Assembly: GCA_937127245.1 (NCBI GenBank)
Contig: CAKZLU010000029.1
Coordinates: 67,502-131,501, forward strand
From: an uncultured Actinomycetes bacterium
GTDB lineage: Bacteria; Actinomycetota; Geothermincolia; Fen-727; JACVIW01
Reading direction: 5' to 3'
DNA length: 64,000 bases
Shown here piece after piece: positions 1 to 64,000 of this stretch. The translations under genes and the position numbers were made by a program. The number at the start of each line of letters is the position of its first letter. The stretch's first letter is position 1. Under the pieces are notes generated by a model that had not been told where the DNA came from, searched no databases, and was given only the letters and a program-made list of their open reading frames with translations.

Positions 1-249
1 TTTTTGACCTCAGACCGCTTCCAGCCCGCGCGTGGGCTTTCGCTTGCGTATGGATTCCTCTCTGTCTTGTGGCAGATGAGCTCAGGAAGTTTGCGGTAAT
101 GCGTTTTACCCGAAAAAGATTGCCAACCGTAGGTGACGAGAATGTAGGGTCGATGTAGGTTGGTCGGGTAGTTGATTGAAACCTATTGTTGTTTAAGTCA
201 GGTCTGCCGTTTTTTGTTTTAAATATCTATCGTTGAGGGGCTGAGAAGG

Positions 250-900
250 ATGCATGTGGTAATACTCGGGTGCGGGAGGGCAGGTTCCCGTCTTGCAAGG
301 AAGCTTTCAAAGGCGGGACACAGCGTTGCTGTAATAGACAAAGACCCCAATGCCTTTCACCTGCTTGATGTGGATTTTATGGGGAAAAAAGTAATCGGTA
401 TTGGATTCGACCCAGATGTGCTCATACAAGCTGGTATCGAAAACGCTGACGCTTTCGTGGCTTTGAGCAGCGGCGACAACTCGAATATCGTCTCTTCGGT
501 GGTTGCCAAGGATGTCTTTCATGTGCCGAAAGTCATCGCAAGAATTTATGATCCCAGAAGAGCTTCAATATATAGGCGCTTCGGGATACTCATAGTTGCG
601 CCAGTGCGCTGGTCAGTCTCTAAGATTGCCGACACGTTGCTCATGGAACTTGTCCACACGAGGGAGACCTTTGGTAGCGGGGCAGTGGAGTTGATAGAAA
701 TAGAGGTGGGTAAGGAACTTGAGGGGAAGTTCGTTCGGGATTTCGAAGCACCCGGGGAAGTCAACATTGTCTGCATAGAAAGGTTCGGCGAGGCATTAAT
801 ACCGCTCGGCGGGACCGCCTTAGAGAAAGGGGACAGACTCTTTCTGGTTGTGGCTCGCAAAAGCTTCGAGAAGTTTAAGAGAATGTTTCACATCTTTTAG
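250..900 (+). CDS. TrkA-family K+ transport regulatory protein (RCK N-terminal NAD-binding domain plus TrkA-C domain)
   Basis: The N-terminus is a Rossmann-type motif, VVILGCGRAGSRLARKL. The length and the C-terminal region (GDRLFLV) match the TrkA-N/TrkA-C architecture. Confidence 0.7.
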   Translation: MHVVILGCGRAGSRLARKLSKAGHSVAVIDKDPNAFHLLDVDFMGKKVIGIGFDPDVLIQAGIENADAFVALSSGDNSNIVSSVVAKDVFHVPKVIARIYDPRRASIYRRFGILIVAPVRWSVSKIADTLLMELVHTRETFGSGAVELIEIEVGKELEGKFVRDFEAPGEVNIVCIERFGEALIPLGGTALEKGDRLFLVVARKSFEKFKRMFHIF

Positions 901-917
901 ATTACGGAGGGGCTGAG

Positions 918-1583
918 ATGAAAATTCTCATAATCGGCGGGGGTTTGGTAGGCTCGTTTCTCGCCGGGATTTTTTCCAAGAACCACGAGGTCACCGTGAT
1001 TGACAAAGACTTTCGCAAATGCGAAAAGCTAAGCTCGGAAACCCCCGGCGTTAAAGTCTTCTGCGAGGACGGCTGTGAGCCTTGGGTGCTTGAGTATTCC
1101 GGAATAAAAGATGCGGACCTTGTCCTTCCGGTGACCGGTGATGACGAGGACAACCTTGTGATATCGTACCTCGCGAAGTACGAGTATGACGTTCCCAAAG
1201 TAATCGCCAGGGTCAACAATCCCAAAAACAGTTGGCTTTTTAACCGTTCATGGGGCGTAGATGTTGAGGTGAGCGTTTCAGACATAATCGCAAAGATAGT
1301 TGAGGAGGAGATAACTCTCGGCGAATTGGTCACAATCCTTCGACTGAAAGCAAGCGATGTGGCTTTAGTGGAGATTACGATCCCGCCCCATTCAGCCGCA
1401 AATGAAAAGAAGCTTGAAGAAATAGACTTTCCGCCGGAGACTCTCATCGTCACTGTTATAAGGGGCGATGAAATGATGATACCCGGGGCTCAGACCGTGC
1501 TTCGAGAGGGTGACAAGGTTCTTGCCGTTACGAATATGAAAAACGAGGAGGAAATAGAAAGGCTCCTCGGCGGTTTTGAATAA
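918..1583 (+). CDS. TrkA-family K+ transport regulatory protein, second adjacent paralog
   Basis: It starts with a Rossmann motif, ILIIGGGLVGSFLAGIF, and ends with a TrkA-C-like region (REGDKVLAV). A GGAG-type RBS lies upstream. Confidence 0.7.
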   Translation: MKILIIGGGLVGSFLAGIFSKNHEVTVIDKDFRKCEKLSSETPGVKVFCEDGCEPWVLEYSGIKDADLVLPVTGDDEDNLVISYLAKYEYDVPKVIARVNNPKNSWLFNRSWGVDVEVSVSDIIAKIVEEEITLGELVTILRLKASDVALVEITIPPHSAANEKKLEEIDFPPETLIVTVIRGDEMMIPGAQTVLREGDKVLAVTNMKNEEEIERLLGGFE

Positions 1584-1735
1584 TCTTGTTCGCGCTCGAA
1601 TCTCTCGGCGGCTTCCCTGATTCCTCGGCTGTCCATGCTTTGGTCATTACGCTTGATCGCGCTCAATGTTTAAAAAAACTCAGCGTTGATATAATTTCTT
1701 AAAATACAAACCACGATCTCGTGAAAGGAGAGGCT

Positions 1736-2227
1736 ATGGCAACGTCCGATAACTTGAAAAGCGCTTTTGCCGGAGAGTCTCAGGCCAACAGGAAATATCT
1801 TGCGTACGCGAAAAAAGCGGATGAGGAAGGCTTTGCGCAGGTGGCGAAGCTTTTCAGAGCGGCGGCTGACGCGGAGACCGTTCACGCGCACGCGCATCTC
1901 AGAGTCATGAAAAAGGTTGGAAGCACGGAAAAGAACCTGAAAGACGCTATTGAGGGAGAGACGGCGGAGTTCACCAGCATGTACCCTGGATTCATAGACG
2001 AAGCGGAAAAGGAAGGCGAGACTGAAGCCGCCACCTCGTTCAGGTTCGCAAATGAGGTTGAAAAGATTCACGCAAGCCTTTTCAGGAAAACCTTGGAGGA
2101 GTTGGGGAACGAGGAGCCTGTCGATTACTATGTGTGCCAGTACTGCGGAAACACGGTGGAAGGGGAGCCTCCAGAAAGGTGCCCCATATGCGGCGCTCCT
2201 AAATCCATGTTCAAGAAGATAGATTGA
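1736..2227 (+). CDS. Rubrerythrin (ferritin-like diiron domain plus C-terminal rubredoxin-like CxxC...CxxC)
   Basis: The AGESQANRKYLAYA region and ExxH motifs are diiron-ligand helices. The C-terminus has CQYCGN...CPICGA. An AAAGGAG RBS precedes the ATG at 1736; the longer frame begins at 1721. Confidence 0.8.
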   Translation: MATSDNLKSAFAGESQANRKYLAYAKKADEEGFAQVAKLFRAAADAETVHAHAHLRVMKKVGSTEKNLKDAIEGETAEFTSMYPGFIDEAEKEGETEAATSFRFANEVEKIHASLFRKTLEELGNEEPVDYYVCQYCGNTVEGEPPERCPICGAPKSMFKKID

Positions 2228-2311
2228 AAAAGTCTTTTCGCAGGAGATTAACAAGACTGTTCAAGTAAACTGCTGGATCAAGCAGACGTCGAATTCGTGG
2301 AGGATTTAGTT

Positions 2312-3082
2312 ATGGGAAGATGCGTTTTTGAAATCCCTCCCCTGGGTGTGCGCTTTCTCCGTGGCGATGAGGAATCAGTCCCGCAGTTCGAGGAGTACCG
2401 CGGGGTTTCATACTGTGACGCGGTCAGACTTGCCACTTCCGGAAAAACGGTTTTATTGAAACCTGATTCTATCGAGGTATGCAAATGGGTTCCTGTTGTT
2501 CTCGGTTTTAAGAAGCCCGAAAACAATTTCGAGAAAGGCATACACCCCAGATTAGATTATCCAGGCAGAAGCGTACTGATTGCCCCGTTGTCTTCTTTTT
2601 CTAAAACTACTCCCCCGGACGTTGTGATTTTCCGCGGAAGCCCAGAAAGCCTCAAAGAACTGATCAGCAGGATCGGAGAGGATGCTCTGATCTCAAAATA
2701 CAGAGGGGACATAAGCATATCTGCGCTTGCTCCTTCCGGATTGGATTACAGCCGAAGGGCTGGCTTCATAAATGCGATAAACCGCGTTCTTTCGAGATTG
2801 GGGCGGATCAAGTTTTTCGACAGGTTCATCAAATTCGCCTTCAAGAGTCTCTTTATCACCTCAACTTTCGAGAAAATGATAAAGAAAACCCTTGCCGACA
2901 TGTCGATATGCCGCAATTCCACGGTCATACCTTTTCTTGAAAGGGGAGCAAACGTCTCATTCTTCTGCCCAGGGGGTGTCACGTGGGGTGGTAACACATC
3001 AAATCATATGACCTGCGGGTTCCCTTTCTACGTTGTCGAGGCTCTGCTCACGGATGAAGGCTTTTTCAGGCCGTCGATATGA
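2312..3082 (+). CDS. Hypothetical protein, possibly DUF169-like
   Basis: A roughly 255-aa ORF with a GGAGGA RBS before the ATG at 2312. The family assignment is from memory only. Confidence 0.35.
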   Translation: MGRCVFEIPPLGVRFLRGDEESVPQFEEYRGVSYCDAVRLATSGKTVLLKPDSIEVCKWVPVVLGFKKPENNFEKGIHPRLDYPGRSVLIAPLSSFSKTTPPDVVIFRGSPESLKELISRIGEDALISKYRGDISISALAPSGLDYSRRAGFINAINRVLSRLGRIKFFDRFIKFAFKSLFITSTFEKMIKKTLADMSICRNSTVIPFLERGANVSFFCPGGVTWGGNTSNHMTCGFPFYVVEALLTDEGFFRPSI

Positions 3083-3096
3083 CCCGTCCTGAAGGC

Positions 3097-3891
3097 TCAA
3101 ACTATGGATGTCGCTTTCGCTGGGCAAGCCCTCTGGCAAAGACCGCACCCAAAACATTCCCCTACTACTGACTTACCTTTTATGAGTGTTCTTGCACCGA
3201 AGGGACATACCTCCACGCACTTCCCGCAACCCTCGCAGCGGGTTTCGTCCACTCTTGCCGTTCGGTTTCCTTTGATTAGCGGGAATATTTTCTGTCCGAG
3301 CGTTCTATTGAGGATAAAAGGAACGCATCCGTCAACACAGCAGTTGCATATTACATACTCGTTTAGCGCTCCACCGATAAGACAGTGCATGAATACCATA
3401 TGGAACATCCCGAGTTCCGCGCATTCGGTGATGATCCGGCATGCCTCCTCTTTGGAGATTTCCCTGTACTCCTCAGGGAAAACTTCAAGCCAAACGGAAG
3501 CGCCCGTCTTTATCACTATATCCGTATCTATCGGGTGAGAGCATGCGCGGTGCCCTATTCTGCAGCGGCATGGTCCCACCGCTATTTTTCCCTCAAGCCC
3601 TTTTACCATCTCGATTAATTCTTCATATGGTACGGGCTTGCCCGTGTCCCCGTAGTGACCGAAGGGATAGGCGATCGGGTAAATAATGAGCCAACGGGTG
3701 AGGAAAAATCTTGAGAGAAAGCGCAGCCTGCCCACACAGGCAAGATAAGAAAGATGAAGAATAGGTACCTCGATGAACCGGGCAAATATGCGCATTAGCC
3801 AGAGCCTTACGGGACTGTACTCACCGCTTATCAAATGGAAAATGAAAAACGCAGCAGAAAGCGATTGCGCAAGCGAAACCATCTTCTTCAT
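3097..3891 (-). CDS. Membrane-associated 4Fe-4S ferredoxin-domain protein
   Basis: The N-terminus is hydrophobic. The C-terminus has two CxxCxxCxxxCP motifs (CEGCGKCVEVCP and CFGCGLCQRACP), plus a cysteine-rich CRCRIGHRAC region. Confidence 0.5.
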   Translation of the reverse strand: MKKMVSLAQSLSAAFFIFHLISGEYSPVRLWLMRIFARFIEVPILHLSYLACVGRLRFLSRFFLTRWLIIYPIAYPFGHYGDTGKPVPYEELIEMVKGLEGKIAVGPCRCRIGHRACSHPIDTDIVIKTGASVWLEVFPEEYREISKEEACRIITECAELGMFHMVFMHCLIGGALNEYVICNCCVDGCVPFILNRTLGQKIFPLIKGNRTARVDETRCEGCGKCVEVCPFGARTLIKGKSVVGECFGCGLCQRACPAKATSIV

Positions 3892-3928
3892 TTAACACCC
3901 GCGCCATTAGTCCTTTGGTTTTGCATAA

Positions 3929-4696
3929 TCAAGAGAGCATAGCCCCACCATCAACGAGGACGGTTTCACCCGTGATGAAGCTTGCGGCATCTGAGGCGAG
4001 AAATACGGCAAGCCCTGCTATTTCCTCTGGCTGGGCTATTCTACCCAGGGGTATTTTGGATTCCGCCACTTTTCTGATTTCCTCATTACCCCATAGTGCC
4101 TGGCTGAAACGGGTTTGAACGAGCCCCGGCGCGATCCCGTTGATGCGTATCCCGTATGGACCGAGCTCAAGCGCGAACGCCTTTGTGACCATGTCGAGAC
4201 CGGCTTTGCTTATGCTGTATATTCCAAGCCCCGGCGTTGGACGAAGTGCCGCTTCCGTGCTTATATTGATGATCGAGCCTGAACGCTTTTCCATCATTAT
4301 ATTTGCGACCGCCTTTGTGAGAAAGAAGACCCCCTTAAGATTCACGTCCATAATCTTGTCCCAAACAGCCGTATCAGCGTTCATCATCGGTCCGAAGACG
4401 GGATTTGTAGCAGCGTTGTTCACGAGGATGTCTATGGTTCCAAATTTCTCAATCGTGCCGTTGACGACTGCTTGGAGTGACTCAAGGTTTCCCATATGGG
4501 CTGGAATACAGTGCGCCGTACCGCCCGCTGCCTCTATTTTTTCTTTTACCGCGTTCAAGCCTTCTATCTTACGGCTTGAAAGCACCACCTTTGCTCCGAA
4601 CTCGGACATGGCAAGCGCGATAGCCTCACCAATTCCCCTGCTTCCACCAGTGATGATTGCCACTTTACCAGTTAGGTCAAATTTTTCTTTGTACAT
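3929..4696 (-). CDS. Short-chain dehydrogenase/reductase (SDR) family oxidoreductase
   Basis: It has a TGGSRGIG cofactor-binding motif, an NNAA motif and a YxxxK catalytic pair (YSISK). Confidence 0.8.
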   Translation of the reverse strand: MYKEKFDLTGKVAIITGGSRGIGEAIALAMSEFGAKVVLSSRKIEGLNAVKEKIEAAGGTAHCIPAHMGNLESLQAVVNGTIEKFGTIDILVNNAATNPVFGPMMNADTAVWDKIMDVNLKGVFFLTKAVANIMMEKRSGSIINISTEAALRPTPGLGIYSISKAGLDMVTKAFALELGPYGIRINGIAPGLVQTRFSQALWGNEEIRKVAESKIPLGRIAQPEEIAGLAVFLASDAASFITGETVLVDGGAMLS

Positions 4697-4902
4697 GTGT
4701 ATATCATCCCTCCCCGTTGTTTTAAAAACGGAATCTCCACAGGAAAATATAATAACAATCCAGCGTTAGAAATGCTTGAATTTGACCTGGGCACTCTTCT
4801 GGAGACGATTATCGTACGCTTTCAGTTCAAAATAGTTTTCATTAGTTATAAAATTACATTTCCGGAAAGTGTTGGTTGTCTGTCCTTCTTAGCGGAAAGG
4901 AG

Positions 4903-5823
4903 ATGAAGATGGCGGATGAAATAAGGTTCGACGGGAGAGTTGCGGTTGTAACCGGAGCAGGCGGCGGTCTCGGCCGCGCTCATGCTCTGCTGCTCGCGAG
5001 CCGCGGCGCGAAGGTTGTCGTCAACGACCTCGGGGGCGCCATGGATGGTACCGGCAGCGACACAACCCCCGCGCAGAGGGTTGTTGACGAGATAAAGGCG
5101 GCTGGTGGCGAGGCTGTGGCGAACTACGACAGCGTGTCTGAATGGGAAAGCGCTCAGCGGATAATACAAACGGCGATCGATAACTACGGTAAAATCGACA
5201 TCCTTATCAACAATGCGGGAATTCTTCGCGACAGGTCAATGCTTAAGATGTCCATTGATGACTGGAACATAGTAATCGCGGTTCATCTCTCCGGAACGTT
5301 TTTCTGCACTAAAGCGGCGCTCCCTTACATGAGGGAAAACAACTACGGAAGGATCGTGTCAACCGCTTCTGCGGCTGGTCTGTACGGTAATTTTGGACAG
5401 ACCAACTACGGAGCGGCGAAGCTCGGGATCGCGGGTCTTATGAATTCCGTAAAGCTTGAGGGAGCCAAGTACAACATTAAGGCGAACACTTTGGTTCCTA
5501 TCGCCGGCACGAGGCTCACGGCAACGGTATTGCCCCCCAATGTGGTTGAGAAGCTCAAGCCCGAGTACGTTTCCCCGATCGTAGCTTATCTTTGCAGCGA
5601 GCAGTGCGAACTTTCGGGCGCAATGCTTGTCGCAGGTGGTGGATACTTCAGCAGGGCTGCCGTTTGCGAGGGTCCAGGCGTTTTCTTCGATGACCCTGAC
5701 TCGATGACGGTGGAAGATGTGGCCGCTAAGATGCAGGAGATTACCTCACTTGAAGGCGCTGTGGAGTACGACTCGGCTACGGCGCAGACAATGCATGCTT
5801 TGAGCCACATGAAGATGGATTGA
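4903..5823 (+). CDS. SDR-family 3-hydroxyacyl-CoA dehydrogenase, MFE-2 (HSD17B4 N-terminal) type
   Basis: TGAGGGLG motif and YxxxK (YGAAK). Its stop overlaps the downstream hydratase gene. The start could be 4876, 4903 or 4909. Confidence 0.7.
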   Translation: MKMADEIRFDGRVAVVTGAGGGLGRAHALLLASRGAKVVVNDLGGAMDGTGSDTTPAQRVVDEIKAAGGEAVANYDSVSEWESAQRIIQTAIDNYGKIDILINNAGILRDRSMLKMSIDDWNIVIAVHLSGTFFCTKAALPYMRENNYGRIVSTASAAGLYGNFGQTNYGAAKLGIAGLMNSVKLEGAKYNIKANTLVPIAGTRLTATVLPPNVVEKLKPEYVSPIVAYLCSEQCELSGAMLVAGGGYFSRAAVCEGPGVFFDDPDSMTVEDVAAKMQEITSLEGAVEYDSATAQTMHALSHMKMD

Positions 5824-5840
5824 AAGGGGGTCTTGTTGCG

Positions 5841-6698
5841 ATGCCTATAGATCTCGAAAAAGCACTCGGCGCGGAACTTGCTCCTGTTCCTTTCGAGTAC
5901 GATCACAAAACGGTTATCCTTTATGCACTCGGAGTTGGAGCTGGCGCGGATCCCGAAGAGCTTAAATTCGTTTATGAGAATCCACCTGGGCTTGCGGTAC
6001 TTCCCAGTTTCGGGGTCATACCCCCCTTTCCCGCCCTGATGGGTCTTCTGGGAGTTGAGGGCGTTCAGATCAACCTGTTAATGCTGCTTCACGGCGAACA
6101 GTATCTTGAGATACGAAAGCATCCCGTTCCCTCATCGGGAAAGCTAACCACTTTTCCCCGGGTGAAGAACATCTTCGACAAAGGCAAAGGTGCGTTAATT
6201 GAGGTTGAAGCCGAAACGAAAGATGAATCAGGAGATATCGTTTACTACAACGTATTCGGGGCTTTTGTCCGCGGAGAAGGAGGATTCGGTGGCGAGAAAG
6301 GACCCGCGGCCGGAAACGAGCCTCCCGACAGAGCGCCGGACAGAATAGTCGAGATGAAAACCCTTCCTCAGCAGGCTTTGGTGTACAGGCTTTCGGGAGA
6401 TCCCAATCCTCTGCACGCTGATCCGCAGTTTGCCCAGATGGCTGGATACGAAAAACCAATTCTTCACGGGCTTTGCACTTTCGGGCATGCCTGCAGAGCG
6501 ATTCTTAAGGAGTTCTGCGAGAATGACCCAGAGAAATTTAAGTCCGTGAAAGTTCGCTTCAGTCGCCATGTTTTTCCTGGTGAGACAATCGTGACCGAAA
6601 TGTGGGATGAGGGCGAAGGAAGGATAGTCTTTCAGGTGAAAACCAAAGAGCGCGGGGAGATTGCTATTTCAAACGCGGCCGCTCAGCTCGCGCTCTGA
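5841..6698 (+). CDS. MaoC-like (R)-specific enoyl-CoA hydratase, double hot-dog fold
   Basis: Two hot-dog halves are visible, with a hydratase-2 type LSGDPNPLHAD motif in the C-terminal half. It is translationally coupled to the preceding SDR. Confidence 0.7.
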   Translation: MPIDLEKALGAELAPVPFEYDHKTVILYALGVGAGADPEELKFVYENPPGLAVLPSFGVIPPFPALMGLLGVEGVQINLLMLLHGEQYLEIRKHPVPSSGKLTTFPRVKNIFDKGKGALIEVEAETKDESGDIVYYNVFGAFVRGEGGFGGEKGPAAGNEPPDRAPDRIVEMKTLPQQALVYRLSGDPNPLHADPQFAQMAGYEKPILHGLCTFGHACRAILKEFCENDPEKFKSVKVRFSRHVFPGETIVTEMWDEGEGRIVFQVKTKERGEIAISNAAAQLAL

Positions 6699-6752
6699 TA
6701 GATAGCGCCCGGAGAATGTCCCGATCGCCTGCGGGTTGACTGTCGAAAATTC

Positions 6753-6780
6753 AACAGACCCGGCCTGATCCGGGTCTGTT
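6753..6780. terminator. Perfect hairpin (11-bp stem AACAGACCCGG / CCGGGTCTGTT, 6-nt loop) between convergent genes
   Basis: Read directly from the sequence. It lies between the MaoC (+) stop at 6698 and the DUF192 (-) stop at 6809. No strong T-tract follows. Confidence 0.5.
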
Positions 6781-6808
6781 GTCATATGGATGTCATGGAA
6801 GCAGCATA

Positions 6809-7333
6809 TTAGGGGGTGGCGGGAAGTATTGCGCGTGACCCCTCTTCAACGCCATTTGAAGAAAACCACTGTGAGTTTGCTTCAAAGACGTAGCGGAATT
6901 TGAAGGGAGGTCGAGCCTGTATCTCGGCGAAAGGCTTCATGTTGTAGACGGCGAGGACCTTTCCCTTTCTGTCGAGGAAGGCTGCAGATAGCGGGAATGA
7001 AGTTTCTTTCATCCAGAATACGGCTTCGACCTCCCTACCCATATCAAAAAGCACGCCTTTCTGGTCGAACAGGTCTTCGTTGGAATAGTTTGAAATCCTG
7101 GCTGGGTTCTGTAATTTGACAACAGAAATTATCAAACTCTTTACGCCTCGAGCGTTTGTAAAAGCAATCATGGAGCCTGGTGACCTCAGAGAAAAGAGAA
7201 GGCTTATTGTGGCCACCGCGGCGGTAAGTATCACGGGAATGGTTCTGCGAAGGATTCTTCCCGAATTCCGCAAGAACCCGACCGCCGTCAACATATACAT
7301 ACCTATTTGTTGAACTTGAGCGTTAGTATTCAT
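6809..7333 (-). CDS. DUF192-family protein (secreted or periplasmic)
   Basis: The N-terminal region is hydrophobic. The PLSAAFLDRKGKV motif resembles the conserved DUF192 PLDiaFiD segment. Confidence 0.45.
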   Translation of the reverse strand: MNTNAQVQQIGMYMLTAVGFLRNSGRILRRTIPVILTAAVATISLLFSLRSPGSMIAFTNARGVKSLIISVVKLQNPARISNYSNEDLFDQKGVLFDMGREVEAVFWMKETSFPLSAAFLDRKGKVLAVYNMKPFAEIQARPPFKFRYVFEANSQWFSSNGVEEGSRAILPATP

Positions 7334-7737
7334 CTCAACCTTATATTTAAACCTTCCGCATTGTTTTTCCTTTTAGTCCTTTATATAAGTTTGCGGATTT
7401 CCCTGTATGATTTTTGGTGCATCCATTGGGTTGTGTCGTTAATCGGTAAAAAAATCTTGTTTTGTAGGGGAAGCCTATTGAAGTGGCAAATCCATGATTA
7501 AGGACCAGGTGATCTGGGTTATATAGAGTGAAAGCAAAAAGAAAACGGGCAGGTCCTTGAAGTTGACATGGAGCGCGCAACGTTCAGAAACATCAAAGAG
7601 CAGGAAAACAAAAAGAAAACGGGTGTTCTGTGAAGACATTCAATCATTACCGAAAGCGCCTTAAATGAACGCAGATTGCGCCCGAAAATGGAAATCCCGC
7701 ATCAAATTTATAATATGCTTAGGGTGTTTCTATGTTC

Positions 7738-8892
7738 TTACAGATTCAGCGTTCTTGTGATTATGAGTTTTTGTATTTCTGTTGTTCCCCCAACTATTGT
7801 CATAATTCTCATATCCCGCCAAGCTTGCTGCATCGGGTATTCCATCATGTAGCCGTAACCGCCCATCAACTGCATGCAGTGGTAAGCCACTTCATTTGCG
7901 ACTTCGGAAGCATACCACTTTGCCATCGAAACCTCTTTCAGGCAGTCAAGACCCCTGTTGTACATGTCTGCGCATCGGTATGAAAGCTCTTTAGCCGCCT
8001 CTATTTTGGTTGCCAGTTCAGCGATCTTGAACGCGTTGTGTTGGAATCTTGATATCGGTTTGCCAAACTGCTTTCTCTCTTTCACGTAGTCGATCGCCAT
8101 TTGGAGTATCCGCTCCGCTCCGGCGTAGGCGGCAATCGCTATCAAAAGTCTTTCGGGCTGAAAGTTGGACATGATCTGGAAGAAACCTTTATTCTCCTCA
8201 CCGAGGAGACTGGAGGCGGGCACCCTCATGTCGGTGAAGAACAGTTCAGCCGTGTCGCTGCTCTTGAGCCCGACTTTGTCAAGCTTCCGACTTACTTCAA
8301 ATCCCGGTGTATCGGTATCCACTATGAACTCGGATATCCCCCCGTAACCAGCGTCTTTGTCAGTTTTTGCCGCGACTATAACCCAGTTTGCCTTCGCTCC
8401 ATTGGTTATGAATATCTTGTTGCCGTTTATCACGTAGTGGTCGCCGTCCTTTACCGCGGTTGTTCTCATTGCTGCAACGTCGCTTCCCGCTTCCGGCTCG
8501 GTAACCGCAAGCGCTCCCAGCGTCTCTCCTTTTACTGCCGAAACAAGGTATTTTCGCTTTTGCTCCTCATTTCCGTGAAGAAGAATAGCAGGTATCGCTA
8601 CCTCCATGTGAACGCCGACGGCAGTGGCAAATCCACTTGAGCCGCCGCTTGCGATAAGCTCCTCGAATAGGGCAACTATTGACCAGTAATCCGAACTGCT
8701 CCCCCCGTATTCCTCCGGGACTCTTAAACCCAGAAATCCAAGCTCCCCCATTTTGCGGAAAGCTTCTATGTTGTATTCTCCTTTCTCTTCCCATTCCTCA
8801 GCGTAAGGAGCAATTTCTTTCTCCGCGAATTCACGAACTGATTGCCTGAGCATCTCGTGCTCTTCGGAGAACATCGGGTACTTCTTTTCCAC
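7738..8892 (-). CDS. Acyl-CoA dehydrogenase
   Basis: About 384 aa with acyl-CoA dehydrogenase N-terminal, middle and C-terminal regions. Signature segments include GGSSG, TEPEAGSD and IFITNG, and a C-terminal QxxGGxGY-like motif (MQLMGGYGY). Confidence 0.85.
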   Translation of the reverse strand: MEKKYPMFSEEHEMLRQSVREFAEKEIAPYAEEWEEKGEYNIEAFRKMGELGFLGLRVPEEYGGSSSDYWSIVALFEELIASGGSSGFATAVGVHMEVAIPAILLHGNEEQKRKYLVSAVKGETLGALAVTEPEAGSDVAAMRTTAVKDGDHYVINGNKIFITNGAKANWVIVAAKTDKDAGYGGISEFIVDTDTPGFEVSRKLDKVGLKSSDTAELFFTDMRVPASSLLGEENKGFFQIMSNFQPERLLIAIAAYAGAERILQMAIDYVKERKQFGKPISRFQHNAFKIAELATKIEAAKELSYRCADMYNRGLDCLKEVSMAKWYASEVANEVAYHCMQLMGGYGYMMEYPMQQAWRDMRIMTIVGGTTEIQKLIITRTLNL

Positions 8893-9045
8893 TTCTTCCT
8901 CCTAAAACATCTGCCACCTTTTTCGCTTGCCTGACTACTAAACCAACCGCAATGGATTATATTACATTTCAAGTGGATGTTACTGCCGCCCCGTTTATAT
9001 GAACGGGATTATGAGGGGCAAAAAATTCTTGGTGAAAGCGCGGCG

Positions 9046-9063
9046 AAACGGACCGGTCCGTTT
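9046..9063. promoter_or_regulatory. Perfect 18-bp palindrome AAACGGACCGGTCCGTTT between the peptidase 3' end and the acyl-CoA dehydrogenase 5' end
   Basis: Read directly from the sequence. It looks like an operator, or forms a hairpin in RNA. Confidence 0.35.
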
Positions 9064-9168
9064 ACTGAAGCGTCCGCATGACGGAAAGCTAACCGCTATC
9101 GTTTGGCGGTAATCCTGCACGGTGCCTTCATCCCCGAGCGTCGCGAAATTTTTTCATGCTCAATCTCT

Positions 9169-11079
9169 CTAAATCAGAGGAGAACCCTTTTCGGGTTCGT
9201 ACATGGGCTCTTCTTCTCTTTTTTCAGAGTCGGGCGGTTTGTTGAAGAATTTGTCGAACATGTCCTCAAACATTTTTTCGAGGGGACCGAGATCAAACTC
9301 CCATTCTTCCTTAAATTTTTCAAAAAATTCATTTAGTCTTTCGAAACTGTCCGAGAACGGTGGCAGGGCTTCTTCAGTCTTCGCCTCCTTTATCCAGCTT
9401 TTGTAAAGCGAATCGAATTCTTGAGCGTCTTTAGCCTCCTTCCTCAGCGAATTTACAAGATCATCGCTTTCGGCTTGCTTGAAAGTGAAATCGCGATAGT
9501 AAACGGAGAGCGCTTTAAACAGATTTTTTTCTCCCATTTTCTTTTCCAGTTCATCGAAGAAAATGGCGCCTTTGCAATATATGATTGCCGTGTACTGCAC
9601 GGTGCTTGTGAATTCATACGCAGGGGAGTCCACTGGCAGGGATCTCATCCCACCCATCAGGGAGATCCTGTATGGAGCTAATATCTGCTGTTCGAATATT
9701 CCGTCTCCTTTATCTTTTCCGTACTTGAGATAGAAGTATTTTGCCGCGAGGTAGTTTACGAGCGACTCATCTTGCCAGGGGTGAATCACAGGGTCGCTCC
9801 CGACGGATATACCGAACCATTGATGGCAAATCTCATGGGCAATCACGAACTCGAGCGTATCCAACATTATGTTTCCGCTTATTTCCCCGAACAGACTCTC
9901 GAAATCTTCAGGAAGAGACCGCTTTAGTTCTTCGTATAAGCTTTTTTCCTTCTTACCTTTTGAGGGCAGGAGAGATGAGTTGATGAAAACAAGCCCCGTG
10001 AACTCCATTCCTCCCGCGTTTCCGGAAAGAGGTGCCTCGCACAAGGTGATATTGCCGTAAGGGAGACCGCCGAATTTCAGGCGATATTCTTTTATTGCCG
10101 ATAGCGAGAAATCAGCAAGTTTAGATGCCGCATCCTTTCTATCAGCGGAGACAGAAATTTTGATTTTCGTTTCTCCCGCTTCTTTTTCGGCGATAAATCG
10201 ATTTTTTGCCACCTGAGCTCCGAAATCACGGGACATGCCGGCAGCGAAACCATAAAGCATTCTTCCCGCAACCTCCTTTTTGCTAAACTCGGAGCCCGAT
10301 GCAAGTACCGTGAATCCTTCAGGCACGTCGAGGTAGACGAGATAGTGCGCGCAAAGACTTGGTGTTCTGTCGGCGAACGCGGGAACGTTTCTTATCTGCC
10401 ACCGTCCTTTTTCGAATTTGGCAATTGCCGGAATAAAATAGCCGAGGTTGAAAACGTCACCTTTATAGCCGAAAATCCCCATGCCGGCCTCTTCATTTTC
10501 ATCTCCTGTTGCTGGCGCTCCGATTGGAGGAATGCGCTCGGTGAGGTCAAGTTTGACAAGATAAGATTCTGCCCGCTTTAGGTTAAAGGAAGGTTTGAGA
10601 AAGAGGGTTTCTTTCTCAAGCGTGAATCTCGTTGCCCGTCCGTTGATTGAAGCGGAGTTGATCCAGACGTTGTCCCTCGTGCTGCTCGAGCTTCTGTTAG
10701 GATAAACGATGAGCGCAAGCTCCTTAAGGTCTGAGCCTGTCGTGTTCGGGAATAACAGGTTCAGTTTGCAGCGGATTTTCTTTTCTTTCTCATCGAGTTT
10801 TGCTTTTACGCTGTAAAAGGGGACCGGCTTATCAGCGTTCTTCGCCCTCTTCTTACCGATCTGGGAAAGAAAATTCAGGCACAACTGTTCTTTTTCCTTG
10901 AATTGGCTTACGCTTTGAGGGAGTTCGACTGTAGGCTCGGATTTTTTGGCTCTCGTGCCGATTCCAACAAGACAGGCGAGAATAAGGACGAAAACGGCGG
11001 AAATCGTGAGTAACGCCACGGAGACAAGTGGGACCGATTTTTCAGTTTCAAGTTCTCCAGCTCTTCGGGTGCCCGACAA
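9169..11079 (-). CDS. M1-family zinc metallopeptidase (aminopeptidase N-like), N-terminally membrane-anchored
   Basis: It has the HEICHQWFG HExxH motif with a downstream WQDESLVNYLA glutamate, and a GAMEN-like GGMEF motif. The N-terminus is one hydrophobic helix (VALLTISAVFVLILACLV). Confidence 0.75.
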   Translation of the reverse strand: MSGTRRAGELETEKSVPLVSVALLTISAVFVLILACLVGIGTRAKKSEPTVELPQSVSQFKEKEQLCLNFLSQIGKKRAKNADKPVPFYSVKAKLDEKEKKIRCKLNLLFPNTTGSDLKELALIVYPNRSSSSTRDNVWINSASINGRATRFTLEKETLFLKPSFNLKRAESYLVKLDLTERIPPIGAPATGDENEEAGMGIFGYKGDVFNLGYFIPAIAKFEKGRWQIRNVPAFADRTPSLCAHYLVYLDVPEGFTVLASGSEFSKKEVAGRMLYGFAAGMSRDFGAQVAKNRFIAEKEAGETKIKISVSADRKDAASKLADFSLSAIKEYRLKFGGLPYGNITLCEAPLSGNAGGMEFTGLVFINSSLLPSKGKKEKSLYEELKRSLPEDFESLFGEISGNIMLDTLEFVIAHEICHQWFGISVGSDPVIHPWQDESLVNYLAAKYFYLKYGKDKGDGIFEQQILAPYRISLMGGMRSLPVDSPAYEFTSTVQYTAIIYCKGAIFFDELEKKMGEKNLFKALSVYYRDFTFKQAESDDLVNSLRKEAKDAQEFDSLYKSWIKEAKTEEALPPFSDSFERLNEFFEKFKEEWEFDLGPLEKMFEDMFDKFFNKPPDSEKREEEPMYEPEKGSPLI

Positions 11080-11255
11080 TTGCTCCTCCGATTACATGTT
11101 TGCCAAAAGATAGAGATTTCCTATAGATATATAACTAATCATAGACGAAAAGTGTTGATTTCTGTTCGGGTTTCTCTCATAAACGCTGAAATAGTATTTT
11201 TCCTCTGTCTAAGTTATTTGTGTTGAGGAATTGTGTCCCGGAGGGGTGATCCGTC

Positions 11256-11651
11256 GTGGATAGTTTCAAGCCCATCGGTTTTGTGGAGAACGATTTCAAG
11301 GAGATACAGCACAATCCAGACGTTTTTCGCGATACCGTCTCAAGGATAAGGATACTTGAGGAATTCGTTGAGGGAGTCTACCGCATCGATGATTTCTCGA
11401 GGCTTTACGTGATCTTCGTGTTTGATAGGGCTGAGGGATACAGGCTTAAGATACACCCCCGCGGTGATGAGAGCAAACCGTTAAGGGGTGTGTTCGCGAC
11501 CAGGTCTCCTTACCGACCGAACCCGATTGGTCTTGCCGTGGTCAGGCTTGAAGCCGTGCAAGGTAACATCTTGATTGTGAGAGACCTTGATGCGATCGAT
11601 GGAAGTCCCGTTTTGGATATCAAACCATGCGAGGACGATGTAACTTATTAG
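11256..11651 (+). CDS. TrmO/TsaA (YaeB)-family SAM-dependent tRNA methyltransferase-like protein
   Basis: The conserved RSPYRPNPIGLAVVRL segment is typical of the TsaA-like fold. It has a GTG start with a GGAGGGG RBS. Confidence 0.65.
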   Translation: MDSFKPIGFVENDFKEIQHNPDVFRDTVSRIRILEEFVEGVYRIDDFSRLYVIFVFDRAEGYRLKIHPRGDESKPLRGVFATRSPYRPNPIGLAVVRLEAVQGNILIVRDLDAIDGSPVLDIKPCEDDVTY

Positions 11652-11916
11652 AATGGAGTTCACGTCTAAGCATCAAATGAATCCGAGCACGTTAGACCCA
11701 AAGGTCGCGGGTTTCAGATAAATTGGGGTCAAGGGATTTCCTTGTCGGGCGGGTATACCGCCTGAGACGCCCAAGTCATAACCGTTTGACTTTTTGCCAT
11801 ATGGCTTTAAGCGGTAATAGAATCTTTAGACGGCAAAGAAATGCACAAGGTGGCTTTGATCCAGATTTTTCTGTCCCTAGTTGGGGATTTTTCTGGGGTT
11901 ATAGAAAGGAGAAGCC

Positions 11917-13131
11917 ATGATAAGCCTTAATAACGAAGGGATATTTTCCGTTTCTCTTGCTGCGGCCGCCGCCGTTTTCGGGGCGTATGTTTACGCTGGC
12001 CTGAAAACTCCTATTCCCGGGGAGGATATGGACGTCTCATCCGGGCTCAAGATCGAGAGACACGATTTTAGAACGGCTGACGGAGCGCTCCTTCGACTGA
12101 AACGTTACGCCAATCCTGAAGGATCACCGGTCCTTTTCTGTCACGGTTTTGAGGGGAATGGTTTTGAGTTCGACCTTCCTCGGGAAGGGCACAACATTGG
12201 AGTTTATCTCGCAAGAAGAGGATTCGACGTCTGGATTTCTTCTTTCCGGGGTTGCGGTCCCGAGCCGTACAATTCCGAATGCCCAGACTGGTCTCATTCC
12301 ATCGATCACCTCGCGATATATGACGCGCCCGCGCTCGTTGATGGAATAAAGGGCATCACTGGAAAGAAGCCTTTCTGGATAGGACACAGTATGGGAGGAA
12401 TGGTTTTATATATGTACCTTCAGGGGGTCAAGTTCGCCGGTCAAAATCAGGTCTTAAGCGATGAAGAGTTGGTCTTGAAGCACAACTCGAGCATTTCAGG
12501 GGGTGTTGCTATCGCGAGCCCGCCCGCTTTCTGGTGGCCGAGGCGCCACCCTTTCCAGGTCGCAACCCAGTCTTCCCTCGGTAGAAGCATGATTGGCGCT
12601 CTCGTGCTCGGGATGCGGGCAAGGGGGGTGTTTTTTCCGCACGTTCAGATCGGAAACGGCCTAAAGAAATTTCTTGGCGGAAGGCCGAGATTGATAAAGG
12701 CGGCATCAAGAAGTCCCCTCGGATTGCTGCTTTACTGCAGGAAGAACACCGACGCGGACACCACGACTTCGCTCATAAAATGGGCGGGCGATGATGTATC
12801 CGCCAAGATGTTTGTTCAGCTTGCCGACGGAATTTGGAATATAAATTTCCGTCAGTATTTTCCTTTGACGTTTAGAGGCGAGCCTTACGACTATACGCTC
12901 AATATGCGGCTCATCACTGCGCCCATGCTCTTCGTGACGGGGGATAAGGACTTTGCGAATCATGTGGGCATAAGAAGGTACGGGTATGACATGATATCGA
13001 CCAGCGAAAAAGATTTCGTCACCTTCCAGGGATACGGACATACAGACCTCGTGATGGGCAAGAATGTGGAGACGGAGGTATATCCGGTAATTCTGGACTG
13101 GCTAAAGAAGATAGAGGCTAAGGCAATCTAG
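11917..13131 (+). CDS. Alpha/beta-hydrolase fold lipase or esterase, N-terminal TM helix
   Basis: HGFEGNG oxyanion region, GHSMGG nucleophile elbow and a C-terminal GYGHTD histidine region. An AAAGGAGAAG RBS lies upstream. Confidence 0.7.
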   Translation: MISLNNEGIFSVSLAAAAAVFGAYVYAGLKTPIPGEDMDVSSGLKIERHDFRTADGALLRLKRYANPEGSPVLFCHGFEGNGFEFDLPREGHNIGVYLARRGFDVWISSFRGCGPEPYNSECPDWSHSIDHLAIYDAPALVDGIKGITGKKPFWIGHSMGGMVLYMYLQGVKFAGQNQVLSDEELVLKHNSSISGGVAIASPPAFWWPRRHPFQVATQSSLGRSMIGALVLGMRARGVFFPHVQIGNGLKKFLGGRPRLIKAASRSPLGLLLYCRKNTDADTTTSLIKWAGDDVSAKMFVQLADGIWNINFRQYFPLTFRGEPYDYTLNMRLITAPMLFVTGDKDFANHVGIRRYGYDMISTSEKDFVTFQGYGHTDLVMGKNVETEVYPVILDWLKKIEAKAI

Positions 13132-13266
13132 CATACGGGTTATTCTCCGATGGATTCGACAGGCGCGCCTTGCGCCTTAGTGGTTTGGAGTTGAGAGAGC
13201 TTTTCTATTGTCCCAAGGCGCTTCTCAACCTGCGGTCTTCAGTTTGGGGATTTAGGTGATTTTAAG

Positions 13267-14445
13267 ATGGAAATGGATGTGGCAATCGCTGGCGTTGGGA
13301 TGACAGACGTTGGTGTTCATGAGGGTTCGACCTGGCTCGAGCTTGCGGTAGCCGCGATAAGTGAAGCGATAGAGGATGCGGAAATCGACAAAAGCGAGAT
13401 CGAGGCTGTTTTTACCACTCCGATAGGTTACACGATAGACCAGGAAAAATTCATAGCGCAGAGATTGGCAGAATATCTGTCAATCCCGTCCCGCAGCATG
13501 GCTGAAATTGATTGCGGAGGCGCCTCTTCGCTTATCGCCGTACGTTTACTGTGCAATGAGATTTCCTCGGGTCGCATCCGAGCGGGACTTGTCTTTGCCG
13601 CGCACATTGATCTCACCCCGGAAAAAATGGCGGCTGCCTCGCAAGAGATCGTTCATCTTATCCGCATGGCTAACGGCATGTACGGGTCATATGACTCAAG
13701 ACTTGGAATGCTCTCCCCGATGCCTTATTACGCGATGTCAATTCAGCGTTACATGCATGAGTTTGACGTGGCGCCAGTTGACATCGCAAGGCTCCCGGTT
13801 CTTCTTCGCGAAAACGCGGCGAAAAATCCGAAAGCTCAGTACAAAGACCCGATAACGGTCGAGGATGTTCTTTCCTCAAAGATGCTGTGTCCGCCCATAC
13901 ATCTATTGGAATCCTGCCCTGTTTCTCATGGCGCCGGCGCCGTGGTCCTTGCAAGAGCTTCCGATGTTAAGGAGAGGGGAGTTCTGGTAATTGGTTACGG
14001 CGAAGCTCACGACGATTCCCATTTCATTCCCGCAACCAAGGATTTAAGCAGGTTTCCCGCGGTGGAACTTTCCTCGCTGGAAGCGTGCCGGGCGGCAGGA
14101 ATATCCCCGGATGACGTGGATGTCGCAGAAGTGTACGGGGCTTTCGCGGGAGTGGAGCTCATGTGTTATGAGGAACTCGGCTTCTTTGAAAGAGGACAAG
14201 CCCTGGCTGCTTTGGCGCAGGGGAAAACGGCTATCGGCGGAGATGTTGCGATAAACACGAGTGGAGGCAGGTTATCTCTGGGGCACGCGCCGTACGCGAC
14301 CCCGCTTTTTGAGATATACGAGATAACCACTCAGTTGAGAGGAGAGGCGGGGGACAGGCAGGTTAATGGCGCTAAAATTGGCCTGGTTCACGCCGAACAC
14401 GGCATGATTAACGGCAGCGCCGTGATGATTCTGGAAGGCGGTTAG
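13267..14445 (+). CDS. Thiolase-like protein (SCP-x / archaeal-type acetyl-CoA C-acyltransferase family)
   Basis: The N-terminus IAGVGMTDVG and the overall length fit the nonspecific lipid-transfer-protein-type thiolase family. A DUF35 partner gene follows immediately. Confidence 0.75.
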   Translation: MEMDVAIAGVGMTDVGVHEGSTWLELAVAAISEAIEDAEIDKSEIEAVFTTPIGYTIDQEKFIAQRLAEYLSIPSRSMAEIDCGGASSLIAVRLLCNEISSGRIRAGLVFAAHIDLTPEKMAAASQEIVHLIRMANGMYGSYDSRLGMLSPMPYYAMSIQRYMHEFDVAPVDIARLPVLLRENAAKNPKAQYKDPITVEDVLSSKMLCPPIHLLESCPVSHGAGAVVLARASDVKERGVLVIGYGEAHDDSHFIPATKDLSRFPAVELSSLEACRAAGISPDDVDVAEVYGAFAGVELMCYEELGFFERGQALAALAQGKTAIGGDVAINTSGGRLSLGHAPYATPLFEIYEITTQLRGEAGDRQVNGAKIGLVHAEHGMINGSAVMILEGG

Positions 14446-14446
14446 A

Positions 14447-14839
14447 TTGAACGGTTTTCTCTCAAATCTCGAGGACAGCGCGGCCCGCTTATTTTATGAT
14501 GAGTTGCAAAACGGCAGACTCATGACCACGAAATGCGAAAGATGCGCTCTTGTCTTCTTTCCGCCGAGAATCACATGTCCGGATTGCCTGGGCGGAGAAA
14601 TAAAATGGGTTCAGTTGTCGGGCAAAGGAACTCTTTATGCTTTCACCCAGCAGCACCAGTCCCTCGCTTTCAGAAAGCCCACCGTTGTGGGAATCGTTGA
14701 ACTGGATGACGCGCGTGGGCGGATTTTCTCGATTATTGATGTCGCTTGGGAGGAAGCAAGAATAGGGATGCGCCTGAAGGTTGATTTCTTCGATTCACCT
14801 TTCGGTTTCAAGATGCATAAGTTCCTGCCTGAAGAGTGA
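14447..14839 (+). CDS. DUF35 Zn-ribbon/OB-fold protein (thiolase partner subunit, BbsA/SCP-x-associated type)
   Basis: CERC...CPDC zinc-ribbon followed by an OB-fold-length region. It starts 1 nt after the thiolase stop. Confidence 0.7.
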   Translation: MNGFLSNLEDSAARLFYDELQNGRLMTTKCERCALVFFPPRITCPDCLGGEIKWVQLSGKGTLYAFTQQHQSLAFRKPTVVGIVELDDARGRIFSIIDVAWEEARIGMRLKVDFFDSPFGFKMHKFLPEE

Positions 14840-14920
14840 TGCGCGGGCTATATTGTCGGTATTTTCAAAATTAAGAAAGATACAAGAACTTGATTTGAGG
14901 TTTCGGCGCTCGTCATCACT

Positions 14921-16336
14921 TTACAGGGTTATTCCCTTATCTTTCATATATTTGAGCGCCGCCTTACTTGCTCCATCAATGTCATACGGCTTCAGTTTCC
15001 CCTCGATGACGAGTTCTGTAAGGTAATTTTTAACGTCGCGAATCCATGGACCCGGACCTTTTCCCGCAAGAAGCATGATGTCGTTTCCGTTTAAAGGCGA
15101 GCCAATTTTTTGGGCCCCTTCACTCGCGTTTAAGGCTTTGATTCTTTCGAGAAGTTCGTCCATGAGCGCGAGATTCTCATTCACCGTTTCATCGCCGCCT
15201 GCCAATATGTCCGCGCGCGCGAGCGCTATTACCTTCTCGAGGGGAACAAGGATTTTCTCTCCTTTCACAAGCACGCAGTCTTTGACAAGCCGACGCACGG
15301 CAGAGTCTGTCCATTCGCTTCTGTACTGGATTGGTCTCATGTGTCTTCGCACCAAAAACGCTGTCATTTCTATATCTTTATTGCTGTACCGAAGCCTGCG
15401 CATCGCATTTCTCGTTATCTCTTCACCTTTTCTTTCGTGATGGGGAAACATCACTTTCGGTTCGGTAACCATTGATGGCGGCTTTCCGATGTCATGGAAG
15501 AGAGCAGCTCTTCTGAGCAGTGGGTCCGGCTCGGTGTTGATTACGGTAAGCAGAGTGTGCTCAAAGACATTAGCCCTGTGGTAGGGGCGGGGTTGTTCAA
15601 CTCCAATCATCTGGACGATCTCCGGTACTATGAACTGCATAAGGTCAGTTTCCGCGAGCAATCTAATTCCCACGTCCGGATGAGGCGAGGTCAGTATCTT
15701 TTCAAACTCATCCCTTCTCCTTTCCCAGGATATAGTATCGAGGGCATTCGAACAGTCCTTCAGGACTCCCTTAAGACTTTCTTCGAGTTCGAATTTGAGC
15801 TTTGAGGAAAACCTCACCGCTCTCATCATCCTCAGAGGATCTTCCCTCATTCTTTCCTCGGGATTTCCCGGTGTGCGAATTATCCTTGATCTTATGTCTT
15901 CAATTCCTCCAAAGGGGTCGATGATCTCCGCGGGCTCCTGTTTCAGCTCAATGGCTATCGCGTTTATCGTGAAATCGCGTCTTGCGAGGTCTTCCACTAT
16001 GTCTGCTGCAGGCTGGACTTCGGGATGACGCGAGCCCTCTTTATATTTTTCTTTCCTGAGGGACGTTATCTCGAAGTTGTATGCGTTAGCGATTAAGCCT
16101 ATGGTGTTGAATTTTTCGCCAAGCTGATAAGTCTTGCCGAACTCGGGAAGGACGCTCTTCAAACTGTTGAAAGGCATATCTGTCGCTATGTCGATGTCCA
16201 GGGATTCCAGTCCTAACAAGAGGTCCCGAACACAGCCACCAACGAGATAAACACGTGCGCCCCGAGCTATTAAGAACTCAGCAAGCCTTAGCGCTTGGGT
16301 GGGTATTTTTTCAAGCAATTCTCTTTCGATTTTCAT
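14921..16336 (-). CDS. Class II tRNA nucleotidyltransferase (CCA-adding enzyme/poly(A) polymerase family) with C-terminal HD domain
   Basis: The N-terminal head motif is GGCVRDLLLG...DIDIAT. An HD motif follows (FHDIGK). This is the bacterial-type architecture. Confidence 0.75.
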   Translation of the reverse strand: MKIERELLEKIPTQALRLAEFLIARGARVYLVGGCVRDLLLGLESLDIDIATDMPFNSLKSVLPEFGKTYQLGEKFNTIGLIANAYNFEITSLRKEKYKEGSRHPEVQPAADIVEDLARRDFTINAIAIELKQEPAEIIDPFGGIEDIRSRIIRTPGNPEERMREDPLRMMRAVRFSSKLKFELEESLKGVLKDCSNALDTISWERRRDEFEKILTSPHPDVGIRLLAETDLMQFIVPEIVQMIGVEQPRPYHRANVFEHTLLTVINTEPDPLLRRAALFHDIGKPPSMVTEPKVMFPHHERKGEEITRNAMRRLRYSNKDIEMTAFLVRRHMRPIQYRSEWTDSAVRRLVKDCVLVKGEKILVPLEKVIALARADILAGGDETVNENLALMDELLERIKALNASEGAQKIGSPLNGNDIMLLAGKGPGPWIRDVKNYLTELVIEGKLKPYDIDGASKAALKYMKDKGITL

Positions 16337-16554
16337 TTCAGAAATATTACCATTACAAACGCTTTAAAATAGCATGCGTCAACTCAGATGCGTTTACAAA
16401 TTTCTTCGGGTTTTTCTTAGGATGGTCAAAGCTCGGAGCTCTTTAATTTTATTGATTCTTTAATCTTATTGATTTAAGTACCTCAAAAGGGCAAATATAT
16501 TACCGAATGGACGATAGGGGATTTCTAACGGGTCGTGCCGCTTGCGGGAAATGC

Positions 16555-19200
16555 CTACGCGTACTCGTATCTGTCGATTATGTCCTCCTGAATGGATTTG
16601 CCGAGATCAGTGAAATACGCGCTGTAGCCTGCTACTTTTACGACAAGGTCCCGGTATCTTTCGGGATTCTTCTGAGCGTCTTTCAGGGTTTCGCTTGAGA
16701 CTACGTTGGGCTGGATATGCATGCCGCCAAGGTCAAAATAAGTCTTAATCAGGGCGGCTATCTTCTGAACCCCTTCTTCGCTTTTCAGGCAGGAGGGATG
16801 AATCTTAACGTTCAGCGCCACTCCCCCGGAGAGTTTTGCCTGATTTATCGATGCTACAGATGAGAGGAGCGCCGTAAGACCGTTTCCGCCCCGAATAATG
16901 TTCGATGGCGATATTCCATTTGATGTGGGTTCCCCTCTTTTTCTTCCGTCGGGCGTTGCTCCAAGGTAAAATCCATCGAGCACGTGATTGCCGTAGGAGT
17001 ACATCCCCGCTCGATATCTTCCGCCCCTGACGTTCTTGTGCTTCTCGACTTCATCCACGAAGAACTTGACAATCGTCTTTGCGAGAAGGTCCGACTCTTT
17101 GTCGCCTCTACCGTATTTGTGCGGAGAGTTCAAAAGCCGCATCCGCAAATCCTCTCGTCGCTCGAAGTTGGAAAAGCAGGCGCGAACAAGCTCCTTTAAG
17201 GTAATCTCTTTCCTTTCGAAGACGAACTCGCGAACCGCCATCAGGCTGTCGACGGTCGTCCCCAGACCCCTCGCGATTATCGAGGTAAAATCATATTTTG
17301 CTCCGCCTCCGGTCATGTCCGTTGCGTTTTCAATGCAACCGTCTATGAGCGCAGAAACATATGGGGCGGGGAGCATTTCCATGTAGGCAAGGTCTTTTCC
17401 CTCGATTGCTTTTACGAGGGTAGATATGCAATGTCTCAGTTGGATCTTGAAAGCCTCAAAGAACTGGTCGAAATCCTTAAAATCTTCGGGTCTTCCGGTT
17501 TTCAAGCCTCTTTTCTGCCCGAAGATGGGCGCAGGGTATAGTCCGTTTGTCAGGGTCATGTACAGCACAGCGGGCAGGACTATTTCGTGACCGCCAGGGC
17601 AGGGAAAGCAGTTGTGTCCACCGCTTGTCTCTATGCAGCCCACGATTGTGTAGTCCCTTGCATCTTCTTTTGAAAGCCCGTTGCGTTCGAGGGCTGGAAT
17701 TATTACATCATCGTTGAAGAATGCGTGCCCGCTTGTCTTTCTGAATACCTTAACGGCGCGGTTAAGGAATTCAACTGGCGAGTCGGAGCTGATTCGCACC
17801 GAAAGCTGATTTATCGCTCCGTTCATTCTTTCATAAGCATCGAGCATAAGGTAAGAAAGCTCGTTCGTGGCGTCTGACCCATCCCTCCTCCTGCCGCCAA
17901 TAATCAGGCAGTGCTGACTTACCCCGAGGGTCGCGTTTGTCTCCGCGCCCACTTCAGGAAATAGTGAGATGTTTGCGGTAAGCTTTAAGTTCAACTCCTC
18001 AAGAATTTCAACCGCCTCTTCGATGGTTATTTCACCGTTTAGAAAATCGTTTAAGAAAAGCGGGTATAAATACTGGTCGGCTCTTCCTATGCCGAGCACA
18101 TCGTGCATGCCGTACTGAATCTCACCTACCAGTAACGCTAACCATATCGCTTGGACGCCTTCACGGAATTTTCTTGCCGGGCGTGCAGGGGAGTGCGAAA
18201 GCGTTTCCGCGATGCGTTTAAGTCTTTCAATCTCGCGTATGTCCTCCTGTGAAGATGCCATCTCGATGGCTTTTCTCCTAAGCCTTTCGGCGTATGTTGT
18301 AGCAGCTTCCATGCTGATGATTACGGCCTCGAGAAAAGCCTTCTTTTCTGTGTATGATGGATCCATTTCATCAAGTTTACCGATTCTTTCCCTTGCCCTG
18401 TCACGTATTCCGAGAAATCCTTCCAGGACCACCTTTTCAACACCGAGATGTAGATGACCCTGGACGTCATAACAATAGATGCCCATATTGGGGTTGTTTT
18501 TGGAGATCTCATCCCTTTTTTTCCAGACAAGAATCGCGCGACCGAGCGAGCGCGGTGCCGCCCCCCTTATTCCTGCCATCATTCTTAAATTCCGCTTGCC
18601 CAGATGTTTTGCGAACCGCAACATCTCGTATATCTGCCGGATGGTCCGCAGGGGATCACCTCTTACGGGCTCGATTATTCCTGACTCTGTCCATTTGTCG
18701 CCTTTGAGATCTCTTAAGGTTTTGCCTTCCCAGTAAGGGACAATCTCCTCGAGGAATACTTTCTTGTCTTCCGGATCGATATGAAACGGTCTTGCTTTGG
18801 CTGAAAGCACATCCATTTCCATTTGTAACGCCCTTAAGGAGTCGCCCCTTTCAGGGGCAATGACGGGCGATAAGAACTTGTCTGTTTTATTTCCAACTAT
18901 CCACTCATCCGGATAGATATGAACAGGCTGTTTCTCGCATGTTTCTTTCAAGGCAAGGGCGTTTCTCAAAGCGGGGTGCATTCCCTCGGTTTCCTTGTAC
19001 ACGCGCGTGAAATGTTTCGCCCTCTCAAGACATATCTCGTAAGGGGCATTTAGCAGGCGCTCTTTCAAACGCGCGATTCTCAGGCTGTCGCTTTTCAAGA
19101 GTCTTGCTCTTTCCTCAGTTATGCTCAGCAACTCTTGACCTCCCTTTTTCAACCGACCCTTCCGGTCAGATTTTCTTGTTCGGCTTTTCGTATTTGACAA
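16555..19200 (-). CDS. Glycyl radical enzyme (PFL2/glycerol dehydratase/X-succinate synthase superfamily)
   Basis: 881 aa. The C-terminal glycyl radical motif is VKVAGYSAYF. The catalytic Cys loop is IVGCIETSG. A basic N-terminal extension of about 50 aa is present. Confidence 0.85.
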   Translation of the reverse strand: MSNTKSRTRKSDRKGRLKKGGQELLSITEERARLLKSDSLRIARLKERLLNAPYEICLERAKHFTRVYKETEGMHPALRNALALKETCEKQPVHIYPDEWIVGNKTDKFLSPVIAPERGDSLRALQMEMDVLSAKARPFHIDPEDKKVFLEEIVPYWEGKTLRDLKGDKWTESGIIEPVRGDPLRTIRQIYEMLRFAKHLGKRNLRMMAGIRGAAPRSLGRAILVWKKRDEISKNNPNMGIYCYDVQGHLHLGVEKVVLEGFLGIRDRARERIGKLDEMDPSYTEKKAFLEAVIISMEAATTYAERLRRKAIEMASSQEDIREIERLKRIAETLSHSPARPARKFREGVQAIWLALLVGEIQYGMHDVLGIGRADQYLYPLFLNDFLNGEITIEEAVEILEELNLKLTANISLFPEVGAETNATLGVSQHCLIIGGRRRDGSDATNELSYLMLDAYERMNGAINQLSVRISSDSPVEFLNRAVKVFRKTSGHAFFNDDVIIPALERNGLSKEDARDYTIVGCIETSGGHNCFPCPGGHEIVLPAVLYMTLTNGLYPAPIFGQKRGLKTGRPEDFKDFDQFFEAFKIQLRHCISTLVKAIEGKDLAYMEMLPAPYVSALIDGCIENATDMTGGGAKYDFTSIIARGLGTTVDSLMAVREFVFERKEITLKELVRACFSNFERREDLRMRLLNSPHKYGRGDKESDLLAKTIVKFFVDEVEKHKNVRGGRYRAGMYSYGNHVLDGFYLGATPDGRKRGEPTSNGISPSNIIRGGNGLTALLSSVASINQAKLSGGVALNVKIHPSCLKSEEGVQKIAALIKTYFDLGGMHIQPNVVSSETLKDAQKNPERYRDLVVKVAGYSAYFTDLGKSIQEDIIDRYEYA

Positions 19201-19311
19201 GCGCTCGCGCCGGTTTTTGCACCGCTTTGTCCTTGGAGCGCGGAAGTGTCTTTTTCTTTATCGTTTCGCCCGGTTTCCCGCTGAATTTTGAATCTCGAGG
19301 TGGGAGGTTTG

Positions 19312-20004
19312 CTATGAATAGGGTAGAACCCAGATCTCGCTTGTTTCGGGCATGGCCTCACGCGTAATCGAAACGGGCCTTTTTTCTATTCTCTTTACCG
19401 GGAAGGGCGCCCTTTCTATGAATTCATCTATTTTCTCTAAAGGTATCGTGCAGGATGGAGTGCTATAATGCATCGGTATCAATATTTTCGGGCTGAGTTC
19501 ACTGGCGAGTTTAGCGGCCTGTCCGGCGTCAATTGTAAATACGCCTCCAACCGGCATCATCACCACGTCAAGACCCTCGATTTTCTTCACCACCTCCGGG
19601 GAGGGATGTTCACCGAGGTCTCCCAGGTGCGCGACGTCATAACCGGCTTGATTCCAATGATAGATGATGTTTGGGCCTCTTTCGCGACCTCCCTTGGTGT
19701 CGTGGAAAGAACTGATGCCTTCAATTTGGATGCTCTCAAACGAATGGGTGCCGCTCGAATCGATTATTTGTGGATTCCCCGCGATACCCTTGGTGTAATT
19801 GTGGTCGAAGTGGTCATGGCTTATAAGAACAAGGTCAGCAGCCACCGGGTTATATTTGTAACCTGTCTGCGGCGACGTCGGATCGCATACAATTTTGAGT
19901 CCGCCTCCCGAGATTAGAAACATGGCCTGACCAAACCAGGTGATTTCGAGCCCATCGATCTCAGACATCTTCCTAACCCCCTTTTGGTGAGAGCTGAACA
20001 ACAT
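19312..20004 (-). CDS. MBL-fold metallo-hydrolase
   Basis: HDHFDH (HxHxDH) motif plus downstream His/Asp ligands. An alternative start at the internal Met (19968) is possible. Confidence 0.7.
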   Translation of the reverse strand: MLFSSHQKGVRKMSEIDGLEITWFGQAMFLISGGGLKIVCDPTSPQTGYKYNPVAADLVLISHDHFDHNYTKGIAGNPQIIDSSGTHSFESIQIEGISSFHDTKGGRERGPNIIYHWNQAGYDVAHLGDLGEHPSPEVVKKIEGLDVVMMPVGGVFTIDAGQAAKLASELSPKILIPMHYSTPSCTIPLEKIDEFIERAPFPVKRIEKRPVSITREAMPETSEIWVLPYS

Positions 20005-20190
20005 AAATGATACACCTTGAAGCCAGTGTTAGTTAGGTTTTTCCACAACCAATTTCGCGCCGTTTTTTGACCTGTTAATATCGTCGCATAATTGGATTTC
20101 ATAGGTTCTAATTCCGCTTCGCTATGAGCCTAAATGGGTGATATGCGAGTATAGAATTACAGTTGCGAGGATGTTTGAAGGAGGTTACCG

Positions 20191-20937
20191 GTGGAACTCG
20201 AAGGGAAAAACATTATTGTTACAGGTTCATCTCGCGGAATAGGAAAAGCCATTGCGCTTGATCTTGCGTCTCACGGGTGTGGGGTGGTGGTCAACTGTCT
20301 ACGGAGGGTTGACCTCGCCCGAGAAGTCGCAAGAGAGGTGGAAAATTCAGGCTCACGGGCAGTTGTTGTTCAGGCTGACGTTTCGACCGAGGAGGGGGCG
20401 CGAAAACTCATTGAGGAGGGAATCGGGCACTTCGGTAAGATCCATGGACTTGTTAACAACGCAGGGGTTGCTCACCTTCGTGCAATTGAGACAATGGATA
20501 GAGAAACGCTTATAAGTGTTCTTGAGGCTGACCTCGCATCGGTATTTTACACTTCGAGGTTTGCGGTGGAGCACATGGTTCGGGAGGGGATTAAAGGGGT
20601 AATTGTCAATGTATCCTCCATTGTTGGAATGATAGGAATGCGTGGTGCAACAGCGTATGCGGCCGCCAAAGCAGGTCTCAATGGATTTACCGTTTGCTTG
20701 GCAAGAGAGGTCGCGAGATACGGAATAAGGGTAAACGGTGTGGCTCCTGGATACGTGAAAACGGAGATGATAGCAGACTGGCCAAAAGAGCATTTCGATA
20801 AGGTCATCCCCCGGATACCCATGCGCAGGCTTGCCGAGCCTCATGAGGTGGCGGAGGTTGTTAGCTTCCTCATCGGTTCAGGAACCTATATTACCGGGCA
20901 AACCATTATAGTGGACGGGGGCATCATGATTGACTGA
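20191..20937 (+). CDS. SDR-family oxidoreductase, FabG-like 3-oxoacyl reductase
   Basis: TGSSRGIG and NNAG motifs and a YxxxK pair (YAAAK). GTG start with an AAGGAGG RBS. Confidence 0.8.
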   Translation: MELEGKNIIVTGSSRGIGKAIALDLASHGCGVVVNCLRRVDLAREVAREVENSGSRAVVVQADVSTEEGARKLIEEGIGHFGKIHGLVNNAGVAHLRAIETMDRETLISVLEADLASVFYTSRFAVEHMVREGIKGVIVNVSSIVGMIGMRGATAYAAAKAGLNGFTVCLAREVARYGIRVNGVAPGYVKTEMIADWPKEHFDKVIPRIPMRRLAEPHEVAEVVSFLIGSGTYITGQTIIVDGGIMID

Positions 20938-20997
20938 CGCCCCCGCTCCACCTTTATTAAATTTTCTCGTTTTTTCTGACCTGTTTTCTTCTTCGAA

Positions 20998-23900
20998 TCA
21001 ATAGGAGAAAGCGACCGAAGAGTGAGCCCAGGTCCTCTCATCTCCGTACATAGCCCGCTCGCAAATGATGCTTCCGCCTGTGGATTCGACTTTGGTTGAC
21101 ACGTTGTATGTGGTCACGAATTGTCCTATGTCGAACGTCTTCCTCGAGTTTGCGGGTATCTCAACGCTCTGGAGTTCGTGAGGTTTAACCGCGCCGTCTT
21201 CGGTCATGAGGGTCAGGTTCACTCTTACGCTTCTGTTATTCGGGTTGGCCACCAGTACCCATGTCTCCATGCCGCCTGCTGTCGAGCCCTCCGCGAGATA
21301 CCAGGTTGCCGAAGGAGCTGTGACTCCCACCGAAGAGTGAGCCCAGGTCCTCTCATCTCCGTACATAGCCCGCTCGCAAATGATGCTTCCGCCTGTGGAT
21401 TCGACTTTGGTTGACACGTTGTATGTGGTCACGAATTGTCCTATGTCGAACGTCTTCCTCGAGTTTGCGGGTATCTCAACGCTCTGGAGTTCGTGAGGTT
21501 TAACCGCGCCGTCTTCGGTCATGAGGGTCAGGTTCACTCTTACGCTTCTGTTATTCGGGTTGGCCACCAGTACCCATGTCTCCATGCCGCCTGCTGTCGA
21601 GCCCTCCGCGAGATACCAGGTTGAGGCTTTTGGCTTACCGGGTTTTGGCGGTGGTGTGGGAACTTCGCTTTGCAAGACCTCGAAGCCTTGCGCTTTTCGC
21701 CCGGTCTTGCCATCCGGATTTTCGACAACCACATCCCACTTGCCTGCCTGGGCGCCCTTCAGTTTGAAGCGGCAGGTTATTTTCGTATCGGATACAACAT
21801 CCACGCCCTCTCCCTGTATCGGAGATAAGCCTGATTTCTCAAGCCTTACCCGGGCTCCCGACTTGAAGCCCGTGCCCGCAAGATTCGTTATCTCCACGTA
21901 GCCGTCGTTTAGCCCTGAGGAGGGCGTAATGGAGATTACCACCGGTGCAGGAGTCTCAATTACCTCGAAGCCTTGCGCTTTTCGCCCGGTCTTGCCATCC
22001 GGATTTTCGACAACCACATCCCACTTGCCTGCCTGGGCGCCCTTCAGTTTGAAGCGGCAGGTTATTTTCGTATCGGATACAACATCCACGCCCTCTCCCT
22101 GTATCGGAGATAAGCCTGATTTCTCAAGCCTTACCCGGGCTCCCGACTTGAAGCCCGTGCCCGCAAGATTCGTTATCTCCACGTAGCCGTCGTTTAGCCC
22201 TGAGGAGGGCGTAATGGAGAGAATTTCGGGGTTCTCGTTCCATGTGTAGATCGGGTTCGTTATCGCCACTTCCCAGCCGAGTTGCGTAAGCTGGATGATG
22301 TTTGTTATTGGATTTGCTCCCGGGTCCACCGCGAGGTGGTGAAGTTGAGCCCTATAATAATCGCCTCTCTTTGGCACATCGAAGAATGTGTACTCGAAAC
22401 TATCCGAGCATGCCCATTTGATTTTGAATATCTCCCCGTTCTTGAAGACTATGAGGAGAGGCGGAAGTATGCCAGTGATGCCGGAAGCTCCGGTCACTTT
22501 TACGAGGAATTTCGCTGGTCTGCGAAGCGCTTCGTGCGGAATCGTATCGCCCATCATGAGGCTGTAGGAATCGGGATCTGACTCTGAATACGCGGGCGCC
22601 GCCTTGAACTCTACTTTAGGTCCTTGAGGCTGCAGGCTTATGAAAGCCCTCCCCGCCTTCAGAGCGTCAAGAATGTCGGTCGCGCTTCTGGAACTAGAAA
22701 ATACCCAGGTCGTGGGAATTCCGATATTGTGGTACAGGGTTTGAAGGAAACTTTTTAGATTGTCTGTTCTTTGGGCGTGACTGTCACTTCCGCCAACCAT
22801 GGAGATTTTTCTTCCCTGTTTGACGTAATCGTTATGAATGATGTAAACGGAAGCGTGATTGAAGTTCGGCCAGAAGTAGCGTGAATTCCAAACTTCCATG
22901 GTGTCGGCATCTTTGCTTTCCTCAAACGGGTAAAGCCACAGACAGCACGGTGAACTGGGATGATTTATTGAAATGATTATCCTTTGCCCCGGTTCAGCAA
23001 GCGAGTGTGCGATCCTAATTGCCTCTTGAGCGTTTCCCTCACCCTCGAGCGTAGGTTCTATCGCCGACCAATCAAAAGGCCTGTCGGAGATAATGTTTGC
23101 GTGTCCCCTCGATGTGGTCCATTCAACCCCGTAAAGCAAGGTAAGGATATCTGAGTGAAAACCGGGGTCGTTCCATTGCCCGACGACGTTATGGTCTGTG
23201 AGCGCGAAATAATCAAGTCCCTGACTTTCGGCAGTTGAGATGACATTGCTTACGTCTGAGTCCCCATCGCTATAAGTCGAATGTGCGTGAAGATCGCCTT
23301 TAAGCCACTGTCCCTCAAGCGGGGGAATCGCGCTCATCTTGAGATTGACCCACACTGGTGCCGTCACCGCAAGCTGGACGTCGTGGTCCGGATCATCGTC
23401 GTTGCTGTCCTCGCCTGTGACGCGGACGAAGTAGTAAGATGAATAGAACGCGCTAACGGTGGGGTTCCATGAAACGACCTTTGTTCCGGGCTCGAATTCC
23501 CTTAAAGCAGCGGTCTCCCCCCCATTTGTTATGACTTCGATCTTTTTTATGTCTTCATCATCCTCAACGAAGATGTTCAACTTCACTGAACCGGGATCGA
23601 CTTCGACGCTTGATCCCATCCAAGCGTCCCCACATTTAAGCGCGATTCTCATGTTCGGGTCATCCGTTGAATAGACACGCCTGCTGTTCATCGCCTCAAG
23701 GATGGCTGGCCTGGAAAGCGATGTCGCGATAACTGCCGTCCTGTGGCTGTTCGTTTCCAGAGTGTTGTTGTCTTGGTTGGCAGTCGGCGCGAGCCGCCAT
23801 CCAGTATCGAGGGCTTGTATGTAGTACTTGTGAAACTCCCCGATAGTGTTTCCGGAATCCTTGTTACCTGTCTCGATTGCCCAGACAAGAGATGCTGGCA

Positions 23901-24465
23901 TTTCGGTGGGATACCTCAGGTTTCTGAACAGCCACGGTTCCCTTCCAGGGTGATTGAACTGAGCAATCCCCCCGCTTTGCTTAAGCCATCGGTAAAACTG
24001 CGAGAGAAGAAAGTTCTGGAATATATTCGTAAACGTTGCCGTGTTATAGACATTGATATGTCCGAGTATGGGGTTGCTCCACTCAAACCCTCTCATCGCC
24101 ACGAACACGCCGTCAACGTTGTGCGCGTCGGCAGCGGCACCGGTTTCATCCCACTCTTCCTGGGTCAGGTATTCCGCATTGTCTGTTACCGCATAGAAGT
24201 CATAGCCGGCTTCGTATCTCGCCCATGTGAAAGCTTCGTCAGGTGTGCCCTGACCGTCGGAATAGTTCGTATGGCTGTGGAAGTTGCCGAAGTAAACGTT
24301 CATTCCATTGAAAATGCCAGTATCGGGCGGCGTCTTTACCTCTCCGCCGTTCGATTTGTTCGGAGCGCCGTATGCAGGTAGTGCGAAAAATGAGGCGGTC
24401 AGTAGAATAATAAGGATGAAGGCGACGAATCTGTCTGACAGCCGACGGGTCAATTTCATGTCCAA
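20998..24465 (-). CDS. Large secreted multidomain protein: signal peptide, two PHP (polymerase/histidinol-phosphatase-like metallo-phosphoesterase) domains, two identical IPT/TIG-like repeats, a Pro/Lys linker, and two identical WYLAEGST beta-sandwich repeats
   Basis: The N-terminal signal-like segment ends at ALPAYG-A. PHP metal motifs are HSHTNYSDG and LHAHSTYSDG. The C-terminal repeats are seen at both protein and DNA level. Confidence 0.6.
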   Translation of the reverse strand: MDMKLTRRLSDRFVAFILIILLTASFFALPAYGAPNKSNGGEVKTPPDTGIFNGMNVYFGNFHSHTNYSDGQGTPDEAFTWARYEAGYDFYAVTDNAEYLTQEEWDETGAAADAHNVDGVFVAMRGFEWSNPILGHINVYNTATFTNIFQNFLLSQFYRWLKQSGGIAQFNHPGREPWLFRNLRYPTEMPASLVWAIETGNKDSGNTIGEFHKYYIQALDTGWRLAPTANQDNNTLETNSHRTAVIATSLSRPAILEAMNSRRVYSTDDPNMRIALKCGDAWMGSSVEVDPGSVKLNIFVEDDEDIKKIEVITNGGETAALREFEPGTKVVSWNPTVSAFYSSYYFVRVTGEDSNDDDPDHDVQLAVTAPVWVNLKMSAIPPLEGQWLKGDLHAHSTYSDGDSDVSNVISTAESQGLDYFALTDHNVVGQWNDPGFHSDILTLLYGVEWTTSRGHANIISDRPFDWSAIEPTLEGEGNAQEAIRIAHSLAEPGQRIIISINHPSSPCCLWLYPFEESKDADTMEVWNSRYFWPNFNHASVYIIHNDYVKQGRKISMVGGSDSHAQRTDNLKSFLQTLYHNIGIPTTWVFSSSRSATDILDALKAGRAFISLQPQGPKVEFKAAPAYSESDPDSYSLMMGDTIPHEALRRPAKFLVKVTGASGITGILPPLLIVFKNGEIFKIKWACSDSFEYTFFDVPKRGDYYRAQLHHLAVDPGANPITNIIQLTQLGWEVAITNPIYTWNENPEILSITPSSGLNDGYVEITNLAGTGFKSGARVRLEKSGLSPIQGEGVDVVSDTKITCRFKLKGAQAGKWDVVVENPDGKTGRKAQGFEVIETPAPVVISITPSSGLNDGYVEITNLAGTGFKSGARVRLEKSGLSPIQGEGVDVVSDTKITCRFKLKGAQAGKWDVVVENPDGKTGRKAQGFEVLQSEVPTPPPKPGKPKASTWYLAEGSTAGGMETWVLVANPNNRSVRVNLTLMTEDGAVKPHELQSVEIPANSRKTFDIGQFVTTYNVSTKVESTGGSIICERAMYGDERTWAHSSVGVTAPSATWYLAEGSTAGGMETWVLVANPNNRSVRVNLTLMTEDGAVKPHELQSVEIPANSRKTFDIGQFVTTYNVSTKVESTGGSIICERAMYGDERTWAHSSVAFSY
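21013..21623. repeat. Nucleotide-identical tandem repeat, about 1.9 copies of a 315-bp unit (encodes the WYLAEGST... repeats on the minus strand)
   Basis: Direct comparison shows 21016.. matches 21331.. exactly. The identical plus-strand shadow ORFs 21121..21414 and 21436..21624 confirm this. Confidence 0.9.
21678..22225. repeat. Nucleotide-identical tandem repeat, about 1.9 copies of a 285-bp unit (encodes the IPT/TIG-like ITPSSGLNDGYVEITNLAGTGFKSG... repeats)
   Basis: Direct comparison shows 21681.. matches 21966.. exactly. Shadow ORFs 21521..21901 and 21929..22186 share identical C-terminal 72 aa. Confidence 0.9.
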
Positions 24466-24650
24466 TCACCCCCGCGATGATAAAACATCGAAATAAGCGA
24501 AAAATTACGGCAGACGAGGGAAAAATGAATGGCTTTGCACGCCTTTAGATCCGACTATCACCAATTCGTTTCAATCCTCCCGTCTGAAGCAAAGCAAATA
24601 TATATCATGAAAATGTTTTTTTCAACCATAAAGGACCTAAGGAGGAGAAC

Positions 24651-24767
24651 ATGAACAATACTCGCTCGGCAGGAAGAGCGCTAAAGCCTCAAGTTGTTTG
24701 TTATGGGCAATTCGCCGGAAAGATGACATCGGGGGTTTGCGAGAGAATTTTGGGCATCTTCGTATAA
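24651..24767 (+). CDS. Candidate small ORF (38 aa, MNNTRSAGRALKPQVVCYGQFAGKMTSGVCERILGIFV) upstream of hdrC
   Basis: A strong SD, TAAGGAGGAGAAC, sits immediately before the ATG in the divergent promoter region. It is below the ORF-track length cut-off. Confidence 0.3.
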   Translation: MNNTRSAGRALKPQVVCYGQFAGKMTSGVCERILGIFV

Positions 24768-24941
24768 TGTTTTTGGCGCTCCAGACTTTACGGTTTGAAA
24801 CGGTTCTAAAGCCAATTCGAGACTAAAACATGGACATGTTTCACATTGAGTGGTAAAAATCTCTTGATTTTTTCATAAAATGAAACTTAAAATGACTAAT
24901 GAGTCAATATTGGTATCGATTCTTTTTATTGGGAGTAAAGG

Positions 24942-25487
24942 ATGCCTGATTCTGTTACTACGATTGAAAAGGAGATAGGAAAAAGAATCGGCGAAAAGCC
25001 ATGGCTCTGCTATCAATGCAAGAAGTGCACCGCAGGATGTCCTGTTTCCTTCGCGATGGACCTTATGCCTCATGAAATCATGAACCTTCTGCGCTGGAGC
25101 GCCAGCGACAGGATACTCGCTTCTTCGACAATCTGGCTTTGCGCCTCTTGTGAGACGTGTTCGGTTCGCTGTCCCAACGGAATTGACATCGCGGGTGTGA
25201 TGGACGCGCTCCGATCCATCTCTATCGATAAGCATTACCGTCCTGGCGAACCGCTCGTAACCGCGTTTCACCGCTCTTTTCTCGCAGGGATAATGGGCGC
25301 GGGAAGAACAAACGAACCTGTTTTGATCGGTATTTACAAAATTCTGAGCGGGCGCCTGCTGGATGACATCGGTCTCGGGGTAAAAATGATTCTGAAGAGA
25401 AAGATCAAACCCGTGCCCCGATTTGTGAAAGACAGGGCTGCGATCCGCAGAATCTTCAGGGAAGCGAAAGCCCGGAGGACGAAATGA
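24942..25487 (+). CDS. hdrC: Heterodisulfide reductase subunit C-like (two [4Fe-4S] clusters)
   Basis: CYQCKKCTAGCP and CASCETCSVRCP motifs. Its stop overlaps the hdrB start (ATGA). Confidence 0.8.
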   Translation: MPDSVTTIEKEIGKRIGEKPWLCYQCKKCTAGCPVSFAMDLMPHEIMNLLRWSASDRILASSTIWLCASCETCSVRCPNGIDIAGVMDALRSISIDKHYRPGEPLVTAFHRSFLAGIMGAGRTNEPVLIGIYKILSGRLLDDIGLGVKMILKRKIKPVPRFVKDRAAIRRIFREAKARRTK

Positions 25488-26362
25488 GTCTGAAATACGC
25501 TTATTTTCCAGGATGTTCCCAGGTGAGTTCCGCCGAAGAATACGGGCTTTCGACAGAGGCGGTATGCGAGTCGCTCGGGATTGAGCTTGTAGAACTCGAC
25601 GACTGGAACTGCTGTGGTGCCTCGTCCGCCCACATGACCGACGAGTTCCTTTCCGCCGCTCTACCCGGTCGGAATCTTGCGATCGCGAGAGAAACGGGTC
25701 TGGATTTGCTTACGGTTTGCGCCGCCTGCTACTCGCGGCTCACCATGTCCAACGCAAAGATTAAAAGTGACGACGCCCTACGTGAACGAATAGAGCGGGC
25801 AGTGGGCGCTGACCCTCGTTTCGAGGGGAAGGTACGGCATTTGCTCGACGTTATAGTGAATGACGTGGGTATTCCCCAAATAAAAAAATTTGTGAAAAAT
25901 GACCTTTCAAGCATCAAGGCCGTTCCTTATTACGGTTGTCTTCTGGTCAGACCTCGGGAAGTTTGCTTTTGTGATTCTGCGGAAAATCCCACTGAACTCG
26001 ACCTTCTTATTTCCGCTCTGGGTTTAGAGGTTAGGCAATGGTCTTATAAAACGGACTGTTGCGGGGGTAGTCTTTCACTTTCGAGGAATGATATTGTGCA
26101 GAGGCTTGTGAACCGCATATTCGAGCGCGCTGTTGAGGCAGGCGCTGATTTGATCGTTACCGCATGTCCCATGTGTCTTGCCAATCTAGAGATGCGACAG
26201 AAACCTGGAAAGCTGAGGTTCGAGCAGGTTTTCACCGTGCCGGTTCTTTATTTCACCGAACTTATTGGTCTTGCCATGGGACTTGACGGTTGGGAGAAAT
26301 GGCTTGGCGCTCATCTCATAGATCCATTTCCAGTCCTTAAAAAGATAGAAGCTCTCTCGTAG
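25484..26362 (+). CDS. hdrB: Heterodisulfide reductase subunit B-like (two CCG cysteine-rich domains)
   Basis: The N-terminal CCG domain has DWNCCGAS...CAACYSR. The C-terminal CCG domain has KTDCCGGS...CPMCLANL. Confidence 0.85.
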   Translation: MSLKYAYFPGCSQVSSAEEYGLSTEAVCESLGIELVELDDWNCCGASSAHMTDEFLSAALPGRNLAIARETGLDLLTVCAACYSRLTMSNAKIKSDDALRERIERAVGADPRFEGKVRHLLDVIVNDVGIPQIKKFVKNDLSSIKAVPYYGCLLVRPREVCFCDSAENPTELDLLISALGLEVRQWSYKTDCCGGSLSLSRNDIVQRLVNRIFERAVEAGADLIVTACPMCLANLEMRQKPGKLRFEQVFTVPVLYFTELIGLAMGLDGWEKWLGAHLIDPFPVLKKIEALS

Positions 26363-26498
26363 TATGCGGTTTCATTTGGAATTTTTGGATGTCGGTAAAG
26401 AGAAAATTGGCGCCGTGCCGATTCAAAGGTTTCTCCTTCTGGCCAAGTAATGTTGTGCGCCGAGCGTAATATTTGAGTTTTTCATATCGAGGTAAGCA

Positions 26499-29400
26499 AT
26501 GAACGGAAAAATTTACGAAACCCAAACTGAGGGAGGAAAATCAGAGCGTGTTTACAGCTCTAAACCGGTTGGGTCAGTGATGGTGATTGGGGGAGGAATA
26601 GCCGGCGTACAAGCATCTCTGGATTTAGCAGATCTCGGTTACAGGGTTTACCTTGTTGACTCCGCTCCTTCAATAGGCGGGGTAATGGGCCAGCTTGATA
26701 AGACGTTTCCCACGAACGACTGCTCTATGTGTATTCTCTCGCCTAAACTAGTCGAGGCGGGGTCTAACGACAACATCGAAATAATCACTCTTGCCGAGAT
26801 TATGGATATAACCGGAGAACCCGGGAACCTCGAGGTGATTCTTAAGAGGAACCCCAGGTTTGTGGATATTGACAAATGCACCGGTTGTGGAATATGCACG
26901 GAACACTGCCGAGTCAAGGTTAAAGATCCTTACAATGCGGGTCTTGCGCGGGTTCCGCTCATAAGAGTTCCATTCCCTCAAGCCGTGCCGGGCGCGGCTT
27001 TCATAGACCCGACCAAATGCCTCCAGATATTGAAGGGTAAATGCGGAGAATGCCAGAAATACTGCCCCGCTGGAGCGATAGATTTTTCCGACAAAGAAAG
27101 GACCGATAAGATTGAAGTTGGCTCGGTCATTATAGCATGCGGTTTCAGCCCTTTTGATCCCCACAAGACTGAGGAGTACGGATACGGAACCTATGAAAAC
27201 GTGATAACCAGCCTGGAGTTTGAGCGCATTCTCGCCGCCAATGGACCAACCGGTGGTCACATCTTGAGGCGCTCCGATTCACAATCAGCACAGAAGATAG
27301 CGTTCATTCAGTGCGTGGGCTCGAGGGATTCCAGGATCGGGAACACGTACTGCTCTTCTGTCTGCTGCATGTATGCCACCAAGCAGGCGATTATCGCCAG
27401 GGAGCACGACAGACGTATTCAATCCACCATTTTTTACATAGATTTTCGCGCCCACGGCAAGGGATTTGAGGAGTACCGCTCGAGAGCTGAGAATGAGCAC
27501 GGGGTGCGATACGTAAGGTGTCTTGTGTCTGCGGTGAAGGAGATGCAGCCTTCCAAGCGCCTGCTCCTTGTCTTCATAAACGAGGAGAATCAGTTTGTCG
27601 AGGAAGAGTTCGATCTTGTCGTGTTGAGTGTTGGCATAACGAGCGGGATTGATGCGCTGGCGACAAGACTCGGGATCCGGGTTAATTCCCACGGTTTTAT
27701 ACAAGTGCCGAAACCAGCCAGCTTGGAGACATCAAGACCGGGGGTATATGTTTGTGGAGCGGCTGAGGGTCCCAAAGACATACCGGAATCGGTAATCCAG
27801 GCAAGTGCGGCTGCCGGAAGCGCCTCCTCCTTGCTCTGCCCCTCGAGGGGTGAGCTAACGGTAAAAAGGGAGTATCCTCCCGAAAGGGACGTGCGAGGGG
27901 ATGAGCCGAGAATCGGAGCGATAATATGCCGCTGCGGAACTAACATTGGCGGCGTGGTTGATGTGCCTGCTGTGGTTGAGTACGCCAGAACTCTCCCGGG
28001 TGTGGTGTTTGCTGAAGAGAGGCTTTACGCGTGCAGTCAGGACGCGCAAGTATGGATAAAGGAAATAATCGAGAAGCATAAGCTAAACAGGCTTGTGGTT
28101 GCTTCATGCACCCCGAGGACTCACCAGCCTTTGTTCAGGGAGACTGTTCGTTTGGCGGGGCTCAATAAGTATCTGTTCGAGATGGCTAACATCAGGGAGC
28201 ACTGCTCCTGGGTTCATATGGATGAGCCAGGACTGGCGACTGAAAAAGCCAAGCAGCTGGTGCTGATTGCTGTTAAGAAAGCGTCCCTTCTTGAACCACT
28301 GGAAGAAGGGGTTTCTCCCGTTACGCCTGTCGCTTTGGTGATCGGCGGCGGTCCTGCGGGAATGTCAGCAGCCCTCAGGCTTGCCGATGCTGGTTTCAAG
28401 ACCCATCTTGTCGAGCAAGAGGAAGAGCTCGGCGGCAACATGAGGCATGTGAGGATGACCCTGGAAGGGGATAACGCGCGTGAAATACTCGAAGAAATGA
28501 TTCGATCTGTCATGAATCATCCCCTTGTGGAAGTTCATTTAACCTCGAAGGTTGCCTCCATTGAGGGCTACGTTGGGAGCTACACTTCAGTCATCGAGAA
28601 ATGCGCTAACTCAGCGGGGCGTTCAAACCCCGATATTGAATCGGCAAGTCTTGGTGATGATGTGTCCGAAGATGGGACCGTGAGAGTTGATCACGGCATA
28701 GTGGTGGTCGCTGTCGGCGCGGAGGAGTACAGGCCGAAATACGGCGAGTACATGTACGGTCTTGATCAAAGAGTGATAACGCAAACCGAGCTTGAGCGCC
28801 GGATTTTCGATGAGCCGGAATCACTGGAAGGTGTAAAGAACGTGGTGATGGTCCAGTGCGTGGGATCACGCAACGAGGAACATCCTTACTGCTCTCGGAT
28901 TTGCTGCGGGGTGACACTGAAAAACGCTTGCGAATTGAAGAAGTTTCTGCCCGGAGCGAATGTGACAATATGTTACAGGGATGTGAGGGCATATGGTTTC
29001 AACGAGGAAAAGTACCTTGACGCACGTGAGAGAGGAGTGAGGTTTGTCCGCTTCACACAGGAAGACCAACCTTCGGTAAGCGCGGCTATAGGAAGACTTG
29101 AGGTGGTCGTGAAAGACAGGAACATGCGCGATGAGGCAATCACCATTTTCCCGGACCTCCTCGTCCTTTCGTGCGGAATCGTGGCGCGCGGGGGATCGCG
29201 GGAACTTGCGTCCATGCTCAAGGTCCCCCTTACTTCTGATGGATTCTTCCTGGAAGCTCACGTGAAGCTGAGACCGATTGAGTTTGCGACCGATGGCATC
29301 TTTCTTGCGGGCATGGCGCATTATCCAAAAACGATCAGGGAGAGCATCGCCAGCGCCCAGGCCGCGGCCGCGAAGGCAGAAGCGGTTCTTTCGAAAGACA

Positions 29401-29666
29401 AGATTGTAACCGAGGGCATAGTCGCGCGAATAGACCCCGAGATTTGCTCGGGATGTGGCCAATGCATCGACCTTTGCTCGTACGGAGCTTTGGAGTTTGA
29501 CCCCTCGATGAGAGTCGCGAGAGTTAACCCTTCGCTGTGCAAGGGCTGCGGGGCTTGCAGTGCGGCTTGTCCTTCAGGAGCGAATCAACTTCTCGGCTTT
29601 AGACCCTGTCAAATCTACGCGCAGATTGAAGCTTCATGCGCTCTTCTGGAGGCGGGTGGTCAATGA
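26499..29666 (+). CDS. hdrA: HdrA-like flavoprotein, 1055 aa, apparent tandem HdrA-HdrA fusion with a C-terminal 2x[4Fe-4S] ferredoxin domain
   Basis: There are two GxGxxG FAD motifs (VIGGGIAGVQASLDLA near the N-terminus and VIGGGPAGMSAALRLA near the middle). There are two CVGSR(D/N)...YCS..CC cluster motifs. An inserted CTGCGICTEHC ferredoxin, a mid-protein CRCG..ASCTPR Cys-rich domain and a C-terminal CSGCGQCIDLCS...CKGCGACSAACP domain are also present. Confidence 0.85.
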   Translation: MNGKIYETQTEGGKSERVYSSKPVGSVMVIGGGIAGVQASLDLADLGYRVYLVDSAPSIGGVMGQLDKTFPTNDCSMCILSPKLVEAGSNDNIEIITLAEIMDITGEPGNLEVILKRNPRFVDIDKCTGCGICTEHCRVKVKDPYNAGLARVPLIRVPFPQAVPGAAFIDPTKCLQILKGKCGECQKYCPAGAIDFSDKERTDKIEVGSVIIACGFSPFDPHKTEEYGYGTYENVITSLEFERILAANGPTGGHILRRSDSQSAQKIAFIQCVGSRDSRIGNTYCSSVCCMYATKQAIIAREHDRRIQSTIFYIDFRAHGKGFEEYRSRAENEHGVRYVRCLVSAVKEMQPSKRLLLVFINEENQFVEEEFDLVVLSVGITSGIDALATRLGIRVNSHGFIQVPKPASLETSRPGVYVCGAAEGPKDIPESVIQASAAAGSASSLLCPSRGELTVKREYPPERDVRGDEPRIGAIICRCGTNIGGVVDVPAVVEYARTLPGVVFAEERLYACSQDAQVWIKEIIEKHKLNRLVVASCTPRTHQPLFRETVRLAGLNKYLFEMANIREHCSWVHMDEPGLATEKAKQLVLIAVKKASLLEPLEEGVSPVTPVALVIGGGPAGMSAALRLADAGFKTHLVEQEEELGGNMRHVRMTLEGDNAREILEEMIRSVMNHPLVEVHLTSKVASIEGYVGSYTSVIEKCANSAGRSNPDIESASLGDDVSEDGTVRVDHGIVVVAVGAEEYRPKYGEYMYGLDQRVITQTELERRIFDEPESLEGVKNVVMVQCVGSRNEEHPYCSRICCGVTLKNACELKKFLPGANVTICYRDVRAYGFNEEKYLDARERGVRFVRFTQEDQPSVSAAIGRLEVVVKDRNMRDEAITIFPDLLVLSCGIVARGGSRELASMLKVPLTSDGFFLEAHVKLRPIEFATDGIFLAGMAHYPKTIRESIASAQAAAAKAEAVLSKDKIVTEGIVARIDPEICSGCGQCIDLCSYGALEFDPSMRVARVNPSLCKGCGACSAACPSGANQLLGFRPCQIYAQIEASCALLEAGGQ

Positions 29667-30172
29667 TGAGTGAAGCACGCGGCTCAAGCGTGAAAATACC
29701 CGATGACGTGAGAATCGTGGCTTTCCTTTGCAACTGGTGTTCGTATGCCGGGGCTGACCTTGCTGGTGTGAGCCGCATGCAGTACCCCCCAAACGTCGTG
29801 GGGATAAGGGTTATGTGTACGGCCACGGTATCTCCGTATCACGTGCTTAAAGCTCTGCAGATGGGAGCGGATGGCGTATTGATCGCCGGTTGCCACATCG
29901 GGGATTGTCATTACCTGAAAGGTAACTACATGACTTACAAAAGATACCTTATCTTGCGAGAAATTCTTCGCTTCGCGGGCATTAACGAGAAGAGAGTTCG
30001 GCTCGAGTGGATTTCCGCGGCTGAGGGCGAGAAATTTGCTGAAGTGATAAGGAGTTTTACCGAAGAGGTTAGAGAGGCTGGATTGAGCCCCTTGAGAAAG
30101 AACGAGGTCATTAAGTCGGAGTTTGGCGAAAAGCTCAAAAACGCTTTCCGTTCACTTGAGGTTGTCAAATGA
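29663..30172 (+). CDS. mvhD: MvhD/FlpD-like methyl-viologen-reducing hydrogenase delta subunit homolog ([2Fe-2S])
   Basis: The conserved pattern is FLCNWCSY...VMCTA...AGCHIGDCHY. The ATG at 29663 overlaps the hdrA stop (ATGA); the longer frame begins at 29636. Confidence 0.8.
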   Translation: MMSEARGSSVKIPDDVRIVAFLCNWCSYAGADLAGVSRMQYPPNVVGIRVMCTATVSPYHVLKALQMGADGVLIAGCHIGDCHYLKGNYMTYKRYLILREILRFAGINEKRVRLEWISAAEGEKFAEVIRSFTEEVREAGLSPLRKNEVIKSEFGEKLKNAFRSLEVVK

Positions 30173-30310
30173 AAGCCAAATTTCTCATGAAAAAGCCCAT
30201 AGGTACTGTCTCCGTCTGGGAATCGGAGGACTTTTGTCTTTCGTTTGGCTCTTTGTTGAGCGGGCGCAACGGACTTGCAAGTATCTTATGAGCGGAAGCG
30301 GAGGAATATC

Positions 30311-31117
30311 GTGTCGATAAGAGAAAAGGCGCGTCAATTGTTCGCGGAGGGAGTTGATGGGGTTCTCGCTTTCAAGAGAACGGATGGCGTTTGCATACCC
30401 CATCTCTTTACCAAAACCGAGGTCGAGGAGATTTGCAAGGACGTTCCCGCAGATCAAAGATACCCGGTTGCCGGAATCGTCCGCCGCATTTTCCTTTCCG
30501 GGCTTGCCGGAAAAATTGGCGTCGTGGCCAGGGGATGCGACGAGAGGGCACTTATCGAACTGGGCAAGCAGGGTCAAATCGATTTTGACCTTTTATCAAT
30601 CATCGGGGTCGCCTGCAGTGAGGAACAGGCAAGATACTGCGAGTGCTCAAAGCCTTATCCCTCACGCATAGATGTTGGCTCAAGATTTGAGGGAATATCG
30701 GTTTCTGAAAAAGTCCGCGCCGTCGAATCCATGGAAGGCGATGAGAGACTCGCCTACTGGCTTGCTCAATTCGCTTCTTGCCTGAAGTGTATGGGTTGCA
30801 GAAATATCTGTCCCGTTTGCTATTGTGTTGAGTGCTCTCTCGAGGATGAAAACCTCGTCCGGCGCGGGAGCGTACCTCCTGACTGGCCTGTCTTCCACCT
30901 TCTCCGGGCGGTTGACATGGCTTCGAGGTGCATTGATTGCGGACTGTGCGAGGAAAGTTGTCCATCGGGTATTCCGCTCAGAACGCTTTACAAAAAGGCA
31001 ACCGAAATTGTTAAAGAATTGTTCGACTATGAACCTGGCGCGGATATGACCCAAAGGAGCCCGCTTGGAACTATCGGGGATCAAAGCGAGCTGCCCGGCG
31101 GGGCATTTGAGGCGTGA
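30311..31117 (+). CDS. Iron-sulfur subunit, 2x[4Fe-4S] ferredoxin core with FrhB/FdhB-like flanks (putative electron-transfer subunit between Fdh and Hdr)
   Basis: CLKCMGCRNICP and CIDCGLCEESCP motifs. The likely start is the GTG at 30311, after a GGAGGA RBS; the ORF track begins at TTG 30275. Confidence 0.5.
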   Translation: MSIREKARQLFAEGVDGVLAFKRTDGVCIPHLFTKTEVEEICKDVPADQRYPVAGIVRRIFLSGLAGKIGVVARGCDERALIELGKQGQIDFDLLSIIGVACSEEQARYCECSKPYPSRIDVGSRFEGISVSEKVRAVESMEGDERLAYWLAQFASCLKCMGCRNICPVCYCVECSLEDENLVRRGSVPPDWPVFHLLRAVDMASRCIDCGLCEESCPSGIPLRTLYKKATEIVKELFDYEPGADMTQRSPLGTIGDQSELPGGAFEA

Positions 31118-31280
31118 AAGGAGTCCGTAACTGTTTTCAAAATTTGGTTTTTTGCATGAAAGACTCAACTTAATCACTAATCCGGTAGGGTAATTTTAAA
31201 AATAAAAAAGTGGCGCGGAGACAATATGCCGCGTGTAAGTTTGTGGAAGTGCTTGGATCAATCGATTGTCAGGAGAGTCT

Positions 31281-33341
31281 ATGTCAGATAAGAACTTAGA
31301 TTTTAGCTATACCACGGTTCCCACTATCTGTCCCTACTGCGGAACAGGTTGCGGGATGCTTCTCGAAGTTATCGGGGGAAAAATATCAGGCGTGCTTCCC
31401 ATGAAAGGGCACCCGGTATCCGACGGTTGTCTCTGCCTGAAAGGCTGGACGGCGCACGAGTTTGTCTCATCTCCAGACAGACTTGCCCGCGCGCTTGTGG
31501 GTAAGGATGGAGATTTCAAGGAGGTCGGATACACCGAAGCTGTTGCGCTCGTGGCAGATGCGATGCGCGAAACTGTTGAGAATCACGGCCCTGACAGCTG
31601 CGCTTTTGTCGCATCGGCAAGATGCACCAATGAAGAGAATTATTTGATGAGTAAACTTGCGCGTTTCGCGGTGGGCACAAACAACATAGATCACTGCGCG
31701 CGTTTGTGACACAGCCCAACGGTCGCCGGTCTGGCGACGGTGTTCGGTTCTGGTGCTATGACAAACTCGATAGGTGAGCTATCGGATGCCGATGTAATTT
31801 TGCTGACAGGATCGAACACCAGCGAACAGCACCCGGTCATTGCGGGGAAGATATTGGACGCGGTCCGGAAGGGCGCGAAACTGCTCATATTCGACCCTCG
31901 CATCATTCATCTTACCTCATTTGCTCACATGCATTTACGGCAAAAGCCGGGTACGGACATAGTCTGGATAAACGCTTTAATGAAAGTGATCATTGATGAG
32001 GACCTCCTGGACAGAGAGTTCGTAAACTCAAGAACCGAGGGCTTTGAAGAGCTTTCGCGTTCGCTGGAAAACTATTCTTTGGAGCGCGCGGCTGAAATAT
32101 GCGGAATAGAAGCTTCAGACCTCAGGGAAGCGGCGAGGATTTTCGCAATGGCTGACAAGGCGTCGATAGTCTATTGCATGGGGATAACTCAGCACGTTTT
32201 CGGCACCAGGAATGTACTGGCACTCGCTAACCTCGCGCTGTTGACAGGAAACGTTGGCAGACTCTCCACCGGTGTAAATCCGCTCCGCGGCCAGAACAAT
32301 GTGCAGGGAGCTTGCGATGTGGGGGCGCTTCCAAATGTTCTTACTGGTTACCAGAAGGTTGACGACGATGTTGCGAGGGGGAATTTTGAAAGCGCCTACG
32401 GAAAGAAACTACCTTCAAAACCTGGATTGACTCTTATTGAAATAATGAACGCTTGTCTTGAGGGAAAGATCAAGTTTCTCTACATAATGGGTGAAAACCC
32501 GATGATAACCGAGCCGGATTTAAAGCACGTCGAAGAAGCGCTCTCGGCGGTTGATTTTCTGGTGGTTCAGGACATATTTCTTACCGAAACCGCCAGGCTC
32601 GCTCACGTGGTGCTTCCTGGTAGCTGCTGGGCGGAAAAGGACGGTACATTTACGAACACGGAGCGTCGGGTTCAAAGAATAAGGAAAGCTATCGATCCCC
32701 CCGGAGATGCCAGACTGGACTGGCAGATCATCTGTGACATAGCGAAAGCTTTCGGTTCAGATTATTTCGAATATTCTTCTGCCGAGGAGATATTTGACGA
32801 GATAGCGAAATTAACTCCCTCGTACTCGGGGATGAGTTATCAAAGGCTTTCCACGCAAGGTTTGCAGTGGCCGTGTCCTTCAGTTGACCATCCGGGCACC
32901 GTTTACCTGCACGAGACAGGTTTTGCAAGGGGTAAAGGACTTTTCAGCGTGGTTGAATACGATCCCGAATCTCAGAAGCTCGAAGAACACTATCCTTTCG
33001 TGCTCATGACTGGCAGGGTAGGATTTCAGTATCACTCCGGAACGATGTCCAGACGTTCACGCGCGCTCGCGCGTGAGGTACCCGAAGCTTACGTCGAGAT
33101 CAGTCCTCAGGATGCGGCAAGACTCGGTATTTCAGATCGAGATAAAGTAAAAGTTGTAAGCCCCAACGGCGAGCTCACCGTCCGCGCATTTGTTACTGAA
33201 AGGGTTCGTCCCGGCGAGATATTCATTCCTTTCCACTTTTCTGAAGCTCCCGCGAACATACTTATAAACAGCAGAGAGCTTGACCCACAAAGCAAGATAA
33301 CCTCAATGAAGTTTTGTCCGGCGAGGATAGAGAAGGCATAA
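31281..33341 (+). CDS. fdhA: Formate dehydrogenase alpha subunit (molybdopterin oxidoreductase), selenocysteine-containing; in-frame TGA at 31707..31709
   Basis: The N-terminal Fe-S motif is CPYCGTGCG...C. ORFs 31266..31709 and 31740..33341 share one frame, joined by a single TGA. It sits in the canonical HCARL-U-HSPTVAGL motif (compare E. coli FdhF VCHxRxCHGPSVA with U140). Molybdopterin-binding and C-terminal cap regions follow. Confidence 0.85.
31710..31745 (+). promoter_or_regulatory. SECIS-like hairpin immediately 3' of the UGA (stem GTCGCC/GGCGAC 31722-31727/31733-31738, apical loop GGUCU)
   Basis: Read from the sequence. The hairpin starts about 13 nt after the UGA, and its apical loop contains GGUC, as in bacterial SECIS elements. 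Confidence 0.55.
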
Positions 33342-33567
33342 ACCTGAAGACGAGCGTGTCATACCCCTACAAAGGACTCTGCCCAAACAGGCATTAGGCG
33401 GCTCGAGTGAGTGAAAGGAAATGGGCAATCGGGTCTGGGACTGGGCGAGCCTTTCCTATCATTTACCTTGTGATTTCTATTATTATATTTCCTAATATTT
33501 ATCCCATGTTAATAGGACAGGTTAAATGTGGCTATTATTTTTACGGGATTGGAAACCTGGAGGCTGA

Positions 33568-34878
33568 ATGAGCGATCCTGCCCTTGATCTGAATAGGATA
33601 ATCAGCGAGGCTTCGCCCGCGTTTTACTCAGCCCTTTCCGAGCTTGGTAAAAGCTTGTTTTTCCCCGCGGGCATTCTAACTCAAACAGCGGAAGCAAGAG
33701 AAAAAGCCCATTGTCTGGACGCGACCATTGGTATAGCAAGAGAGGGCGGACAGGCTATGTATATTCCGGAGCTTTTGAAGAACGCGGGGAACCTACCTCC
33801 GGACGAAGCACTTGATTACGCGCCTGCGACGGGCAACCCAGCTTTGAGGAGAAAATGGCTTGAGAGAATGTTGGAAAAAAACCCATCCTTAAAAAATGCG
33901 GGCCTCAGCCTTCCCATTGTGACTTCCGGGCTCACACATGGTCTTTCGATCAGCGCTGATATTTTTTCAGACCCCACAGATATTCTCATTTTGCCTGACA
34001 AGCACTGGGGTAACTACAGGATGATATTTCAGACGAGGAGGGGTACCGAAATCCGATTTTTTCCCTTTTTCAACGACGATGGGGGTTTCAACTCGCGAGG
34101 GTTGCTCGAAGTCGCCAGAGGCGCGCTCGATGAAAAGGGCAAGGTCATATTGATTTTCAACTTTCCCAATAATCCCACCGGTTACTCCCTTTCAGAAGAT
34201 GAAGCGCGCTTTTTGGCTGACTCTCTTGTGAGTCTTTGCTCAGAAGAAGGCACAATCATCGCTATAGTGGACGATGCTTATTTTGGCTTTAACTATGAAA
34301 CTGACGTTATCTCCGAGTCCTTCTTCTCTTATCTTGTTGGAAGGAGCGAGAGAATTTTTCCAGTGAAACTTGACGGGGCTACCAAGGAACTTTTCGCCTG
34401 GGGCGTGAGGGTAGCCTTCATAACATTCAGTGTTGCGGCGCGTGAAAACCCGCAGGGTCTTTATGGAGCCATTGAAAAGAAAGTTGGTGGTCTGATAAGG
34501 GCGACGGTTTCGAATTCGCCCCAGATTTCTCAGTCGATTGTTTTAAGGGCACTTGAAAATCCTCAGACGAGCAAGCAGGAAAACGAGAAATATCTCATTT
34601 TGAAGCGAAGGGCGGCTGTTGCTAAAGAATGCGCGTATAGAGAGGAGTATCTAAAGGAATGGGAGCCCTATAATTTTAACTCTGGATACTTCATGTGTGT
34701 GAGGATGAAACATGTAGATGCAAGAGATTTCCGCGTGAGGCTACTGGAGAAATACGGCGTTGGCCTGATCGCGGAAAACGAAACAGACGTGAGGGTTGCT
34801 TTTGCGGCTGTCGACGAAGCGGACATACCCACGCTGTTTGATATAATGTTCAAGTGTGCGCAGGAGATGAGATTTTGA
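33568..34878 (+). CDS. PLP-dependent aminotransferase, class I/II fold
   Basis: The length and the NFPNNPTGYSLSEDE segment are characteristic of fold-type I aminotransferases, with the PLP lysine region downstream. A GGAGG RBS lies upstream. Confidence 0.7.
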   Translation: MSDPALDLNRIISEASPAFYSALSELGKSLFFPAGILTQTAEAREKAHCLDATIGIAREGGQAMYIPELLKNAGNLPPDEALDYAPATGNPALRRKWLERMLEKNPSLKNAGLSLPIVTSGLTHGLSISADIFSDPTDILILPDKHWGNYRMIFQTRRGTEIRFFPFFNDDGGFNSRGLLEVARGALDEKGKVILIFNFPNNPTGYSLSEDEARFLADSLVSLCSEEGTIIAIVDDAYFGFNYETDVISESFFSYLVGRSERIFPVKLDGATKELFAWGVRVAFITFSVAARENPQGLYGAIEKKVGGLIRATVSNSPQISQSIVLRALENPQTSKQENEKYLILKRRAAVAKECAYREEYLKEWEPYNFNSGYFMCVRMKHVDARDFRVRLLEKYGVGLIAENETDVRVAFAAVDEADIPTLFDIMFKCAQEMRF

Positions 34879-34972
34879 ACCGAGCGTTCTTAGGTAATTG
34901 CCACTCCTTCTTTTAGTTATTCCGGATTGTTTGGAAATCTTATCGAAGAGGACTGTAAGCGGAGAGTGAGGT

Positions 34973-36298
34973 ATGTCAGAAAAGAAAGAAAATACAATTT
35001 ACATAATTGACGTAACGAACAGAGATGGGGTTCAAACCTCCAGACTTCACCTTGCCAAACTAAACAAGACCCTTATAAACATCTATCTCGACAAAATGGG
35101 CATATTCCAGAGCGAAGCTGGCTTCCCGACTACAAATCATGAGACCAACTACTTGAGAGGCAATCTCGAACTTGTCGAAATCGGCGCGATTAAGAGGATA
35201 AGGCTTTCTGGTTGGATACGGGCTATAACCCAAGATGTTGAACTTGCAAGGGAGATGGTTCCTGAACTCAAACATGTAAACATTTCCACTTCAACATCTC
35301 CCCAGATGATTCAGGGTAAATGGGGAGGGGAGAGGACTTTCAAAGATGTAATCGCTTTAATGAGGGATGCTCTTCAATGTGCTCACGATCTTGGTTTCGA
35401 GACGGTAGGCGTTAATGCTGAGGATGCGTCAAGAACTCCGGTGGAAGACCTGATCGAATTCTTTACTGTGGCGAAAGAAAATGGAGCTTGCCGGGTGAGA
35501 TATTGCGACACTCTCGGATATGACGACCCATTCACCATCTACGAGAGAATCAGGACTCTTGCCGAACACACCCAGATAGGCGTCGAGCTCCACTGCCACA
35601 ACGACCTCGGTATGGCGGTTGCGTGCTCAGTGGCAGGGGCGAAGGGAGCAGTAGATGGTGGGGTTGATGCCTACATCAACACGACCATAAACGGTATAGG
35701 CGAAAGAGCGGGAAACGCGGACCTTGTCTCATGCCTTTTGGCAATTTTGAAATCGAGCGGAATGGAAGGACGTTATAAGCTGGACCCCAATATTGACCTT
35801 ATCTGGTCTTGGAAAATAGCAAAGTACGCTTCGTATGCTTTCGGTGTTCCAATACCGATTACCCAGGTTGGAGTCGGGAGCAATGCTTTCGCTCACGAAT
35901 CCGGAATACATGCCGATGGGGCTTTAAAGGACCGAAGAAATTACGAACTGTACGACTGCGAAGAACTGGGCAGAGGCGAGCCTGAGATTATCGAAACAGG
36001 TCGTATGATAACGACTGGTGCTTACGGCGGAATAAAGGGATTCAGAGACGTGTACAACAGGCTTGAGATAGAGTTCCATTCGGACGAGGAGGCAAGGGAG
36101 ATTCTCGACCTGGTAAGACTCGCAAATGTCACCACCGGAAAACCGCTGACCGAAGATGAGCTCAGATTTATCGCTCAGTATCCGGATCAGGCAAGAAAGA
36201 TACTGACTCTCACCACCTATCAGGAGCCCGAGATCAAGAAAAAGAGAACAGAAGTGACCCGCAAACTCGGTTTCCCGTACGAAAGGGTTCAGGAATAA
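34973..36298 (+). CDS. HMGL-like DRE-TIM metallolyase (2-isopropylmalate / homocitrate / citramalate synthase family)
   Basis: The N-terminal DVTNRDGVQT (compare TLRDGEQ) and metal-binding HxH (ELHCHNDLGMAVA) motifs are present. It is about 441 aa. Confidence 0.75.
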   Translation: MSEKKENTIYIIDVTNRDGVQTSRLHLAKLNKTLINIYLDKMGIFQSEAGFPTTNHETNYLRGNLELVEIGAIKRIRLSGWIRAITQDVELAREMVPELKHVNISTSTSPQMIQGKWGGERTFKDVIALMRDALQCAHDLGFETVGVNAEDASRTPVEDLIEFFTVAKENGACRVRYCDTLGYDDPFTIYERIRTLAEHTQIGVELHCHNDLGMAVACSVAGAKGAVDGGVDAYINTTINGIGERAGNADLVSCLLAILKSSGMEGRYKLDPNIDLIWSWKIAKYASYAFGVPIPITQVGVGSNAFAHESGIHADGALKDRRNYELYDCEELGRGEPEIIETGRMITTGAYGGIKGFRDVYNRLEIEFHSDEEAREILDLVRLANVTTGKPLTEDELRFIAQYPDQARKILTLTTYQEPEIKKKRTEVTRKLGFPYERVQE

Positions 36299-36350
36299 AG
36301 GGTTAATGATTTTTCTTATTCTGAGAAAAACGGTCTTGTACACTTCTTTA

Positions 36351-36380
36351 AAGCCGCCGCGCAAACGGTGGCTTTTTCAT
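36351..36380 (+). terminator. Rho-independent terminator-like hairpin after the HMGL-like gene (AAGCCGCC-gcgcaaac-GGTGGCTT followed by TTTTT)
   Basis: Read from the sequence. The 8-bp stem has one G-U pair and is followed by a T-run. Confidence 0.5.
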
Positions 36381-36498
36381 CGCGGAACTTTAGAAAATAA
36401 TGACCTTCTGTCATGGTGTGGTATAGACTTAACATTAGCCCTTCAGGGCTTTTCGGGGATTTCCGCCTGTGGGTCAATGTCTTGGGGAAGGAGGAGCA

Positions 36499-37917
36499 AT
36501 GGGTACCGACGAGGTTTGCTGGCTGAGCGCGATAGAGCTTCTTGATTCTTACAGGAAGAAGGAGCTTTCTCCGGTTGAGGTCGCCAAAACTGTTTTCGAG
36601 AGATTGGATGAGGTAAATCCAAAAATAAACGCTGTCATAACGCTTACCTATGACCTCGCGATGGAGCAGGCAAAGAAAGCTGAGGAGGACTGGAGGAGCG
36701 GTACTCCTGGCACGTTGTGCGGTGTGCCGGTAACAATAAAAGACTTGATTGTCACCAAAGGAATCAGGACTACTTGTGGTTCAAAGCTTTTCGAGGACTA
36801 TGTTCCTGATGAGGACGCGGTTCTTGTCGAGAGATTGAGAAACGCAGGGGCAGTTTTCTTGGGGAAGACGAACGTGCCCGAGTTCGGGCTGGTTGCCGTG
36901 ACGGACAACCTTCTTTTTGGTCCTTCGAGGAATCCTTGGGATTTGATTAAGACTACCGGAGGCTCAAGCGGTGGGGCTGCCGCCGCTGTCGCATCCGGAA
37001 TTGGTCCGGTCGCGGTAGGCAATGACGGGGGAGGTTCCATAAGGATTCCATCAAGTTTATGCGGGGTCTTTGGCCTTAAACCCCATTTCGGGAGGATTCC
37101 AAGCTATCCTCATGTTGTCCATGGTTGGGAAACAATGAACCATGAGGGTCCTATAACGAGAACGGTTTCTGACGCCGCTTTGATGCTCGATGTGATGGCG
37201 GGTCGGGATGACAGAGACAGGTTGTCCCTACCGGAGAGCGGGGTAAATTACCTGGATTCGCTCGAAAAACCGCTTGGAAAACTGAAGATTGCTTTCACCA
37301 CAGACCTTGCGGTTCAGGCTGTTGACAGGGAGGTCGCACAGATTACCGCTGACGCCGCTCGGGTATTTGAGGAATTCGGATGTGAGGTTGTCGAAGACGA
37401 TCCAGGTATTTTCGACATGTCCCAGGACCTCACCGTAATGGTGCTTGTTGACACGCTGGCTGCTCATGAGCATCATATTGAAAAGGCCAAAGAACTCATG
37501 TACCCGCTTTACAGACCTTTCCTTGACATAGCTCTAATTTACACAGGGGTTGACAGAATAAGGGTAGAGTTTCGCAGAAAGGATTTGTGGAAAATACTTC
37601 GTCGCTTCTTCGAGAAATACGACCTTTTGCTTACGCCTTCGACCGCTTGCCCTGCTTTTGATTTCAAGGAAGGCGGCATGCTCGGGCCTGATACGATAGA
37701 CGGTAAAGAGGTGAACCCCGCTTCGTGGGTTGGTTTCACATTCCCCTTCAACTTCACGGGGCAGCCGGCCGCTTCGGTGCCATGCGGTTTCACCGAATCC
37801 GGACTTCCGGTGGGTCTGCAAATTGTGGGTCGCAGATTCGATGAGGTGACGGTCCTCCAGGCGGCTTTTGCTTTTGAAAAAGCAAGACCTTGGGCGCACG
37901 TGCGACCTGAGTTATAG
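36499..37917 (+). CDS. Amidase-signature family amidase (GatA-like)
   Basis: The GGSSGGAAAAVASG signature and the catalytic Ser-cisSer-Lys context are present. An AGGAGG RBS precedes the ATG at 36499; the longer frame begins at 36469. Confidence 0.8.
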   Translation: MGTDEVCWLSAIELLDSYRKKELSPVEVAKTVFERLDEVNPKINAVITLTYDLAMEQAKKAEEDWRSGTPGTLCGVPVTIKDLIVTKGIRTTCGSKLFEDYVPDEDAVLVERLRNAGAVFLGKTNVPEFGLVAVTDNLLFGPSRNPWDLIKTTGGSSGGAAAAVASGIGPVAVGNDGGGSIRIPSSLCGVFGLKPHFGRIPSYPHVVHGWETMNHEGPITRTVSDAALMLDVMAGRDDRDRLSLPESGVNYLDSLEKPLGKLKIAFTTDLAVQAVDREVAQITADAARVFEEFGCEVVEDDPGIFDMSQDLTVMVLVDTLAAHEHHIEKAKELMYPLYRPFLDIALIYTGVDRIRVEFRRKDLWKILRRFFEKYDLLLTPSTACPAFDFKEGGMLGPDTIDGKEVNPASWVGFTFPFNFTGQPAASVPCGFTESGLPVGLQIVGRRFDEVTVLQAAFAFEKARPWAHVRPEL

Positions 37918-38143
37918 ATAAGCGATAAATAGTCGCGGGCTTCTTTACGGGACTTTGAGTTTTCCGAGCGACGGATCCGGTTTGCTTGCCGGTAAAACAT
38001 TCGTGTTGCCCCAGGATTTGCTTCGGTTGGTTGGTGTTAGAAATTAGCCGGTACCAAAAATAGATTTCGGCATGCGTTTTTTGGCTGGACACTCTTGTTT
38101 GATGGGATATGAGATAATCAATATGGGGCAGCCGGTGATTTGA

Positions 38144-39571
38144 TTGAAGGTATATAAAATTGCTTATCTTGGGGAAGACGAAGATTTTTTTTCGACACTT
38201 GAGCGGGAACTAAAAGGGGCGAATTTCAAGCTGGTTTCCGCTCCCGGTGACTACCACGGAATAAGGCGGGTTGCCGAGTCCGATCCTGATCTCATATTGT
38301 GGGACCTCGACAACGAACCTGAGCCAACGTCATTTTCTATCGATAAGTTTCAGCAGGCTGGTCTGAAGAGGCAACCGATAATTTGTATTGCAAGAAGAGG
38401 CACTCTGAAAGCGGCGGTGCGCTGCCTGTCTTCGGGAGCCATTGATGTGGTGTTCAAGCCAATCCAGGACCCATTTATTCCGAGGGCTGCGGCCGCGTTG
38501 AACGTGGGTGAAATTCAGAGAAGACTTGAGTGGTCGAGTCGCGTAATTGAAGATACAAACAATCAGATAAGGGCAATACTTGCCAACCTCAAGGATCCCG
38601 CCTACATTGTGAGCCCCGAGTTCCACATAACTTACATGAACCGCGCCGCCGAGGAGATTTTCGGAGAGGGATTAAGGGGAGGCGCCTGTTATACCGTTTT
38701 TTACGACAGGTCGGAACCGTGCGAGGTTTGCGCCAAAAGCGATAAACCAGGAAGATGGCGCGCAGTTTTGAAAAACGGGAAGACTTACAGGTTTGTCTCC
38801 GCGCTCGTTAGAAACTCTTCCGGCGAACTCGAAAGGATAGCTATTGGTATTGACATCACCCCGAACCAGGAAGTCAAAAAAATACATAAAACCTTCATCA
38901 GCAACGTAAGTCACGACTTGAGAACCCCCATAGCAACGATCGATCAGTACGCCACCATAATGTTGGAAGGGCTTACCGGTGAACTCAGCGAGGAGCAGAG
39001 GAAGTGTGTCGAGGTCATAAGGAGAAGCAATTTCAGGCTTTTCAACCTTGTGGAAAACCTGATTGACGCTAACAAAATACTCTCCGGAGAATTCAAATTG
39101 CGGATGGAGATTACGAGCGTTCGCGAGGTTTTGGATCTGGTTTTGGACAAACTGAGAGAACAGGCTGAGGATAAAGGTCTCAGATTCGAGGTGGAAATGC
39201 CTGATGACCTTCCCCGGATTTATGTTGACAAAGCGAGGGTTGCGCAGGCGATCGCGAACATTGCCGGAAACGCCATAAAGTTCACAGATAAAGGAATGGT
39301 GCAGGTGAGGGCTGGGTTCATGCCGAGGGATGAGGGAAGGGTGATTGTTTCAGTGGAGGATACGGGCGTTGGCATACCGAGGGAAGATCTGGGAAAGATC
39401 TTCGATCTTTTTTACAGGGTTGAGGGTGACAGAGTTTACGTTGAAGAGGGAGCTGGTTTGGGGCTCAGCATTTCCAGGGAAATTATTCGCGCTCACGGTG
39501 GTACGCTCTGGGCGGAGAGCGTGGAGGGAATTGGAAGCGCGTTTCACATGACGCTTCCGGTGCACACCTGA
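38144..39571 (+). CDS. Sensor histidine kinase: N-terminal (pseudo-)receiver, PAS-like domain, HisKA, HATPase_c
   Basis: H-box ISNVSHDLRTPIATI. N-box and G-boxes (DTGVGI, GAGLGLSI). A receiver-like fold lies in the first roughly 120 aa. Confidence 0.8.
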   Translation: MKVYKIAYLGEDEDFFSTLERELKGANFKLVSAPGDYHGIRRVAESDPDLILWDLDNEPEPTSFSIDKFQQAGLKRQPIICIARRGTLKAAVRCLSSGAIDVVFKPIQDPFIPRAAAALNVGEIQRRLEWSSRVIEDTNNQIRAILANLKDPAYIVSPEFHITYMNRAAEEIFGEGLRGGACYTVFYDRSEPCEVCAKSDKPGRWRAVLKNGKTYRFVSALVRNSSGELERIAIGIDITPNQEVKKIHKTFISNVSHDLRTPIATIDQYATIMLEGLTGELSEEQRKCVEVIRRSNFRLFNLVENLIDANKILSGEFKLRMEITSVREVLDLVLDKLREQAEDKGLRFEVEMPDDLPRIYVDKARVAQAIANIAGNAIKFTDKGMVQVRAGFMPRDEGRVIVSVEDTGVGIPREDLGKIFDLFYRVEGDRVYVEEGAGLGLSISREIIRAHGGTLWAESVEGIGSAFHMTLPVHT

Positions 39572-39762
39572 GTCCAAGATTCGTGGCTTTGCATGAGGCG
39601 TGGAGAGGGAAGCCGAAATCTTGAAAGAGCTTGTTTTCTAAGAGAGAATTGTAGGTATTAAAACGGCGGCGGAAATTTCACGGTTTACTGTAACGTGCAT
39701 AAAAATCGAGCGGTTCTTACGCGCCGGTTTCCAATGATTTTTTCAAGGGGGTTCCAATAGTT

Positions 39763-40152
39763 CTGCAGGAGATCACAGACCGCAAGAAAATACTTATCGC
39801 CGACGACGATAAAGACCTCGTTTATGCCCTGAGCATTAGGCTCAGGGCGGCGGGCGTCGATGTTGTTGGCGCGCATGACGGCGAAGAGGCGGTAAGAAAA
39901 GCGGTGCAGGAGAAACCAGACCTCATAATTGTGGATATCAGAATGCCAGCCGGCGGGGGCTGGAGCGTGATAGATAGCATCAAGCATGGTCTCACCACGC
40001 GTGGCATCCCCATCATTGTCTTGAGCGCTTTTGATGAGGAGGACTTAAAAGAAAAGGCGAGGGTTTTGGGGGCCGCGTATTGCATTAGAAAGCCTTTCGA
40101 CGACCGCGAGTTCATGGATGCGATAAATGCCTTTATCGAAAAGGGTTCATGA
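39763..40152 (+). CDS. Single-domain response regulator (receiver); N-terminal start codon unresolved
   Basis: The in-frame translation upstream of GTG 39904 reads KKILIADDDKDLVYALSIRLRAAGVDVVGAHDGEEAVRKAVQEKPDLIIVDIRMP, a complete receiver N-half. No ATG, GTG or TTG lies in frame between the stop at 39700 and 39904. An out-of-frame ATG at 39734 sits next to T6/G5 homopolymer runs. Confidence 0.55.
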   Translation: MQEITDRKKILIADDDKDLVYALSIRLRAAGVDVVGAHDGEEAVRKAVQEKPDLIIVDIRMPAGGGWSVIDSIKHGLTTRGIPIIVLSAFDEEDLKEKARVLGAAYCIRKPFDDREFMDAINAFIEKGS

Positions 40153-40227
40153 GTGGATTTAGTGCTGCTGTGTATTTGATCTAAATCGCGGAGACATCCT
40201 TTAATCTTCGGTTTTTAATTACTAAGA

Positions 40228-41157
40228 TTAAGGCGCGTTTTCATAAGCGGATTCGATAGCGTTTTCTTCCTGCATGCTTGGAGGAACTTCTATTTCCTCT
40301 GATCTTCTCGAAAGGATGATGGTCCCCGCTAAGACGAGCACAAATCCTAAGATTCTCATAGCAGCAAGCGTCACGTTTTTGGGTAGTTTCTCATAGAGAA
40401 TGACCATCCCGAGCAGTATCGGGACAAGTTGCGCTATTCCTGCCTGGATTGGCACCACTATAACGGCGAGACCACGCTGAAGTGCCGCCTGCCAGATAAT
40501 GAAGGCAGGGATGCACACCCCGGCCCAACCGAGGACGTAGGGGTTGAAGATATAGCCTTTTGAGAAGTTATAAAGAAGGATGCGGGCAAAAATGGCGGTC
40601 ATGCCGTAAAGCAGACCGACTGAGATCCCCAGTCCTATGGATTCTTTGCTCTGTCCTTTGGACCTCATAGCAAGCGGGAATAAGATGGCAAGGACCACTA
40701 TACCTGCGCAGACGAGCCAAACCGCCCAGGGGTTAAACTTGAGCGTATCCTTCGCTCCGCTTTCGGAGACCTTTTCGGCAAGACTTATACCTATGAGGAT
40801 GACTCCCGTGATGTTTATACCTATTGCGAAAAGGTCGATTTTTCTCGGTTTTTCGCCGAGGTTCTTTATCGCAAGATATGCGAGAAACGCGACCCCGGAA
40901 GCCACAATTGGCGTCACAATGGAAACCTCTATGAAGACGAGCGAAACGCTGTATAGCACAGATGATATCAACATTACCGCCAAGGAGATGAGCCATGTCT
41001 TACTGCTGAGGAAAGCCTTTATGATACTTAAGATTTCCCTCGACGCTTTAAAGGTTACCCTCGGGAGCTTATCCACAGCGACTTTCTGGAGATATGCGGT
41101 GTAGTTAAATCCGATTGACGCTGCGACGGCGCAGAAAACAGCGAAAACCGTTATCAT
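40228..41157 (-). CDS. DMT-superfamily (EamA-like) integral membrane transporter
   Basis: About 10 hydrophobic segments. It shares a LAYLAIKNLGEKPRKID segment with the adjacent paralog. Confidence 0.5.
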   Translation of the reverse strand: MITVFAVFCAVAASIGFNYTAYLQKVAVDKLPRVTFKASREILSIIKAFLSSKTWLISLAVMLISSVLYSVSLVFIEVSIVTPIVASGVAFLAYLAIKNLGEKPRKIDLFAIGINITGVILIGISLAEKVSESGAKDTLKFNPWAVWLVCAGIVVLAILFPLAMRSKGQSKESIGLGISVGLLYGMTAIFARILLYNFSKGYIFNPYVLGWAGVCIPAFIIWQAALQRGLAVIVVPIQAGIAQLVPILLGMVILYEKLPKNVTLAAMRILGFVLVLAGTIILSRRSEEIEVPPSMQEENAIESAYENAP

Positions 41158-41350
41158 CTCGTCTGATTCCTCCTCAGCAGGTTGGACTCAAAAATATGTT
41201 CCCGGACAAGGGATACTATCACAACGCGAGCCAACTTGTGTTTCCCTTCATGAAATAGATCATCCCAGGCCGCAGATTGCCCAGAAAACGTATCTCGCGC
41301 AAGCGACTTACCCTGCGAATCTTAATTCGATGCAATGCTATCATACTGCT

Positions 41351-42241
41351 TTATGTGAGAGCGGTCTGTGTTTGTGATTGCGCTCTTCTCGAAAGAATTA
41401 CGGTTCCAGTTATTATGAGCAAAAATGCCAGAATTCTTGCTGCAAGAAGAAAAGGGTTCTTCGGAAGTGGCTCCCGCAGAGCGGTCATTCCGACAACGAT
41501 TGGAACAAGTTGTGTCAGGCTGGTGAATATTGGGGCGACAACGACAGCCATGCCCCTCTGAAAAGCAGCTTGAACAGTGATTAGCGCGGGGAGAAAAGTG
41601 AAAAGCCAGGCGAGAAAAAAGACACTTGAGAAAATGACCAGCAGGCCCCTGGCGTCCCACTGATGTCTCCAATCGAGGAGCATGAGCCTTGCGAAAACTG
41701 TACCTGTGCCGTATAGAAGACCCACGCATATTCCGAGAAGCGCGCCCTGCCTTTCCCCGCTATTTCTACCGGACAAAAGACCTAATAAGATGGCGGTTGC
41801 CACGATTGCCGCGACAAGTAACCACAGTAATGAAGGATTGTGTTTGGTTTCCTTCGGGAGTCCTTCGGCGAGACTAACGCCTATTAGTATCACGCCCGTT
41901 ATGTTAAATGAGATGGCCAGATAATCGATTTTTCTCGGTTTCTCTCCGAGGTTTTTGATGGCGAGATAAGCAAGGATTACCACTCCGGAGCTAATTATTG
42001 GCTGAACCACAGATATGGGCGCAAGGGAAACGGCGATGAAATATAGCCCTCCCCCGAAAAGACCGAACGCCGCGAACAGCCACATCAGCCGATGCGAGAC
42101 GAAAGCCTTGAGGAGCCCTTTTTCACGTTTCTTGAGTCCCACTTTAGGCAGTTCGATCACGGCTTTCTTGTTCATGTACATCGATAAGTTGAAGAAAACC
42201 GCGGCACCAACCGCACATAATACCGCAACTAGAGTCTTCAT
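41351..42241 (-). CDS. DMT-superfamily (EamA-like) integral membrane transporter, tandem paralog
   Basis: Clear similarity to 40228..41157, including the identical 17-aa LAYLAIKNLGEKPRKID. Confidence 0.5.
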   Translation of the reverse strand: MKTLVAVLCAVGAAVFFNLSMYMNKKAVIELPKVGLKKREKGLLKAFVSHRLMWLFAAFGLFGGGLYFIAVSLAPISVVQPIISSGVVILAYLAIKNLGEKPRKIDYLAISFNITGVILIGVSLAEGLPKETKHNPSLLWLLVAAIVATAILLGLLSGRNSGERQGALLGICVGLLYGTGTVFARLMLLDWRHQWDARGLLVIFSSVFFLAWLFTFLPALITVQAAFQRGMAVVVAPIFTSLTQLVPIVVGMTALREPLPKNPFLLAARILAFLLIITGTVILSRRAQSQTQTALT

Positions 42242-42347
42242 ATCGTTAACAATCCTTTCTGACGAAAATTCCCGGTAACTGCTCTCTTAAATTCTTGGCT
42301 GACATTTTGATTTTTTATGAAAACGTTCTACAGAACCGGTTTCCCGC

Positions 42348-43457
42348 TCAATCGCCTATCTGCACAAGTTTATAACTGCTGGACCCGAGCCCTATCTCTT
42401 CTGCGTATTCGATCTGGGTGCGCCAGTCAACCTGAAATGTCTTGTGAATTATATCCAACTCTCCGTGACTGTCTGCTTGAGCGTTTGGCGAGGACCGGAG
42501 CGCGGCTTTGTTAACGAGGTCCACGGCGGCGGCATCGATAGCCACAGGGTCTTTGGATGCAAGGAAGCCGATATCTCCAACCATTGGAGCGGCGCTGTAA
42601 TTCCAGCAGTCACAGGTGGGCGTGATGTTTATTAAAAAGTTGAAAAAACCAGCTTTTCCTTCCTTGTTCTTTAACACACCATATGTTATTTCGGCGAGTT
42701 TTTCCTGAGCCTCTTTCGGGTTTCCAACCCAGAAGACTTTCATCGCTTTGGAAGGGCAGACCCCGATGCACTCTCCGCAACCGTAACAGACTTCCTTGTC
42801 GACGAATATTTTGCCGTCTCTCACGCTAATCGCTCCGGTTGGGCAGTTCTCGATGCATCCCTCGCAGAGGTCACATTTCTCTTCAATCACGCTCGGTCTT
42901 ACGGCGTCATGAACGGCAAGTTTCATTTTTCTGCCTGCGGCTCCCATTCCGAGGTTCTTTATTGTCGCGCCGAAACCGGTAAGTCCGTGCCCGGTAAAAT
43001 GTGATAACACAATCAGGCTGTTAGCGTCGTGAATTGCTCCGGCAACATCAATCTTTTCAAAGTGCTTCAGGTTGACCTCTACCTGGATGACATCGGTTCC
43101 CCTCAATCCATCTGCGATTAAGATCGGGGCAAGAGTGGAGCTGAGTCCGAAACCATGTTCCTCGGCAACGATCAGGTGGTCCCTCGCGTTATATCTTGAG
43201 CTCAGATAAAGGCAGCCGGTATCGGTGAGGAAAGGTTTTCCTCCGCATTTGTTTATCTCCTCCACGATTGTACGGACGTAGGGTATGGGCACATATGAGG
43301 TGTTCCCTCTTTCGCCGAAGTGCGTTTTGACCGCGGTAAGATCTTTATTCCTTATGACGTTACGGAAACCCGCCGCGTCGAAAAGCATTCGTATTTTGTC
43401 CAGGGGACCCTGTTTGAGCCTCCCGCCAGCTTTGGCGAAATAAACCTCCGAACTCAT
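42348..43457 (-). CDS. DUF362-domain protein with inserted 2x[4Fe-4S] ferredoxin domain
   Basis: CDLCEGCIENCP and CYGCGECIGVCP motifs are embedded in a roughly 370-aa protein with DUF362-like flanks (from memory of COG2006). Confidence 0.6.
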   Translation of the reverse strand: MSSEVYFAKAGGRLKQGPLDKIRMLFDAAGFRNVIRNKDLTAVKTHFGERGNTSYVPIPYVRTIVEEINKCGGKPFLTDTGCLYLSSRYNARDHLIVAEEHGFGLSSTLAPILIADGLRGTDVIQVEVNLKHFEKIDVAGAIHDANSLIVLSHFTGHGLTGFGATIKNLGMGAAGRKMKLAVHDAVRPSVIEEKCDLCEGCIENCPTGAISVRDGKIFVDKEVCYGCGECIGVCPSKAMKVFWVGNPKEAQEKLAEITYGVLKNKEGKAGFFNFLINITPTCDCWNYSAAPMVGDIGFLASKDPVAIDAAAVDLVNKAALRSSPNAQADSHGELDIIHKTFQVDWRTQIEYAEEIGLGSSSYKLVQIGD

Positions 43458-43605
43458 ATCACCACCCCCGATAGTTCAAAGTGAATTATACAGTACCATC
43501 GTTGTTCTAACGGAAGCTGTCTTGCAGATGAACGGCGAAGGACTCTTTGAGTTATATCGGTGATATAATCGTCAGGGATAACGCAGGTCAACGGGCAAAT
43601 CAGGG

Positions 43606-44499
43606 GTGATCAAATTGGCGGATTTTTTCGAGGGTATCGACCAGGTTGAGTTGAGCATAGAAGGCAAGAAGGGACGCTTTCCCGTCTTCTACAGGGACGC
43701 CCGCATGTTTACCATTGTACTTCCGGCAAACATATTGAAACTCTACAAGGCTCTGCCTGATCCTCGTTTCACTCCGACTCAAATCCTCCCGGGAATCGGC
43801 GGAATCAGCCTTACCGCTTTTGAGTACTTCGACACGGACATAGAGCCTTACAATGAGTTTTCCATCGGTATCATGCTGAATTCGCCGTATTGGATGGCTA
43901 TACCAGGTTACAATCTGTCAAGGCAATACATCTCGAGGATGTTTAACGTCTTCATCTACCATCTTCCCGTGACCACGGAGATTGCCCTTAGGGGAGGGAT
44001 TGAATTTTACAATTATCCGAAATTTCTTGCGGACATAATCTTCAGCGATTCACCGGACCGCATCTCCTGCGAACTTTCCAGGGATGGTGAAAGGATTCTG
44101 TCGATTTCAGGACCCAAGGTTCCCACGGTTTCTTCTGGGGAAATGAAGTTTATGTGCAACTTGTATCACTACAGGCAGCCACAGCTCGCCGAGTTCAAGG
44201 TAAACGTCATAGAGGGCGCTGTAAAGATGTTGCCTGCCGACGTTGCGTGGAGCTTCAGCCTTTCCAGTGCAATAGGCAGGGATATTCACAGTATGGTGGT
44301 TGGATCGAGGGCGCTTATGTACATGTATATGCCTAAGATCCAGTGCATACTTTACGGTCCGGAGCATATGCCCATGCCGCTTATGCAAAAAGTGTTGACA
44401 ACAAAAGGATTTTTACCGGAGGTCAGGACCCCGGCGAAAAAAGCCGCGGCAAAGAAAGCGGCAGGAAAAAAGCCCGCGGGGAAAAAGGCAGCAAGGTAA
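43606..44499 (+). CDS. Hypothetical protein with a C-terminal Lys/Ala-rich, histone-H1-like tail (PAKKAAAKKAAGKKPAGKKAAR)
   Basis: GTG start. The globular domain of about 270 aa is unassigned; an acetoacetate-decarboxylase-like fold is a weak guess. The tail is read directly. Confidence 0.4.
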   Translation: MIKLADFFEGIDQVELSIEGKKGRFPVFYRDARMFTIVLPANILKLYKALPDPRFTPTQILPGIGGISLTAFEYFDTDIEPYNEFSIGIMLNSPYWMAIPGYNLSRQYISRMFNVFIYHLPVTTEIALRGGIEFYNYPKFLADIIFSDSPDRISCELSRDGERILSISGPKVPTVSSGEMKFMCNLYHYRQPQLAEFKVNVIEGAVKMLPADVAWSFSLSSAIGRDIHSMVVGSRALMYMYMPKIQCILYGPEHMPMPLMQKVLTTKGFLPEVRTPAKKAAAKKAAGKKPAGKKAAR

Positions 44500-44593
44500 G
44501 TTCGATTTTTGGATAAATGTAGAAATATCTGACATTTCTTATTTGAGGGCGTGATTATTGAGGCGTCATTCAGATTGAACCAAAGGGGCTCAA

Positions 44594-45154
44594 ATGGACG
44601 GTAACCCGCTTGGGAAGTGCAGCTTTTTGGATTGCGAGATCAATTCGAGCAATCTGGTTTGGCCTGCGCCGAATCCTTTCAAAATGGCCATATTGATTGC
44701 CTCGTGGATTTCCTACAAGTTGTACGGGGCTTACATTTTGGCGAAGAAAAAACCCAAATGGCTCCCTTTGTGGTTGCTGGCGCTCATATCCTGGATGACT
44801 CTGAGTAAGTATTTGATATGCACAAGGTGCGAGAAACATGGGGAGGCTTGCGATTTCTATTATCTTGGTAAGTGGGCTGCGCTTCTTTTCGAAAGGCAAC
44901 CGGATAAAACAGTGGACACGGCGGGCGTTGTCGCGGAGGGCGGTGCCGTTCTCACGCTACATGTTTTGCCTATTGCCGCAAGCATTCGTTTCCCGAGGAT
45001 GCTTTTTAAAAATTTGTTACTTTGGGTTTTCAGTGAATTGAGTCTGCTTTCGATATGCTGCAGAAAATGCGTTCAGTATTCCACTGACCCCTGGAAGCGC
45101 AAGCTGTGCCCGTCTTACAAGTTGGCTCGAAGGATGTTCTTGAGAACAGAATAG
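44594..45154 (+). CDS. Hypothetical small membrane protein with Cys-rich motifs
   Basis: Two hydrophobic helices are followed by CTRCEKHGEAC and, later, CCRKC...C. Confidence 0.35.
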   Translation: MDGNPLGKCSFLDCEINSSNLVWPAPNPFKMAILIASWISYKLYGAYILAKKKPKWLPLWLLALISWMTLSKYLICTRCEKHGEACDFYYLGKWAALLFERQPDKTVDTAGVVAEGGAVLTLHVLPIAASIRFPRMLFKNLLLWVFSELSLLSICCRKCVQYSTDPWKRKLCPSYKLARRMFLRTE

Positions 45155-45157
45155 AAC

Positions 45158-45559
45158 CTATTTGCCTTTTGTTTTGTTGGACTTGCTGGACTTCTCAACC
45201 GATTCGAGGAAACGCACGAGTTTTTCAAGCGTCTCGTCGCTTATGACATGCTCTATTTCGCAAGCGTCCTTATTTGCTACTTCCTCATCCACTTCGAGAA
45301 TATTGGTAAAGAAGCGCATTATTACGGCGTGTTTTCTATCAAGCCTCATCGCCAGTTTCTTCCCCTTAGGAGTAAGGGTGATGCGGCGGTACTTGTCATG
45401 AGCGACATATCCTTGTTGGACAAGACGGTCGAGCATTTCAGAAACACTCGCTAATGAGACGTTAAGGGATTTGGCGACGTCTTTGACTCTCGTGCTTCCC
45501 CCTGACCTCGCAATTTCATAAATTACTTCGAGATACTTTTCAACTGCGCTCGTTCCCAT
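45158..45559 (-). CDS. DtxR/MntR-family metal-dependent transcriptional repressor
   Basis: An N-terminal HTH (RVKDVAKSLNVSLASVSEMLDRL) and the dimerisation/metal-site region are present. It is encoded just downstream of feoB. Confidence 0.75.
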   Translation of the reverse strand: MGTSAVEKYLEVIYEIARSGGSTRVKDVAKSLNVSLASVSEMLDRLVQQGYVAHDKYRRITLTPKGKKLAMRLDRKHAVIMRFFTNILEVDEEVANKDACEIEHVISDETLEKLVRFLESVEKSSKSNKTKGK

Positions 45560-45745
45560 TTTTATCTCCAGAGAGAAAAACCACTCATGTTCCCCTGAAA
45601 TTACCCGATTTGGATGTCATCAAAGATAAAGCTGCAAAAATAGCGCAGCTTCGCACCTTACTCCTCTTGTAAAAACCGGATTCGTGTTTTCTGAGTGGAT
45701 GGAAACGTTTTGTCGTTTCAAGACATGAACTCATGAATAACCACC

Positions 45746-47764
45746 TCACATGAATAAGAGTCCTATCCGGTATATAAGGAATGCAATCACCCACGCGAGA
45801 ACGAGTTGATAGAAAACAGCGAAAGCGGCCCATTTCCAGGAACCCGTCTCTTTTCTTATAACCGCTACTGTTGCAAGGCAAGGGGTGTACAAAAGGGTAA
45901 ATGCCATGAAAGCGTACGCGGAGGCGGGCGTGAAATTTCCTTGAAGACGGGAAATGATGGCAGCTCTATCCTCGCCAACGCCGAAGAGGGTCCCGTATGT
46001 GCTCACAACGATTTCCTTGGCAACGAAGCCGAAGATAAGGGCGACCGCCGCCTTCCAGTCAAAACCGAGAGGCTTTACCAGGGGCTCAAGGAAATGTCCG
46101 ATTCTCCCGGCAAGGCTTTCAGCGCTCCCGTAGCGGACTCCCGGGGGCATATATGCAAGTGTCCACATGATCACTGAGCCGGCAAGGATTATCGTACCCG
46201 CTTTTTTCAGAAACATGGACCCTCTCTCCCACATATGGACGAAGGTGCTTTTAAGTGTCGGCCATCTGTATGGAGGAAGCTCCATTACGAAGGGCTCGCT
46301 TTCCCCGGGAAAGAGGAACTTTCTGAATATCTTTGCCATTACTACCGCAAGGACCATCCCGAGCATGTATATAGAAAATGTTACCGTACCCTGATTTGCT
46401 GCGAAAAAAGCCGCGGTGAAAAGAGCGTACACAGGAAGCCGTGCCGTGCAGGAAACCAGAGGGTTTATGAGTATCGTCAGTTTTCGGTCTTTTTCGCTTT
46501 CCAGGGTCCTTGTGGCCATGACGGCAGGAACATTGCAGCCGAAACCCATTATCATGGGGATAAATGATTTCCCATGAAGCCCAAGCCAGTGCATTATTCT
46601 GTCCATAATGAACGCCGCCCTGGCCATGTAGCCGGTGTCCTCGATTATGGAGATGAAGAGAAACATGATAAAGATCTGCGGCACGAACACAAGTACTGAC
46701 CCGACGCCGCCTATCACTCCGTCAACGAGGAGGGATTTCAGCCACGCGGGTGATGTCATAAGTCTTGACACGCCGTCTGCCGCATAACCGACAAGATTTT
46801 CGATCAATTTCATGGGATATTTTCCGAGGAAAAAGGTGAAGAAAAACATTAACCACATGAAAAGGGCGAAGAAGGGGAAGCCGAGAATCCTGTTGGTTAG
46901 GATGTTGTCGATTTTATCTGATTTGGAAATATATTCTTTTCTTTCTCTTTTTATCGCTTCTCTGGCGATACCCGAAATAAATCCGTAGCGGAAATCGACT
47001 ATGACTGATTCAATGTCCTGTTTGTAGATGGATTCTATGTGTCTGGTGCTCGACTCTATCTGCTTGAAAATGGGAGAATCTTCCCCGAACTCCTTTGTGA
47101 GTTCCTGCAATATATCATCGTCTCCCTCCAGTGCTTTTATCGCGAACCATCTTGTTGTGTATTTATCAAGAATTGAAGAGCCTTCGCACTCCTTTTTCAG
47201 TACGGCTTCTATTTTCTCGATCTCCTCTTCGATTTCGGTACCGTAGTTAAGCCTTATTTCCCGGAAATGCAAAGACCTGTCAGCTGATTCGAGGATGGTC
47301 TTTTTAAGTTCCTGAGTGCCGCGGTTTTTCACCGCGACCATGGGCACAACCGGACAGCCAAGCAGCGTTGAGAGAAGCCCGATATCGATCTGTATTCCTT
47401 TTTCGGTTGCCTCGTCCATCATGTTGATGACGAGTATCGCCGGGGATCCGAGCTCCAGAATTTGGGAAAAGAGATACAGGTTTCTCTCCAGATTGCTCGC
47501 ATCCGCTATGTTCACAACAACATCCGGTTTCTCTTGAGAAATGAATTTTCTGACAATCATCTCTTCGAGGGAGTATGCCGTTATGCTGTATGTGCCTGGC
47601 AGATCGACAACCTTGAACTCTCTCGAATTGTATTTACTGATCCCCTCTTTTTTCTCAACGGTCACACCGGGCCAGTTGCCAACGTGCTGCCTTGCGCCCG
47701 TCAGGTTATTGAAAACCGTTGTTTTGCCAGAGTTCGGATTGCCGGTAAGAGCGGCAACTATCAT
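45746..47764 (-). CDS. feoB: Ferrous iron transporter FeoB (N-terminal GTPase plus membrane permease)
   Basis: G1 motif [10 protein letters not shown]3 DLPG and G4 NMMD. Multiple TM helices with gate motifs make up the C-terminal two thirds. Confidence 0.9.
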
Positions 47765-47887
47765 CTTTTCTCCTCATTATGTGTTCAGCCCGTTTTTTCC
47801 TCAGGCTCACGAACGAGATTCCAGCGTCCGGAAGCGATTTTCTCTTTTTCAAGCATCGGATTTTGAAAGCAAGCATTCAGAGATTCA

Positions 47888-48223
47888 CTATTCTCTTTCA
47901 ACCATTAGTCTCATGGCGATGCCCCTGCCGATGCATAAGCGACAATCCCTGATTCCAATTACAAGCGGTTTTGCCGGGTCGTTTCTTATCATCTCTATTC
48001 TTGTGCCGGGGAAAAAGCCCATTGATTTGAGGCGGTGTTCCATCCTGTGTCCTTTGTCCGCTGTGAGCAGGTGCCTTCTGCCTCGTAAGCGCATCGGTCG
48101 CTTTGCGCACGCCTGCGCTTCCCCAAGCGGGTGATGCCTTATTCCACGAATTTCACGCAGTATTGCCGACTCGCCGGGGGCGAGAAAAGCGAGCGGGATC
48201 AGGTGCTTCTCACTCATTTTCAA
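47888..48223 (-). CDS. feoA: FeoA-family small protein
   Basis: SH3-like FeoA pattern (GESAI...RL.SMGF.PG..IE). Confidence 0.65.
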   Translation of the reverse strand: MKMSEKHLIPLAFLAPGESAILREIRGIRHHPLGEAQACAKRPMRLRGRRHLLTADKGHRMEHRLKSMGFFPGTRIEMIRNDPAKPLVIGIRDCRLCIGRGIAMRLMVERE

Positions 48224-48515
48224 GCACTTCCACGATTATTTCGCCTGCTTCTTCTCGTCTAAGGCTCAAGTGAAAGCCCTTGATTTTTAGCCCCATGGGA
48301 TCCCCGAGGGGGGCTACCCTCTCGACCTCGAAGCCAACACCTTTAACAAGACCCATATCCATGAGCCTCTTGCGGAGCTTGCCTTTACAGTTCACGCTTA
48401 AGACAACCCCCTTGTCACCAGGTGAAAGCTCAGAAAGGCTAGTAATTCTGCTCTTCTTCTGGTGATAACCGCTATCATCGGCGCTGCACCCCAGGCTCCT
48501 ATGACGAAATCTCAT
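48210..48515 (-). CDS. feoA: FeoA-family small protein
   Basis: L..L..GD.G.V pattern and RLMDMGLVKG..FEV.RVAPLGDP. It is the first gene of the feo operon. Confidence 0.7.
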   Translation of the reverse strand: MRFRHRSLGCSADDSGYHQKKSRITSLSELSPGDKGVVLSVNCKGKLRKRLMDMGLVKGVGFEVERVAPLGDPMGLKIKGFHLSLRREEAGEIIVEVLENE

Positions 48516-48534
48516 TTCCCCCGACCCCGTAAGA

Positions 48535-48551
48535 ATTAGGTTGACCTAACT
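48535..48551. promoter_or_regulatory. DtxR/IdeR-box-like inverted repeat TTAGGTtgACCTAA about 20 bp upstream of the feoA start
   Basis: Read from the sequence. It resembles the established IdeR/DtxR consensus TTAGGTTAGCCTAACCTAA. Confidence 0.45.
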
Positions 48552-48900
48552 TTATTTTGCAGTGTATCACTGGTTGAGCATGAATTCAAGAGGCTTCTTG
48601 TATACCGAAAGGGTAAAAGGAGTTAATGGCTTATTATTCATCTATGTTTGCAGTGTAAGGACCTCCTTTCCCTAATAATCCGAGGGGAATGTCTGAAGTG
48701 TCCATCATTTTATGGAGGTCGTATGGTCTATTGAGGAATTATAAGTGGACACAGGGATTTCACATTCTTGGTTTTTCGTTTCTTTGAAGTGAAAAAGTAA
48801 AAAGATATGATACTGTATGTTTTCAAAAATGGTTACCCTAATCCTCACCGAGATGTGCTGAACTCACATGGGATTTCCTGGGAGTTGAAAGGAGGAATCC

Positions 48901-50124
48901 ATGAAGGCGATAAGATTCAACGCGACGGTGTTCAGATACCTTTTCGCAAAGTCCGCGGGTAAGATTAAGAAAGAAGCTTTCTACAAAGGACCCTTCGCGC
49001 CCGTGTATTTGGATGACATCCCCGAGCCTCAGCTGATAAACGAACGCTGGGTCAAGATTAAAACCATATACGGTGGCGTATGCGGAAGCGACATAAACAT
49101 GATTTTTCTCGAGGATACCCCTTACACAGAACCTTACGTCACAATGCCGTACACCATCGGACATGAGAATGTGGGTGTGATAGTTGAAAAGGGTAGCGAG
49201 GTTACTGAGTTTGACATCGGGGATAGAGTTGTCGCTGATCCGATGCTGCCCTGCGCGGCGCGAGATATCGAGCCTGTTTGTTTTTCCTGTGAAAGAGGTG
49301 ACTATTCTCAGTGCTTGAACATGCGTGAGGGTACCCTTCCTCCGGGTCTTAACCTGGGCTTTTGTACTCCGGTTGGTGGTTCCTGGAGCGAGTTTTTTGT
49401 CGCACATAAAAGCCAATTGATGAGGGTCCCGGTTGGGATGACGGATGAGCAGGCGATAATGATAGATGTCTTCTCGAGCGCCCTCCACCCTGTTATGAGG
49501 AATCTCCCCGAAAAAGGACAAACCGTTCTTGTTTACGGCTGCGGCATCATCGGAATGCTGGTCACGGTTTCGCTGAAAGCGCTTTCTGACTGCCGCGTCA
49601 TTGTCATTGCAAGGTATCCTTTCCAGGCAGACGTTGCGCGGGGTTTCGGGGCTGACGAGGTGATAATGCAAAGAGAAGTTGAGGACATATATGCGGCGGT
49701 TGCGTCTTTGACAGACGCCACGATTCTCAAGCCAATGATTGGTGACAGATATCTGAACGGTGGTCCCGATATCGTTTTCGATTGTGTGGGGCACAGCGAG
49801 ACCGTGAACGATTCGTTGCGAATGACGAAATCAGGTGGAAAGATAGTTTTGATAGGCTTGGTCACAATTCCTCGCGGCATAGATTGGACGCCGATATGGT
49901 TCAAAGAACTCACCATCAAAGGGACGCTTTGTTCATCCACTGAAACCCACGAGGGCAGGACCCAGAAGACGTATGCCTGGGCGGCGGAGCTTATCATGAG
50001 CGGCAAGGTGAAGGTTGATCATCTCCTAACCCATGTTTGGAGGCTCGAGGATTACGTGAAGATGATCGAGACCGCGACAACCAAGGGAAACACGGGCTGC
50101 ATAAAACAAGCCTTCCGTCTTTAG
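48901..50124 (+). CDS. Zinc-dependent medium-chain alcohol dehydrogenase family (threonine/sorbitol dehydrogenase-like)
   Basis: Catalytic Zn ligands GGVCGSD...GHE and structural-Zn cysteines CxxC....C. A Rossmann motif LVYGCGIIG is present. Confidence 0.75.
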   Translation: MKAIRFNATVFRYLFAKSAGKIKKEAFYKGPFAPVYLDDIPEPQLINERWVKIKTIYGGVCGSDINMIFLEDTPYTEPYVTMPYTIGHENVGVIVEKGSEVTEFDIGDRVVADPMLPCAARDIEPVCFSCERGDYSQCLNMREGTLPPGLNLGFCTPVGGSWSEFFVAHKSQLMRVPVGMTDEQAIMIDVFSSALHPVMRNLPEKGQTVLVYGCGIIGMLVTVSLKALSDCRVIVIARYPFQADVARGFGADEVIMQREVEDIYAAVASLTDATILKPMIGDRYLNGGPDIVFDCVGHSETVNDSLRMTKSGGKIVLIGLVTIPRGIDWTPIWFKELTIKGTLCSSTETHEGRTQKTYAWAAELIMSGKVKVDHLLTHVWRLEDYVKMIETATTKGNTGCIKQAFRL

Positions 50125-50268
50125 GCAAAAGAGTTGCTGCTGGAGGAATCGGCGCGGTTACGCTTCCGCGAAAGGTTAATAAAGACAACAGACGCTAATT
50201 TCCCTTCTTCTTTGGACGGGCTCCACCTTTCATGTACTTGTCTTCATCGCGAGTTTTTTCCGGGCATT

Positions 50269-51165
50269 TCACAGGTGTACTTTAAGTTCTCTCGAGACAA
50301 AATCGCGATACGCTTCATGCAGCTTTCTTGTGATTTGACCGGGAATACCCTTTCCGATTATCTCACCCTCAACTTTCGTGACCGGAACTATTTCCACAAG
50401 GCTATTTGTGAGAAAAATCTCGTCCGCGGAAAAAAGGTGAGAAAGATCAGATACCACGAAATCAATTTCAATTTCCAAACCGCGTGCGATTTCGCAAACA
50501 ACATCCCGGGTTATGCCAGGAAGCAGTGCGCATCTTTTGGCGGGGGTCGATAATCTATTTCCGCGCACCATGGATATATTGGAAGTCGTTGCCTCGGATA
50601 TGAAACCGTTTGTCGTGAGGAAGATGGCGTCGTCTGCTCCTCTCTCGATCGCTTCCTGACGGGCGATAAGACTATCAAGATAGTTTCCTGTTTTCATGAA
50701 CGGTACCGGTGAGTGCGGGTTTTTCCTGATCTGTGAAATTATGACCGAAATGCCCTTCTTGTAAAAGCGCTGAGGAGGTGGGACATATTCCCTTGCTATT
50801 ATAAAGAAGTTAGGCAACTCTTCTCTGCGCAAATCGGGAGTTCCGCTCGCCTTTCCCCCGGTAAGCGTGATCCTAACGTAGGCGTCCACTCCCTGCTGAT
50901 CCAAGTCGTTGGCGCGTATGGTTAATTCCACGGCCCTTTCGATTTCGCTCCGATTAAACGGACATTTCAAGCGGAAAAAAGCGCATGCTTTTTCAAGTCT
51001 TGCGATGTGTTTGGATAGACGGAAAGGCTTTCCGCTGTAAGCCCTGACAGTCTCAAAAATTGAATCGCCGTAAAGGACTGCCCTGTCATCAACAGGTATC
51101 GCGGCTTTAGATGCCGGAAGAATCTCGCCGTTGAGAAATACTTTCATCAACGAACCTCTATTCAA
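50269..51165 (-). CDS. pabC: Class IV (fold-type IV) PLP enzyme, aminodeoxychorismate lyase-like
   Basis: It has the class IV aminotransferase/lyase fold length and motifs. It is the last gene after the chorismate-utilising components I and II, so BCAT cannot be excluded. Confidence 0.55.
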   Translation of the reverse strand: MNRGSLMKVFLNGEILPASKAAIPVDDRAVLYGDSIFETVRAYSGKPFRLSKHIARLEKACAFFRLKCPFNRSEIERAVELTIRANDLDQQGVDAYVRITLTGGKASGTPDLRREELPNFFIIAREYVPPPQRFYKKGISVIISQIRKNPHSPVPFMKTGNYLDSLIARQEAIERGADDAIFLTTNGFISEATTSNISMVRGNRLSTPAKRCALLPGITRDVVCEIARGLEIEIDFVVSDLSHLFSADEIFLTNSLVEIVPVTKVEGEIIGKGIPGQITRKLHEAYRDFVSRELKVHL

Positions 51166-51217
51166 AAGGATAGTGTGATATTTCTTATTACCTTTGAAAC
51201 CATCAAATGCAAAGTTT

Positions 51218-52672
51218 TCAGGAATCAGCCCCCGTTATCGCGGTGAAAAGCGCTTTCCCTTTATCAAGCGTCTCTTGGTATTCTGCCTCAGGATCGCTGT
51301 CCGCAACAATTCCTCCGCCCACCTGGAAATAGACTTTGCCATTGGCGATTATCATTGATCTTATCGCGATGTTGATATCGTGGTTTCCGTCAAAACCCAA
51401 ATAACCGATCCCTCCCGTATAAACGCTTCTCACGGTAGGCTCAAGTTCATCTATGATCTCCATAGACCTTATTTTCGGCGCTCCTGTGATAGATCCTCCA
51501 GGGAAAGACGCTTTTAGTAGGTCCACAACGTCCTTGTCTTCTCTGAGTGTCCCAACGACAGTCGAGACGAGATGATGGACGGTTGCGTAGGACTCAAGCA
51601 CCTCGTGCTCCGTAACTTTCACGCTGCCGTATGAGCAGACCCTTCCCAGGTCGTTTCTCTCCAGGTCAACGATCATTGAAAGTTCCGCCCTGTCTTTGAC
51701 GCTTGAAAGAAGTAGTTCCTTTTGTCTTGAGTCGAGTTCTGGATCATCCAACCTTCTTATCGTTCCCTTTATCGGACGGGTCTCGACTTCACTTCCCCTT
51801 ACCGCGAGGAATCTCTCGGGAGACGAAGAAGCAACGGCATAAGACCCAAAATTTAAAAATGCGCTGAAAGGCGCGGCGTTTACCACCCTGAGCCTGCGGT
51901 ACAGGTCCCACGGATGCTCTCTGAGCTGACAGCTAAAACGCTGTGAGAGATTCGCTTGATAGATATCTCCGGCAAGTATATACTCCTTCACTTTCTTTAC
52001 CGCCTCAATGTACTGGTCTTTGGTAAAGGTACATTCAAAATCCTGATTCCTTGTGGAAATTCTCTGTCCGCAATCATTGCCGTTGTGCCGGATTTTCTTT
52101 GAGAAAGCATCTTCAATCACGGAAAACTTTTTTTCGGGTCTTTCGCCTGGTGCTGAAGTGACGAGCATGTATTTTTCTCCGGATACGTGGTCAATCGCGA
52201 TCACCTTGTCATAGAAGCAGAAAAAAGTCTCTGGAAGATGAAGGTCGTCAACCGCGCGCCCCGGCAGTCTCTCGATGTACCTTCCAAGTTCGTAGGCGAG
52301 ATAGCCTATCGCGCCACCCACGAACGGGGGAAGCCCCTCAGGTCTGCTATCCGGGTCTATTTCCACTTGCCTGAGAGCCACCCTTAAAGCATCAAATGGA
52401 TTCATTTGCAAGGAGCGAACAGTTCCATCTCGGTATGAGAAGATAGCGTTCCTGCCGTTAGTGTGAAGTGTCATAAATGGCGAAAATCCTATGAACGAAT
52501 GAAGACCGAATTTCGGCATGAGAAGGCTCGAATCGAGAAAGCAAGAGTAAGGTAGGCTCGAGACCTTATCGAATATCTCAACCGCGCCTTCTTCGCTTGT
52601 CAATCTTTTCACGTGAAGAACAACCTCTTTGCTCTTCCCCCGCCTTTTCAACCCTGTTGTTTCCATCCTCAA
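51218..52672 (-). CDS. pabB: Aminodeoxychorismate (or anthranilate) synthase component I, chorismate-binding
   Basis: The chorismate-binding C-terminal domain (GAPKIRSMEIIDELE, GGGIVADS) is present. It overlaps upstream component II (ATGA). Confidence 0.75.
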   Translation of the reverse strand: MRMETTGLKRRGKSKEVVLHVKRLTSEEGAVEIFDKVSSLPYSCFLDSSLLMPKFGLHSFIGFSPFMTLHTNGRNAIFSYRDGTVRSLQMNPFDALRVALRQVEIDPDSRPEGLPPFVGGAIGYLAYELGRYIERLPGRAVDDLHLPETFFCFYDKVIAIDHVSGEKYMLVTSAPGERPEKKFSVIEDAFSKKIRHNGNDCGQRISTRNQDFECTFTKDQYIEAVKKVKEYILAGDIYQANLSQRFSCQLREHPWDLYRRLRVVNAAPFSAFLNFGSYAVASSSPERFLAVRGSEVETRPIKGTIRRLDDPELDSRQKELLLSSVKDRAELSMIVDLERNDLGRVCSYGSVKVTEHEVLESYATVHHLVSTVVGTLREDKDVVDLLKASFPGGSITGAPKIRSMEIIDELEPTVRSVYTGGIGYLGFDGNHDINIAIRSMIIANGKVYFQVGGGIVADSDPEAEYQETLDKGKALFTAITGADS

Positions 52673-53244
52673 TCCTCCAGGAAGTTGGCAAGTAGTTGGA
52701 TACCGTATTCCGTCATGAAAGACTCCGGGTGAAATTGAATGCCTTCAATTGGATAATTTTTATGTCTTAGCCCCATTATCACGCCCTCCTCGGTGGTGGA
52801 TGAGACCTCAAGGCAGGTGGGGAGATTTTCCGGATCAACCACAAGAGAATGGTAGCGCGCGGCGCTAAGCGGAGAGGGAAGCCCCTTGAAAACTCCCTTC
52901 CCGTCATGGAAAACCCTTGAGGTCTTGCCGTGCATCACCTGCGGCGCTCTTACAATTCTGCCCCCAAATACTTCTCCGATGCATTGATGCCCAAGGCAAA
53001 CGCCCAGCGTCTTTATTCTTTTGCCAAACTCTTGTATCACTGTTTTGCTGATTCCAGCATCCGATGGGGCTTTTGGTCCCGGGGAAATAACTATCCGTGA
53101 TGGTGATAGCTTTTCTATGTCTTCAATGGTAATTTCGTCATTTCGATATACGACCAAATCAGCGCCCAGAATACCGAGAAACTGGACTAGATTGTAGGTG
53201 AAAGAGTCGTAGTTATCGATCATAAGTATCTTTTTCCTCACCAT
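52669..53244 (-). CDS. pabA: Glutamine amidotransferase component II (PabA/TrpG type)
   Basis: Catalytic CLGHQ, and an HPESFMTE histidine/glutamate region. Confidence 0.75.
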   Translation of the reverse strand: MVRKKILMIDNYDSFTYNLVQFLGILGADLVVYRNDEITIEDIEKLSPSRIVISPGPKAPSDAGISKTVIQEFGKRIKTLGVCLGHQCIGEVFGGRIVRAPQVMHGKTSRVFHDGKGVFKGLPSPLSAARYHSLVVDPENLPTCLEVSSTTEEGVIMGLRHKNYPIEGIQFHPESFMTEYGIQLLANFLED

Positions 53245-53475
53245 AAAAGCTCCTTTAGTGAAAGCACCCAGCCTTGCGGCTGGGTGCCACGGTCATTCAA
53301 GTCCCGTGCCTGACATACCGTTGTGTCTTACTAATGCGCTTTATTTAAATTATCAGATTGCCTAAAGGGTTTTGCTGTCACATACTGCAGATATTGTCTG
53401 CAAACATATTTTACGAAATATGCAAACGCTGACAAGTTGAGTCGTGGTAATTTCCTTTTAAGATTCTTAAAACAC

Positions 53476-54297
53476 TCACCCTTCCAGCCCGAGCAGTTTG
53501 CGCGCGTTTTTATTGTACAAGTGCTCCCTTACGTCATCCGGTAGGTCGATTGAGGAAAGTTCTGTGACTATCCGCTGTCTTGAGACGAGAGGGAAATCAC
53601 TTCCGAAGAGACATTTCTCCTTAACCGGTCCCTTCATGTAACTGAAAACAAAGGCGGGTATCCTCTTCGGTGCCCAACCGGCAATGTTGAAATAAACGTT
53701 CTCGTTTCTGTGCACGACTGCCATTGCTTCCTCATACCAAGGCCAACCGAAGTGCGCGATTATCAGACGGAGTTCCGGCATGTCCACCGCTACTTCATCA
53801 ACGTCAATGGGGCGGCAATATTTAAGCTTCGTGCCGGTATGGAACTGGGTGCCGGTATGGAAGAGAACAGGAATACCGAGCTCGCAAGCCTCCTCATACA
53901 ATGGATACATCTTTTTGTCGTTAATTCTAAGTTCGAGAAGGTGGGGGAGAAGCTTCAGACCCTTGAGCCCATATTCGTTTACGGCGCGCCTCAATTCTTT
54001 CCTTGCCAAGACACCTTTATGTGGGTCAACACTCGCAAAACCGATTAGCCTGTCAGGATTTTCCGCGACGGTGCGCGCGACAAGTTCGTTGGAAACCTTA
54101 TAGTCCCAGATCGTCTCGGCATCTATCGCTACTACGACGGATTTGGAAACGCCCGCTGCGTTCATGTCGCTTATGGTGTCTTCGATGGTGGGAAGATTAT
54201 CCCCGAAGACGCGTATATAGCCCTCACGCATGGATTCGGGCATGGACATTATGGCCTCTTTAGTCCAAAGCTGTGCATGTGTGTCGATTATTTCCAT
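53476..54297 (-). CDS. Amidohydrolase-2 family metal-dependent TIM-barrel hydrolase
   Basis: N-terminal IDTHAQ (HxH-like), conserved His residues and a C-terminal GSDFP Asp motif. It contains an in-frame 18-bp tandem duplication (FHTGTQ-FHTGTK). Confidence 0.7.
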   Translation of the reverse strand: MEIIDTHAQLWTKEAIMSMPESMREGYIRVFGDNLPTIEDTISDMNAAGVSKSVVVAIDAETIWDYKVSNELVARTVAENPDRLIGFASVDPHKGVLARKELRRAVNEYGLKGLKLLPHLLELRINDKKMYPLYEEACELGIPVLFHTGTQFHTGTKLKYCRPIDVDEVAVDMPELRLIIAHFGWPWYEEAMAVVHRNENVYFNIAGWAPKRIPAFVFSYMKGPVKEKCLFGSDFPLVSRQRIVTELSSIDLPDDVREHLYNKNARKLLGLEG

Positions 54298-54764
54298 ATC
54301 GTCCTCCTTTGCTCATCTGTTTGAATTGTCATTCATTTTCCCGGCTTCATTTCTTCAGCATAGCAACAGTTATTTGCATGTTCTTGCAGCGCGGTTGAAT
54401 ATCTCAAACAACTTTTTTAAGTGCAGAGTAAATCACCACATACCCCTTAAGCGTTCGGGAAACAATATCCAGAAAGCCCTTTCTTCAATTAACATGTTCG
54501 CTTGTAACTATTCTATCCTTCTTCTCGGCGCATATAATCCTTGCTCGCAAAAAATCTGTCTGAAAAACCATGTCTTTTTGGAAAACAACAAGGTGGGTCA
54601 TTTCACCGTTTTTTAAAAATGTTCTCAAGATGAAAAGTGAGGGATTCATAGAGTTATCATTAGAACATGGATCCAACTGTGGCGGGAATAGATAATAAAT
54701 ATTTTTGGGCTGTTGTTTTTCTGAGGTGGAATCATACAAGAGGTTAAAGCCAAAGGAGGGGCTA

Positions 54765-55325
54765 ATGAGAATTTTTTGGGCTGTCGTCGCGCTGTGCTTG
54801 TCAATTGGAATGATTTTGGCGGCAAGTTGCGGAAAGGACACGACACGGGCAAGAAACTTAATGAAAGACGCTGATGAAGCTTGGCAGGTTTCCCTGGCGC
54901 AGATGGAGGGCATTGTGGAAGCGCAGGTCATGCTTGTCATGACTGCCGTGTCTGGAAAAACTGAGCATATTCAACCCGAAAAATTTTCAGATTTAACTGA
55001 GAGAATAATGTCTCTCATAGGGCAGTTACAGAAAGTAGCAGCGAAATACCAAAAAATGGAGAAAACTTCTGGGGTTGATGAGTACGAGAAGTACGCGTCG
55101 TTGATGAACGATGCGGTGGAAGCTCACATTGTCTGCGCTGAGTTAATAAAAGGGTTTTTTGACAGGCTTCAGCCCTTTTTTCAAAAGAAGGACGCGGTGG
55201 GTCTTACCGAAGAAATCAACAGGCTGGATGAAGAATTTGAGCAAATCGAAAACGCGAGAAATAAGGCAAATAGTCTCTTGAAAAAAGCGGCAGAGTATAG
55301 GAGAGAGAAAAACTTAGGCGGCTGA
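54765..55325 (+). CDS. Predicted lipoprotein, alpha-helical, unknown function
   Basis: Signal peptide MRIFWAVVALCLSIGMILAASC with lipobox LAAS-C. An AAGGAGG RBS precedes the ATG at 54765. Confidence 0.5.
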   Translation: MRIFWAVVALCLSIGMILAASCGKDTTRARNLMKDADEAWQVSLAQMEGIVEAQVMLVMTAVSGKTEHIQPEKFSDLTERIMSLIGQLQKVAAKYQKMEKTSGVDEYEKYASLMNDAVEAHIVCAELIKGFFDRLQPFFQKKDAVGLTEEINRLDEEFEQIENARNKANSLLKKAAEYRREKNLGG

Positions 55326-55384
55326 AGCTCGATTCATGCGTTTTGCGCTTGTTTTCATCTGTCTTTGAGTAGTTTGAGTCTGGC

Positions 55385-56932
55385 TTAAGAGTCTTCTACC
55401 GATTTTCGGAAGATTTCCTTTAGCGCGGGGTAAAGCTCCCTGAAAATCCGATAATTTTTTTCGTATCTTTCGAATAGGGATTTATCGGGTTCTATTGTTT
55501 CCGTGTAAGAGACGGATCTTTTGCAGGCTTCTTCGATGGTGGCGGACATGCCGCAGGCAACACCTCCGATGAGAGCGGCTCCGAACATGGCCGTGTCGCT
55601 TTGAGAACAGGCGGTTATTGGAAATCCGAAAACGTCGGCTTGTATCTGTTTCCAGATTTTCGATCGAGACCCTCCCCCGCCGGAAACAGCGAGTTTCGGC
55701 GATACCCCTAACTGGCTCATCAGTATGAAACTGTCTTTCAACCCGAAAGCGACACCCTCCATGATTGACCTGACCAAATGGGACCTCTTCTTGGTGAGGT
55801 CTATTCCGAAGAAGACGCCCCTCGCGTACGGGTCAGCATGTGGTGTCCGCTCTCCCGTAAGATAAGGAAGAAATATCAACCCCCCGCTTCCAGGAGGCGC
55901 GCTTTCTGCGGTTCTGTCGAGAAAAAAATAGGCGTCCTTTCCGCTTTGCGCAGCCTCTGTGACCTCGGGCTCACCGAGATTGTCCCGAAACCAGCGAAGC
56001 GAAAGCCCCGCCGAGAGCATTACACCCATAAGATACCAAGTTTCCGGCACCGCGTGGCAGAAGGAATGTATTCTCATCCCGGGATCCACAATGGGTTTTT
56101 TGGTTGGGGCAAGAACTGTCCCAGAAGACCCTATGCTTACTGCAACGCTCTCCGGGTTAATGACTCCCATACCCACAGCGCTTGCCGCGTTGTCTGCTGC
56201 TCCCGCGGCTACGGGGATGCCTTCAGGAATTCCCGTAGCCAAAGATGCATCCGCGGAAACCTTTCCCGCTACATGTGTTGATTCAATAACTGGTGGAAAG
56301 ATACTTTCAGGCAGAGCGAGCCCTGATATTACTTCGCTCGACCACCGCTTTTTCTTAACGTCAAAAAGAAGCGTTCCTGACGCGTCAGAGAAATCTGTGA
56401 CCAGGTTTCCCGTAAGCATAAGATTCACGAAGTCTTTCGGTAGAAGGAGGTGCGAGATTCTGCCGTACAACTGAGGTTCATGTTCCCTTATCCAGAGCAG
56501 TTTTGGCGCGGTGAAGCCCGGCAAAGCGGGATTCGAAACATAGGAAATCAGCTCTTTTTTCCCTAAGGTTTTGTTTATTTCCTCACATTGGGCGGAGGTT
56601 CGCTGGTCGCACCAGAGGATGCACGGGCGCAGAGGTCTCATATTCTTGTCGAGGACCACAGATCCGTGCATCTGCCCCGAAAGCCCCACGCCGGATATTC
56701 TTTTTATCTCAGAAGGATTTTTTTGCGAGATTCCCCGCAAAGCCCGCACTGTAGCTTCCCACCATAAAAGCGGGTCCTGTTCCGCCCACCCTGGGGCTGG
56801 CGTGGATGTTGGATAATCCTTTGAGGATGTGCAGATCACTTTACCGTTCATGTCGACAAGTCCCGCCTTGACACCCTGTGTGCCGATGTCAATTCCCAAA
56901 ACAAGGGGTTGGCTTTCTTTCCTGTCATCCAT
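55385..56932 (-). CDS. FGGY-family carbohydrate kinase (xylulokinase-like)
   Basis: N-terminal LGIDIGTQGVKAGL, FGGY_N/C domain lengths and a C-terminal GGGSRS motif. Confidence 0.8.
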   Translation of the reverse strand: MDDRKESQPLVLGIDIGTQGVKAGLVDMNGKVICTSSKDYPTSTPAPGWAEQDPLLWWEATVRALRGISQKNPSEIKRISGVGLSGQMHGSVVLDKNMRPLRPCILWCDQRTSAQCEEINKTLGKKELISYVSNPALPGFTAPKLLWIREHEPQLYGRISHLLLPKDFVNLMLTGNLVTDFSDASGTLLFDVKKKRWSSEVISGLALPESIFPPVIESTHVAGKVSADASLATGIPEGIPVAAGAADNAASAVGMGVINPESVAVSIGSSGTVLAPTKKPIVDPGMRIHSFCHAVPETWYLMGVMLSAGLSLRWFRDNLGEPEVTEAAQSGKDAYFFLDRTAESAPPGSGGLIFLPYLTGERTPHADPYARGVFFGIDLTKKRSHLVRSIMEGVAFGLKDSFILMSQLGVSPKLAVSGGGGSRSKIWKQIQADVFGFPITACSQSDTAMFGAALIGGVACGMSATIEEACKRSVSYTETIEPDKSLFERYEKNYRIFRELYPALKEIFRKSVEDS

Positions 56933-57113
56933 CTCAGCCTCCGGGTAAGATTCCTTCTTTCATCCGCTTTATTAGCTTTGCGCGTTAACAAGGATTTTAC
57001 TCTATGCCTAAAGGATTTCTGATACACTATCAAAAGGTGTTAACTTGACGTTTTTTCAGGAATGCTTTGGTTACCGAAATTTGCCTGCTTCCTTTTCTTC
57101 TTGAAAGGGGCGT

Positions 57114-57740
57114 GTGAACATGGAAACTGCTGTACTTGAGGCGATGAAGGAAGTCCATAAAACCGCCGTTGAGATGTCAAAGAGGGGTCTTGTGGCAGGG
57201 ACGTCCGGCAATTGCTCGGCTAAAGTCCCCAATATGGACCTGATTGTTATCACCCCAACCTCGATTGAGTATGAACTTCTACTTGCTGAGGACATGTGCG
57301 TGATAAACATGAACGGAGAACAGGTGGAAGGCAGGTACTCGCCATCGGTTGAGATCAATATGCATCTTGAGATATACCGCGCCCGAGAGGATGTGGGCGG
57401 AATCGTTCATACCCACCAAACGATGGCAACGGCGATATCCACCACGGGACAAGGCATACCCCCGATACTCGAGGAGCAAGTTTTTAAACTCGGCGGTGCT
57501 GTCGAAATCGCGGAATACGCGCTCCCCGGGACAAAGGAGCTTGCCATGAGTGCTGTAAAGGCGTTGGGCGACAGGAAAGCGTGTCTGCTGCCTCATCACG
57601 GCGCGGTTACCGTTGGGCCGAAGGTGCGTGATGCGCTTTTGAACGCCGAAATCCTCGAGCGCACAGCTTATGCTTTTATCATCTCGCATCTCGTGGGCGG
57701 TCCCAAAATAGTCCCGTTCATGGAGGTTACCCATCCGTAA
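57114..57740 (+). CDS. Class II aldolase/adducin-family protein (L-fuculose-phosphate aldolase / L-ribulose-5-P 4-epimerase-like)
   Basis: GTSGNCS motif, metal ligands E...HTHQ and a later H; about 208 aa. Confidence 0.75.
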   Translation: MNMETAVLEAMKEVHKTAVEMSKRGLVAGTSGNCSAKVPNMDLIVITPTSIEYELLLAEDMCVINMNGEQVEGRYSPSVEINMHLEIYRAREDVGGIVHTHQTMATAISTTGQGIPPILEEQVFKLGGAVEIAEYALPGTKELAMSAVKALGDRKACLLPHHGAVTVGPKVRDALLNAEILERTAYAFIISHLVGGPKIVPFMEVTHP

Positions 57741-57800
57741 GAGGTTTTCGATGGTTTCGCGTTAATCGGAGAAGGTTCAGAATAATTCCTGTTTACATTG

Positions 57801-58592
57801 CTATTTTTGACATCTGGGACAGTAGTAGCTGCTTCTCCCCCCAATTGAGACTTTCTTTAAAACGGTACCGCACTTTGGACAGGCTCCATTTTTTTTCCTG
57901 TGGGGAATGATGAATAAATCCGGACGCTTTTCGAGTTCGGCATTGAGAGCTATCGCACGCTTCAGTGTCCATTTCGTCTTTTCGTAAAGCGCGCGAATTT
58001 CTTCTTCGGAAAGTTTATCTACTGGTCGCTCTGGATTAATTCCCGCCTGGAAAGCAATCTCATCAGAGTATATGTTACCTATGCCCGCAATTCGCTCCTG
58101 GTCCATTAACGCTTGATGTATTGTGGTTTTTGTTCCTCTTAACGCTTCTCTGAAACGAGCGTAAGTGAACTTACGGTCGAGAGGTTCTGGACCGAGTTTC
58201 GATACGTCCTCGATTTCATCTTCATTGAGGGTTGGAAATAGCGATACCTTTCCTATCATTCTCAAATTGGTGTAATGAAGCGATCCTTTGTCAAATATGA
58301 ACTCCACGCGCGAATAGGGCGGGGCTGGCTCGCCCTTCTTTGTGTAGACTATGTCGCCTGTCATTCCGAAGTGAAGAAGCAAGGTGCTGTTCTTGTTGGT
58401 TGCCACAAGCAGATATTTACCCCTACGTTTTACGGATGTAAACTCCGCTCCTTTTAGAGCGCGCGAAAAAGCGGTCGGCTTGATGCCCTCAAGGATTCTT
58501 TCGTCCCTGACCAAGACTTTTTTCAAAGGCTCACCGAGTCCAAAACTCTCTATCCGCGATTTCCTTGCTTCCACATCGGGCAGTTCCGGCAT
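57801..58592 (-). CDS. mutM: Formamidopyrimidine-DNA glycosylase (Fpg/Nei family)
   Basis: The N-terminal MPELPDVE has the catalytic Pro2-Glu3. A C-terminal zinc finger CPKCG...CPRCQ is present. The ORF-track start at 58601 adds 3 residues. Confidence 0.8.
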   Translation of the reverse strand: MPELPDVEARKSRIESFGLGEPLKKVLVRDERILEGIKPTAFSRALKGAEFTSVKRRGKYLLVATNKNSTLLLHFGMTGDIVYTKKGEPAPPYSRVEFIFDKGSLHYTNLRMIGKVSLFPTLNEDEIEDVSKLGPEPLDRKFTYARFREALRGTKTTIHQALMDQERIAGIGNIYSDEIAFQAGINPERPVDKLSEEEIRALYEKTKWTLKRAIALNAELEKRPDLFIIPHRKKNGACPKCGTVLKKVSIGGRSSYYCPRCQK

Positions 58593-58594
58593 TT

Positions 58595-59329
58595 CTACCA
58601 CCCCTTTTCCTCAACCAGGCTTTTCAACTGGAGCGCATTTTTCACGGCATACCCGCGGTAATCATTATTAAAATAAGCGAATACATCTCGACCATTTCCA
58701 AGATGTTCTGCGATTTCGGAAGATAAAGCGCCCAGCTCTTTTTCGCTGTAGCAGGGTGCTTTTTGTTGCCTTCCCCCATGCTTTCTGTAAAAAACGAATT
58801 CGGCGGTCAGCGCCCTCGGTCCAGGATAGAAAGGACTGTCAGCGAAACAAAGCGCCATGCCGTATTCCTCCAGGAGGCGATAAACTTCATCGCATAGCCA
58901 TGTCTCATGCCGGAATTCGAAAACATATCTGTAACCGTTAGGAAGAATCTTTAAAAAATGCTTAAGCCTTTCGATTTCAAGTTTCCAATTTGGCGGAAAT
59001 TGAAAAAGAACCGCGCCGAGCTTTTCGCCGAGCCCGGAGGCGTTTTCAAAAAACCTAACGACTGAATTCTCAGGGTCTTTCAGCCTCTTGATATGAGTAA
59101 TGAAGCGATTCGCTTTTACAGTGAAAATAAAGCCTTCAGATACTGTGGATGCCCATTTTTCAAACGTCTTTTTCTCGGGTAAATTGTAAAAGGTATTGTT
59201 TATTTCCACGGTTTGAAAGTAGCGCGAATAATATTTAAGCCATTTTTCCTGACTGAGATCGTCCGGGTAGAAGACCCGCTTCCAGTGAGGATATACCCAT
59301 CCTGATGTTCCAATAAGCAGTCGAGCCAT
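58595..59329 (-). CDS. DUF72 (YecE-like) family protein
   Basis: N-terminal IGTSGWVYPHW..FYP signature. Confidence 0.75.
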   Translation of the reverse strand: MARLLIGTSGWVYPHWKRVFYPDDLSQEKWLKYYSRYFQTVEINNTFYNLPEKKTFEKWASTVSEGFIFTVKANRFITHIKRLKDPENSVVRFFENASGLGEKLGAVLFQFPPNWKLEIERLKHFLKILPNGYRYVFEFRHETWLCDEVYRLLEEYGMALCFADSPFYPGPRALTAEFVFYRKHGGRQQKAPCYSEKELGALSSEIAEHLGNGRDVFAYFNNDYRGYAVKNALQLKSLVEEKGW

Positions 59330-59450
59330 GGCGAAATCACCCGCTGCTAAATAGTATATTCAATATCAACGCTAAGTTTGGTGCGCTTTCAATGATACAT
59401 GGCGAACAATGGAATTGAATCGCTGTGGTAAGATTTAAGGGGGTGAGGAC

Positions 59451-60395
59451 TTGAGGGATGTTATAGTTGTGGTCGGCAGCATAAACACAGACCTCGTTGT
59501 CAAATCAGAACGTATTCCAAAGCCTGGGGAGAATATTTGCGGTAAGGGCTTTTCAATGGTCCCGGGCGGGAAAGGCGCGAATCAAGCTGTCGCTGCGAGA
59601 AGACTCGGCACGGAAGTCTATATGCTTGGTTGCGTGGGAAGGGACCTTTTCGGCGATTTTCTCATAAGAAATCTTGAGAAGTGCGGGGTTTCAACTTCTT
59701 TTGTGAAGAGGGCGGACGATTATTTTACCGGGACTGCGCTGATAGTAGTTGAGGAGGATACTGGTATAAACACGATAGTTGTGGATCCGGGAGCTAACAT
59801 GGCGTTAAAGGTCGAGGACTTAAGCGTTCTTCAAGGCGTTTTTGAAAAGGCCTCTGTCGCGCTTTTTCAGCTCGAAGTTCCCACGGAGGTTGTGATTGAG
59901 GGATCGAAGATGGCAAAAGAAAAAGGGGTCGTGACAATTCTGGACGCGGGTCCCCCGAGGGGCATGGTCTTATCCGCGCTTGAGCACTTTGATATTGTCT
60001 CGCCGAATATACATGAGCTTGCTTCCCTCACAGGTTTTACGGTCAATAATGTAGATCAGGCTAAGGAAGCCTCCCTTTTTCTTATCGAAAGGGGGGTTCC
60101 AAAGGTCGTAGTGAAAATGGGAGAGCAGGGCGCGCTTCTTGTTGAAGGTCAAAAGGCTACGCACTGCGCGGCTTTCCCCGTTGAGGCGGTGGACGCTACC
60201 GCGGCTGGAGACGCTTTCACGGCGGCGCTGGCGCTCTCGGTGGCTCAGGGCAAGTCAATGAGGGATTCCGTAATCTATGCCAACGCGGCTGGAGCATATG
60301 CGGTAACGGTCTTCGGCGCTCAGCTGTCAATGCCAACCGTTGAGGATGTCCAGGGGATACTTTCCCGCAAAGGTGGAGAATGTTTCGAATTATGA
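59451..60395 (+). CDS. rbsK: PfkB-family carbohydrate kinase, ribokinase-like
   Basis: N-terminal VVGSINTDLV, GG motif (GGKGANQA) and C-terminal AAGDAF anion-hole motif. TTG start with an AAGGGGGTGAGGA RBS. Confidence 0.7.
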   Translation: MRDVIVVVGSINTDLVVKSERIPKPGENICGKGFSMVPGGKGANQAVAARRLGTEVYMLGCVGRDLFGDFLIRNLEKCGVSTSFVKRADDYFTGTALIVVEEDTGINTIVVDPGANMALKVEDLSVLQGVFEKASVALFQLEVPTEVVIEGSKMAKEKGVVTILDAGPPRGMVLSALEHFDIVSPNIHELASLTGFTVNNVDQAKEASLFLIERGVPKVVVKMGEQGALLVEGQKATHCAAFPVEAVDATAAGDAFTAALALSVAQGKSMRDSVIYANAAGAYAVTVFGAQLSMPTVEDVQGILSRKGGECFEL

Positions 60396-61411
60396 TCAGG
60401 ATAAAGCGCCTGCCGCTCGGCGCGCGGCATGCGGCTATAGCACTGCTGCTGCTACTTTTTATTTTGGTATGCGGCACGGTTGGTTTTATGCTGATTGAGG
60501 ATATGTCTTTTAACGAAGCCCTATACATGACCGTGATCACAATATCAACAGTGGGCTTCAGGGAAGTCAGAAAACTTGGAACCGGAGGCACCTATTTCAC
60601 AATCGCTTTGATATTCACTGGCGTCAGCACGGTCCTTTTCTTCCTGACCGGCATTTTTGAGTTCATCCTGGGCGAGTTCTTTGGGGAATTCTGGAGGCAA
60701 AGAAAGATGAAGGCGAATGTTACCAAGCTTCGAGACCATTATGTTGTGTGCGGGTTTGGCAGGGTTGGGAGAAGCGTGGCCGAAGAGCTCTGGCAGCAGA
60801 GCAAACCTTTTGTTGTTGTCGAAAAGGACCGCGAAACTTTTGAGCGGTGTCAAGAAATGGGCTATTTTGCGGTTCATGGCAGCGCGACAGAGGCTGAAAC
60901 TTTGAAAGAAGCGGGAATCGAGAAAGCTTCAGGACTTGTAAGCGCGCTCAGCTCGGACAGCGAGAACCTCTATGCCGTGCTGACCGCGAAAGTCTTGAAT
61001 CGGGGAATCATCATAGTCGCACGGGCTGATCAGCCTGATTCAGAGGAGAAACTTGAAATGGTGGGAGCCGACAGGGTGATATCGCCCCACAAGATCGCCG
61101 GAAAGAGAATGGCAAACCTTCTGACAAGACCGGGTGCCTGCGAGTTCCTCGATGTCGTCACGAGTGGAAGTCTTCCAGAATATCAATTATCCGAAATTAT
61201 TGTCAGGGAGGATTTTCCCTATCTCGGCATGACGATTAGAGAGACAAGGCTCAGGGAAAAAACAGGCGTAACGATTCTCTCCTTGCGCAAAAAGGGAGAA
61301 TCAACCTTTAACGTAAATCCGACTCCTGATGTCTTGCTGGAGGAAGGGGATGTATTGATCGTGATAGGCACACCGGAGCAAATGGAAAGCCTCGGGCTTG
61401 AAAATTCTTAG
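60380..61411 (+). CDS. Two-TM ion channel with cytoplasmic RCK (TrkA-N + TrkA-C) domains; non-canonical pore signature TVGFRE
   Basis: TM1, a pore helix-filter (VITISTVGFREV) and TM2 are followed by a Rossmann RCK (VVCGFGRVGRSV) and a TrkA-C (EGDVLIVIG). It overlaps the 3' end of the ribokinase gene by 16 nt. Confidence 0.65.
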   Translation: MFRIMIRIKRLPLGARHAAIALLLLLFILVCGTVGFMLIEDMSFNEALYMTVITISTVGFREVRKLGTGGTYFTIALIFTGVSTVLFFLTGIFEFILGEFFGEFWRQRKMKANVTKLRDHYVVCGFGRVGRSVAEELWQQSKPFVVVEKDRETFERCQEMGYFAVHGSATEAETLKEAGIEKASGLVSALSSDSENLYAVLTAKVLNRGIIIVARADQPDSEEKLEMVGADRVISPHKIAGKRMANLLTRPGACEFLDVVTSGSLPEYQLSEIIVREDFPYLGMTIRETRLREKTGVTILSLRKKGESTFNVNPTPDVLLEEGDVLIVIGTPEQMESLGLENS

Positions 61412-61429
61412 TAGGAGGTGCAGCCTTCG

Positions 61430-63943
61430 ATGGACGAAAAGACGACATCTAAAAAAGTTTCGCTTACGGGTAAGAAAATACGCGCGGTGTTTGGTGAAGC
61501 GGGCATTCACCCATTTTTACTTTTGGAGATTATGACGCCTGAGGGCCAATGGCTCGAAGCCGTGCGACTCGGAGCGAGGCATTTAAGGTACACGCACAAA
61601 GGAGCTTCGTTTCCGAGAGTATTCATTGGCGGTAGGGAGATTGAGTCGACTGAAGGTGTTGGAATAGAAAAGGAAGAAAGCAACGGGCGTCGCGTTGTGC
61701 TCCGCGACAGGAGAGGCGCCTTGAGACTTGAAAGCGGCTTATCCATTGATGAAGATCTGGGAGTCTTTAAAATCACCCACAAAATAAAGGCTGACGCTGA
61801 TACCGGGGTGAACAGAATATTCGATAGGTACGATTTCGTGGCGGCTGCCTTGAGCACAGAGCACGAGAGGCTTGACTACTCTTTTGTGCCAAATCTCAGA
61901 CCGGCCGAAAACATGGTTGTCGGGGACCATGTTTTCCGCACTCCGGTCGTGATGGCGAAGAAGAATAAGCTGTTTTTCGCGCTAATTTGCGACCTTGAAG
62001 TTCTGAAGAGCGAATACGCGAAAGGCGCCGTGCGCTACTACTTGGATTTTTTGGCGGTCGGCGGGGAAAACCGCTCCCCATCGGCCTGTTTTGGAATAGG
62101 AAACACCATTCCCAAAGGGCACGTGTATTTCAAGAGCAGATTTTCCAAGGAGATCAAACTTAAAGCTGGCGATGAACTCAGGATGGGATACTATATCTTA
62201 CTCGGCACATCTGACGAATCCTCCAGAAATGCTCTCTCTTTTATTTGGAAGAATTTCGGCAAAAAGTACTTTGTTTCTGGCGCTCCCCAGGTTGCGGGAT
62301 TTGACAGGTACGCTTCTGCTGGGCTTAAGCGAATGTTCAAAACAGATGATATCTTTCGCACCTTGGAGATCGAAGGACAGAAATGCGGTGGCACCGTGGG
62401 CATCCATTTTGCTGCCAAGCCGGGCGTGATGCTCATGAATCGGAAAGAATCGGAGGGCTACCTCAAAAATGAGGACAAGGTGATATTTGTTCAGAGGCAC
62501 GGGCTCAAGTTACTTTCCTCAAGACCGTGGGGAGTTCGCATTCTTGAGAGGGTCACCTATTCGAAAGGAATGAAAGTTCCCCCTCAGATATTCTTCCAGT
62601 CGTGGTATTGCAATTTGAGAAGCGCCTACGGAGCCTACTGGTTTGGGAAGAGATGGGATGACAGGGAATTAGTGGAAAACGCCATAGCGGTCAAGAATCT
62701 ATCGATCGTAGCCCCGAGAGAGAACGGACTTTTTCCAGCGGTTTGCTTCGCCACGGATGATGGAGTTTTCTGGTCGAAGGGAACAATGGCTTTCAAGCAT
62801 ATAGACGAATATCATATTCCAGACTGCGCAACGACAGCCTACTATATGGTTCTCTGGCATAAAGACCTTGAGGGAGATCCGCGTCTTCTCAAAAGGGCAA
62901 GGGAGCTTGCTGATTTCTTAACGAGCATTCAATTACCAAGCGGGGCAATCCCCGCATGGGTCAGTCCCGGCGGTGGTGGAACGAATATTTCGGAAATTCT
63001 GAAAGAGAGTGCATCGACCGCATGCCCGGCTATGTTCTTGGCTGCTTTATATGAGGTTGAGCCGGATGAGAGGTACTTGAGTTCAGCCAAGAAAGCTTGC
63101 GAGTTCCTTCTTTCCGAAGTTGTTCCCTCCAAGAAGTGGTTTGATTACGAAACCTTCTTCTCTTGCTCTCATAAAAAGATTGATTTCTACGACTCATACA
63201 CCGATACACCTCCTCAAAATACTATGAGCATTTACTGGGCAGCGGAAGCCCTACGTCTTTTGTTTCTTATAACCAGGGACAAGGCTTACCTCGAGGCCGG
63301 CGCGAGGATCATGGATGAGCTATGCCTTTATCAGCAAGTGTGGGATCCGCCCTTCCTGCAGATCAATGGTTTTGGCGGTTTTGGCGTGATGAACACCGAT
63401 GCTGAGTGGAATGACGCAAGGCAGGCTCTTTTTTCAACGCTGCTTATGGATTACTACCGTCTCACCGGGAATCGGGAGTATATGGAACGCGGCATCTCCG
63501 CACTGCGGGCTTCTTTCACCCTAATGTACATCGATGACAACAGGAGGGTCGCTCCCGGTAATATGCGGTTCATTCCCCCGCACGAGACGGGAAGTGTCGC
63601 CGAAAACTATGGACATTTCGGATTCGATTACAGGACAACGGGAATACTCCAGTCAGATTGGGGCGTGGGCAGCGCCTGCTTTGCCTCGGCTTATGCACTA
63701 AAGCATTACGGTGATGTTTATGTGGATGTTGGTCGGAAAGAGGCATTCGGTATAAACGGCTGCACTGTGGATGATTTTTCCAAGGAGGGCACCAACTTGA
63801 GGTTGGGTGTAAAAAAGCACATAGATCAGGGGCTTGAGCTTACAATAAGAATTTCCGAACCTGAAGCGGCGGTATTTGAAATCGAAGTTAACGGAAGGAA
63901 AGCTTCCCGCCAGAAAGACGGTTCATATAGGATATATATATAA
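61430..63943 (+). CDS. Large hypothetical protein (about 838 aa); C-terminal half possibly an (alpha/alpha)6 glycoside-hydrolase-like toroid
   Basis: AGGAGG RBS before the ATG at 61430. No motif confidently recognised; the fold guess rests on helical-repeat character and Trp/Tyr-rich segments. Confidence 0.35.
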   Translation: MDEKTTSKKVSLTGKKIRAVFGEAGIHPFLLLEIMTPEGQWLEAVRLGARHLRYTHKGASFPRVFIGGREIESTEGVGIEKEESNGRRVVLRDRRGALRLESGLSIDEDLGVFKITHKIKADADTGVNRIFDRYDFVAAALSTEHERLDYSFVPNLRPAENMVVGDHVFRTPVVMAKKNKLFFALICDLEVLKSEYAKGAVRYYLDFLAVGGENRSPSACFGIGNTIPKGHVYFKSRFSKEIKLKAGDELRMGYYILLGTSDESSRNALSFIWKNFGKKYFVSGAPQVAGFDRYASAGLKRMFKTDDIFRTLEIEGQKCGGTVGIHFAAKPGVMLMNRKESEGYLKNEDKVIFVQRHGLKLLSSRPWGVRILERVTYSKGMKVPPQIFFQSWYCNLRSAYGAYWFGKRWDDRELVENAIAVKNLSIVAPRENGLFPAVCFATDDGVFWSKGTMAFKHIDEYHIPDCATTAYYMVLWHKDLEGDPRLLKRARELADFLTSIQLPSGAIPAWVSPGGGGTNISEILKESASTACPAMFLAALYEVEPDERYLSSAKKACEFLLSEVVPSKKWFDYETFFSCSHKKIDFYDSYTDTPPQNTMSIYWAAEALRLLFLITRDKAYLEAGARIMDELCLYQQVWDPPFLQINGFGGFGVMNTDAEWNDARQALFSTLLMDYYRLTGNREYMERGISALRASFTLMYIDDNRRVAPGNMRFIPPHETGSVAENYGHFGFDYRTTGILQSDWGVGSACFASAYALKHYGDVYVDVGRKEAFGINGCTVDDFSKEGTNLRLGVKKHIDQGLELTIRISEPEAAVFEIEVNGRKASRQKDGSYRIYI

Positions 63944-64000
63944 TGCCGACAGGGGCCTTATTTCTTCTTCTTATGACGATTCTTCTTGAGCTGTTTCTTG

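Follow-up and report, generated by a model that had tools for sequence, protein, structure and literature searches.

The window, the whole 64-kb stretch of DNA analysed here, carries on its minus strand a gene for a multidomain protein in which a predicted signal peptide is followed by two PHP modules, two TIG domains, a Pro/Lys-rich spacer and two DUF5719 domains (Table 1). An earlier note on this DNA had described a 1155-aa reading frame at 20998..24465, and a frame of this extent is present. It begins mechanically at a TTG (24465), but the ATG at 24459 is preferred as the start because of its spacing from a Shine-Dalgarno-like sequence and the equivalent Met start of an ortholog, so that the product is likely 1153 aa long. 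The motifs singled out in the note all lie in this frame, HSHTNYSDG at residues 63-71, LHAHSTYSDG at residues 392-401 and the linker PTPPPKPGKPK. A candidate promoter sits upstream in an AT-rich divergent intergenic region (GC 0.38-0.43).

Export of the double-PHP protein is plausible. By inspection, the putative signal peptide has a K/R-rich n-region, a 17-residue hydrophobic core (Kyte-Doolittle 2.8) and a cleavage site between AYG and AP, with small residues at -3 and -1; the signal sequence may also stay on as an uncleaved signal anchor. Inspection reveals no further hydrophobic segment in the protein outside the signal-peptide core and no lipobox Cys near the cleavage site, a twin-arginine motif is not conserved among orthologs, and the C-terminus (..WAHSSVAFSY) has neither an LPXTG sorting signal nor a hydrophobic tail. 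The protein has the marks of neither a sortase-anchored protein nor a lipoprotein.

Table 1. Features of the double-PHP gene and its surroundings (window coordinates).
Feature	Position	Strand	Basis or remark
CDS, predicted exported multidomain protein, 1153 aa	20998..24459	-	ORF list
Candidate promoter TTGAAA-17-TATATT, 10/12	24597..24625	-	consensus scan; consensus match alone
Shine-Dalgarno-like GGGGGTGA	24466..24473	-	read from sequence; ends 6 nt upstream of ATG 24459
Predicted Sec signal peptide MKLTRRLSDRFVAFILIILLTASFFALPAYG, then AP	24367..24459	-	by inspection
Module 1, CehA/McbA-type PHP barrel + C-terminal β-sandwich (DUF3604-like)	23332..24318	-	NF038032, DUF3604, AF2, Foldseek
Asn96 codon AAT, PHP motif II 'TDH', ligand position 4 (H96N)	24178..24180	-	alignment
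Asn234 codon AAC, PHP motif IV 'DxH', ligand position 9 (H234N)	23764..23766	-	alignment
Module 2, complete CehA/McbA-type PHP metallohydrolase	22240..23331	-	NF038032, Pfam PHP
TIG copy A, 259-nt identical core	21962..22220	-	Tandem Repeats Finder, Pfam TIG
Inter-TIG linker, unique, 26 nt (..IETPAPVV..)	21936..21961	-	fits family consensus GFxVxxxPAPxxxS-ITPxxG
TIG copy B, 259-nt identical core	21677..21935	-	Tandem Repeats Finder
Pro/Lys-rich spacer LQSEVPTPPPKPGKPKAS	21624..21676	-	PPPKPGKPKAS conserved in ortholog
DUF5719/ASRAH β-sandwich copy A, 295-nt identical core	21329..21623	-	
Inter-DUF5719 linker, unique, 20 nt (SVG-VTAPSA-TWY)	21309..21328	-	canonical for DUF5719 arrays
DUF5719/ASRAH copy B, 295-nt identical core	21014..21308	-	Tandem Repeats Finder
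C-terminal end ..V-AFSY + stop	20998..21013	-	homologous to G[YF]xP ends of other DUF5719 tails

Two PHP modules and their metal ligands

The HxH regions do belong to PHP modules, as first proposed: each module alone matches NF038032 (CehA/McbA metallohydrolase; cutoff 80), an NCBIfam 'domain'-type model and not an equivalog, from end to end, with 128.8 bits for module 1 (model positions 3-315 of 315) and 140.2 bits for module 2 (positions 1-314 of 315). Module 2 is also recognised by Pfam PHP (31.6 bits, cutoff 26.4), under whose cutoff module 1 falls (15.5 bits); module 1 matches DUF3604 (36.5 bits, cutoff 20.4). An hhalign comparison shows the two modules to be full-length homologs (probability 99.95%, 305 columns aligned), with N96 opposite H425 and N234 opposite H563. 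The best PDB matches of the AF2 model of module 1 (pLDDT 87, pTM 0.89) are 3e38 (Foldseek E 1e-13) and 2anu (1e-7), and among PDB entries the module-1 profile picks out PHP chains of PolX, RNase AM-type and YcdX. As modelled, module 1 is a distorted (βα)7 barrel resembling solved PHP proteins.

Ligand conservation was assessed in 122 segments of module 1 and 19 of module 2. Module 2 has the full set of nine PHP metal ligands (H H D/H H E H C/H D/N H), retaining H393, H395, D400, H425, E448, H455, H487, H502, E524, D561 and H563, each invariant or nearly so in the 19 homologs. Module 1 keeps every ligand position except 4 and 9. At position 96, which also aligns with the 'TDH' motif of ttPolX, 118 of the 122 homologous modules have His; at position 234 His is found in 97 and Glu in 18 of them. 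Module 1 thus combines PHP fold and homology with a variant ligand set, and the description of the protein as having two PHP metallo-phosphoesterase domains goes too far.

The nine PHP ligands hold three metals, and inactive variants most often lose positions 4, 6 and 9 (PMC3666897); in ttPolX, the position-4 mutation H374A abolishes exonuclease activity (PMC2665239). Module 1 is probably impaired or altered because Asn replaces His at positions 4 and 9, and it is predicted to miss one of the three metal sites. A degenerate first module, likewise with Asn at position 96, is found in the proteins P0015, P0017 and P0018. Asn is able to ligate some metals, for which reason module 1 may remain active. 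In the proposed mechanism module 2 is the likely catalyst, and module 1 would be its attenuated, altered or purely substrate-binding partner.

The architecture is not the unusual one that the earlier note supposed. The two-module core occurs in both module orders across ~20 database clusters, Desulfobacterota proteins pair modules 1 and 2 in either order, and the ortholog bears the same tail, as do many other proteins.

The TIG and DUF5719 tail

The middle repeats, taken to be TIG-like, match Pfam TIG (PF01833) in two stretches with 32.3 bits for the whole protein, a single copy scoring 22.0 against a cutoff of 20.9. The WYLAEGST repeats, rightly thought to be β-sandwich-like, match Pfam DUF5719 (PF18986; 58.2 bits in two stretches for the whole protein, 34.5 for a single copy, cutoff 26.2), which has the ASRT/TM1070-like β-sandwich fold. 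The defining marks of ASRAH domains are a Trp, preceded by a polar residue, at the start of strand 1 and an almost invariant Asn closing strand 2 (PMC2739507), and a 21-sequence alignment shows both hallmarks, the strand-1 Trp (T-W-Y) and the invariant Asn N25 in 'ANPN'. ASRAH domains were predicted in 2009 to bind sugars, with a cleft partly formed by the dimer interface, and their extracellular versions come as dyads or tetrads (PMC2739507). With two DUF5719 copies the window protein fits this rule, which is not absolute, since the ortholog P0001 has one copy. Among 115 related proteins the repeat number is 1 in 9, 2 in 29, 3 in 22 and 4 in 55.

The DUF5719-type tail is also fused to Amidase_3, Peptidase_M23 and β-propeller proteins. 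In the window protein, the TIG domains and the Pro/Lys spacer may form a stalk, with the two DUF5719 domains as an intramolecular dyad presumed to bind cell-wall glycan. Alternatively, DUF5719 could target a substrate polymer instead of the cell's own wall.

Origin of the identical copies

Tandem Repeats Finder reports a period of 315 (1.9 copies, 100%, 21014-21623) and a period of 285 (1.9 copies, 100%, 21677-22220), both in frame (105 x 3 and 95 x 3). Units of 285 and 315 bp had been described as identical over their full length; the identity holds for 259 nt (86 aa) of the TIG unit and 295 nt (98 aa) of the DUF5719 unit, while the 26-nt and 20-nt linkers are present only once. The two arrays are the sole long exact repeats in the window. 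No difference separates the copies in 554 nt (95% upper bound 0.54% divergence), against a nucleotide identity of 73-75% between the repeat segments of the window and the ortholog (40-46% at third codon positions). Zero differences set against this divergence are far beyond chance.

Are the copies then the product of a very recent duplication, one of the two origins that the earlier note proposed, the other being concerted evolution? In a fresh tandem duplication the new junction is built from the two flanks, the beginning of the right one being joined to the end of the left one. Neither the inter-TIG linker (IETPAPVV) nor the inter-DUF5719 linker (GVTAPS) is such a junction: each mismatches both of the window's own flanks from the first base, and both match family-wide inter-domain junction consensus sequences. 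These junctions are canonical array linkers and not flank-derived, so there are simpler readings than a very recent duplication: they point to short arrays evolving in concert or to a repeat collapsed by the assembler. It is highly improbable that each pair goes back to a simple tandem duplication of its own, independent of the other and too recent for the copies to have diverged, even though the 554 identical nucleotides and the single-copy state of both domains in the ortholog would suit such events, and the inter-TIG linker, IETPAP plus VV, loosely resembles the ortholog flanks IERKAP and VV. Two domain-precise, in-frame events would be needed in one gene. Moreover, the DUF5719 linker VTAPSA appears to have been inherited and not made de novo, because unrelated proteins of other genomes share that junction. 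P0001, P0002 and P0003 have one TIG each, so that a gain on the window's own branch is the more parsimonious; the canonical linker then requires an origin.

The warning that the arrays may be mis-assembled or variable in copy number is well taken. The arrays have a pattern that the minimal loop traversal of a short-read assembler would also give. Near-identical copies, or another copy number (1, 3, 4+), could have been merged by a de Bruijn-graph assembler and written out as a single traversal, flank-core-linker-core-flank. Each array consists of exactly 1.9 copies, 100% identical, and a single unique linker, which is the minimal Eulerian path for a collapsed repeat, and another MAG has the same signature; tetrads are the commonest DUF5719 state in the family, and searches turned up no independent assembly of the organism. 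We nevertheless hold such an artefact to be unlikely. The linkers are in frame and match the junction consensus, so that the reads must contain genuine core-linker-core junctions, and a related array of 3.9 copies at 97% was resolved with its differences intact. Furthermore, pairs at 96, 89 and 87% identity form a natural continuum of young repeats, and the contig is continuous across both repeats for 64 kb or more. The copy number is best read as a lower bound, because short-read loop collapse is possible.

In concerted evolution, unequal recombination or gene conversion would keep the two-copy arrays identical, the single copies of the ortholog would represent a contraction or an unexpanded state, and array copy number would be expected to vary. 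Comparable DUF5719 arrays are found elsewhere, with a period of 306 (1.9 copies) at 100% in an independent NCBI MAG and a period of 330 (3.9 copies) at 97% in a JGI contig; perfect or near-perfect arrays with the same canonical linker occur in other actinobacterial MAGs. The maximum intra-protein repeat identities in different proteins are 100, 99, 99, 96, 89 and 87%. Such homogenisation is not general, since the copies have mostly diverged in multi-repeat relatives (median of the maximum identity, 58%) and no high-identity DNA repeats were found in related multi-TIG loci.

Proposed function and known systems

The observation is real, and within its family, which is known but biochemically uncharacterised, the window protein is fairly ordinary. 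The reading that we favour, with moderate confidence, is that of a Sec-exported metallohydrolase, probably a phosphoesterase, which is tethered non-covalently to the wall and whose short domain arrays are in concerted evolution. The host, a monoderm relative of Ca. Geothermincolia within the Actinomycetota, would export the enzyme via Sec and probably retain it non-covalently at the surface. The domain fusions of homologs make nuclease or phosphoesterase activity plausible: homologs of module-1 type are repeatedly joined to LTD and OB-fold domains and carry the name YhcR-like endonucleases, and those of module-2 type are fused to alkaline phosphatase. Judging from these fusions, the most probable reaction of module 2 would be the metal-dependent hydrolysis of an extracellular phosphoester, with the scavenging of nucleic acids, nucleotides or organophosphates as a candidate role.

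It is possible, but less likely, that the enzyme does not scavenge nucleic acid or phosphate and is instead a carboxyl- or carbamate-ester hydrolase, or a phosphodiesterase modifying wall polymers, for which DUF5719 serves as a carbohydrate-binding module that targets the substrate and not as a cell-wall anchor. The namesakes of NF038032, CehA and McbA, cleave carbamate esters via His residues of the PHP-like domain, ASRAH domains are predicted to bind sugars in general, and the gene neighbourhood is free of phosphate-regulon or nuclease context. However, all other characterised PHP enzymes cleave phosphoesters, the LTD, OB-fold and alkaline phosphatase fusions indicate nucleic acid and phosphate, and the fusions of DUF5719 to Amidase_3 and Peptidase_M23 suit binding to the cell's own wall.

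A more speculative reading, which we regard as rather doubtful, is that the Geothermincolia-type TIG/DUF5719 wall-binding tails are a shared, fast-evolving cassette, and that the switch to a dyad coincides with the conversion of module 1 to a pseudo-enzyme. If so, arrays on many unrelated secreted proteins would repeatedly expand, contract and homogenise, arrays that are perfect or nearly so would have arisen in no fewer than four independent genes and genomes, and both stalk length and anchor valency would be tuned. Module 1 would then be a substrate-binding pseudo-enzyme, either two-metal or non-catalytic, after coordinated loss of the two His of one metal site.

The closest relative is the syntenic ortholog (P0001/L001/L002) in a MAG of Ca. 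Geohydrothermomicrobium daggyaiense (Actinomycetota, Ca. Geothermincolia), with 79% aa identity in the catalytic part. It has the same order of predicted signal peptide, module 1, module 2, TIG, PPPKPGKPKAS spacer and DUF5719, and the gene is flanked alike, by HdrCBA-like genes to one side and by SDR and MBL-fold genes to the other. It differs in having one TIG and one DUF5719 domain (953 aa), and in three residues, 96, 234 and 565, which are all His in the ortholog but Asn, Asn and Gln in the window protein. DNA-identical, in-frame, domain-sized tandem repeats are also known from the Ig-like domains of streptococcal alpha C and Rib and staphylococcal SasG/Aap, where recombination maintains them and varies their number and where they form the stalk of wall-associated proteins. 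These are many-copy and sortase-anchored, whereas the window protein has two copies each of two domains and no LPXTG.

On the enzymatic side, both modules score above the cutoff across the 315-position CehA/McbA model. The namesakes, carbaryl and carbofuran hydrolases, are exported, periplasmic enzymes with catalytically essential His residues in the PHP-like domain, but they are single-module proteobacterial xenobiotic esterases, whereas the window protein has two modules and a TIG/DUF5719 tail. Theirs is the only characterised activity of the family, and no evidence ties carbamate-ester hydrolysis to the window protein. The two-domain PHP-like phosphoesterase 3e38 (BVU_3505) combines a PHP barrel with a C-terminal β-sandwich, as does module 1; 3e38 and 2anu (TM0559), with 17-19% sequence identity, are single-module, uncharacterised structural-genomics entries. 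Sb-PDE of Sphingobium sp. TCM1, a Sec-secreted PHP phosphodiesterase with the nine-ligand motif set, is Zn-dependent and cleaves phosphodiesters and pNPP (PMC5460133). By description it shares with the window protein the PHP superfamily and has the Sec signal peptide that is predicted there; differently from it, Sb-PDE is 441 aa long and homodimeric, with a single module and without tail domains.

For the tail, the nearest known system is the ASRAH superfamily (ASRT/TM1070; De Souza, Iyer & Aravind 2009), which includes secreted actinobacterial and amidase-fused families and shares the eight-strand β-sandwich, the strand-1 Trp and the Asn ending strand 2. The ligand-contact His and Cys of the ASRT type are absent from DUF5719, which has the signature WY[LF]AEGxT...NP...SRxT...ER.xY. 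An association with peptidoglycan amidases is a further trait in common. What differs is that in the window protein the domain is joined through TIG to a PHP hydrolase.

The gene and its neighbourhood

The open reading frame reported in the earlier note, with its quoted motifs, was confirmed on the sequence. The ATG at 24459 is the probable true start of this PHP gene, as it sits 6 nt after the Shine-Dalgarno GGGGGTGA and is the Met with which the ortholog also begins. Export through Tat ('TRR' in the n-region) is unsupported, the rest of the motif being missing and the Arg pair not conserved in the homologs P0001 or P0003.

The closest protein is P0001 (953 aa, 79% identity), and the neighbours on its contig (locus L001) are the same as in the window: HdrC/B/A-like, FlpD, ferredoxin and molybdopterin oxidoreductase genes on one side, and SDR and MBL-fold genes on the other. 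The same protein is found in the MAG of Ca. Geohydrothermomicrobium daggyaiense (Actinomycetota, class Ca. Geothermincolia). The source of the window is thus an actinobacterium related to Ca. Geothermincolia, presumably a monoderm. Species-representative genomes and JGI metagenomes yielded no closer relative and no independent assembly, just the 79-86% ortholog and distant TIG proteins; an exact-sequence look-up of the protein gave no record, and Rfam had no matches in the entire window. The PHP gene stands alone, convergent with the SDR gene and divergent from the hdrC-like gene, from which it is separated by an AT-rich 476-bp spacer containing a promoter-like site. Its neighbours, cytoplasmic redox genes in divergent or convergent orientation, offer no operon-derived lead to its function.

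Coordinates of the features in the window and in the compared loci
Feature	Position (strand)	Description
PFL-like glycyl-radical enzyme	16555-19200 (-)	881 aa; PF02901 526 bits, Gly_radical
PHP gene	20998..24465 (-)	1155 aa
DUF5719 array	21014-21623	Tandem Repeats Finder: period 315, 1.9 copies, 100% matches
TIG array	21677-22220	Tandem Repeats Finder: period 285, 1.9 copies, 100% matches
Hdr cluster	24942-33341 (+)	Corresponds to L001 1137-9518
FdhA-like molybdopterin oxidoreductase	31281-33341 (+)	In-frame TGA at 31707-31709
Direct repeat	40774-40912 and 41864-42002	139 nt, 71% identity
ORFs containing the direct repeat	40228-41157 and 41351-42241	Adjacent, same strand
P0144 (homolog)	L010 3703-5007	JGI 3300076002; period 330, 3.9 copies, 97%
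P0218 (homolog)	L011 4949-5541	250-kb contig, GCA_014360655.1; period 306, 1.9 copies, 100%
β-propeller/DUF5719 protein	L003 7401-9183	Secreted, separate protein

The conserved Hdr cluster (HdrC-like, HdrB-like (CCG), a 1055-aa HdrA-like flavoprotein, MvhD/FlpD, ferredoxin and the molybdopterin oxidoreductase) runs divergent from the PHP gene and looks like a candidate electron-bifurcating complex of the formate or heterodisulfide type in an actinobacterium. In the FdhA-like oxidoreductase the TGA (context 'HCARL*HSPTVAGL') is followed ~12 nt downstream by a GC-rich hairpin, and the L001 ortholog has Cys exactly at this position ('HCARLCHSPTVAGL'); the mechanical ORF list gives the 533-aa C-terminal part only. 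The two are probably a selenocysteine/cysteine ortholog pair. The PFL-like gene, located between the MBL-fold gene and a PolyA_pol/HD (CCA-adding-like) gene, is missing at the syntenic position in L001 and is thus a lineage-specific insertion or loss. The two ORFs sharing the 139-nt direct repeat are probably tandem paralogous genes.

The paired PHP modules and the ligands of module 1

The assignment of both halves of the head to PHP in the earlier note is borne out. Taken alone, modules 1 and 2 match NCBIfam NF038032 (CehA/McbA family metallohydrolase) along the whole model, at 128.8 and 140.2 bits, respectively (cutoff 80 bits), and in a profile-profile alignment they are homologous to each other across 305 columns (probability 99.95%). 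A direct sequence search of the PDB with the full protein matched only a 45-residue motif I-II stretch of PolX, and a profile was needed for more; that of module 1 matched the PHP proteins TM0559, 3e38, PolX and RNase AM-type chains. The AF2 model of module 1 (pLDDT 87) is best matched by 3e38 and 2anu, PHP proteins from structural genomics without known function, the former having the same barrel plus β-sandwich layout as module 1. Membership of the head in the PHP superfamily is therefore secure.

What does the head do? The majority of the remote homologs of module 1 are found within large secreted proteins that also contain LTD and OB-fold domains, some of them named YhcR-like endonucleases, and in two clusters alkaline phosphatase is the fusion partner of module-2-type domains. 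Modules 1 and 2 are found together in both orders in other phyla, which suggests that they may function as a pair. Apart from CehA and McbA, the PHP enzymes characterised so far all cleave phosphoesters. On the basis of the homolog fusions and of this chemistry we lean, if only slightly, towards an extracellular phosphoesterase as the product of the PHP gene, and a Sec-secreted PHP phosphodiesterase is on record (PMC5460133). Other ester chemistry is a live rival, as NF038032 takes its name from two carbamate esterases, CehA and McbA.

Every invariant His, Asp and Glu is retained in module 2. Module 1 has Asn at both positions 96 and 234 (codons AAT and AAC, versus CAC and CAC in the ortholog), which align with H425 and H563 of module 2, the canonical ligand positions 4 and 9 in the PHP consensus (H H D/H H E H C/H D/N H). 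Of 122 module-1-type segments, 118 have His at position 96, in motif II ('TDH'), and the only other Asn occur in the clearly degenerate first modules of the homologs P0015, P0017 and P0018; at position 234, 97 of the same 122 have His and 18 have Glu. In the structure of the L. lactis histidinol-phosphate phosphatase, positions 3, 4 and 9 form what we take to be the third (γ) metal site. If this assignment holds, the two Asn changes would take out one metal site in a coordinated way. It is positions 4, 6 and 9 that inactive variant PHP domains most frequently lack (PMC3666897), and the position-4 mutant H374A abolishes the exonuclease activity of ttPolX (PMC2665239). If true, module 1 would be a natural ligand-loss experiment on two-metal versus three-metal PHP chemistry, with the intact sister module and the intact ortholog as controls.

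A third ligand loss, His565Gln, was discarded, as residues vary in this column (9 Leu, 8 His) and Gln565 is not significant. In a relative-rate test over 241 outgroup-invariant columns, 9 changes are specific to the window and 4 to the ortholog. Pseudogenisation was also rejected, the changes being too few to make a case for general decay and the ORF intact. Variations on the two-module theme occur in P0015, P0017 and P0018 and in P0008-P0014, P0016 and P0021. In some of these homologs both modules are of the module-1 type, and the first is fully degenerate (HxH to N-G-S, TDH to TDN, Glu to Cys); in Desulfobacterota proteins module 2 precedes module 1.

Origin of the tandem repeats

The 64-kb window contains no long exact repeats other than the TIG and DUF5719 arrays. 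The units had been described as identical over their full length; this is true of arms of 259 nt (86 aa) and 295 nt (98 aa), but not of the 26-nt (IETPAPVV) and 20-nt (GVTAPS) linkers between them, each of which occurs once and, read by codon, differs both from what precedes copy 1 and from what follows copy 2. The in-gene copies have 0/554 differences (95% upper bound 0.54%), and over the same domains the ortholog has 25-27% nucleotide differences, with a third-position identity of 40-46%.

How did identical copies arise? The very recent duplication proposed earlier finds no support in the linkers: a fresh tandem duplication should leave flank sequence at the junction, and neither array shows this. 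Both linkers are instead canonical. 'SVG-VT[AS]P[AS]xT-WYLAEG' is the DUF5719 inter-repeat junction in many unrelated proteins, 'GFxVxxxPAPxxx[ST]-ITPxxG' is that of TIG repeats, and the C-terminal end of the protein is similar to the common G[YF]xP ending. Near-identical or identical DUF5719 arrays recur in the independent genes of P0144 and P0218, the latter with the same core-linker-core-'GFAP' layout, and pair identities reach 96, 89 and 87% in the homologs P0123, P0174 and P0216, respectively. The maximum intra-protein repeat identity has a median of 58% (33-57% in the first homolog set), Tandem Repeats Finder detected no high-identity repeats in the multi-TIG loci L004 and L006, and the repeats of most relatives are old. 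Taken together, the canonical linkers, the recurring identical arrays and the mostly old repeats suggest that short tandem arrays may occasionally be expanded or homogenised through unequal recombination or gene conversion. An array reduced to a single copy, as in the ortholog, would then be in an absorbing state.

Alternatively, the identity or the copy number could be an assembly artefact, in which near-identical copies are merged by a short-read assembler that passes through the loop a single time. Such a collapse would yield the repeat pattern of the window, and the earlier caveat about mis-assembly stands. However, each linker keeps the reading frame and is canonical; the core-linker-core junctions must therefore be real, and we regard an artefact as unlikely. 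The exact identity of the copies and their number, two, are putative. The perfect repeats of the PHP gene mark a site where MAG assemblies can miscount domains.

Two of the homologs have irregular arrays. The P0144 gene call seems to begin within its array, overlapping an upstream 856-aa β-propeller-repeat ORF with which it may form one longer gene. In P0216 the DUF5719 repeats are broken by Gly/Arg-rich nonsense stretches, which look like frameshift errors or a decaying gene inside the repeat array.

Tail domains, proposed wall binding and known relatives

Domain searches confirmed the 95-aa units as TIG domains, as anticipated, and identified the 'WYLAEGST' units as Pfam DUF5719. Literature searches returned no papers on DUF5719 and a single irrelevant one on DUF3604. 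In an alignment of 21 DUF5719 repeats, Glu, Gly, Thr, Asn, Arg, Thr, Glu, Arg and Tyr are invariant. DUF5719 can thus be placed in ASRAH, a superfamily described by De Souza, Iyer and Aravind (PMC2739507), and has both of its diagnostic residues, the strand-1 Trp and the Asn ending strand 2. ASRAH domains are predicted to bind sugars; the extracellular ones occur as dyads or tetrads whose binding cleft comes in part from the dimer interface, and peptidoglycan binding has been proposed for the amidase-fused versions (PMC2739507).

A tail-only search found 192 proteins, mostly from Actinomycetota or Geothermincolia MAGs, including fusions to Amidase_3, Peptidase_M23 and β-propeller domains; one DUF5719 repeat is present in 9 proteins, two in 29, three in 22 and four in 55. 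Inspection of the PHP-gene protein revealed no LPXTG, lipobox or second hydrophobic segment. The most economical reading is that the DUF5719 dyad would act as a non-covalent cell-wall anchor on a stalk of TIG domains and the Pro/Lys spacer. If true, uncultured, deep-branching thermophilic actinobacteria would tether extracellular enzymes by an ASRAH/DUF5719 glycan-binding dyad rather than by a sortase or lipid anchor. DUF5719, in Pfam a domain of unknown function, would also be given a TM1070/ASRT-like fold and a role, binding to the cell wall, that can be tested.

The secreted L003 protein (from contig003 of Ca. Geohydrothermomicrobium daggyaiense) has β-propeller repeats of the form YAGGxFTxIGG, a single TIG domain and no fewer than three DUF5719 repeats, which have diverged; its inter-repeat junction, AHNSVGVTSPAKTWYLPEG, is nearly equal to that of the window. 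One 11,008-bp JGI contig encodes at least five paralogs of ~460 aa (P0121, P0128, P0131, P0134 and P0148), suggesting a tandem gene family of predicted wall-binding proteins; inspection of one of them, P0121, showed four DUF5719 repeats.

The first description of the protein was thus largely right, except for the very recent duplication and for the architecture, held to be unusual: its parts, a double-module head, a TIG spacer and a DUF5719 tail, all occur elsewhere. The protein belongs to a catalogued family, with relatives annotated as 'CehA/McbA family metallohydrolase' or 'DUF5719 family protein', and has an ortholog with single-copy tail domains. Specific to the PHP gene are the doubling of each tail domain, with DNA-identical copies, and the loss of two ligand His in module 1; the assignment of DUF5719 to the ASRAH fold is a by-product of the analysis. 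Nothing in the locus overturns current knowledge, the enzyme family being already catalogued.

Follow-up and report, generated by a model that had tools for sequence, protein, structure and literature searches.

A six-gene operon in an uncultured member of the Actinomycetota is the bacterial counterpart of the formate-driven electron-splitting enzyme of methanogens, and belongs to a kind of cluster known from other bacteria. The genes hdrC, hdrB, hdrA, mvhD, an iron-sulfur (FeS) protein gene and fdhA occupy positions 24942-33341 on the + strand of the window (the whole 64,000-nucleotide stretch of DNA that was analysed). Their product is probably a reversible electron-bifurcating complex linking formate to ferredoxin and a putative disulfide, a bacterial version of methanogen Fdh-Hdr. 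A preliminary description had interpreted the locus as a formate-driven bifurcating Fdh-Hdr; the domains of the encoded proteins and the MvhD-FdhB-FdhA order behind HdrA across phyla lend sequence-based support to this interpretation. Gene anatomy, cofactor-binding motifs, the selenocysteine (Sec) codon with its SECIS element, homology to solved subunits and synteny are directly established, and for all six proteins the nearest homologues with solved structures belong to methanogen Fdh/Mvh/Elp-Hdr complexes. Because the reading frames are long, the E-values so low and the gene order kept across phyla, chance is excluded and the genes are real.

Locus organization and host

Table 1 Features of the locus, with positions numbered from the first letter of the window.
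Feature	Position	Strand	Description
Candidate operon promoter	24864..24893	+	-35 TTGATT, 18-nt spacer, -10 TAAAAT; ~50 nt upstream of hdrC
hdrC	24942..25487	+	181 aa, two [4Fe-4S] motifs
hdrB	25484..26362	+	292 aa, two CCG domains forming the non-cubane cluster site
hdrA	26499..29666	+	1055 aa, fused two-module flavoprotein
hdrA module 1	26499..27878	+	aa 1-460, FAD/TrxR domain with inserted 2x[4Fe-4S] ferredoxin domain
hdrA N-terminal-type domain	27900..28298	+	aa 468-600, mid-position in the fused protein
hdrA module 2	28299..29666	+	aa 601-1055, second FAD/TrxR domain, then C-terminal 2x[4Fe-4S] ferredoxin domain
mvhD	29663..30172	+	169 aa, [2Fe-2S] connector protein
fdhB-like FeS gene	30311..31117	+	268 aa, GTG start, shortened FdhB
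fdhA	31281..33341	+	686 aa, cytoplasmic selenocysteine Mo/W-bisPGD formate dehydrogenase catalytic subunit
SECIS element	31704..31762	+	core hairpin 31722-31738 GUCGCC-GGUCU-GGCGAC

The six co-directional genes lie where the preliminary description placed them, and the ATGA overlaps it reported (hdrC/hdrB, 25484-25487; hdrA/mvhD, 29663-29666), which represent translational coupling, are readable directly in the sequence. The other junctions (hdrB/hdrA, 136 nt; mvhD/fdhB and fdhB/fdhA) span 136-163 nt, leaving room for internal promoters. No convincing internal terminator was found on the + strand of the operon, the sole match being a weak hairpin at 31780 within fdhA. A 40-aa reading frame between mvhD and the FeS gene (30169-30291) is probably spurious and is not conserved in close relatives.

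The promoter candidate came from a consensus scan whose match count in this region was not above chance. In L084 and L085, both close relatives, the two hexamers and the nearby blocks ATGGACAT and TGATAAAAA are kept but the remaining spacer is not, and the site may act as the operon promoter.

The host is closely related to Ca. Geohydrothermomicrobium (Actinomycetota; class Geothermincolia), with synteny that reaches into the flanking genes, in line with the bacterial host proposed earlier. The reported lack of a hydrogenase was also borne out, as no hydrogenase-size ORF in the window matched a [NiFe]-hydrogenase family. No CoM/CoB biosynthesis genes were seen within the window, and we found no candidate carrier gene conserved beside the cluster.

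Heterodisulfide reductase-type subunits

HdrC contains two CxxCxxCxxxCP motifs and matches Fer4_17 (E=1.7e-10) as well as Fer4_8/9, as expected from the two [4Fe-4S] clusters originally assigned to it. It aligns with HdrC of 8rvv, 5odc and 7bkb at E ~1e-10, and its best NCBIfam matches are the N-terminal part of QmoC and TIGR03290, each below its equivalog cut-off. HdrB aligns end to end with 5ODC_B (E=2e-45) and matches PF02754 (CCG) in two stretches (E=3e-25); a check for missing CCG domains found both, with 10/10 cluster Cys kept. Scores of 176 bits against TIGR03288 (cut-off 345) and 160 bits for MFR SdhE mark it as a family member rather than a CoB-CoM equivalog. None of HdrA, HdrB and HdrC reaches the NCBIfam equivalog cut-off for CoB-CoM heterodisulfide reductase, so that CoM-S-S-CoB is an improbable substrate.

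The long HdrA arose by an ancient fusion of two HdrA modules that are divergent (just 32% identity) and whose cofactor sites are complementary. It contains Pyr_redox_2, FAD and Fer4 domains and aligns with 5ODC_A in three stretches (E=3e-191): aa 27-382 with 5odc_A 146-497 (360 bits), aa 468-618 with 2-152 (173 bits) and aa 876-1045 with 477-648. [quoted passage not shown] Cys197/N-domain complementation has been described for fused or tandem HdrA (PMC9012536). These complementary losses suggest that the fused HdrA forms its own asymmetric dimer, with one low-potential (ferredoxin) exit.

Across 38 homologues, the invariant residues of module 1 comprise G31/G33/G36, E242, K295, C75, C78, C127/130/133/137, C174/182/185/189 and C272/285/289/290; those of the N-terminal-type domain are C477, C479, C512, C537 and C569; and those of module 2 are G616/618/621, E766, K808, C787/798/802/803, C983/986/989/993 and C1014/1017/1020/1024. 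An AF2 model of the whole chain (pTM 0.86) has HdrA chains as its best fold matches. When we checked whether HdrA lacks FAD or FeS motifs, both kinds were found, and both modules contain equivalents of 5ODC E356/K409, residues reported to be key for bifurcation (PMC12054007). Since both FAD sites are intact, a single bifurcating flavin is a supposition.

Formate dehydrogenase module

MvhD is a bona fide member of the family to which it had been assigned, matching FlpD (PF02662) over its full length (E=2e-52) and scoring 150-160 bits against VhuD/MvhD chains of Hdr complexes (VhuD 9sw2_D, 160), with the Cys motifs kept. The next protein, previously called a ferredoxin-like subunit, is an FeS protein of a more specific kind, a shortened FdhB: the parts of methanogen FdhB that bind clusters are retained, and the FAD/F420 part has been lost. 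Phmmer searches of the PDB returned 9t1s_M (1.6e-30), 7bkb_E and 8rvu_E, aligned in two stretches that skip ~105 FdhB residues, and the best Foldseek match to its AF2 model (pLDDT 85.6) was 7bkb_E (E=9.5e-13, TMq 0.69, TMt 0.47). The FrhB_FdhB_N/C Pfam domains had no significant match in 16 members of the short-FdhB family. The protein has 15 invariant Cys, and its cofactor ligands are invariant across 76 homologues. Translation most likely begins at GTG 30311, preceded by a GGAGGA site, instead of TTG 30275. We also found a natural MvhD-FdhB fusion protein (P0226).

FdhA, with Molybdop_Fe4S4, Molybdopterin and Molydop_binding domains, scores 823 bits against Fdh-alpha TIGR01591 (cut-off 666), and its best solved relatives are 9t1s FdhA (741 bits), HDCR FdhF 7qv7 (694) and 7bkb_D (651). 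It carries the U-H pair and the PLRGQNNVQG arginine motif, and its N-terminus, as read from the sequence, is not of the Tat type. The in-frame UGA of fdhA (TGA at 31707-31709, context HCARL-U-HSPTV) is a true Sec codon. Gene calls by NCBI, ENA and JGI cut fdhA here into fragments of 142 and 527 aa, as if a stop had broken a pseudogene, a reading that we consider next to impossible: the frame is intact on either side, and the same column of the conserved DHCARL-x-H motif holds TGA in 46 FdhB-downstream orthologues of many lineages and Cys in five orthologues, the closest relative among them. The downstream hairpin points the same way, matching Rfam SECIS_3 over its full length (49.3 bits against a gathering score of 63, E=3.7e-9). 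In 45 orthologous sequences its helix is 93% paired, values that 0/500 shuffles reach; pair 21-27 covaries (AU20/CG20/UA4) at synonymous sites, and in the loop G22, G23, C25 and U26 never vary, with U or G at position 24. Folded as a single sequence, the element has a z-score of only -0.98. The selenocysteine FdhA of the preliminary description is thus upheld by the TIGR01591 score, the TGA/Cys alternation and the SECIS hairpin.

Distribution and relation to known systems

The MvhD-FdhB core occurs in >200 species genomes from three bacterial phyla, and retrieved homologous loci include Desulfobacula, Desulfobacteraceae and Anaerolineae. Synteny was counted in the best 80 of 214 confirmed loci from species-representative genomes. 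Within this set, MvhD lies immediately upstream of FdhB in 69/74 loci, FdhA immediately downstream of FdhB in 47/71, and a long HdrA upstream in 58/67. The complete colinear six-gene set is present in eight loci, whose labels are Actinomycetota, Anaerolineae/Anaerolineales, Syntrophaceae, Thermodesulfobacteriota or 'delta proteobacterium'. Many deltaproteobacterial loci have a second HdrA-MvhD pair upstream.

The novelty implied by the preliminary description was overstated. HdrBCA-MvhD-FdhBA clusters have been described in Desulfobacterium autotrophicum HRM2 (loci V/VI; PMC2702500) and in Desulfobacula toluolica Tol2 and Chloroflexi DscP3 (PMC5736913), and such bacterial clusters have been counted as 'Bf Fdh' (PMC6085437). 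They share gene content, Sec-FdhA, an FeS-only 'FdhB' downstream of mvhD and predicted role with the present operon, which differs in its phylum, Actinomycetota (Geothermincolia); hdrB and hdrC, separate here, are fused in DscP3. In the literature searched we found no paper describing this cluster in Actinomycetota and no biochemical characterisation of any bacterial member.

Methanogen FdhAB-MvhD(VhuD)-HdrABC complexes (Methanococcus maripaludis; Methanospirillum hungatei 7BKB; 9T1S) have the same six subunit types and provide the best or near-best PDB matches for FdhA, MvhD, HdrA, HdrB and HdrC. Common to both are the FdhB C-terminal cluster domain, formate as donor and the MvhD adaptor. In contrast to the methanogen enzymes, the FdhB described here has no FAD/F420 module, HdrA is a two-module fusion rather than a homodimer of ~650-aa chains, the Hdr subunits fall short of the CoB-CoM cut-offs and the host is bacterial.

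We also compared the operon with archaeal type II fused-HdrA clusters (hdrABC-mvhD-fdhB-Molybdop of ANME and Methanolobus; PMC12054007, PMC9012536) and Elp-Hdr 8RVU. Type II HdrA is likewise fused, with two TrxR/FAD domains that both have the key Glu/Lys and with Cys197/N-domain complementation, and its partners are also MvhD, FdhB-like and FdhA-like proteins. However, in the archaea a catalytically dead FdhA-like protein goes with an FdhB whose F420 site is retained; the present operon is the mirror image, with a fully equipped FdhA (Sec, His, Arg) and an FdhB without the flavin/F420 part. The half bearing the N-domain is the first in ANME HdrA3/4 (as described in PMC9012536) and the second here. 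Moorella thermoacetica MetFV-HdrABC-MvhD likewise contains a bacterial HdrABC-MvhD module, in which HdrA is again a fusion of two modules (PMC9012536), but is partnered by methylene-THF reductase with NADH as reductant instead of formate dehydrogenase. Syntrophobacter fumaroxidans Sfum_0819-0824 (HdrABC/HdrL), detected in the proteome (PMC5947623), places MvhD and an FdhB-like FeS protein beside HdrA-type proteins, and a related Syntrophobacter locus (L035) was retrieved with the short FdhB as query. The partners in the S. fumaroxidans cluster are NAD(P)H-type modules (NfnAB/GltD-like, NuoG-like) and an HdrD-like protein, with no catalytic FdhA; the NuoG-like protein has Gly or Arg at the Sec position.

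Proposed function and alternatives

The product is most likely one soluble cytoplasmic complex, FdhA-FdhB(short)-MvhD-HdrA(fused)-HdrC-HdrB; we infer this assembly, together with co-transcription, the cluster route, bifurcation, its physiological direction and the acceptor. Formate would be oxidised at the Sec-Mo/W-bisPGD site of FdhA, and electrons would pass through the FdhA [4Fe-4S] cluster to the clusters of the shortened FdhB, which may serve as a pure wire given the loss of its FAD/F420 side branch. A low-potential electron could then reach the cluster bound jointly by module 2 (N-type domain) and module 1 (Cys78), and continue to ferredoxin by way of the inserted ferredoxin domain in module 1, while the other would run downhill through HdrC and the two HdrB non-cubane clusters to a putative disulfide-type acceptor. 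For the Fdh-MvhD-Hdr enzyme of methanogens, bifurcation is established (Costa et al. 2010/2013, as cited in PMC6085437).

The direction of catalysis is not readable from sequence, and the same complex might run in reverse, confurcating electrons from reduced ferredoxin and a dithiol to make formate from CO2; we regard this as unlikely, though worth serious consideration. [quoted passage not shown] Actinomycetota related to Geothermincolia have been described that encode the Wood-Ljungdahl pathway, Rnf and MetFV-Hdr clusters (PMC7325909, PMC12917137), FdhA is nearly as close to the CO2-reducing HDCR FdhF as to methanogen FdhA, and proposals of confurcation to formate exist both for HdrA-FdhAB of ANME archaea (PMC9012536) and for the Hdr complexes of Syntrophobacter (PMC5947623). 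Nevertheless, by general thermodynamic reasoning the mean potential of ferredoxin and dithiol lies well above that of CO2/formate unless formate is very low, and neither the window nor 10 kb on either side contains Wood-Ljungdahl, Rnf or formate-transport genes.

Two further readings concern the complex itself. With hdrB within 10 kb of the MvhD-FdhB core in only 9/38 loci with sufficient flank (absent in the other 29), the core often works without adjacent HdrBC; FdhAB-MvhD-HdrA could thus be a separate unit that reduces ferredoxin and another acceptor, with HdrCB serving a different partner. The HdrA-MvhD-FdhB trio, which stands alone at locus L012 and has an HdrD-like protein instead at L035, and the 136-nt hdrB/hdrA gap fit this reading, which is nonetheless improbable: hdrCB-hdrA-mvhD-fdhBA is colinear in every close relative (L084, L085) and in eight distant loci, the promoter-like site is conserved upstream of hdrC only, and the TrxR-domain cluster, assigned in PMC9012536 to the path towards HdrBC, is retained in both HdrA modules. 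Least plausible of all for the assembled enzyme is a non-bifurcating formate oxidoreductase, in which HdrA is a conduit or ordinary flavoprotein and formate simply reduces disulfide or ferredoxin. Bifurcation, too, is not legible in a sequence. For some HdrA-like proteins, among them the sHdr found in sulfur oxidisers (6tjr), bifurcation is not known. Although 6tjr_A is among the matches to HdrA, it matches one TrxR core only, with a score far below that of methanogen HdrA, and the E356/K409 equivalents are kept along with all three HdrA junction arms of PMC9012536 (input ferredoxin domain, low-potential exit and HdrC-facing cluster).

Gene content and operon organization

The six co-directional Hdr and Fdh genes that a preliminary description placed at 24942-33341 (+) are real by ORF calls and by Pfam and NCBIfam matches, and both ATGA overlaps that it described (hdrC/hdrB and hdrA/mvhD) are present in the sequence. 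Its layout stands, with three corrections: where the in-frame TGA lies, where the FeS gene starts and how a 40-aa ORF between mvhD and fdhB is to be regarded. The public record used to compare gene calls (NCBI contig DAINBG010000001.1, assembly GCA_036733065.1, metagenome-assembled) starts the FeS gene at the identical GTG. The 40-aa ORF begins with an ATG that overlaps the mvhD stop (ATGA), and the NCBI record calls it as a gene. We rejected it as a small subunit or carrier, since neither the two Ca. Geohydrothermomicrobium loci (L004, L084), nor the locus of a close relative (L085), nor any of the other loci contains a homologue; on this comparison it is probably spurious. The window sequence also occurs in two metagenomes, one from ENA and one from JGI.

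Features of the operon and its flanks, in window coordinates
Feature	Position	Strand	Description
Glycyl radical enzyme gene	16555-19200	-	881 aa
PHP metallohydrolase ORF	20998-24465	-	1155 aa; CehA/McbA-type PHP metallohydrolase, TIG, DUF5719
Upstream conserved block	24576-24613		
38-aa ORF	24651-24767	+	two Cys; strong AGGAGGAG Shine-Dalgarno
Upstream conserved block	24825-24906		
Promoter-like element	24864-24893		TTGATT-18 nt-TAAAAT
hdrC	24942-25487	+	181 aa; two CxxCxxCxxxCP motifs
hdrB	25484-26362	+	292 aa; PF02754 CCG x2
hdrA	26499-29666	+	1055 aa; Pyr_redox_2/FAD/Fer4
mvhD	29663-30172	+	169 aa; FlpD/MvhD domain
40-aa ORF	30169-30291	+	probably spurious
fdhB-like FeS gene (short fdhB)	30311-31117	+	GTG start, 268 aa, GGAGGA site upstream
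fdhA	31281-33341	+	686 aa; in-frame TGA 31707-31709
SECIS_3 match	31704-31762		
SECIS hairpin	31722-31738		GUCGCC-GGUCU-GGCGAC
ORF without Pfam/NCBIfam match	40228-41157	-	309 aa
ORF without Pfam/NCBIfam match	41351-42241	-	296 aa
ORF without Pfam/NCBIfam match	61418-63943	+	841 aa

With co-directional hdrC/B, hdrA, mvhD, an FeS-only fdhB and a selenocysteine (Sec) fdhA in a non-methanogen, the locus has the composition of the bacterial HdrBCA-MvhD-FdhBA cluster (PMC5736913, PMC2702500), a type that is already known. Loci of the form hdrA/L-mvhD-fdhB-fdhA appear in the Desulfobacterium autotrophicum gene maps of Strittmatter et al. 2009 (PMC2702500), and Sewell et al. 2017 (PMC5736913) reported the cluster, as 'HdrBCA-MvhD-FdhBA' with Sec, from Chloroflexi DscP3 and from Desulfobacula toluolica; among complete genomes, Poudel et al. 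2018 (PMC6085437) found 'Bf Fdh' bacteria to be only these two Proteobacteria and stated the role to be unknown. A related MvhD/FdhB-like/Hdr cluster was detected in the Syntrophobacter proteome (PMC5947623), and an archaeal type II HdrA cluster forms a mirror image, with a dead FdhA-like protein and an F420-competent FdhB (PMC12054007). The literature searched contained neither a report of the cluster in Actinomycetota nor biochemistry of its bacterial members, and our locus extends the type to that phylum.

Few unexplained redox modules of anaerobic bacteria are as widespread as the HdrABC-like complexes, and the question of their high-potential substrate outside methanogens is an old one. 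With a catalytically complete Sec-FdhA, a putatively wire-like FdhB and a fused HdrA with apparently one low-potential exit, the locus is a clean and minimal case from a third phylum of bacteria, and its compact subunit set would suit heterologous expression or cryo-EM.

HdrB, HdrC and MvhD

The two CCG domains that had been predicted for HdrB are both present (PF02754, E=3e-25), and the protein aligns end to end with HdrB of the solved methanogen complex 5ODC (5ODC_B), with all ten cluster cysteines of the two motifs kept; HdrC has the ligands for 2x[4Fe-4S]. MvhD contains a full-length FlpD/MvhD domain (PF02662, E=2e-52) and lies near VhuD/MvhD of solved complexes (160 bits to 9sw2_D, cysteines conserved), as befits a [2Fe-2S] adaptor next to HdrA, to which the ATGA overlap couples it.

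All three Hdr subunits missed the NCBIfam equivalog cut-offs for CoB-CoM heterodisulfide reductase (HdrA 975 vs 1100, HdrB 176 vs 345, HdrC 58 vs 160). HdrB matched SdhE of methylmenaquinol:fumarate reductase at 160 bits, and the best NCBIfam match of HdrC was the N-terminal part of QmoC. Judged by these scores, the subunits are members of the Hdr families and not CoB-CoM orthologues. Since the cluster cysteines are kept while the equivalog scores are missed, the chemistry at the HdrB site is likely conserved, and the substrate may differ.

A fused HdrA

Alignment to HdrA of 5ODC (chain A, which supplies the reference numbering) indicates two fused modules. [quoted passage not shown] Another FAD domain, divergent and with neither the inserted ferredoxin domain nor the KTFPTNDCSxC motif, occupies residues 613-875. 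Module 1 (residues 1-460) thus combines Cys75/Cys78 (equivalent to Cys194/197) with the inserted ferredoxin domain, and is devoid of the N-terminal and the C-terminal domain. In 38 homologues (53-79% identity) the cofactor ligands are all invariant, as are both GxGxxG motifs, the TrxR-domain clusters (C272/285/289/290 and C787/798/802/803) and the equivalents of Glu356/Lys409 in module 1 (E242/K295) and module 2 (E766/K808), residues named as key to bifurcation (PMC12054007). Pfam and the 5ODC alignment therefore bear out the FAD and FeS motifs first proposed for hdrA: the FAD sites, Glu356/Lys409, the N-domain cluster completed by Cys197, and the inserted and C-terminal ferredoxin domains are all found, split between the fused modules.

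In homodimeric HdrA, the partner's Cys197 completes the N-domain cluster, and the route then runs to the partner's inserted ferredoxin domain; tandem or fused HdrAs exhibit exactly such complementary loss (PMC9012536). By the same logic, the losses seen here would leave the long HdrA a single low-potential (ferredoxin) exit. A model of the whole chain (pTM 0.86), with HdrA chains as its top fold matches, points to a compact, fixed arrangement.

With two TrxR/FAD domains, Glu/Lys in both and a complementary N-domain and Cys197, the protein has the traits of type II fused HdrA (PMC12054007, PMC9012536). The module order here is opposite to that given for ANME HdrA3/4 (PMC9012536). The modules are only 32% identical, which argues for an old fusion of paralogues; on the same ground we rejected the idea that the long HdrA arose by a recent tandem duplication. 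Inside hdrA, weak direct DNA repeats spaced by about 1540 nt (27292-27322 vs 28837-28867 and 27348-27368 vs 28887-28907) encode the CVGSR/YCSxxCC cluster motifs of the two modules and are the sole DNA-level trace of the ancient duplication. The HdrABC-MvhAGD structure is assigned to M. wolfeii in PMC9012536 and to Methanothermococcus thermolithotrophicus in the PDB description of 5ODC/5ODH.

A shortened FdhB

The subunit previously called ferredoxin-like does carry FeS motifs, but alignment to PDB sequences and fold matching give it a better identity as a shortened FdhB. It had no NCBIfam match and only generic Fer4 matches in Pfam. Its only matches among PDB sequences were beta subunits of the formate dehydrogenases in methanogen Hdr complexes (9t1s_M, 1.6e-30; 7bkb_E, 1.2e-28; also 8rvu_E), and the alignment falls into two pieces, residues 14-103 with FdhB 36-125 and residues 104-248 with FdhB 231-376, skipping about 105 FdhB residues between them. 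The FrhB-type FAD/F420-binding module of methanogen-type FdhB is missing: FrhB_FdhB_N was found in 0 of 16 members of the family and FrhB_FdhB_C in one (E=0.14).

An AlphaFold model (76 homologues, pLDDT 85.6) had significant fold matches only to 7bkb_E and 8rvu_E and covered about two-thirds of FdhB; the TM-scores of 0.69 by query length and 0.47 by target length fit a subset of FdhB. Fifteen cysteines are invariant in the family, including a CxxCxxCxxxCPxCxCxxC block that methanogen FdhB also has. In both sequence and model, the protein reads as the FdhB electron wire without its FAD/F420 side branch. A natural fusion of MvhD (PF02662) with short FdhB (P0226, 449 aa, NCBI source) argues for direct contact between the two.

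FdhA and selenocysteine insertion

FdhA has three molybdopterin-oxidoreductase domains (Pfam) and scored 823 bits against the curated formate dehydrogenase alpha model TIGR01591 (cut-off 666) and 741 bits against FdhA of 9t1s. The elements of a catalytic FdhA are in place: the Mo/W-bisPGD fold, the N-terminal [4Fe-4S] site, the Sec/Cys-His pair in the motif HCARL-U-HSPTV and the active-site arginine in PLRGQNNVQG.

The earlier proposal of a selenocysteine fdhA was borne out by Sec/Cys alternation, a covarying hairpin and a SECIS_3 match. Among FdhA orthologues just downstream of the FdhB-like gene, the same column holds TGA in 46 and Cys in five. The hairpin lies 15 nt past the UGA, and its helix is 93% paired across 45 distinct orthologous sequences; none of 500 shuffles matched the observed pairing or covariation, and the signal was lost on sliding the partner columns. 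The closing pair is A-U (n=20), C-G (n=20) or U-A (n=4) at synonymous third bases of Ala and Leu codons, and in the loop G22, G23, C25 and U26 are invariant, with U or G at position 24. Rfam SECIS_3 (RF01989) gave a full-model match of 49.3 bits (E=3.7e-9), which misses the gathering score of 63; it appeared only in an E-value scan, since Rfam at gathering thresholds and ARAGORN returned no hits in the whole window. The single-sequence fold gained no significant stability over shuffles (z = -0.98), and support for the SECIS comes from covariation, not fold stability; together with Sec/Cys alternation, covariation also supports its function separately from the Rfam score. A pseudogene, as an interrupted frame might suggest, is excluded by this alternation and SECIS covariation, and the conserved TGA, hairpin covariation and SECIS_3 match mark the two-ORF split of fdhA in public annotations as an artefact.

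Cys occupies the Sec column in the closest relative, Ca. Geohydrothermomicrobium (L004, 1333-3384; L084, 14762-16825), while the window and L085 have Sec; the sequences indicate a recent Sec/Cys switch inside one family.

Distribution and relatives

The short FdhB family comprises at least 757 clusters at 90% identity, and scanning a single genome for each species confirmed at least 214 loci. The MvhD-FdhB(short) core thus occurs in more than 200 species-level genomes, compared with the 'two Proteobacteria' of the 2018 complete-genome report. A search for long HdrA scored 8000 candidates, every one at E <= 1e-20, of which the top 120 were nearly all 1000-1100 aa. The best 80 of the 214 loci carry the labels Thermodesulfobacteriota or one of its orders, Deltaproteobacteria, Chloroflexota and Actinomycetota (including Solincola), with one archaeon besides; Desulfobacula and Anaerolineae loci were among the matches retrieved.

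Where these best 80 of 214 had enough flank, MvhD lay directly upstream of short FdhB in 69 of 74, long HdrA upstream in 58 of 67 and FdhA directly downstream in 47 of 71, and hdrB lay within 10 kb in 9 of 38. The colinear six-gene set was found in eight of the 80 (L036, L037, L038, L043, L051, L054, L061 and L071), labelled Actinomycetota, Anaerolineae/Anaerolineales, Syntrophaceae, Thermodesulfobacteriota and 'delta proteobacterium'. The Sec-FdhA version is the commonest form of the module among the matches listed. Given the varied partners across loci, MvhD-FdhB(short) looks like a general adaptor module from its gene neighbourhoods. In a Syntrophobacter sp. locus (L035, 681-12265), the HdrA-MvhD-FdhB(short) trio occurs with NfnA/NfnB-like proteins, a NuoG-like molybdopterin protein without Sec/Cys and an HdrD-like protein; NuoE/NuoF-like genes lie upstream of the trio in some Thermodesulfobacteriota (L006, 3632-6689; L020, 650-2506); and the trio stands without any partner in L012 (6647-10801).

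The nearest locus among the matches listed, which come from species-representative genomes, is that of Ca. Geohydrothermomicrobium daggyaiense (FdhB-like 68% and FdhA 76% identical), with a downstream aminotransferase (72%) and an HMGL-like gene in the same order. L084 has an HdrA 79% identical to ours, and its neighbourhood agrees with that in the window throughout, from the CCA-enzyme gene as far as the HMGL-like one. Ca. Geohydrothermomicrobium belongs to Actinomycetota, class Geothermincolia, and this synteny places the host there, in agreement with the bacterial origin initially supposed.

Predicted function and electron acceptor

From its sequence, the operon probably encodes a reversible electron-bifurcating complex linking formate to ferredoxin and a disulfide, similar to the Fdh-MvhD-Hdr complexes of methanogens. 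It would differ from that type in its simplified input wire and intrinsically asymmetric HdrA. All-against-all clustering of ORFs from 85 loci found no disulfide carrier (DsrC/TusE, thioredoxin or lipoyl protein) as a conserved neighbour and returned only Hdr/Fdh parts, NuoEF/Nfn-type modules and unrelated genes. Wood-Ljungdahl, Rnf, selenocysteine-machinery and CoM/CoB genes were absent from the window and from the 10 kb flanking it on each side. By itself the locus leaves current understanding unchanged.

Geothermincolia are not known to be methanogens or sulfate reducers. It is conceivable, but we think it rather unlikely, that HdrBC in this class acts on a new thiol/disulfide couple (a small-molecule heterodisulfide or a protein carrier, not CoM-S-S-CoB or DsrC), with the stripped-down complex as the main ferredoxin-reducing engine on formate; the reversed HdrA module order would then reflect a fusion independent of the archaeal type II proteins. 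If this holds, the thiol/disulfide pair would count as a new redox couple for energy coupling in bacteria. The main rival to formate-driven bifurcation is the same machine run toward CO2 reduction, consistent with the Wood-Ljungdahl pathway carried by described relatives in the class (PMC7325909, PMC12917137). Less probably, HdrBC may be a separable accessory, in view of the scarcity of adjoining hdrBC in other lineages. For the formate-linked bifurcating complex that we prefer, operon structure, conserved synteny and the P0226 fusion lend indirect support to the predicted physical complex and its coupled, formate-dependent reduction of ferredoxin and a disulfide.

Transcription signals and flanking genes

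Co-transcription of the six genes is likely from their arrangement. Consensus scans for promoters and terminators gave hit counts equal to chance, so that we retained just the promoter-like site that relatives conserve, and no convincing + strand terminator was found inside the cluster; the internal operon spacers vary in length and sequence between relatives. Two blocks of the 476-nt spacer upstream of hdrC are conserved in L084 and L085, the remainder having diverged. The block nearer hdrC holds the promoter-like TTGATT/TAAAAT element, kept in both relatives with adjoining short blocks, plus conserved ATGGACAT and TGATAAAAA motifs that could be a regulator site; the distal block overlaps a promoter-like site on the minus strand that would serve the divergent gene. 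The 38-aa ORF in this spacer was rejected, being unconserved in L084/L085.

The gene divergent from hdrC is the long metallohydrolase ORF, at which the NCBI record has small fragments only, including opposite-strand ORFs; L084 has a 953-aa gene there, and the public record is probably misannotated at this point. The 881-aa "PFL-like" enzyme was rejected as an internal source of formate. It scored 582 bits against TIGR01774 and only 115 against the model for true pyruvate formate-lyase, which puts it among the glycyl radical enzymes of the PFL2/3 dehydratase type; L084 lacks it at the same position, and no gene for an activating enzyme was recognised beside it. Of the three ORFs without a Pfam or NCBIfam match, the longest appears in the NCBI record as a gene of 837 aa.

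Follow-up and report, generated by a model that had tools for sequence, protein, structure and literature searches.

Canonical HdrA, known from PDB entries 5odc, 7bkb, 8rvu and 9sfi, is a protein of ~650 aa with one FAD per chain that forms a symmetric dimer with two copies of each peripheral domain. In this dimer, Cys197 is donated in trans to the N-terminal cluster of the partner (a description that we take from PMC9012536); which protomer's domains serve which flavin is left unstated in the 2026 Hdr–Vhu–Fwd paper and the 2018 review. Type II HdrAs, described as class A3 (PMC12054007) and as HdrA3 and HdrA4 of ANME archaea (PMC9012536), place two TrxR units in one chain of ~1000 aa. The archaeal type II proteins have been interpreted as fusions of two diverged paralogues, with N- and C-terminal halves that form separate clades and flavin sites that are both read as bifurcation-competent (PMC12054007). 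A heterodimer contained in one chain, built on complementarity between Cys197 and the N-domain, has likewise been proposed for them (PMC9012536). Bacterial HdrAs of differing size, 942 aa in Sporomusa ovata and 1487 aa in Moorella thermoacetica, belong to MetFV–HdrCBA–MvhD clusters for methylene-THF reductase (PMC9430772), and two FAD were found experimentally in the Moorella protein (Mock et al. 2014, as relayed in PMC5861303). The PDB copy that we searched contains no solved type II HdrA and no tandem HdrA, and no biochemical study is known to isolate the contribution of a type II HdrA. Architecture, fusion origin and the two-flavin hypothesis are already published, and the HdrA described here is not a discovery.

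The window, by which we mean the whole stretch of 64,000 nucleotides that was analysed, carries a type II hdrA within an operon of the order hdrC–hdrB–hdrA–mvhD–fdhB (truncated)–fdhA (selenocysteine). Its features are as follows.

24942..25487, + strand: hdrC-like, 181 aa, 4Fe-4S dicluster protein (Pfam Fer4_17/Fer4_8)
25484..26362, + strand: hdrB-like, 292 aa, two CCG domains (Pfam CCG, two stretches)
26499..29666, + strand: type II (two-module) hdrA, single uninterrupted ORF, 1055 aa
26499..27893, + strand: module A, residues 1–465, TrxR fold, aligning to M. thermolithotrophicus HdrA 146–497
27894..28325, + strand: MvhD-like N-terminal Fe-S domain of HdrA in module B, residues 466–609 (5odc_A alignment)
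28326..29423, + strand: module B TrxR fold, residues 610–975 (alignments and AF2 model)
29424..29633, + strand: C-terminal ferredoxin domain, residues 976–1045, two CxxCxxCxxxC motifs, aligning to HdrA 577–648
29663..30172, + strand: mvhD, 169 aa, FlpD/MvhD [2Fe-2S] protein (Pfam FlpD, E 2.4e-52)
30275..31117, + strand: truncated FdhB-like Fe-S protein, 268–280 aa (PDB FdhB chain matches)
31266..33341, + strand: fdhA, alpha subunit of formate dehydrogenase, with an in-frame TGA at 31707–31709 read as selenocysteine

The hdrA frame comprises 1055 codons plus a stop, with GAGG preceding the ATG, and three independent assemblies, one each from NCBI (a MAG contig), ENA and JGI (a metagenome contig), encode its product without a single difference, so the HdrA of about 1055 aa reported by a first-pass annotation is real. 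That annotation had offered as its alternative two neighbouring hdrA genes joined in error during assembly or sequencing, an idea with some precedent in the separate tandem hdrA genes of ANME archaea that show the same complementarity (HdrA5/6 and HdrA12/13; PMC9012536). It is refuted by the agreement of the assemblies, over a region with zero N, and by the layout of the relatives: module A runs straight into module B in frame in all 80 that we examined (from at least 600 in a species-representative genome set, across Bacteria and Archaea), and the linker consensus KEYPPERDV.GE.PRIG is conserved among homologues. We give such an artefact practically no chance.

PDB HdrA chains match the protein with E 3e-191. 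The NCBIfam models for HdrA2 (NF040770; 974.7 bits, cut-off 1100) and HdrA (NF041778; 730.9 bits, cut-off 1400) align to it in three stretches and, because these equivalog cut-offs are not reached, we regard it as a relative rather than an equivalog of methanogen HdrA. The combination typical of the superfamily, a TrxR-fold FAD domain with GxGxxG and a C-terminal GD-type motif, occurs twice in the chain, and Pfam Pyr_redox_2, FAD_oxidored and NAD_binding_8 fall on residues 26–437 and 613–671. The protein is confirmed as an HdrA with two HdrA-type FAD modules in one chain.

Module A carries a FAD motif at residues 31–55 (GGGIAGVQ...LVDS, starting at residue 31), followed by Cys75 and Cys78, which alignment equates with Cys194 and Cys197 of M. 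thermolithotrophicus HdrA, and by an inserted ferredoxin domain (eight Cys, residues 127–189) that aligns contiguously with the canonical one. Its four-Cys cluster C272/285/289/290 (CVGSRDSRIGNTYCSSVCC at residue 272) corresponds to Cys386/399/403/404. Three-way and PDB alignments show neither an N-terminal domain nor a C-terminal ferredoxin in module A, as in class A3 type II HdrA, whose N-terminal part resembles class A6 and is also without both (PMC12054007). The key residues of module A are invariant in 21 homologues and conserved in a set of 81 sequences, with a few gaps from truncated ORFs; the position of Cys78 is occupied by Cys (45 sequences) or Sec (35, as TGA), the sole exception being one truncated sequence.

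Module B (residues 466–1055) begins with the domain that module A lacks. Between the halves the first-pass annotation had noted a Cys-rich segment resembling the HdrA N-terminal domain (CRCG at 477, ASCTPR at 535, HCSWVH at 568), and the resemblance is borne out, with residues 468–618 aligning to residues 2–152 of M. thermolithotrophicus HdrA (5odc_A, E 7.5e-50). Cys477, 479, 512, 537 and 569 have counterparts there and are invariant in the 21 homologues, the first four also in the 81-sequence set. The TrxR fold of module B has its FAD motif at 615–640 (IGGGPAGM...LVEQ at residue 615, previously placed near 605) and its four-Cys cluster at C787/798/802/803 (CVGSRNEEHPYCSRICC at residue 787). 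Every FAD Rossmann and cluster motif quoted earlier is present in the sequence; G31/33/36 in module A and G616/618/621 in module B are invariant in the homologue alignments, and both four-Cys clusters are conserved in 81 of 81 sequences. At the positions of Cys194 and Cys197, module B has Asn659 and Glu662 (none of the 81 relatives has Cys at the latter position), and a short loop, 704–722, stands where the inserted ferredoxin would be. The C-terminal ferredoxin (Pfam Fer4/Fer4_7) has eight Cys invariant in the 21 homologues, one of which, Cys1017, is Asp in 23 of the 81-sequence set. Both halves have ferredoxin clusters, as had been claimed, but the two sets are not equivalent, being inserted in module A and C-terminal in module B. 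This domain parse is that of a type II HdrA, with two TrxR units, an N-terminal half devoid of N-domain and C-terminal ferredoxin and a C-terminal half with both; Chadwick et al. describe an order of the halves that is the reverse of that in the window HdrA and the ANME loci examined.

An AF2 model of the chain forms one compact multi-domain body (pLDDT 79.8, pTM 0.83), whose fold agrees with solved HdrA chains at target-normalised TM-scores of 0.75–0.91. Internal low pLDDT is confined to loops 62–76, 480–485, 568–574 and 704–722, of which the first three lie where the ligands of the shared cluster are presumed to be.

The first-pass annotation called for a self-alignment, and the internal similarity proves genuine: a BLASTP comparison of the halves yields 32% identity across 250 aa (E 6e-22), and the score of 85.9 bits compares with at most 25.4 bits among 50 shuffles. 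Such significant similarity, together with two FAD motifs and two CVGSR...C..CC motifs, would also be expected from a recent in-frame tandem duplication that joined two complete, equivalent HdrA units into a covalent homodimer, and the words 'tandem duplication' and 'covalently dimerised HdrA' had indeed been used. What holds up is that two HdrA-like modules, both with a FAD Rossmann motif and a four-Cys TrxR cluster, are fused in frame; the duplication does not hold up. A and B are 31% identical to one another, versus 44% (A) and 38% (B) to canonical archaeal HdrA over the shared core, and the chain has one each of N-terminal domain, inserted ferredoxin, C-terminal ferredoxin and Cys197, split in complementary fashion. 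The same asymmetric layout, with its conserved linker, recurs in the 80 distant relatives, from many phyla of both domains, and the published phylogeny puts the halves in separate clades (PMC12054007). We therefore hold a recent duplication to be highly improbable; the low identity, the complementary domains and the pattern in relatives fit a fusion of two paralogues that had already diverged.

We consider it probable that this type II HdrA arose by an ancient fusion of two HdrA paralogues that asymmetrically rebuilds the canonical homodimer in one polypeptide. Module A would provide a flavin site, the inserted ferredoxin domain as a ferredoxin-reducing exit and the Cys197-equivalent that the canonical dimer supplies in trans. 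As Cys197 (C78 in A, E662 in B), the N-domain (only in B) and the ferredoxin domains are divided complementarily between the modules, the chain may be read as an asymmetric heterodimer of its own two modules, which would have a single electron entry and a single low-potential exit but two TrxR-type flavin/[4Fe-4S] units. All four domain types, the cluster ligands and the FAD and E/K residues discussed below are shared with canonical HdrA; unlike the symmetric dimer, the window HdrA combines two TrxR units with a single copy of every peripheral domain in one chain. The concept of a hetero-pair of diverged HdrA-like flavoproteins is shared with Qmo of sulfate reducers, where two different HdrA-like flavoproteins, QmoA and QmoB, work together; there, they are separate polypeptides, accompanied by a membrane subunit and no HdrB.

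A bifurcating flavin has been associated with equivalents of Glu356 and Lys409 beside FAD N5 (Appel et al. 2021, as relayed in PMC12054007 and PMC9430772). Both modules retain them (E242/K295 in A, E766/K808 in B), as do both halves of archaeal type II HdrA, so 'two potentially bifurcating flavins' is a fair reading; the earlier proposal of two bifurcating flavins per polypeptide stands with that adverb, and is in print, but does not stand as a covalent dimer. In the 81 sequences, module A keeps both Glu and Lys throughout, whereas module B keeps Glu in 55 and Lys in 63. Because these residues are lost in part of the relatives, the second flavin may not bifurcate; its role could lie in transfer or in structure, also where both of them survive. 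This imbalance would suit a one-flavin enzyme with a degenerate partner, in which only the FAD of module A bifurcates, as would S. ovata HdrA, which keeps E/K in just one of its two TrxR domains (PMC9430772), and the front half of the module B TrxR, too diverged for phmmer to align to solved HdrAs. Against this, GxGxxG, E766, K808 and the four-Cys cluster of module B are retained here and in all 21 aligned homologues (≥53% identity), and both sites have been called bifurcation-competent (PMC12054007). We regard a one-flavin enzyme as possible, if on the unlikely side; cofactor occupancy and the identity of the bifurcating flavin we infer.

The asymmetric fusion is flanked by genes for putative partners. 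The hdrC-like product matches the NCBIfam HdrC and QmoC models below their cut-offs, and the hdrB-like product, with CC motifs at residues 43 and 192, scores 176 bits against TIGR03288 HdrB (cut-off 345). The match of the hdrC-like protein to QmoC is weak. The mvhD start and the hdrA stop overlap, with another possible ATG for mvhD at 29636, and the mvhD product also matches NCBIfam VhuD and the HdrA2 C-terminus. The MvhD, two-CCG HdrB and HdrC components of an FdhAB–MvhD–HdrABC complex are all encoded, with one hdrBC pair against two TrxR clusters in HdrA. Of 83 loci, 76 have an MvhD homologue, in most cases immediately downstream.

The FdhB-like protein matches PDB FdhB chains 9t1s_M, 7bkb_E and 8rvu_E (E 2e-30 to 6e-21), its residues 25–115 corresponding to FdhB 35–125 and 116–260 to FdhB 231–376. 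Some 105 central residues are absent, the flavin/F420-carrying part of methanogen FdhB, and searches for the FrhB_FdhB domains of Pfam and NCBIfam gave no hits, which sets it apart from full-length FdhB. Without this central region F420 coupling is unlikely, and the protein may act as a simple electron wire. In fdhA, the parts on either side of the TGA share one frame, and the codon lies in the canonical active-site motif (...ARL-TGA-HSPTVAGL), as in a catalytic FdhA; Pfam finds Molybdop_Fe4S4, Molybdopterin and Molydop_binding, and the C-terminal 533 aa after the TGA alone score 637 bits against TIGR01591 Fdh-alpha. An Rfam scan of the whole window at gathering thresholds returned no match and no annotated SECIS family, and so offers no RNA-level explanation. 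A hairpin after the UGA (−20.4 kcal/mol, z −0.8) is no better than shuffles, and only its position and loop sequence are suggestive.

Archaeal type II HdrAs likewise have mvhD next and often an FdhB/molybdopterin-protein pair. The molybdopterin partner has been proposed to be non-catalytic in ANME and Methanosarcinales (PMC12054007), whereas that of the window is a bona fide Sec-FdhA, beside an FdhB-like protein without the central region of methanogen FdhB. Six MAG loci of Desulfobacterales and related deltaproteobacteria (L011, L026, L050, L061, L064 and others) also have the FdhB-like/FdhA pair. The Fdh–FdhB–MvhD input chain of the window parallels those of 7bkb and 9t1s.

The HdrAs of S. 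ovata and M. thermoacetica, bacterial as the window HdrA probably is, share with it hdrCB and mvhD in the same operon and the succession from an extra TrxR-like module through an MvhD-like N-domain and a TrxR lacking the inserted ferredoxin to a C-terminal ferredoxin (PMC9430772). S. ovata HdrA is without the inserted ferredoxin that the window HdrA has and keeps E/K in one module rather than both, Moorella HdrA has a GltD (NAD(P)H/FAD) insert that is missing here, and the partner module is MetFV in those species versus Fdh at this locus. Related forms of ~1500 aa (P0084, P0087, P0114) also carry a GltD/NfnB-like insert (PF14691), and Moorella HdrA oxidises NADH (PMC9430772), which would be in keeping with an NAD(P)H-linked complex such as Moorella MetFV-Hdr, Flx-Hdr or HdrL in place of a formate-linked one. 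We rate this very unlikely at a locus whose HdrA has 1055 aa and no GltD/Fer4_20 domain, whose operon contains neither flx nor metFV and whose mvhD, fdhB-like and Sec-fdhA genes lie directly downstream. Assignment to type III HdrA, HdrL or the Moorella type was rejected, the window HdrA having no PF14691 and no second Pyr_redox insert.

The operon likely encodes a formate-linked, flavin-based electron-bifurcating disulfide reductase, as judged from its gene content. Formate would be oxidised at the selenocysteine FdhA, from which the truncated FdhB-like Fe-S protein and MvhD would relay electrons to HdrA at its C-terminal ferredoxin domain; bifurcation at FAD would send one branch to HdrC/HdrB for disulfide reduction and the other to ferredoxin. 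The reverse direction, confurcation, would be equally possible. Subunit stoichiometry, thiol/disulfide substrate and reaction direction we infer likewise. As the host is probably a bacterium without CoM/CoB, a 'heterodisulfide reductase' in the strict sense is unlikely. We think it decidedly doubtful that the full combination applies, in which both flavins bifurcate, in series or in parallel, in a formate-driven complex with a catalytic Sec-Fdh, an FdhB free of flavin/F420 and a non-CoM/CoB disulfide, in Actinomycetota of the WLP type.

Loci from ANME-2, Methanoperedens and Methanosarcina are colinear with the window HdrA over residues 22–1045 (45–51% identity). Unlike the archaeal type II HdrAs, that of the window probably belongs to a bacterium, its nearest named relatives (57–66% identity) coming from Geothermincolia, Ca. 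Solincola, Ca. Anoxymicrobium and unspecified Actinomycetota MAGs. These relatives, along with assembly GCA_036733065.1, are the basis for the taxonomy of the window. Among HdrA architectures in anaerobes, type II proves to be one of the commonest. Because the broken symmetry of a single chain fixes which peripheral domain belongs to each flavin, it would offer a clean system for electron routing in HdrA-type bifurcation, and this operon, whose Sec-FdhA is catalytically intact and whose FdhB is minimal, would be a reasonable bacterial candidate for expression and cryo-EM.

HdrA is encoded in an operon that runs hdrC, hdrB, hdrA, mvhD, an FdhB-like gene and fdhA.

Genes of the hdr operon (window positions)
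24942-25487, plus strand: hdrC
25484-26362, plus strand: hdrB, with two CCG motifs
26499..29666, plus strand: hdrA, a single ORF of 1055 codons and then a stop
29663-30172, plus strand: mvhD, overlapping the hdrA stop
30275-31117, plus strand: FdhB-like gene, matching FdhB of solved Fdh-Hdr complexes
31266-33341, plus strand: fdhA, one gene through TGA 31707-31709

GAGG lies 8 bases 5' of the hdrA ATG, the hdrA region has no ambiguous bases, and contigs of NCBI MAG GCA_036733065.1, of an ENA assembly and of a JGI metagenome, all independent of one another, encode the identical protein; the single ORF and its recurrence confirm the one chain of about 1055 aa described in the first-pass annotation. 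The paired motifs reported there are likewise present, with FAD motifs at residues 31 and 615, HdrA cluster motifs (CVGSR...C..CC) at 272 and 787, and a Cys-rich segment with CRCG at 477, ASCTPR at 535 and HCSWVH at 568. In a phmmer search of PDB sequences, window HdrA matched 5odc_A, the HdrA of Methanothermococcus thermolithotrophicus (E 3e-191); the match falls into three pieces whose order is non-canonical.

Segments of window HdrA matched to 5odc_A by phmmer
Residues 27-382: HdrA 146-497, thioredoxin-reductase (TrxR) domain with inserted ferredoxin
Residues 468-618: HdrA 2-152, N-terminal domain
Residues 876-1045: HdrA 477-648, end of the TrxR domain and C-terminal ferredoxin

We aligned both halves (module A, residues 1-465; module B, residues 466-1055) to the 5odc_A sequence reassembled from the phmmer alignments, which reproduced Cys194 and Cys197 at the expected numbering. 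Module A begins directly with its FAD Rossmann motif, with no preceding domain, retains Cys194/Cys197 as Cys75/Cys78, keeps 8/8 cysteines of the inserted ferredoxin domain and a four-Cys TrxR cluster (272/285/289/290), and ends ahead of any C-terminal ferredoxin. Module B opens with the N-terminal Fe-S domain (Cys477, 479, 512, 537 and 569), has Asn659/Glu662 at the Cys194/197 positions of its TrxR domain and a short loop in place of the inserted ferredoxin, carries its own four-Cys cluster (787/798/802/803) and closes with the C-terminal ferredoxin (8 Cys). The Glu356/Lys409 pair, a published discriminator of bifurcating from non-bifurcating HdrA flavins, has equivalents in both modules (E242/K295 in A, E766/K808 in B). 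From the motifs and ligands of the two modules we predict two FAD and seven [4Fe-4S] clusters in the chain. Each peripheral domain of canonical HdrA occurs exactly once, and the notion of a symmetric, covalently dimerised HdrA was not borne out.

The halves were originally described as an in-frame tandem duplication or fusion. Their internal similarity is clear by BLASTP (E 6e-22, with 32% identity across 250 residues), and the half-versus-half score of 85.9 bits is far beyond chance, 50 shuffles having reached no more than 25.4 bits. Over the 385 columns common to the three sequences, however, modules A and B share just 31% identity with each other, compared with 44% (A) and 38% (B) to archaeal HdrA. 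This low identity and the complementary domain content argue against a recent tandem duplication and favour a fusion of two paralogues already diverged, so that the fusion with two flavin sites stands and the duplication does not. A 2025 survey of archaeal HdrAs drew the same conclusion, placing the type II halves in separate clades related to classes A6 and A12 (PMC12054007). A mis-joined pair of genes is ruled out, because at 80/80 type II hdrA loci module B follows module A directly and in one frame.

The two-module architecture is widespread. The best 120 of 8000 scored candidates from a protein-database search are 997-1110 aa long, with 95-99% query coverage and 50-80% identity, except for three of about 1500 aa with 82-83% coverage. 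The relatives that carry a name come from Actinomycetota MAGs (Geothermincolia, Ca. Solincola sediminis and Ca. Anoxymicrobium japonicum), and a more distant cluster has one member from Thermodesulfobacteriota. In a 21-sequence alignment, the linker KEYPPERDV.GE.PRIG, the listed ligands and the GxGxxG motifs and E/K pairs of both modules are invariant or nearly so. Scanning a single genome for each GTDB species confirmed at least 600 relatives; among the matches listed, the 80 loci span Desulfobacterales, Syntrophobacterales, Chloroflexota, Planctomycetota, Nitrospirota and Bacillota in the bacteria, and Thermoplasmata, Bathyarchaeia, Asgard archaea, Archaeoglobi, Methanomassiliicoccales, ANME-2, Ca. 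Methanoperedens and Methanosarcina sp. DH2 in the archaea. The longer relatives, namely P0084, P0087 and P0114 (1510-1550 aa) and the loci with matches of 4-4.7 kb (L007, L009, L011 and others), have a GltD/NfnB-like insert (PF14691) inside module A; at about 1500 aa, they are counterparts of the Moorella/HdrL-type HdrA. The long form also occurs in some Bathyarchaeia and Asgard loci.

Residues at mechanism-relevant positions in 81 aligned sequences (5odc_A numbering)
Cys197 equivalent: module A, Cys in 45, TGA in 35, 1 truncated; module B, never Cys
Glu356 equivalent: module A, 81/81; module B, 55/81
Lys409 equivalent: module A, 81/81; module B, 63/81

Because the E/K pair is kept throughout in module A and only in part in module B, the universally constrained flavin site is that of module A; the module B site is intact by sequence in the window protein and dispensable in some lineages. 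S. ovata retains the pair in only one module (PMC9430772). In the canonical dimer, Cys197 is given in trans to the N-terminal cluster of the partner (PMC9012536), and a universal Cys/Sec in module A, though that module lacks an N-terminal cluster domain of its own, is what a self-heterodimer model would predict. The Cys197-equivalent codon (Cys78 in the window) is TGA in 35/80 type II HdrA relatives. With paralogues counted, all in-frame stops of the KTFPTxxCxx-stop motif are TGA (43/43), for which reason the codon would be read as selenocysteine; Sec in those relatives would occupy the predicted ligand position for the N-terminal cluster of the partner module. Loci with the motif KTFPTNDCxM-TGA-I include L008 (about 8217), L026, L040, L050, L060, L061 and L080. 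The window organism has Sec in FdhA, yet Cys at this position of HdrA.

Owing to the in-frame TGA in the classic motif ARL-U-HSPTVAGL, fdhA is split into 142-aa and 527-aa pieces in the ORF lists and in each of the three public gene calls; the part past the TGA alone scores 637 bits on TIGR01591, and fdhA reads as a selenoprotein gene. A hairpin 14 nt downstream of the TGA (stem GUCGCC/GGCGAC, loop GGUCU) is SECIS-like in position, with a folding energy that is not significant (z -0.8). The FdhB-like protein matches FdhB chains 9t1s_M, 7bkb_E and 8rvu_E, is missing some 105 residues from the centre of methanogen FdhB and gave no match to the FrhB_FdhB domain; it is probably an Fe-S-only wire from FdhA to MvhD, without a flavin/F420 site. 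Across 83 type II hdrA loci, in counts that each take in the window locus three times (L001-L003), the tandem hdrA has an mvhD homologue beside it in 76/83, mostly directly downstream, against 31 with HdrC nearby, 24 with HdrB, 21 with FdhB-like homologues (downstream of mvhD) and 9 with FdhA. By these counts, type II hdrA and mvhD form the conserved core, and the input and output modules are exchangeable. Two neighbouring genes lie on the minus strand.

20998-24465, minus strand: 1155-aa ORF with a TTG start and PHP, IPT/TIG and DUF5719 matches
16555-19200, minus strand: glycyl-radical enzyme of 880 aa (PFL-like + Gly_radical), some 7 kb upstream of the hdr operon

The first is a long gene in the ENA and JGI records and short ORFs on both strands in the NCBI record, which probably under-annotates it; the second, on the opposite strand, shows no obvious connection with the Hdr cluster.

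Modelling HdrA with AlphaFold2 and the 21-sequence alignment (mean pLDDT 79.8, pTM 0.83) indicates, by these measures, one confidently packed body. Internal segments of low confidence lie at the presumed shared-cluster ligand loops (62-76 at Cys75/78, 480-485 in the stretch past Cys477/479, and 568-574 at Cys569) and at 704-722, the module B loop standing in for the inserted ferredoxin. Foldseek against the PDB returned single-module HdrAs only (target-normalised TM-score 0.75 for whole chains, 0.87-0.91 for the core), and neither phmmer nor Foldseek found a tandem HdrA structure in the PDB copies searched.

In the most likely function, by homology to Fdh-MvhD-Hdr complexes (7bkb, 9t1s), formate would be oxidised at the Sec-Mo/W-pterin site of FdhA, and electrons would travel by way of the FdhB-like clusters and the MvhD [2Fe-2S] to the C-terminal ferredoxin domain of module B. 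Routing after PMC9012536, bifurcation at FAD would send one branch through a TrxR-domain cluster and HdrC to the CCG clusters of HdrB, for reduction of a disulfide; the other would reach ferredoxin by way of the N-domain cluster, with Cys78 of module A as a predicted ligand, and then the inserted ferredoxin domain of that module. The reverse direction of the whole reaction would be equally possible. HdrB and HdrC score under methanogen equivalog cut-offs, and relatives point to a bacterial host.

A two-module HdrA is already published. HdrA3/HdrA4 of ANME archaea has the same architecture, described as a heterodimer in one chain (PMC9012536); 'type II HdrA' comprises 176 sequences in methane-metabolising archaea, with a fusion origin and a hypothesis of two bifurcation sites (PMC12054007); and the bacterial HdrA of the S. 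ovata and M. thermoacetica MetFV-Hdr clusters has the domain order of window HdrA (PMC9430772). Two FAD were shown for Moorella HdrA by Mock et al. 2014, as reported in PMC5861303, and hdrA-mvhD-hdrCB clusters are recorded in Actinobacteria with the Wood-Ljungdahl pathway (PMC7325909). The wording of PMC9012536 gives the N-terminal half the N-domain, without Cys197. Window HdrA and fetched ANME-2 and Methanoperedens loci show the reverse, the Cys197-bearing half without N-domain coming first and the N-domain half second, in agreement with PMC12054007 and PMC9430772; examples are L048 (ANME-2, 8001-10823) and L078 (Ca. Methanoperedens, 8001-10859). The differences of the window system are modest: its host is probably an actinomycetotal bacterium, its FdhB is truncated, and its Sec-FdhA is catalytically intact by sequence, whereas the molybdopterin partner of ANME/Methanosarcinales is proposed to be inactive. 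Its remaining value is that of a very common architecture for which neither a structure nor dedicated biochemistry exists.
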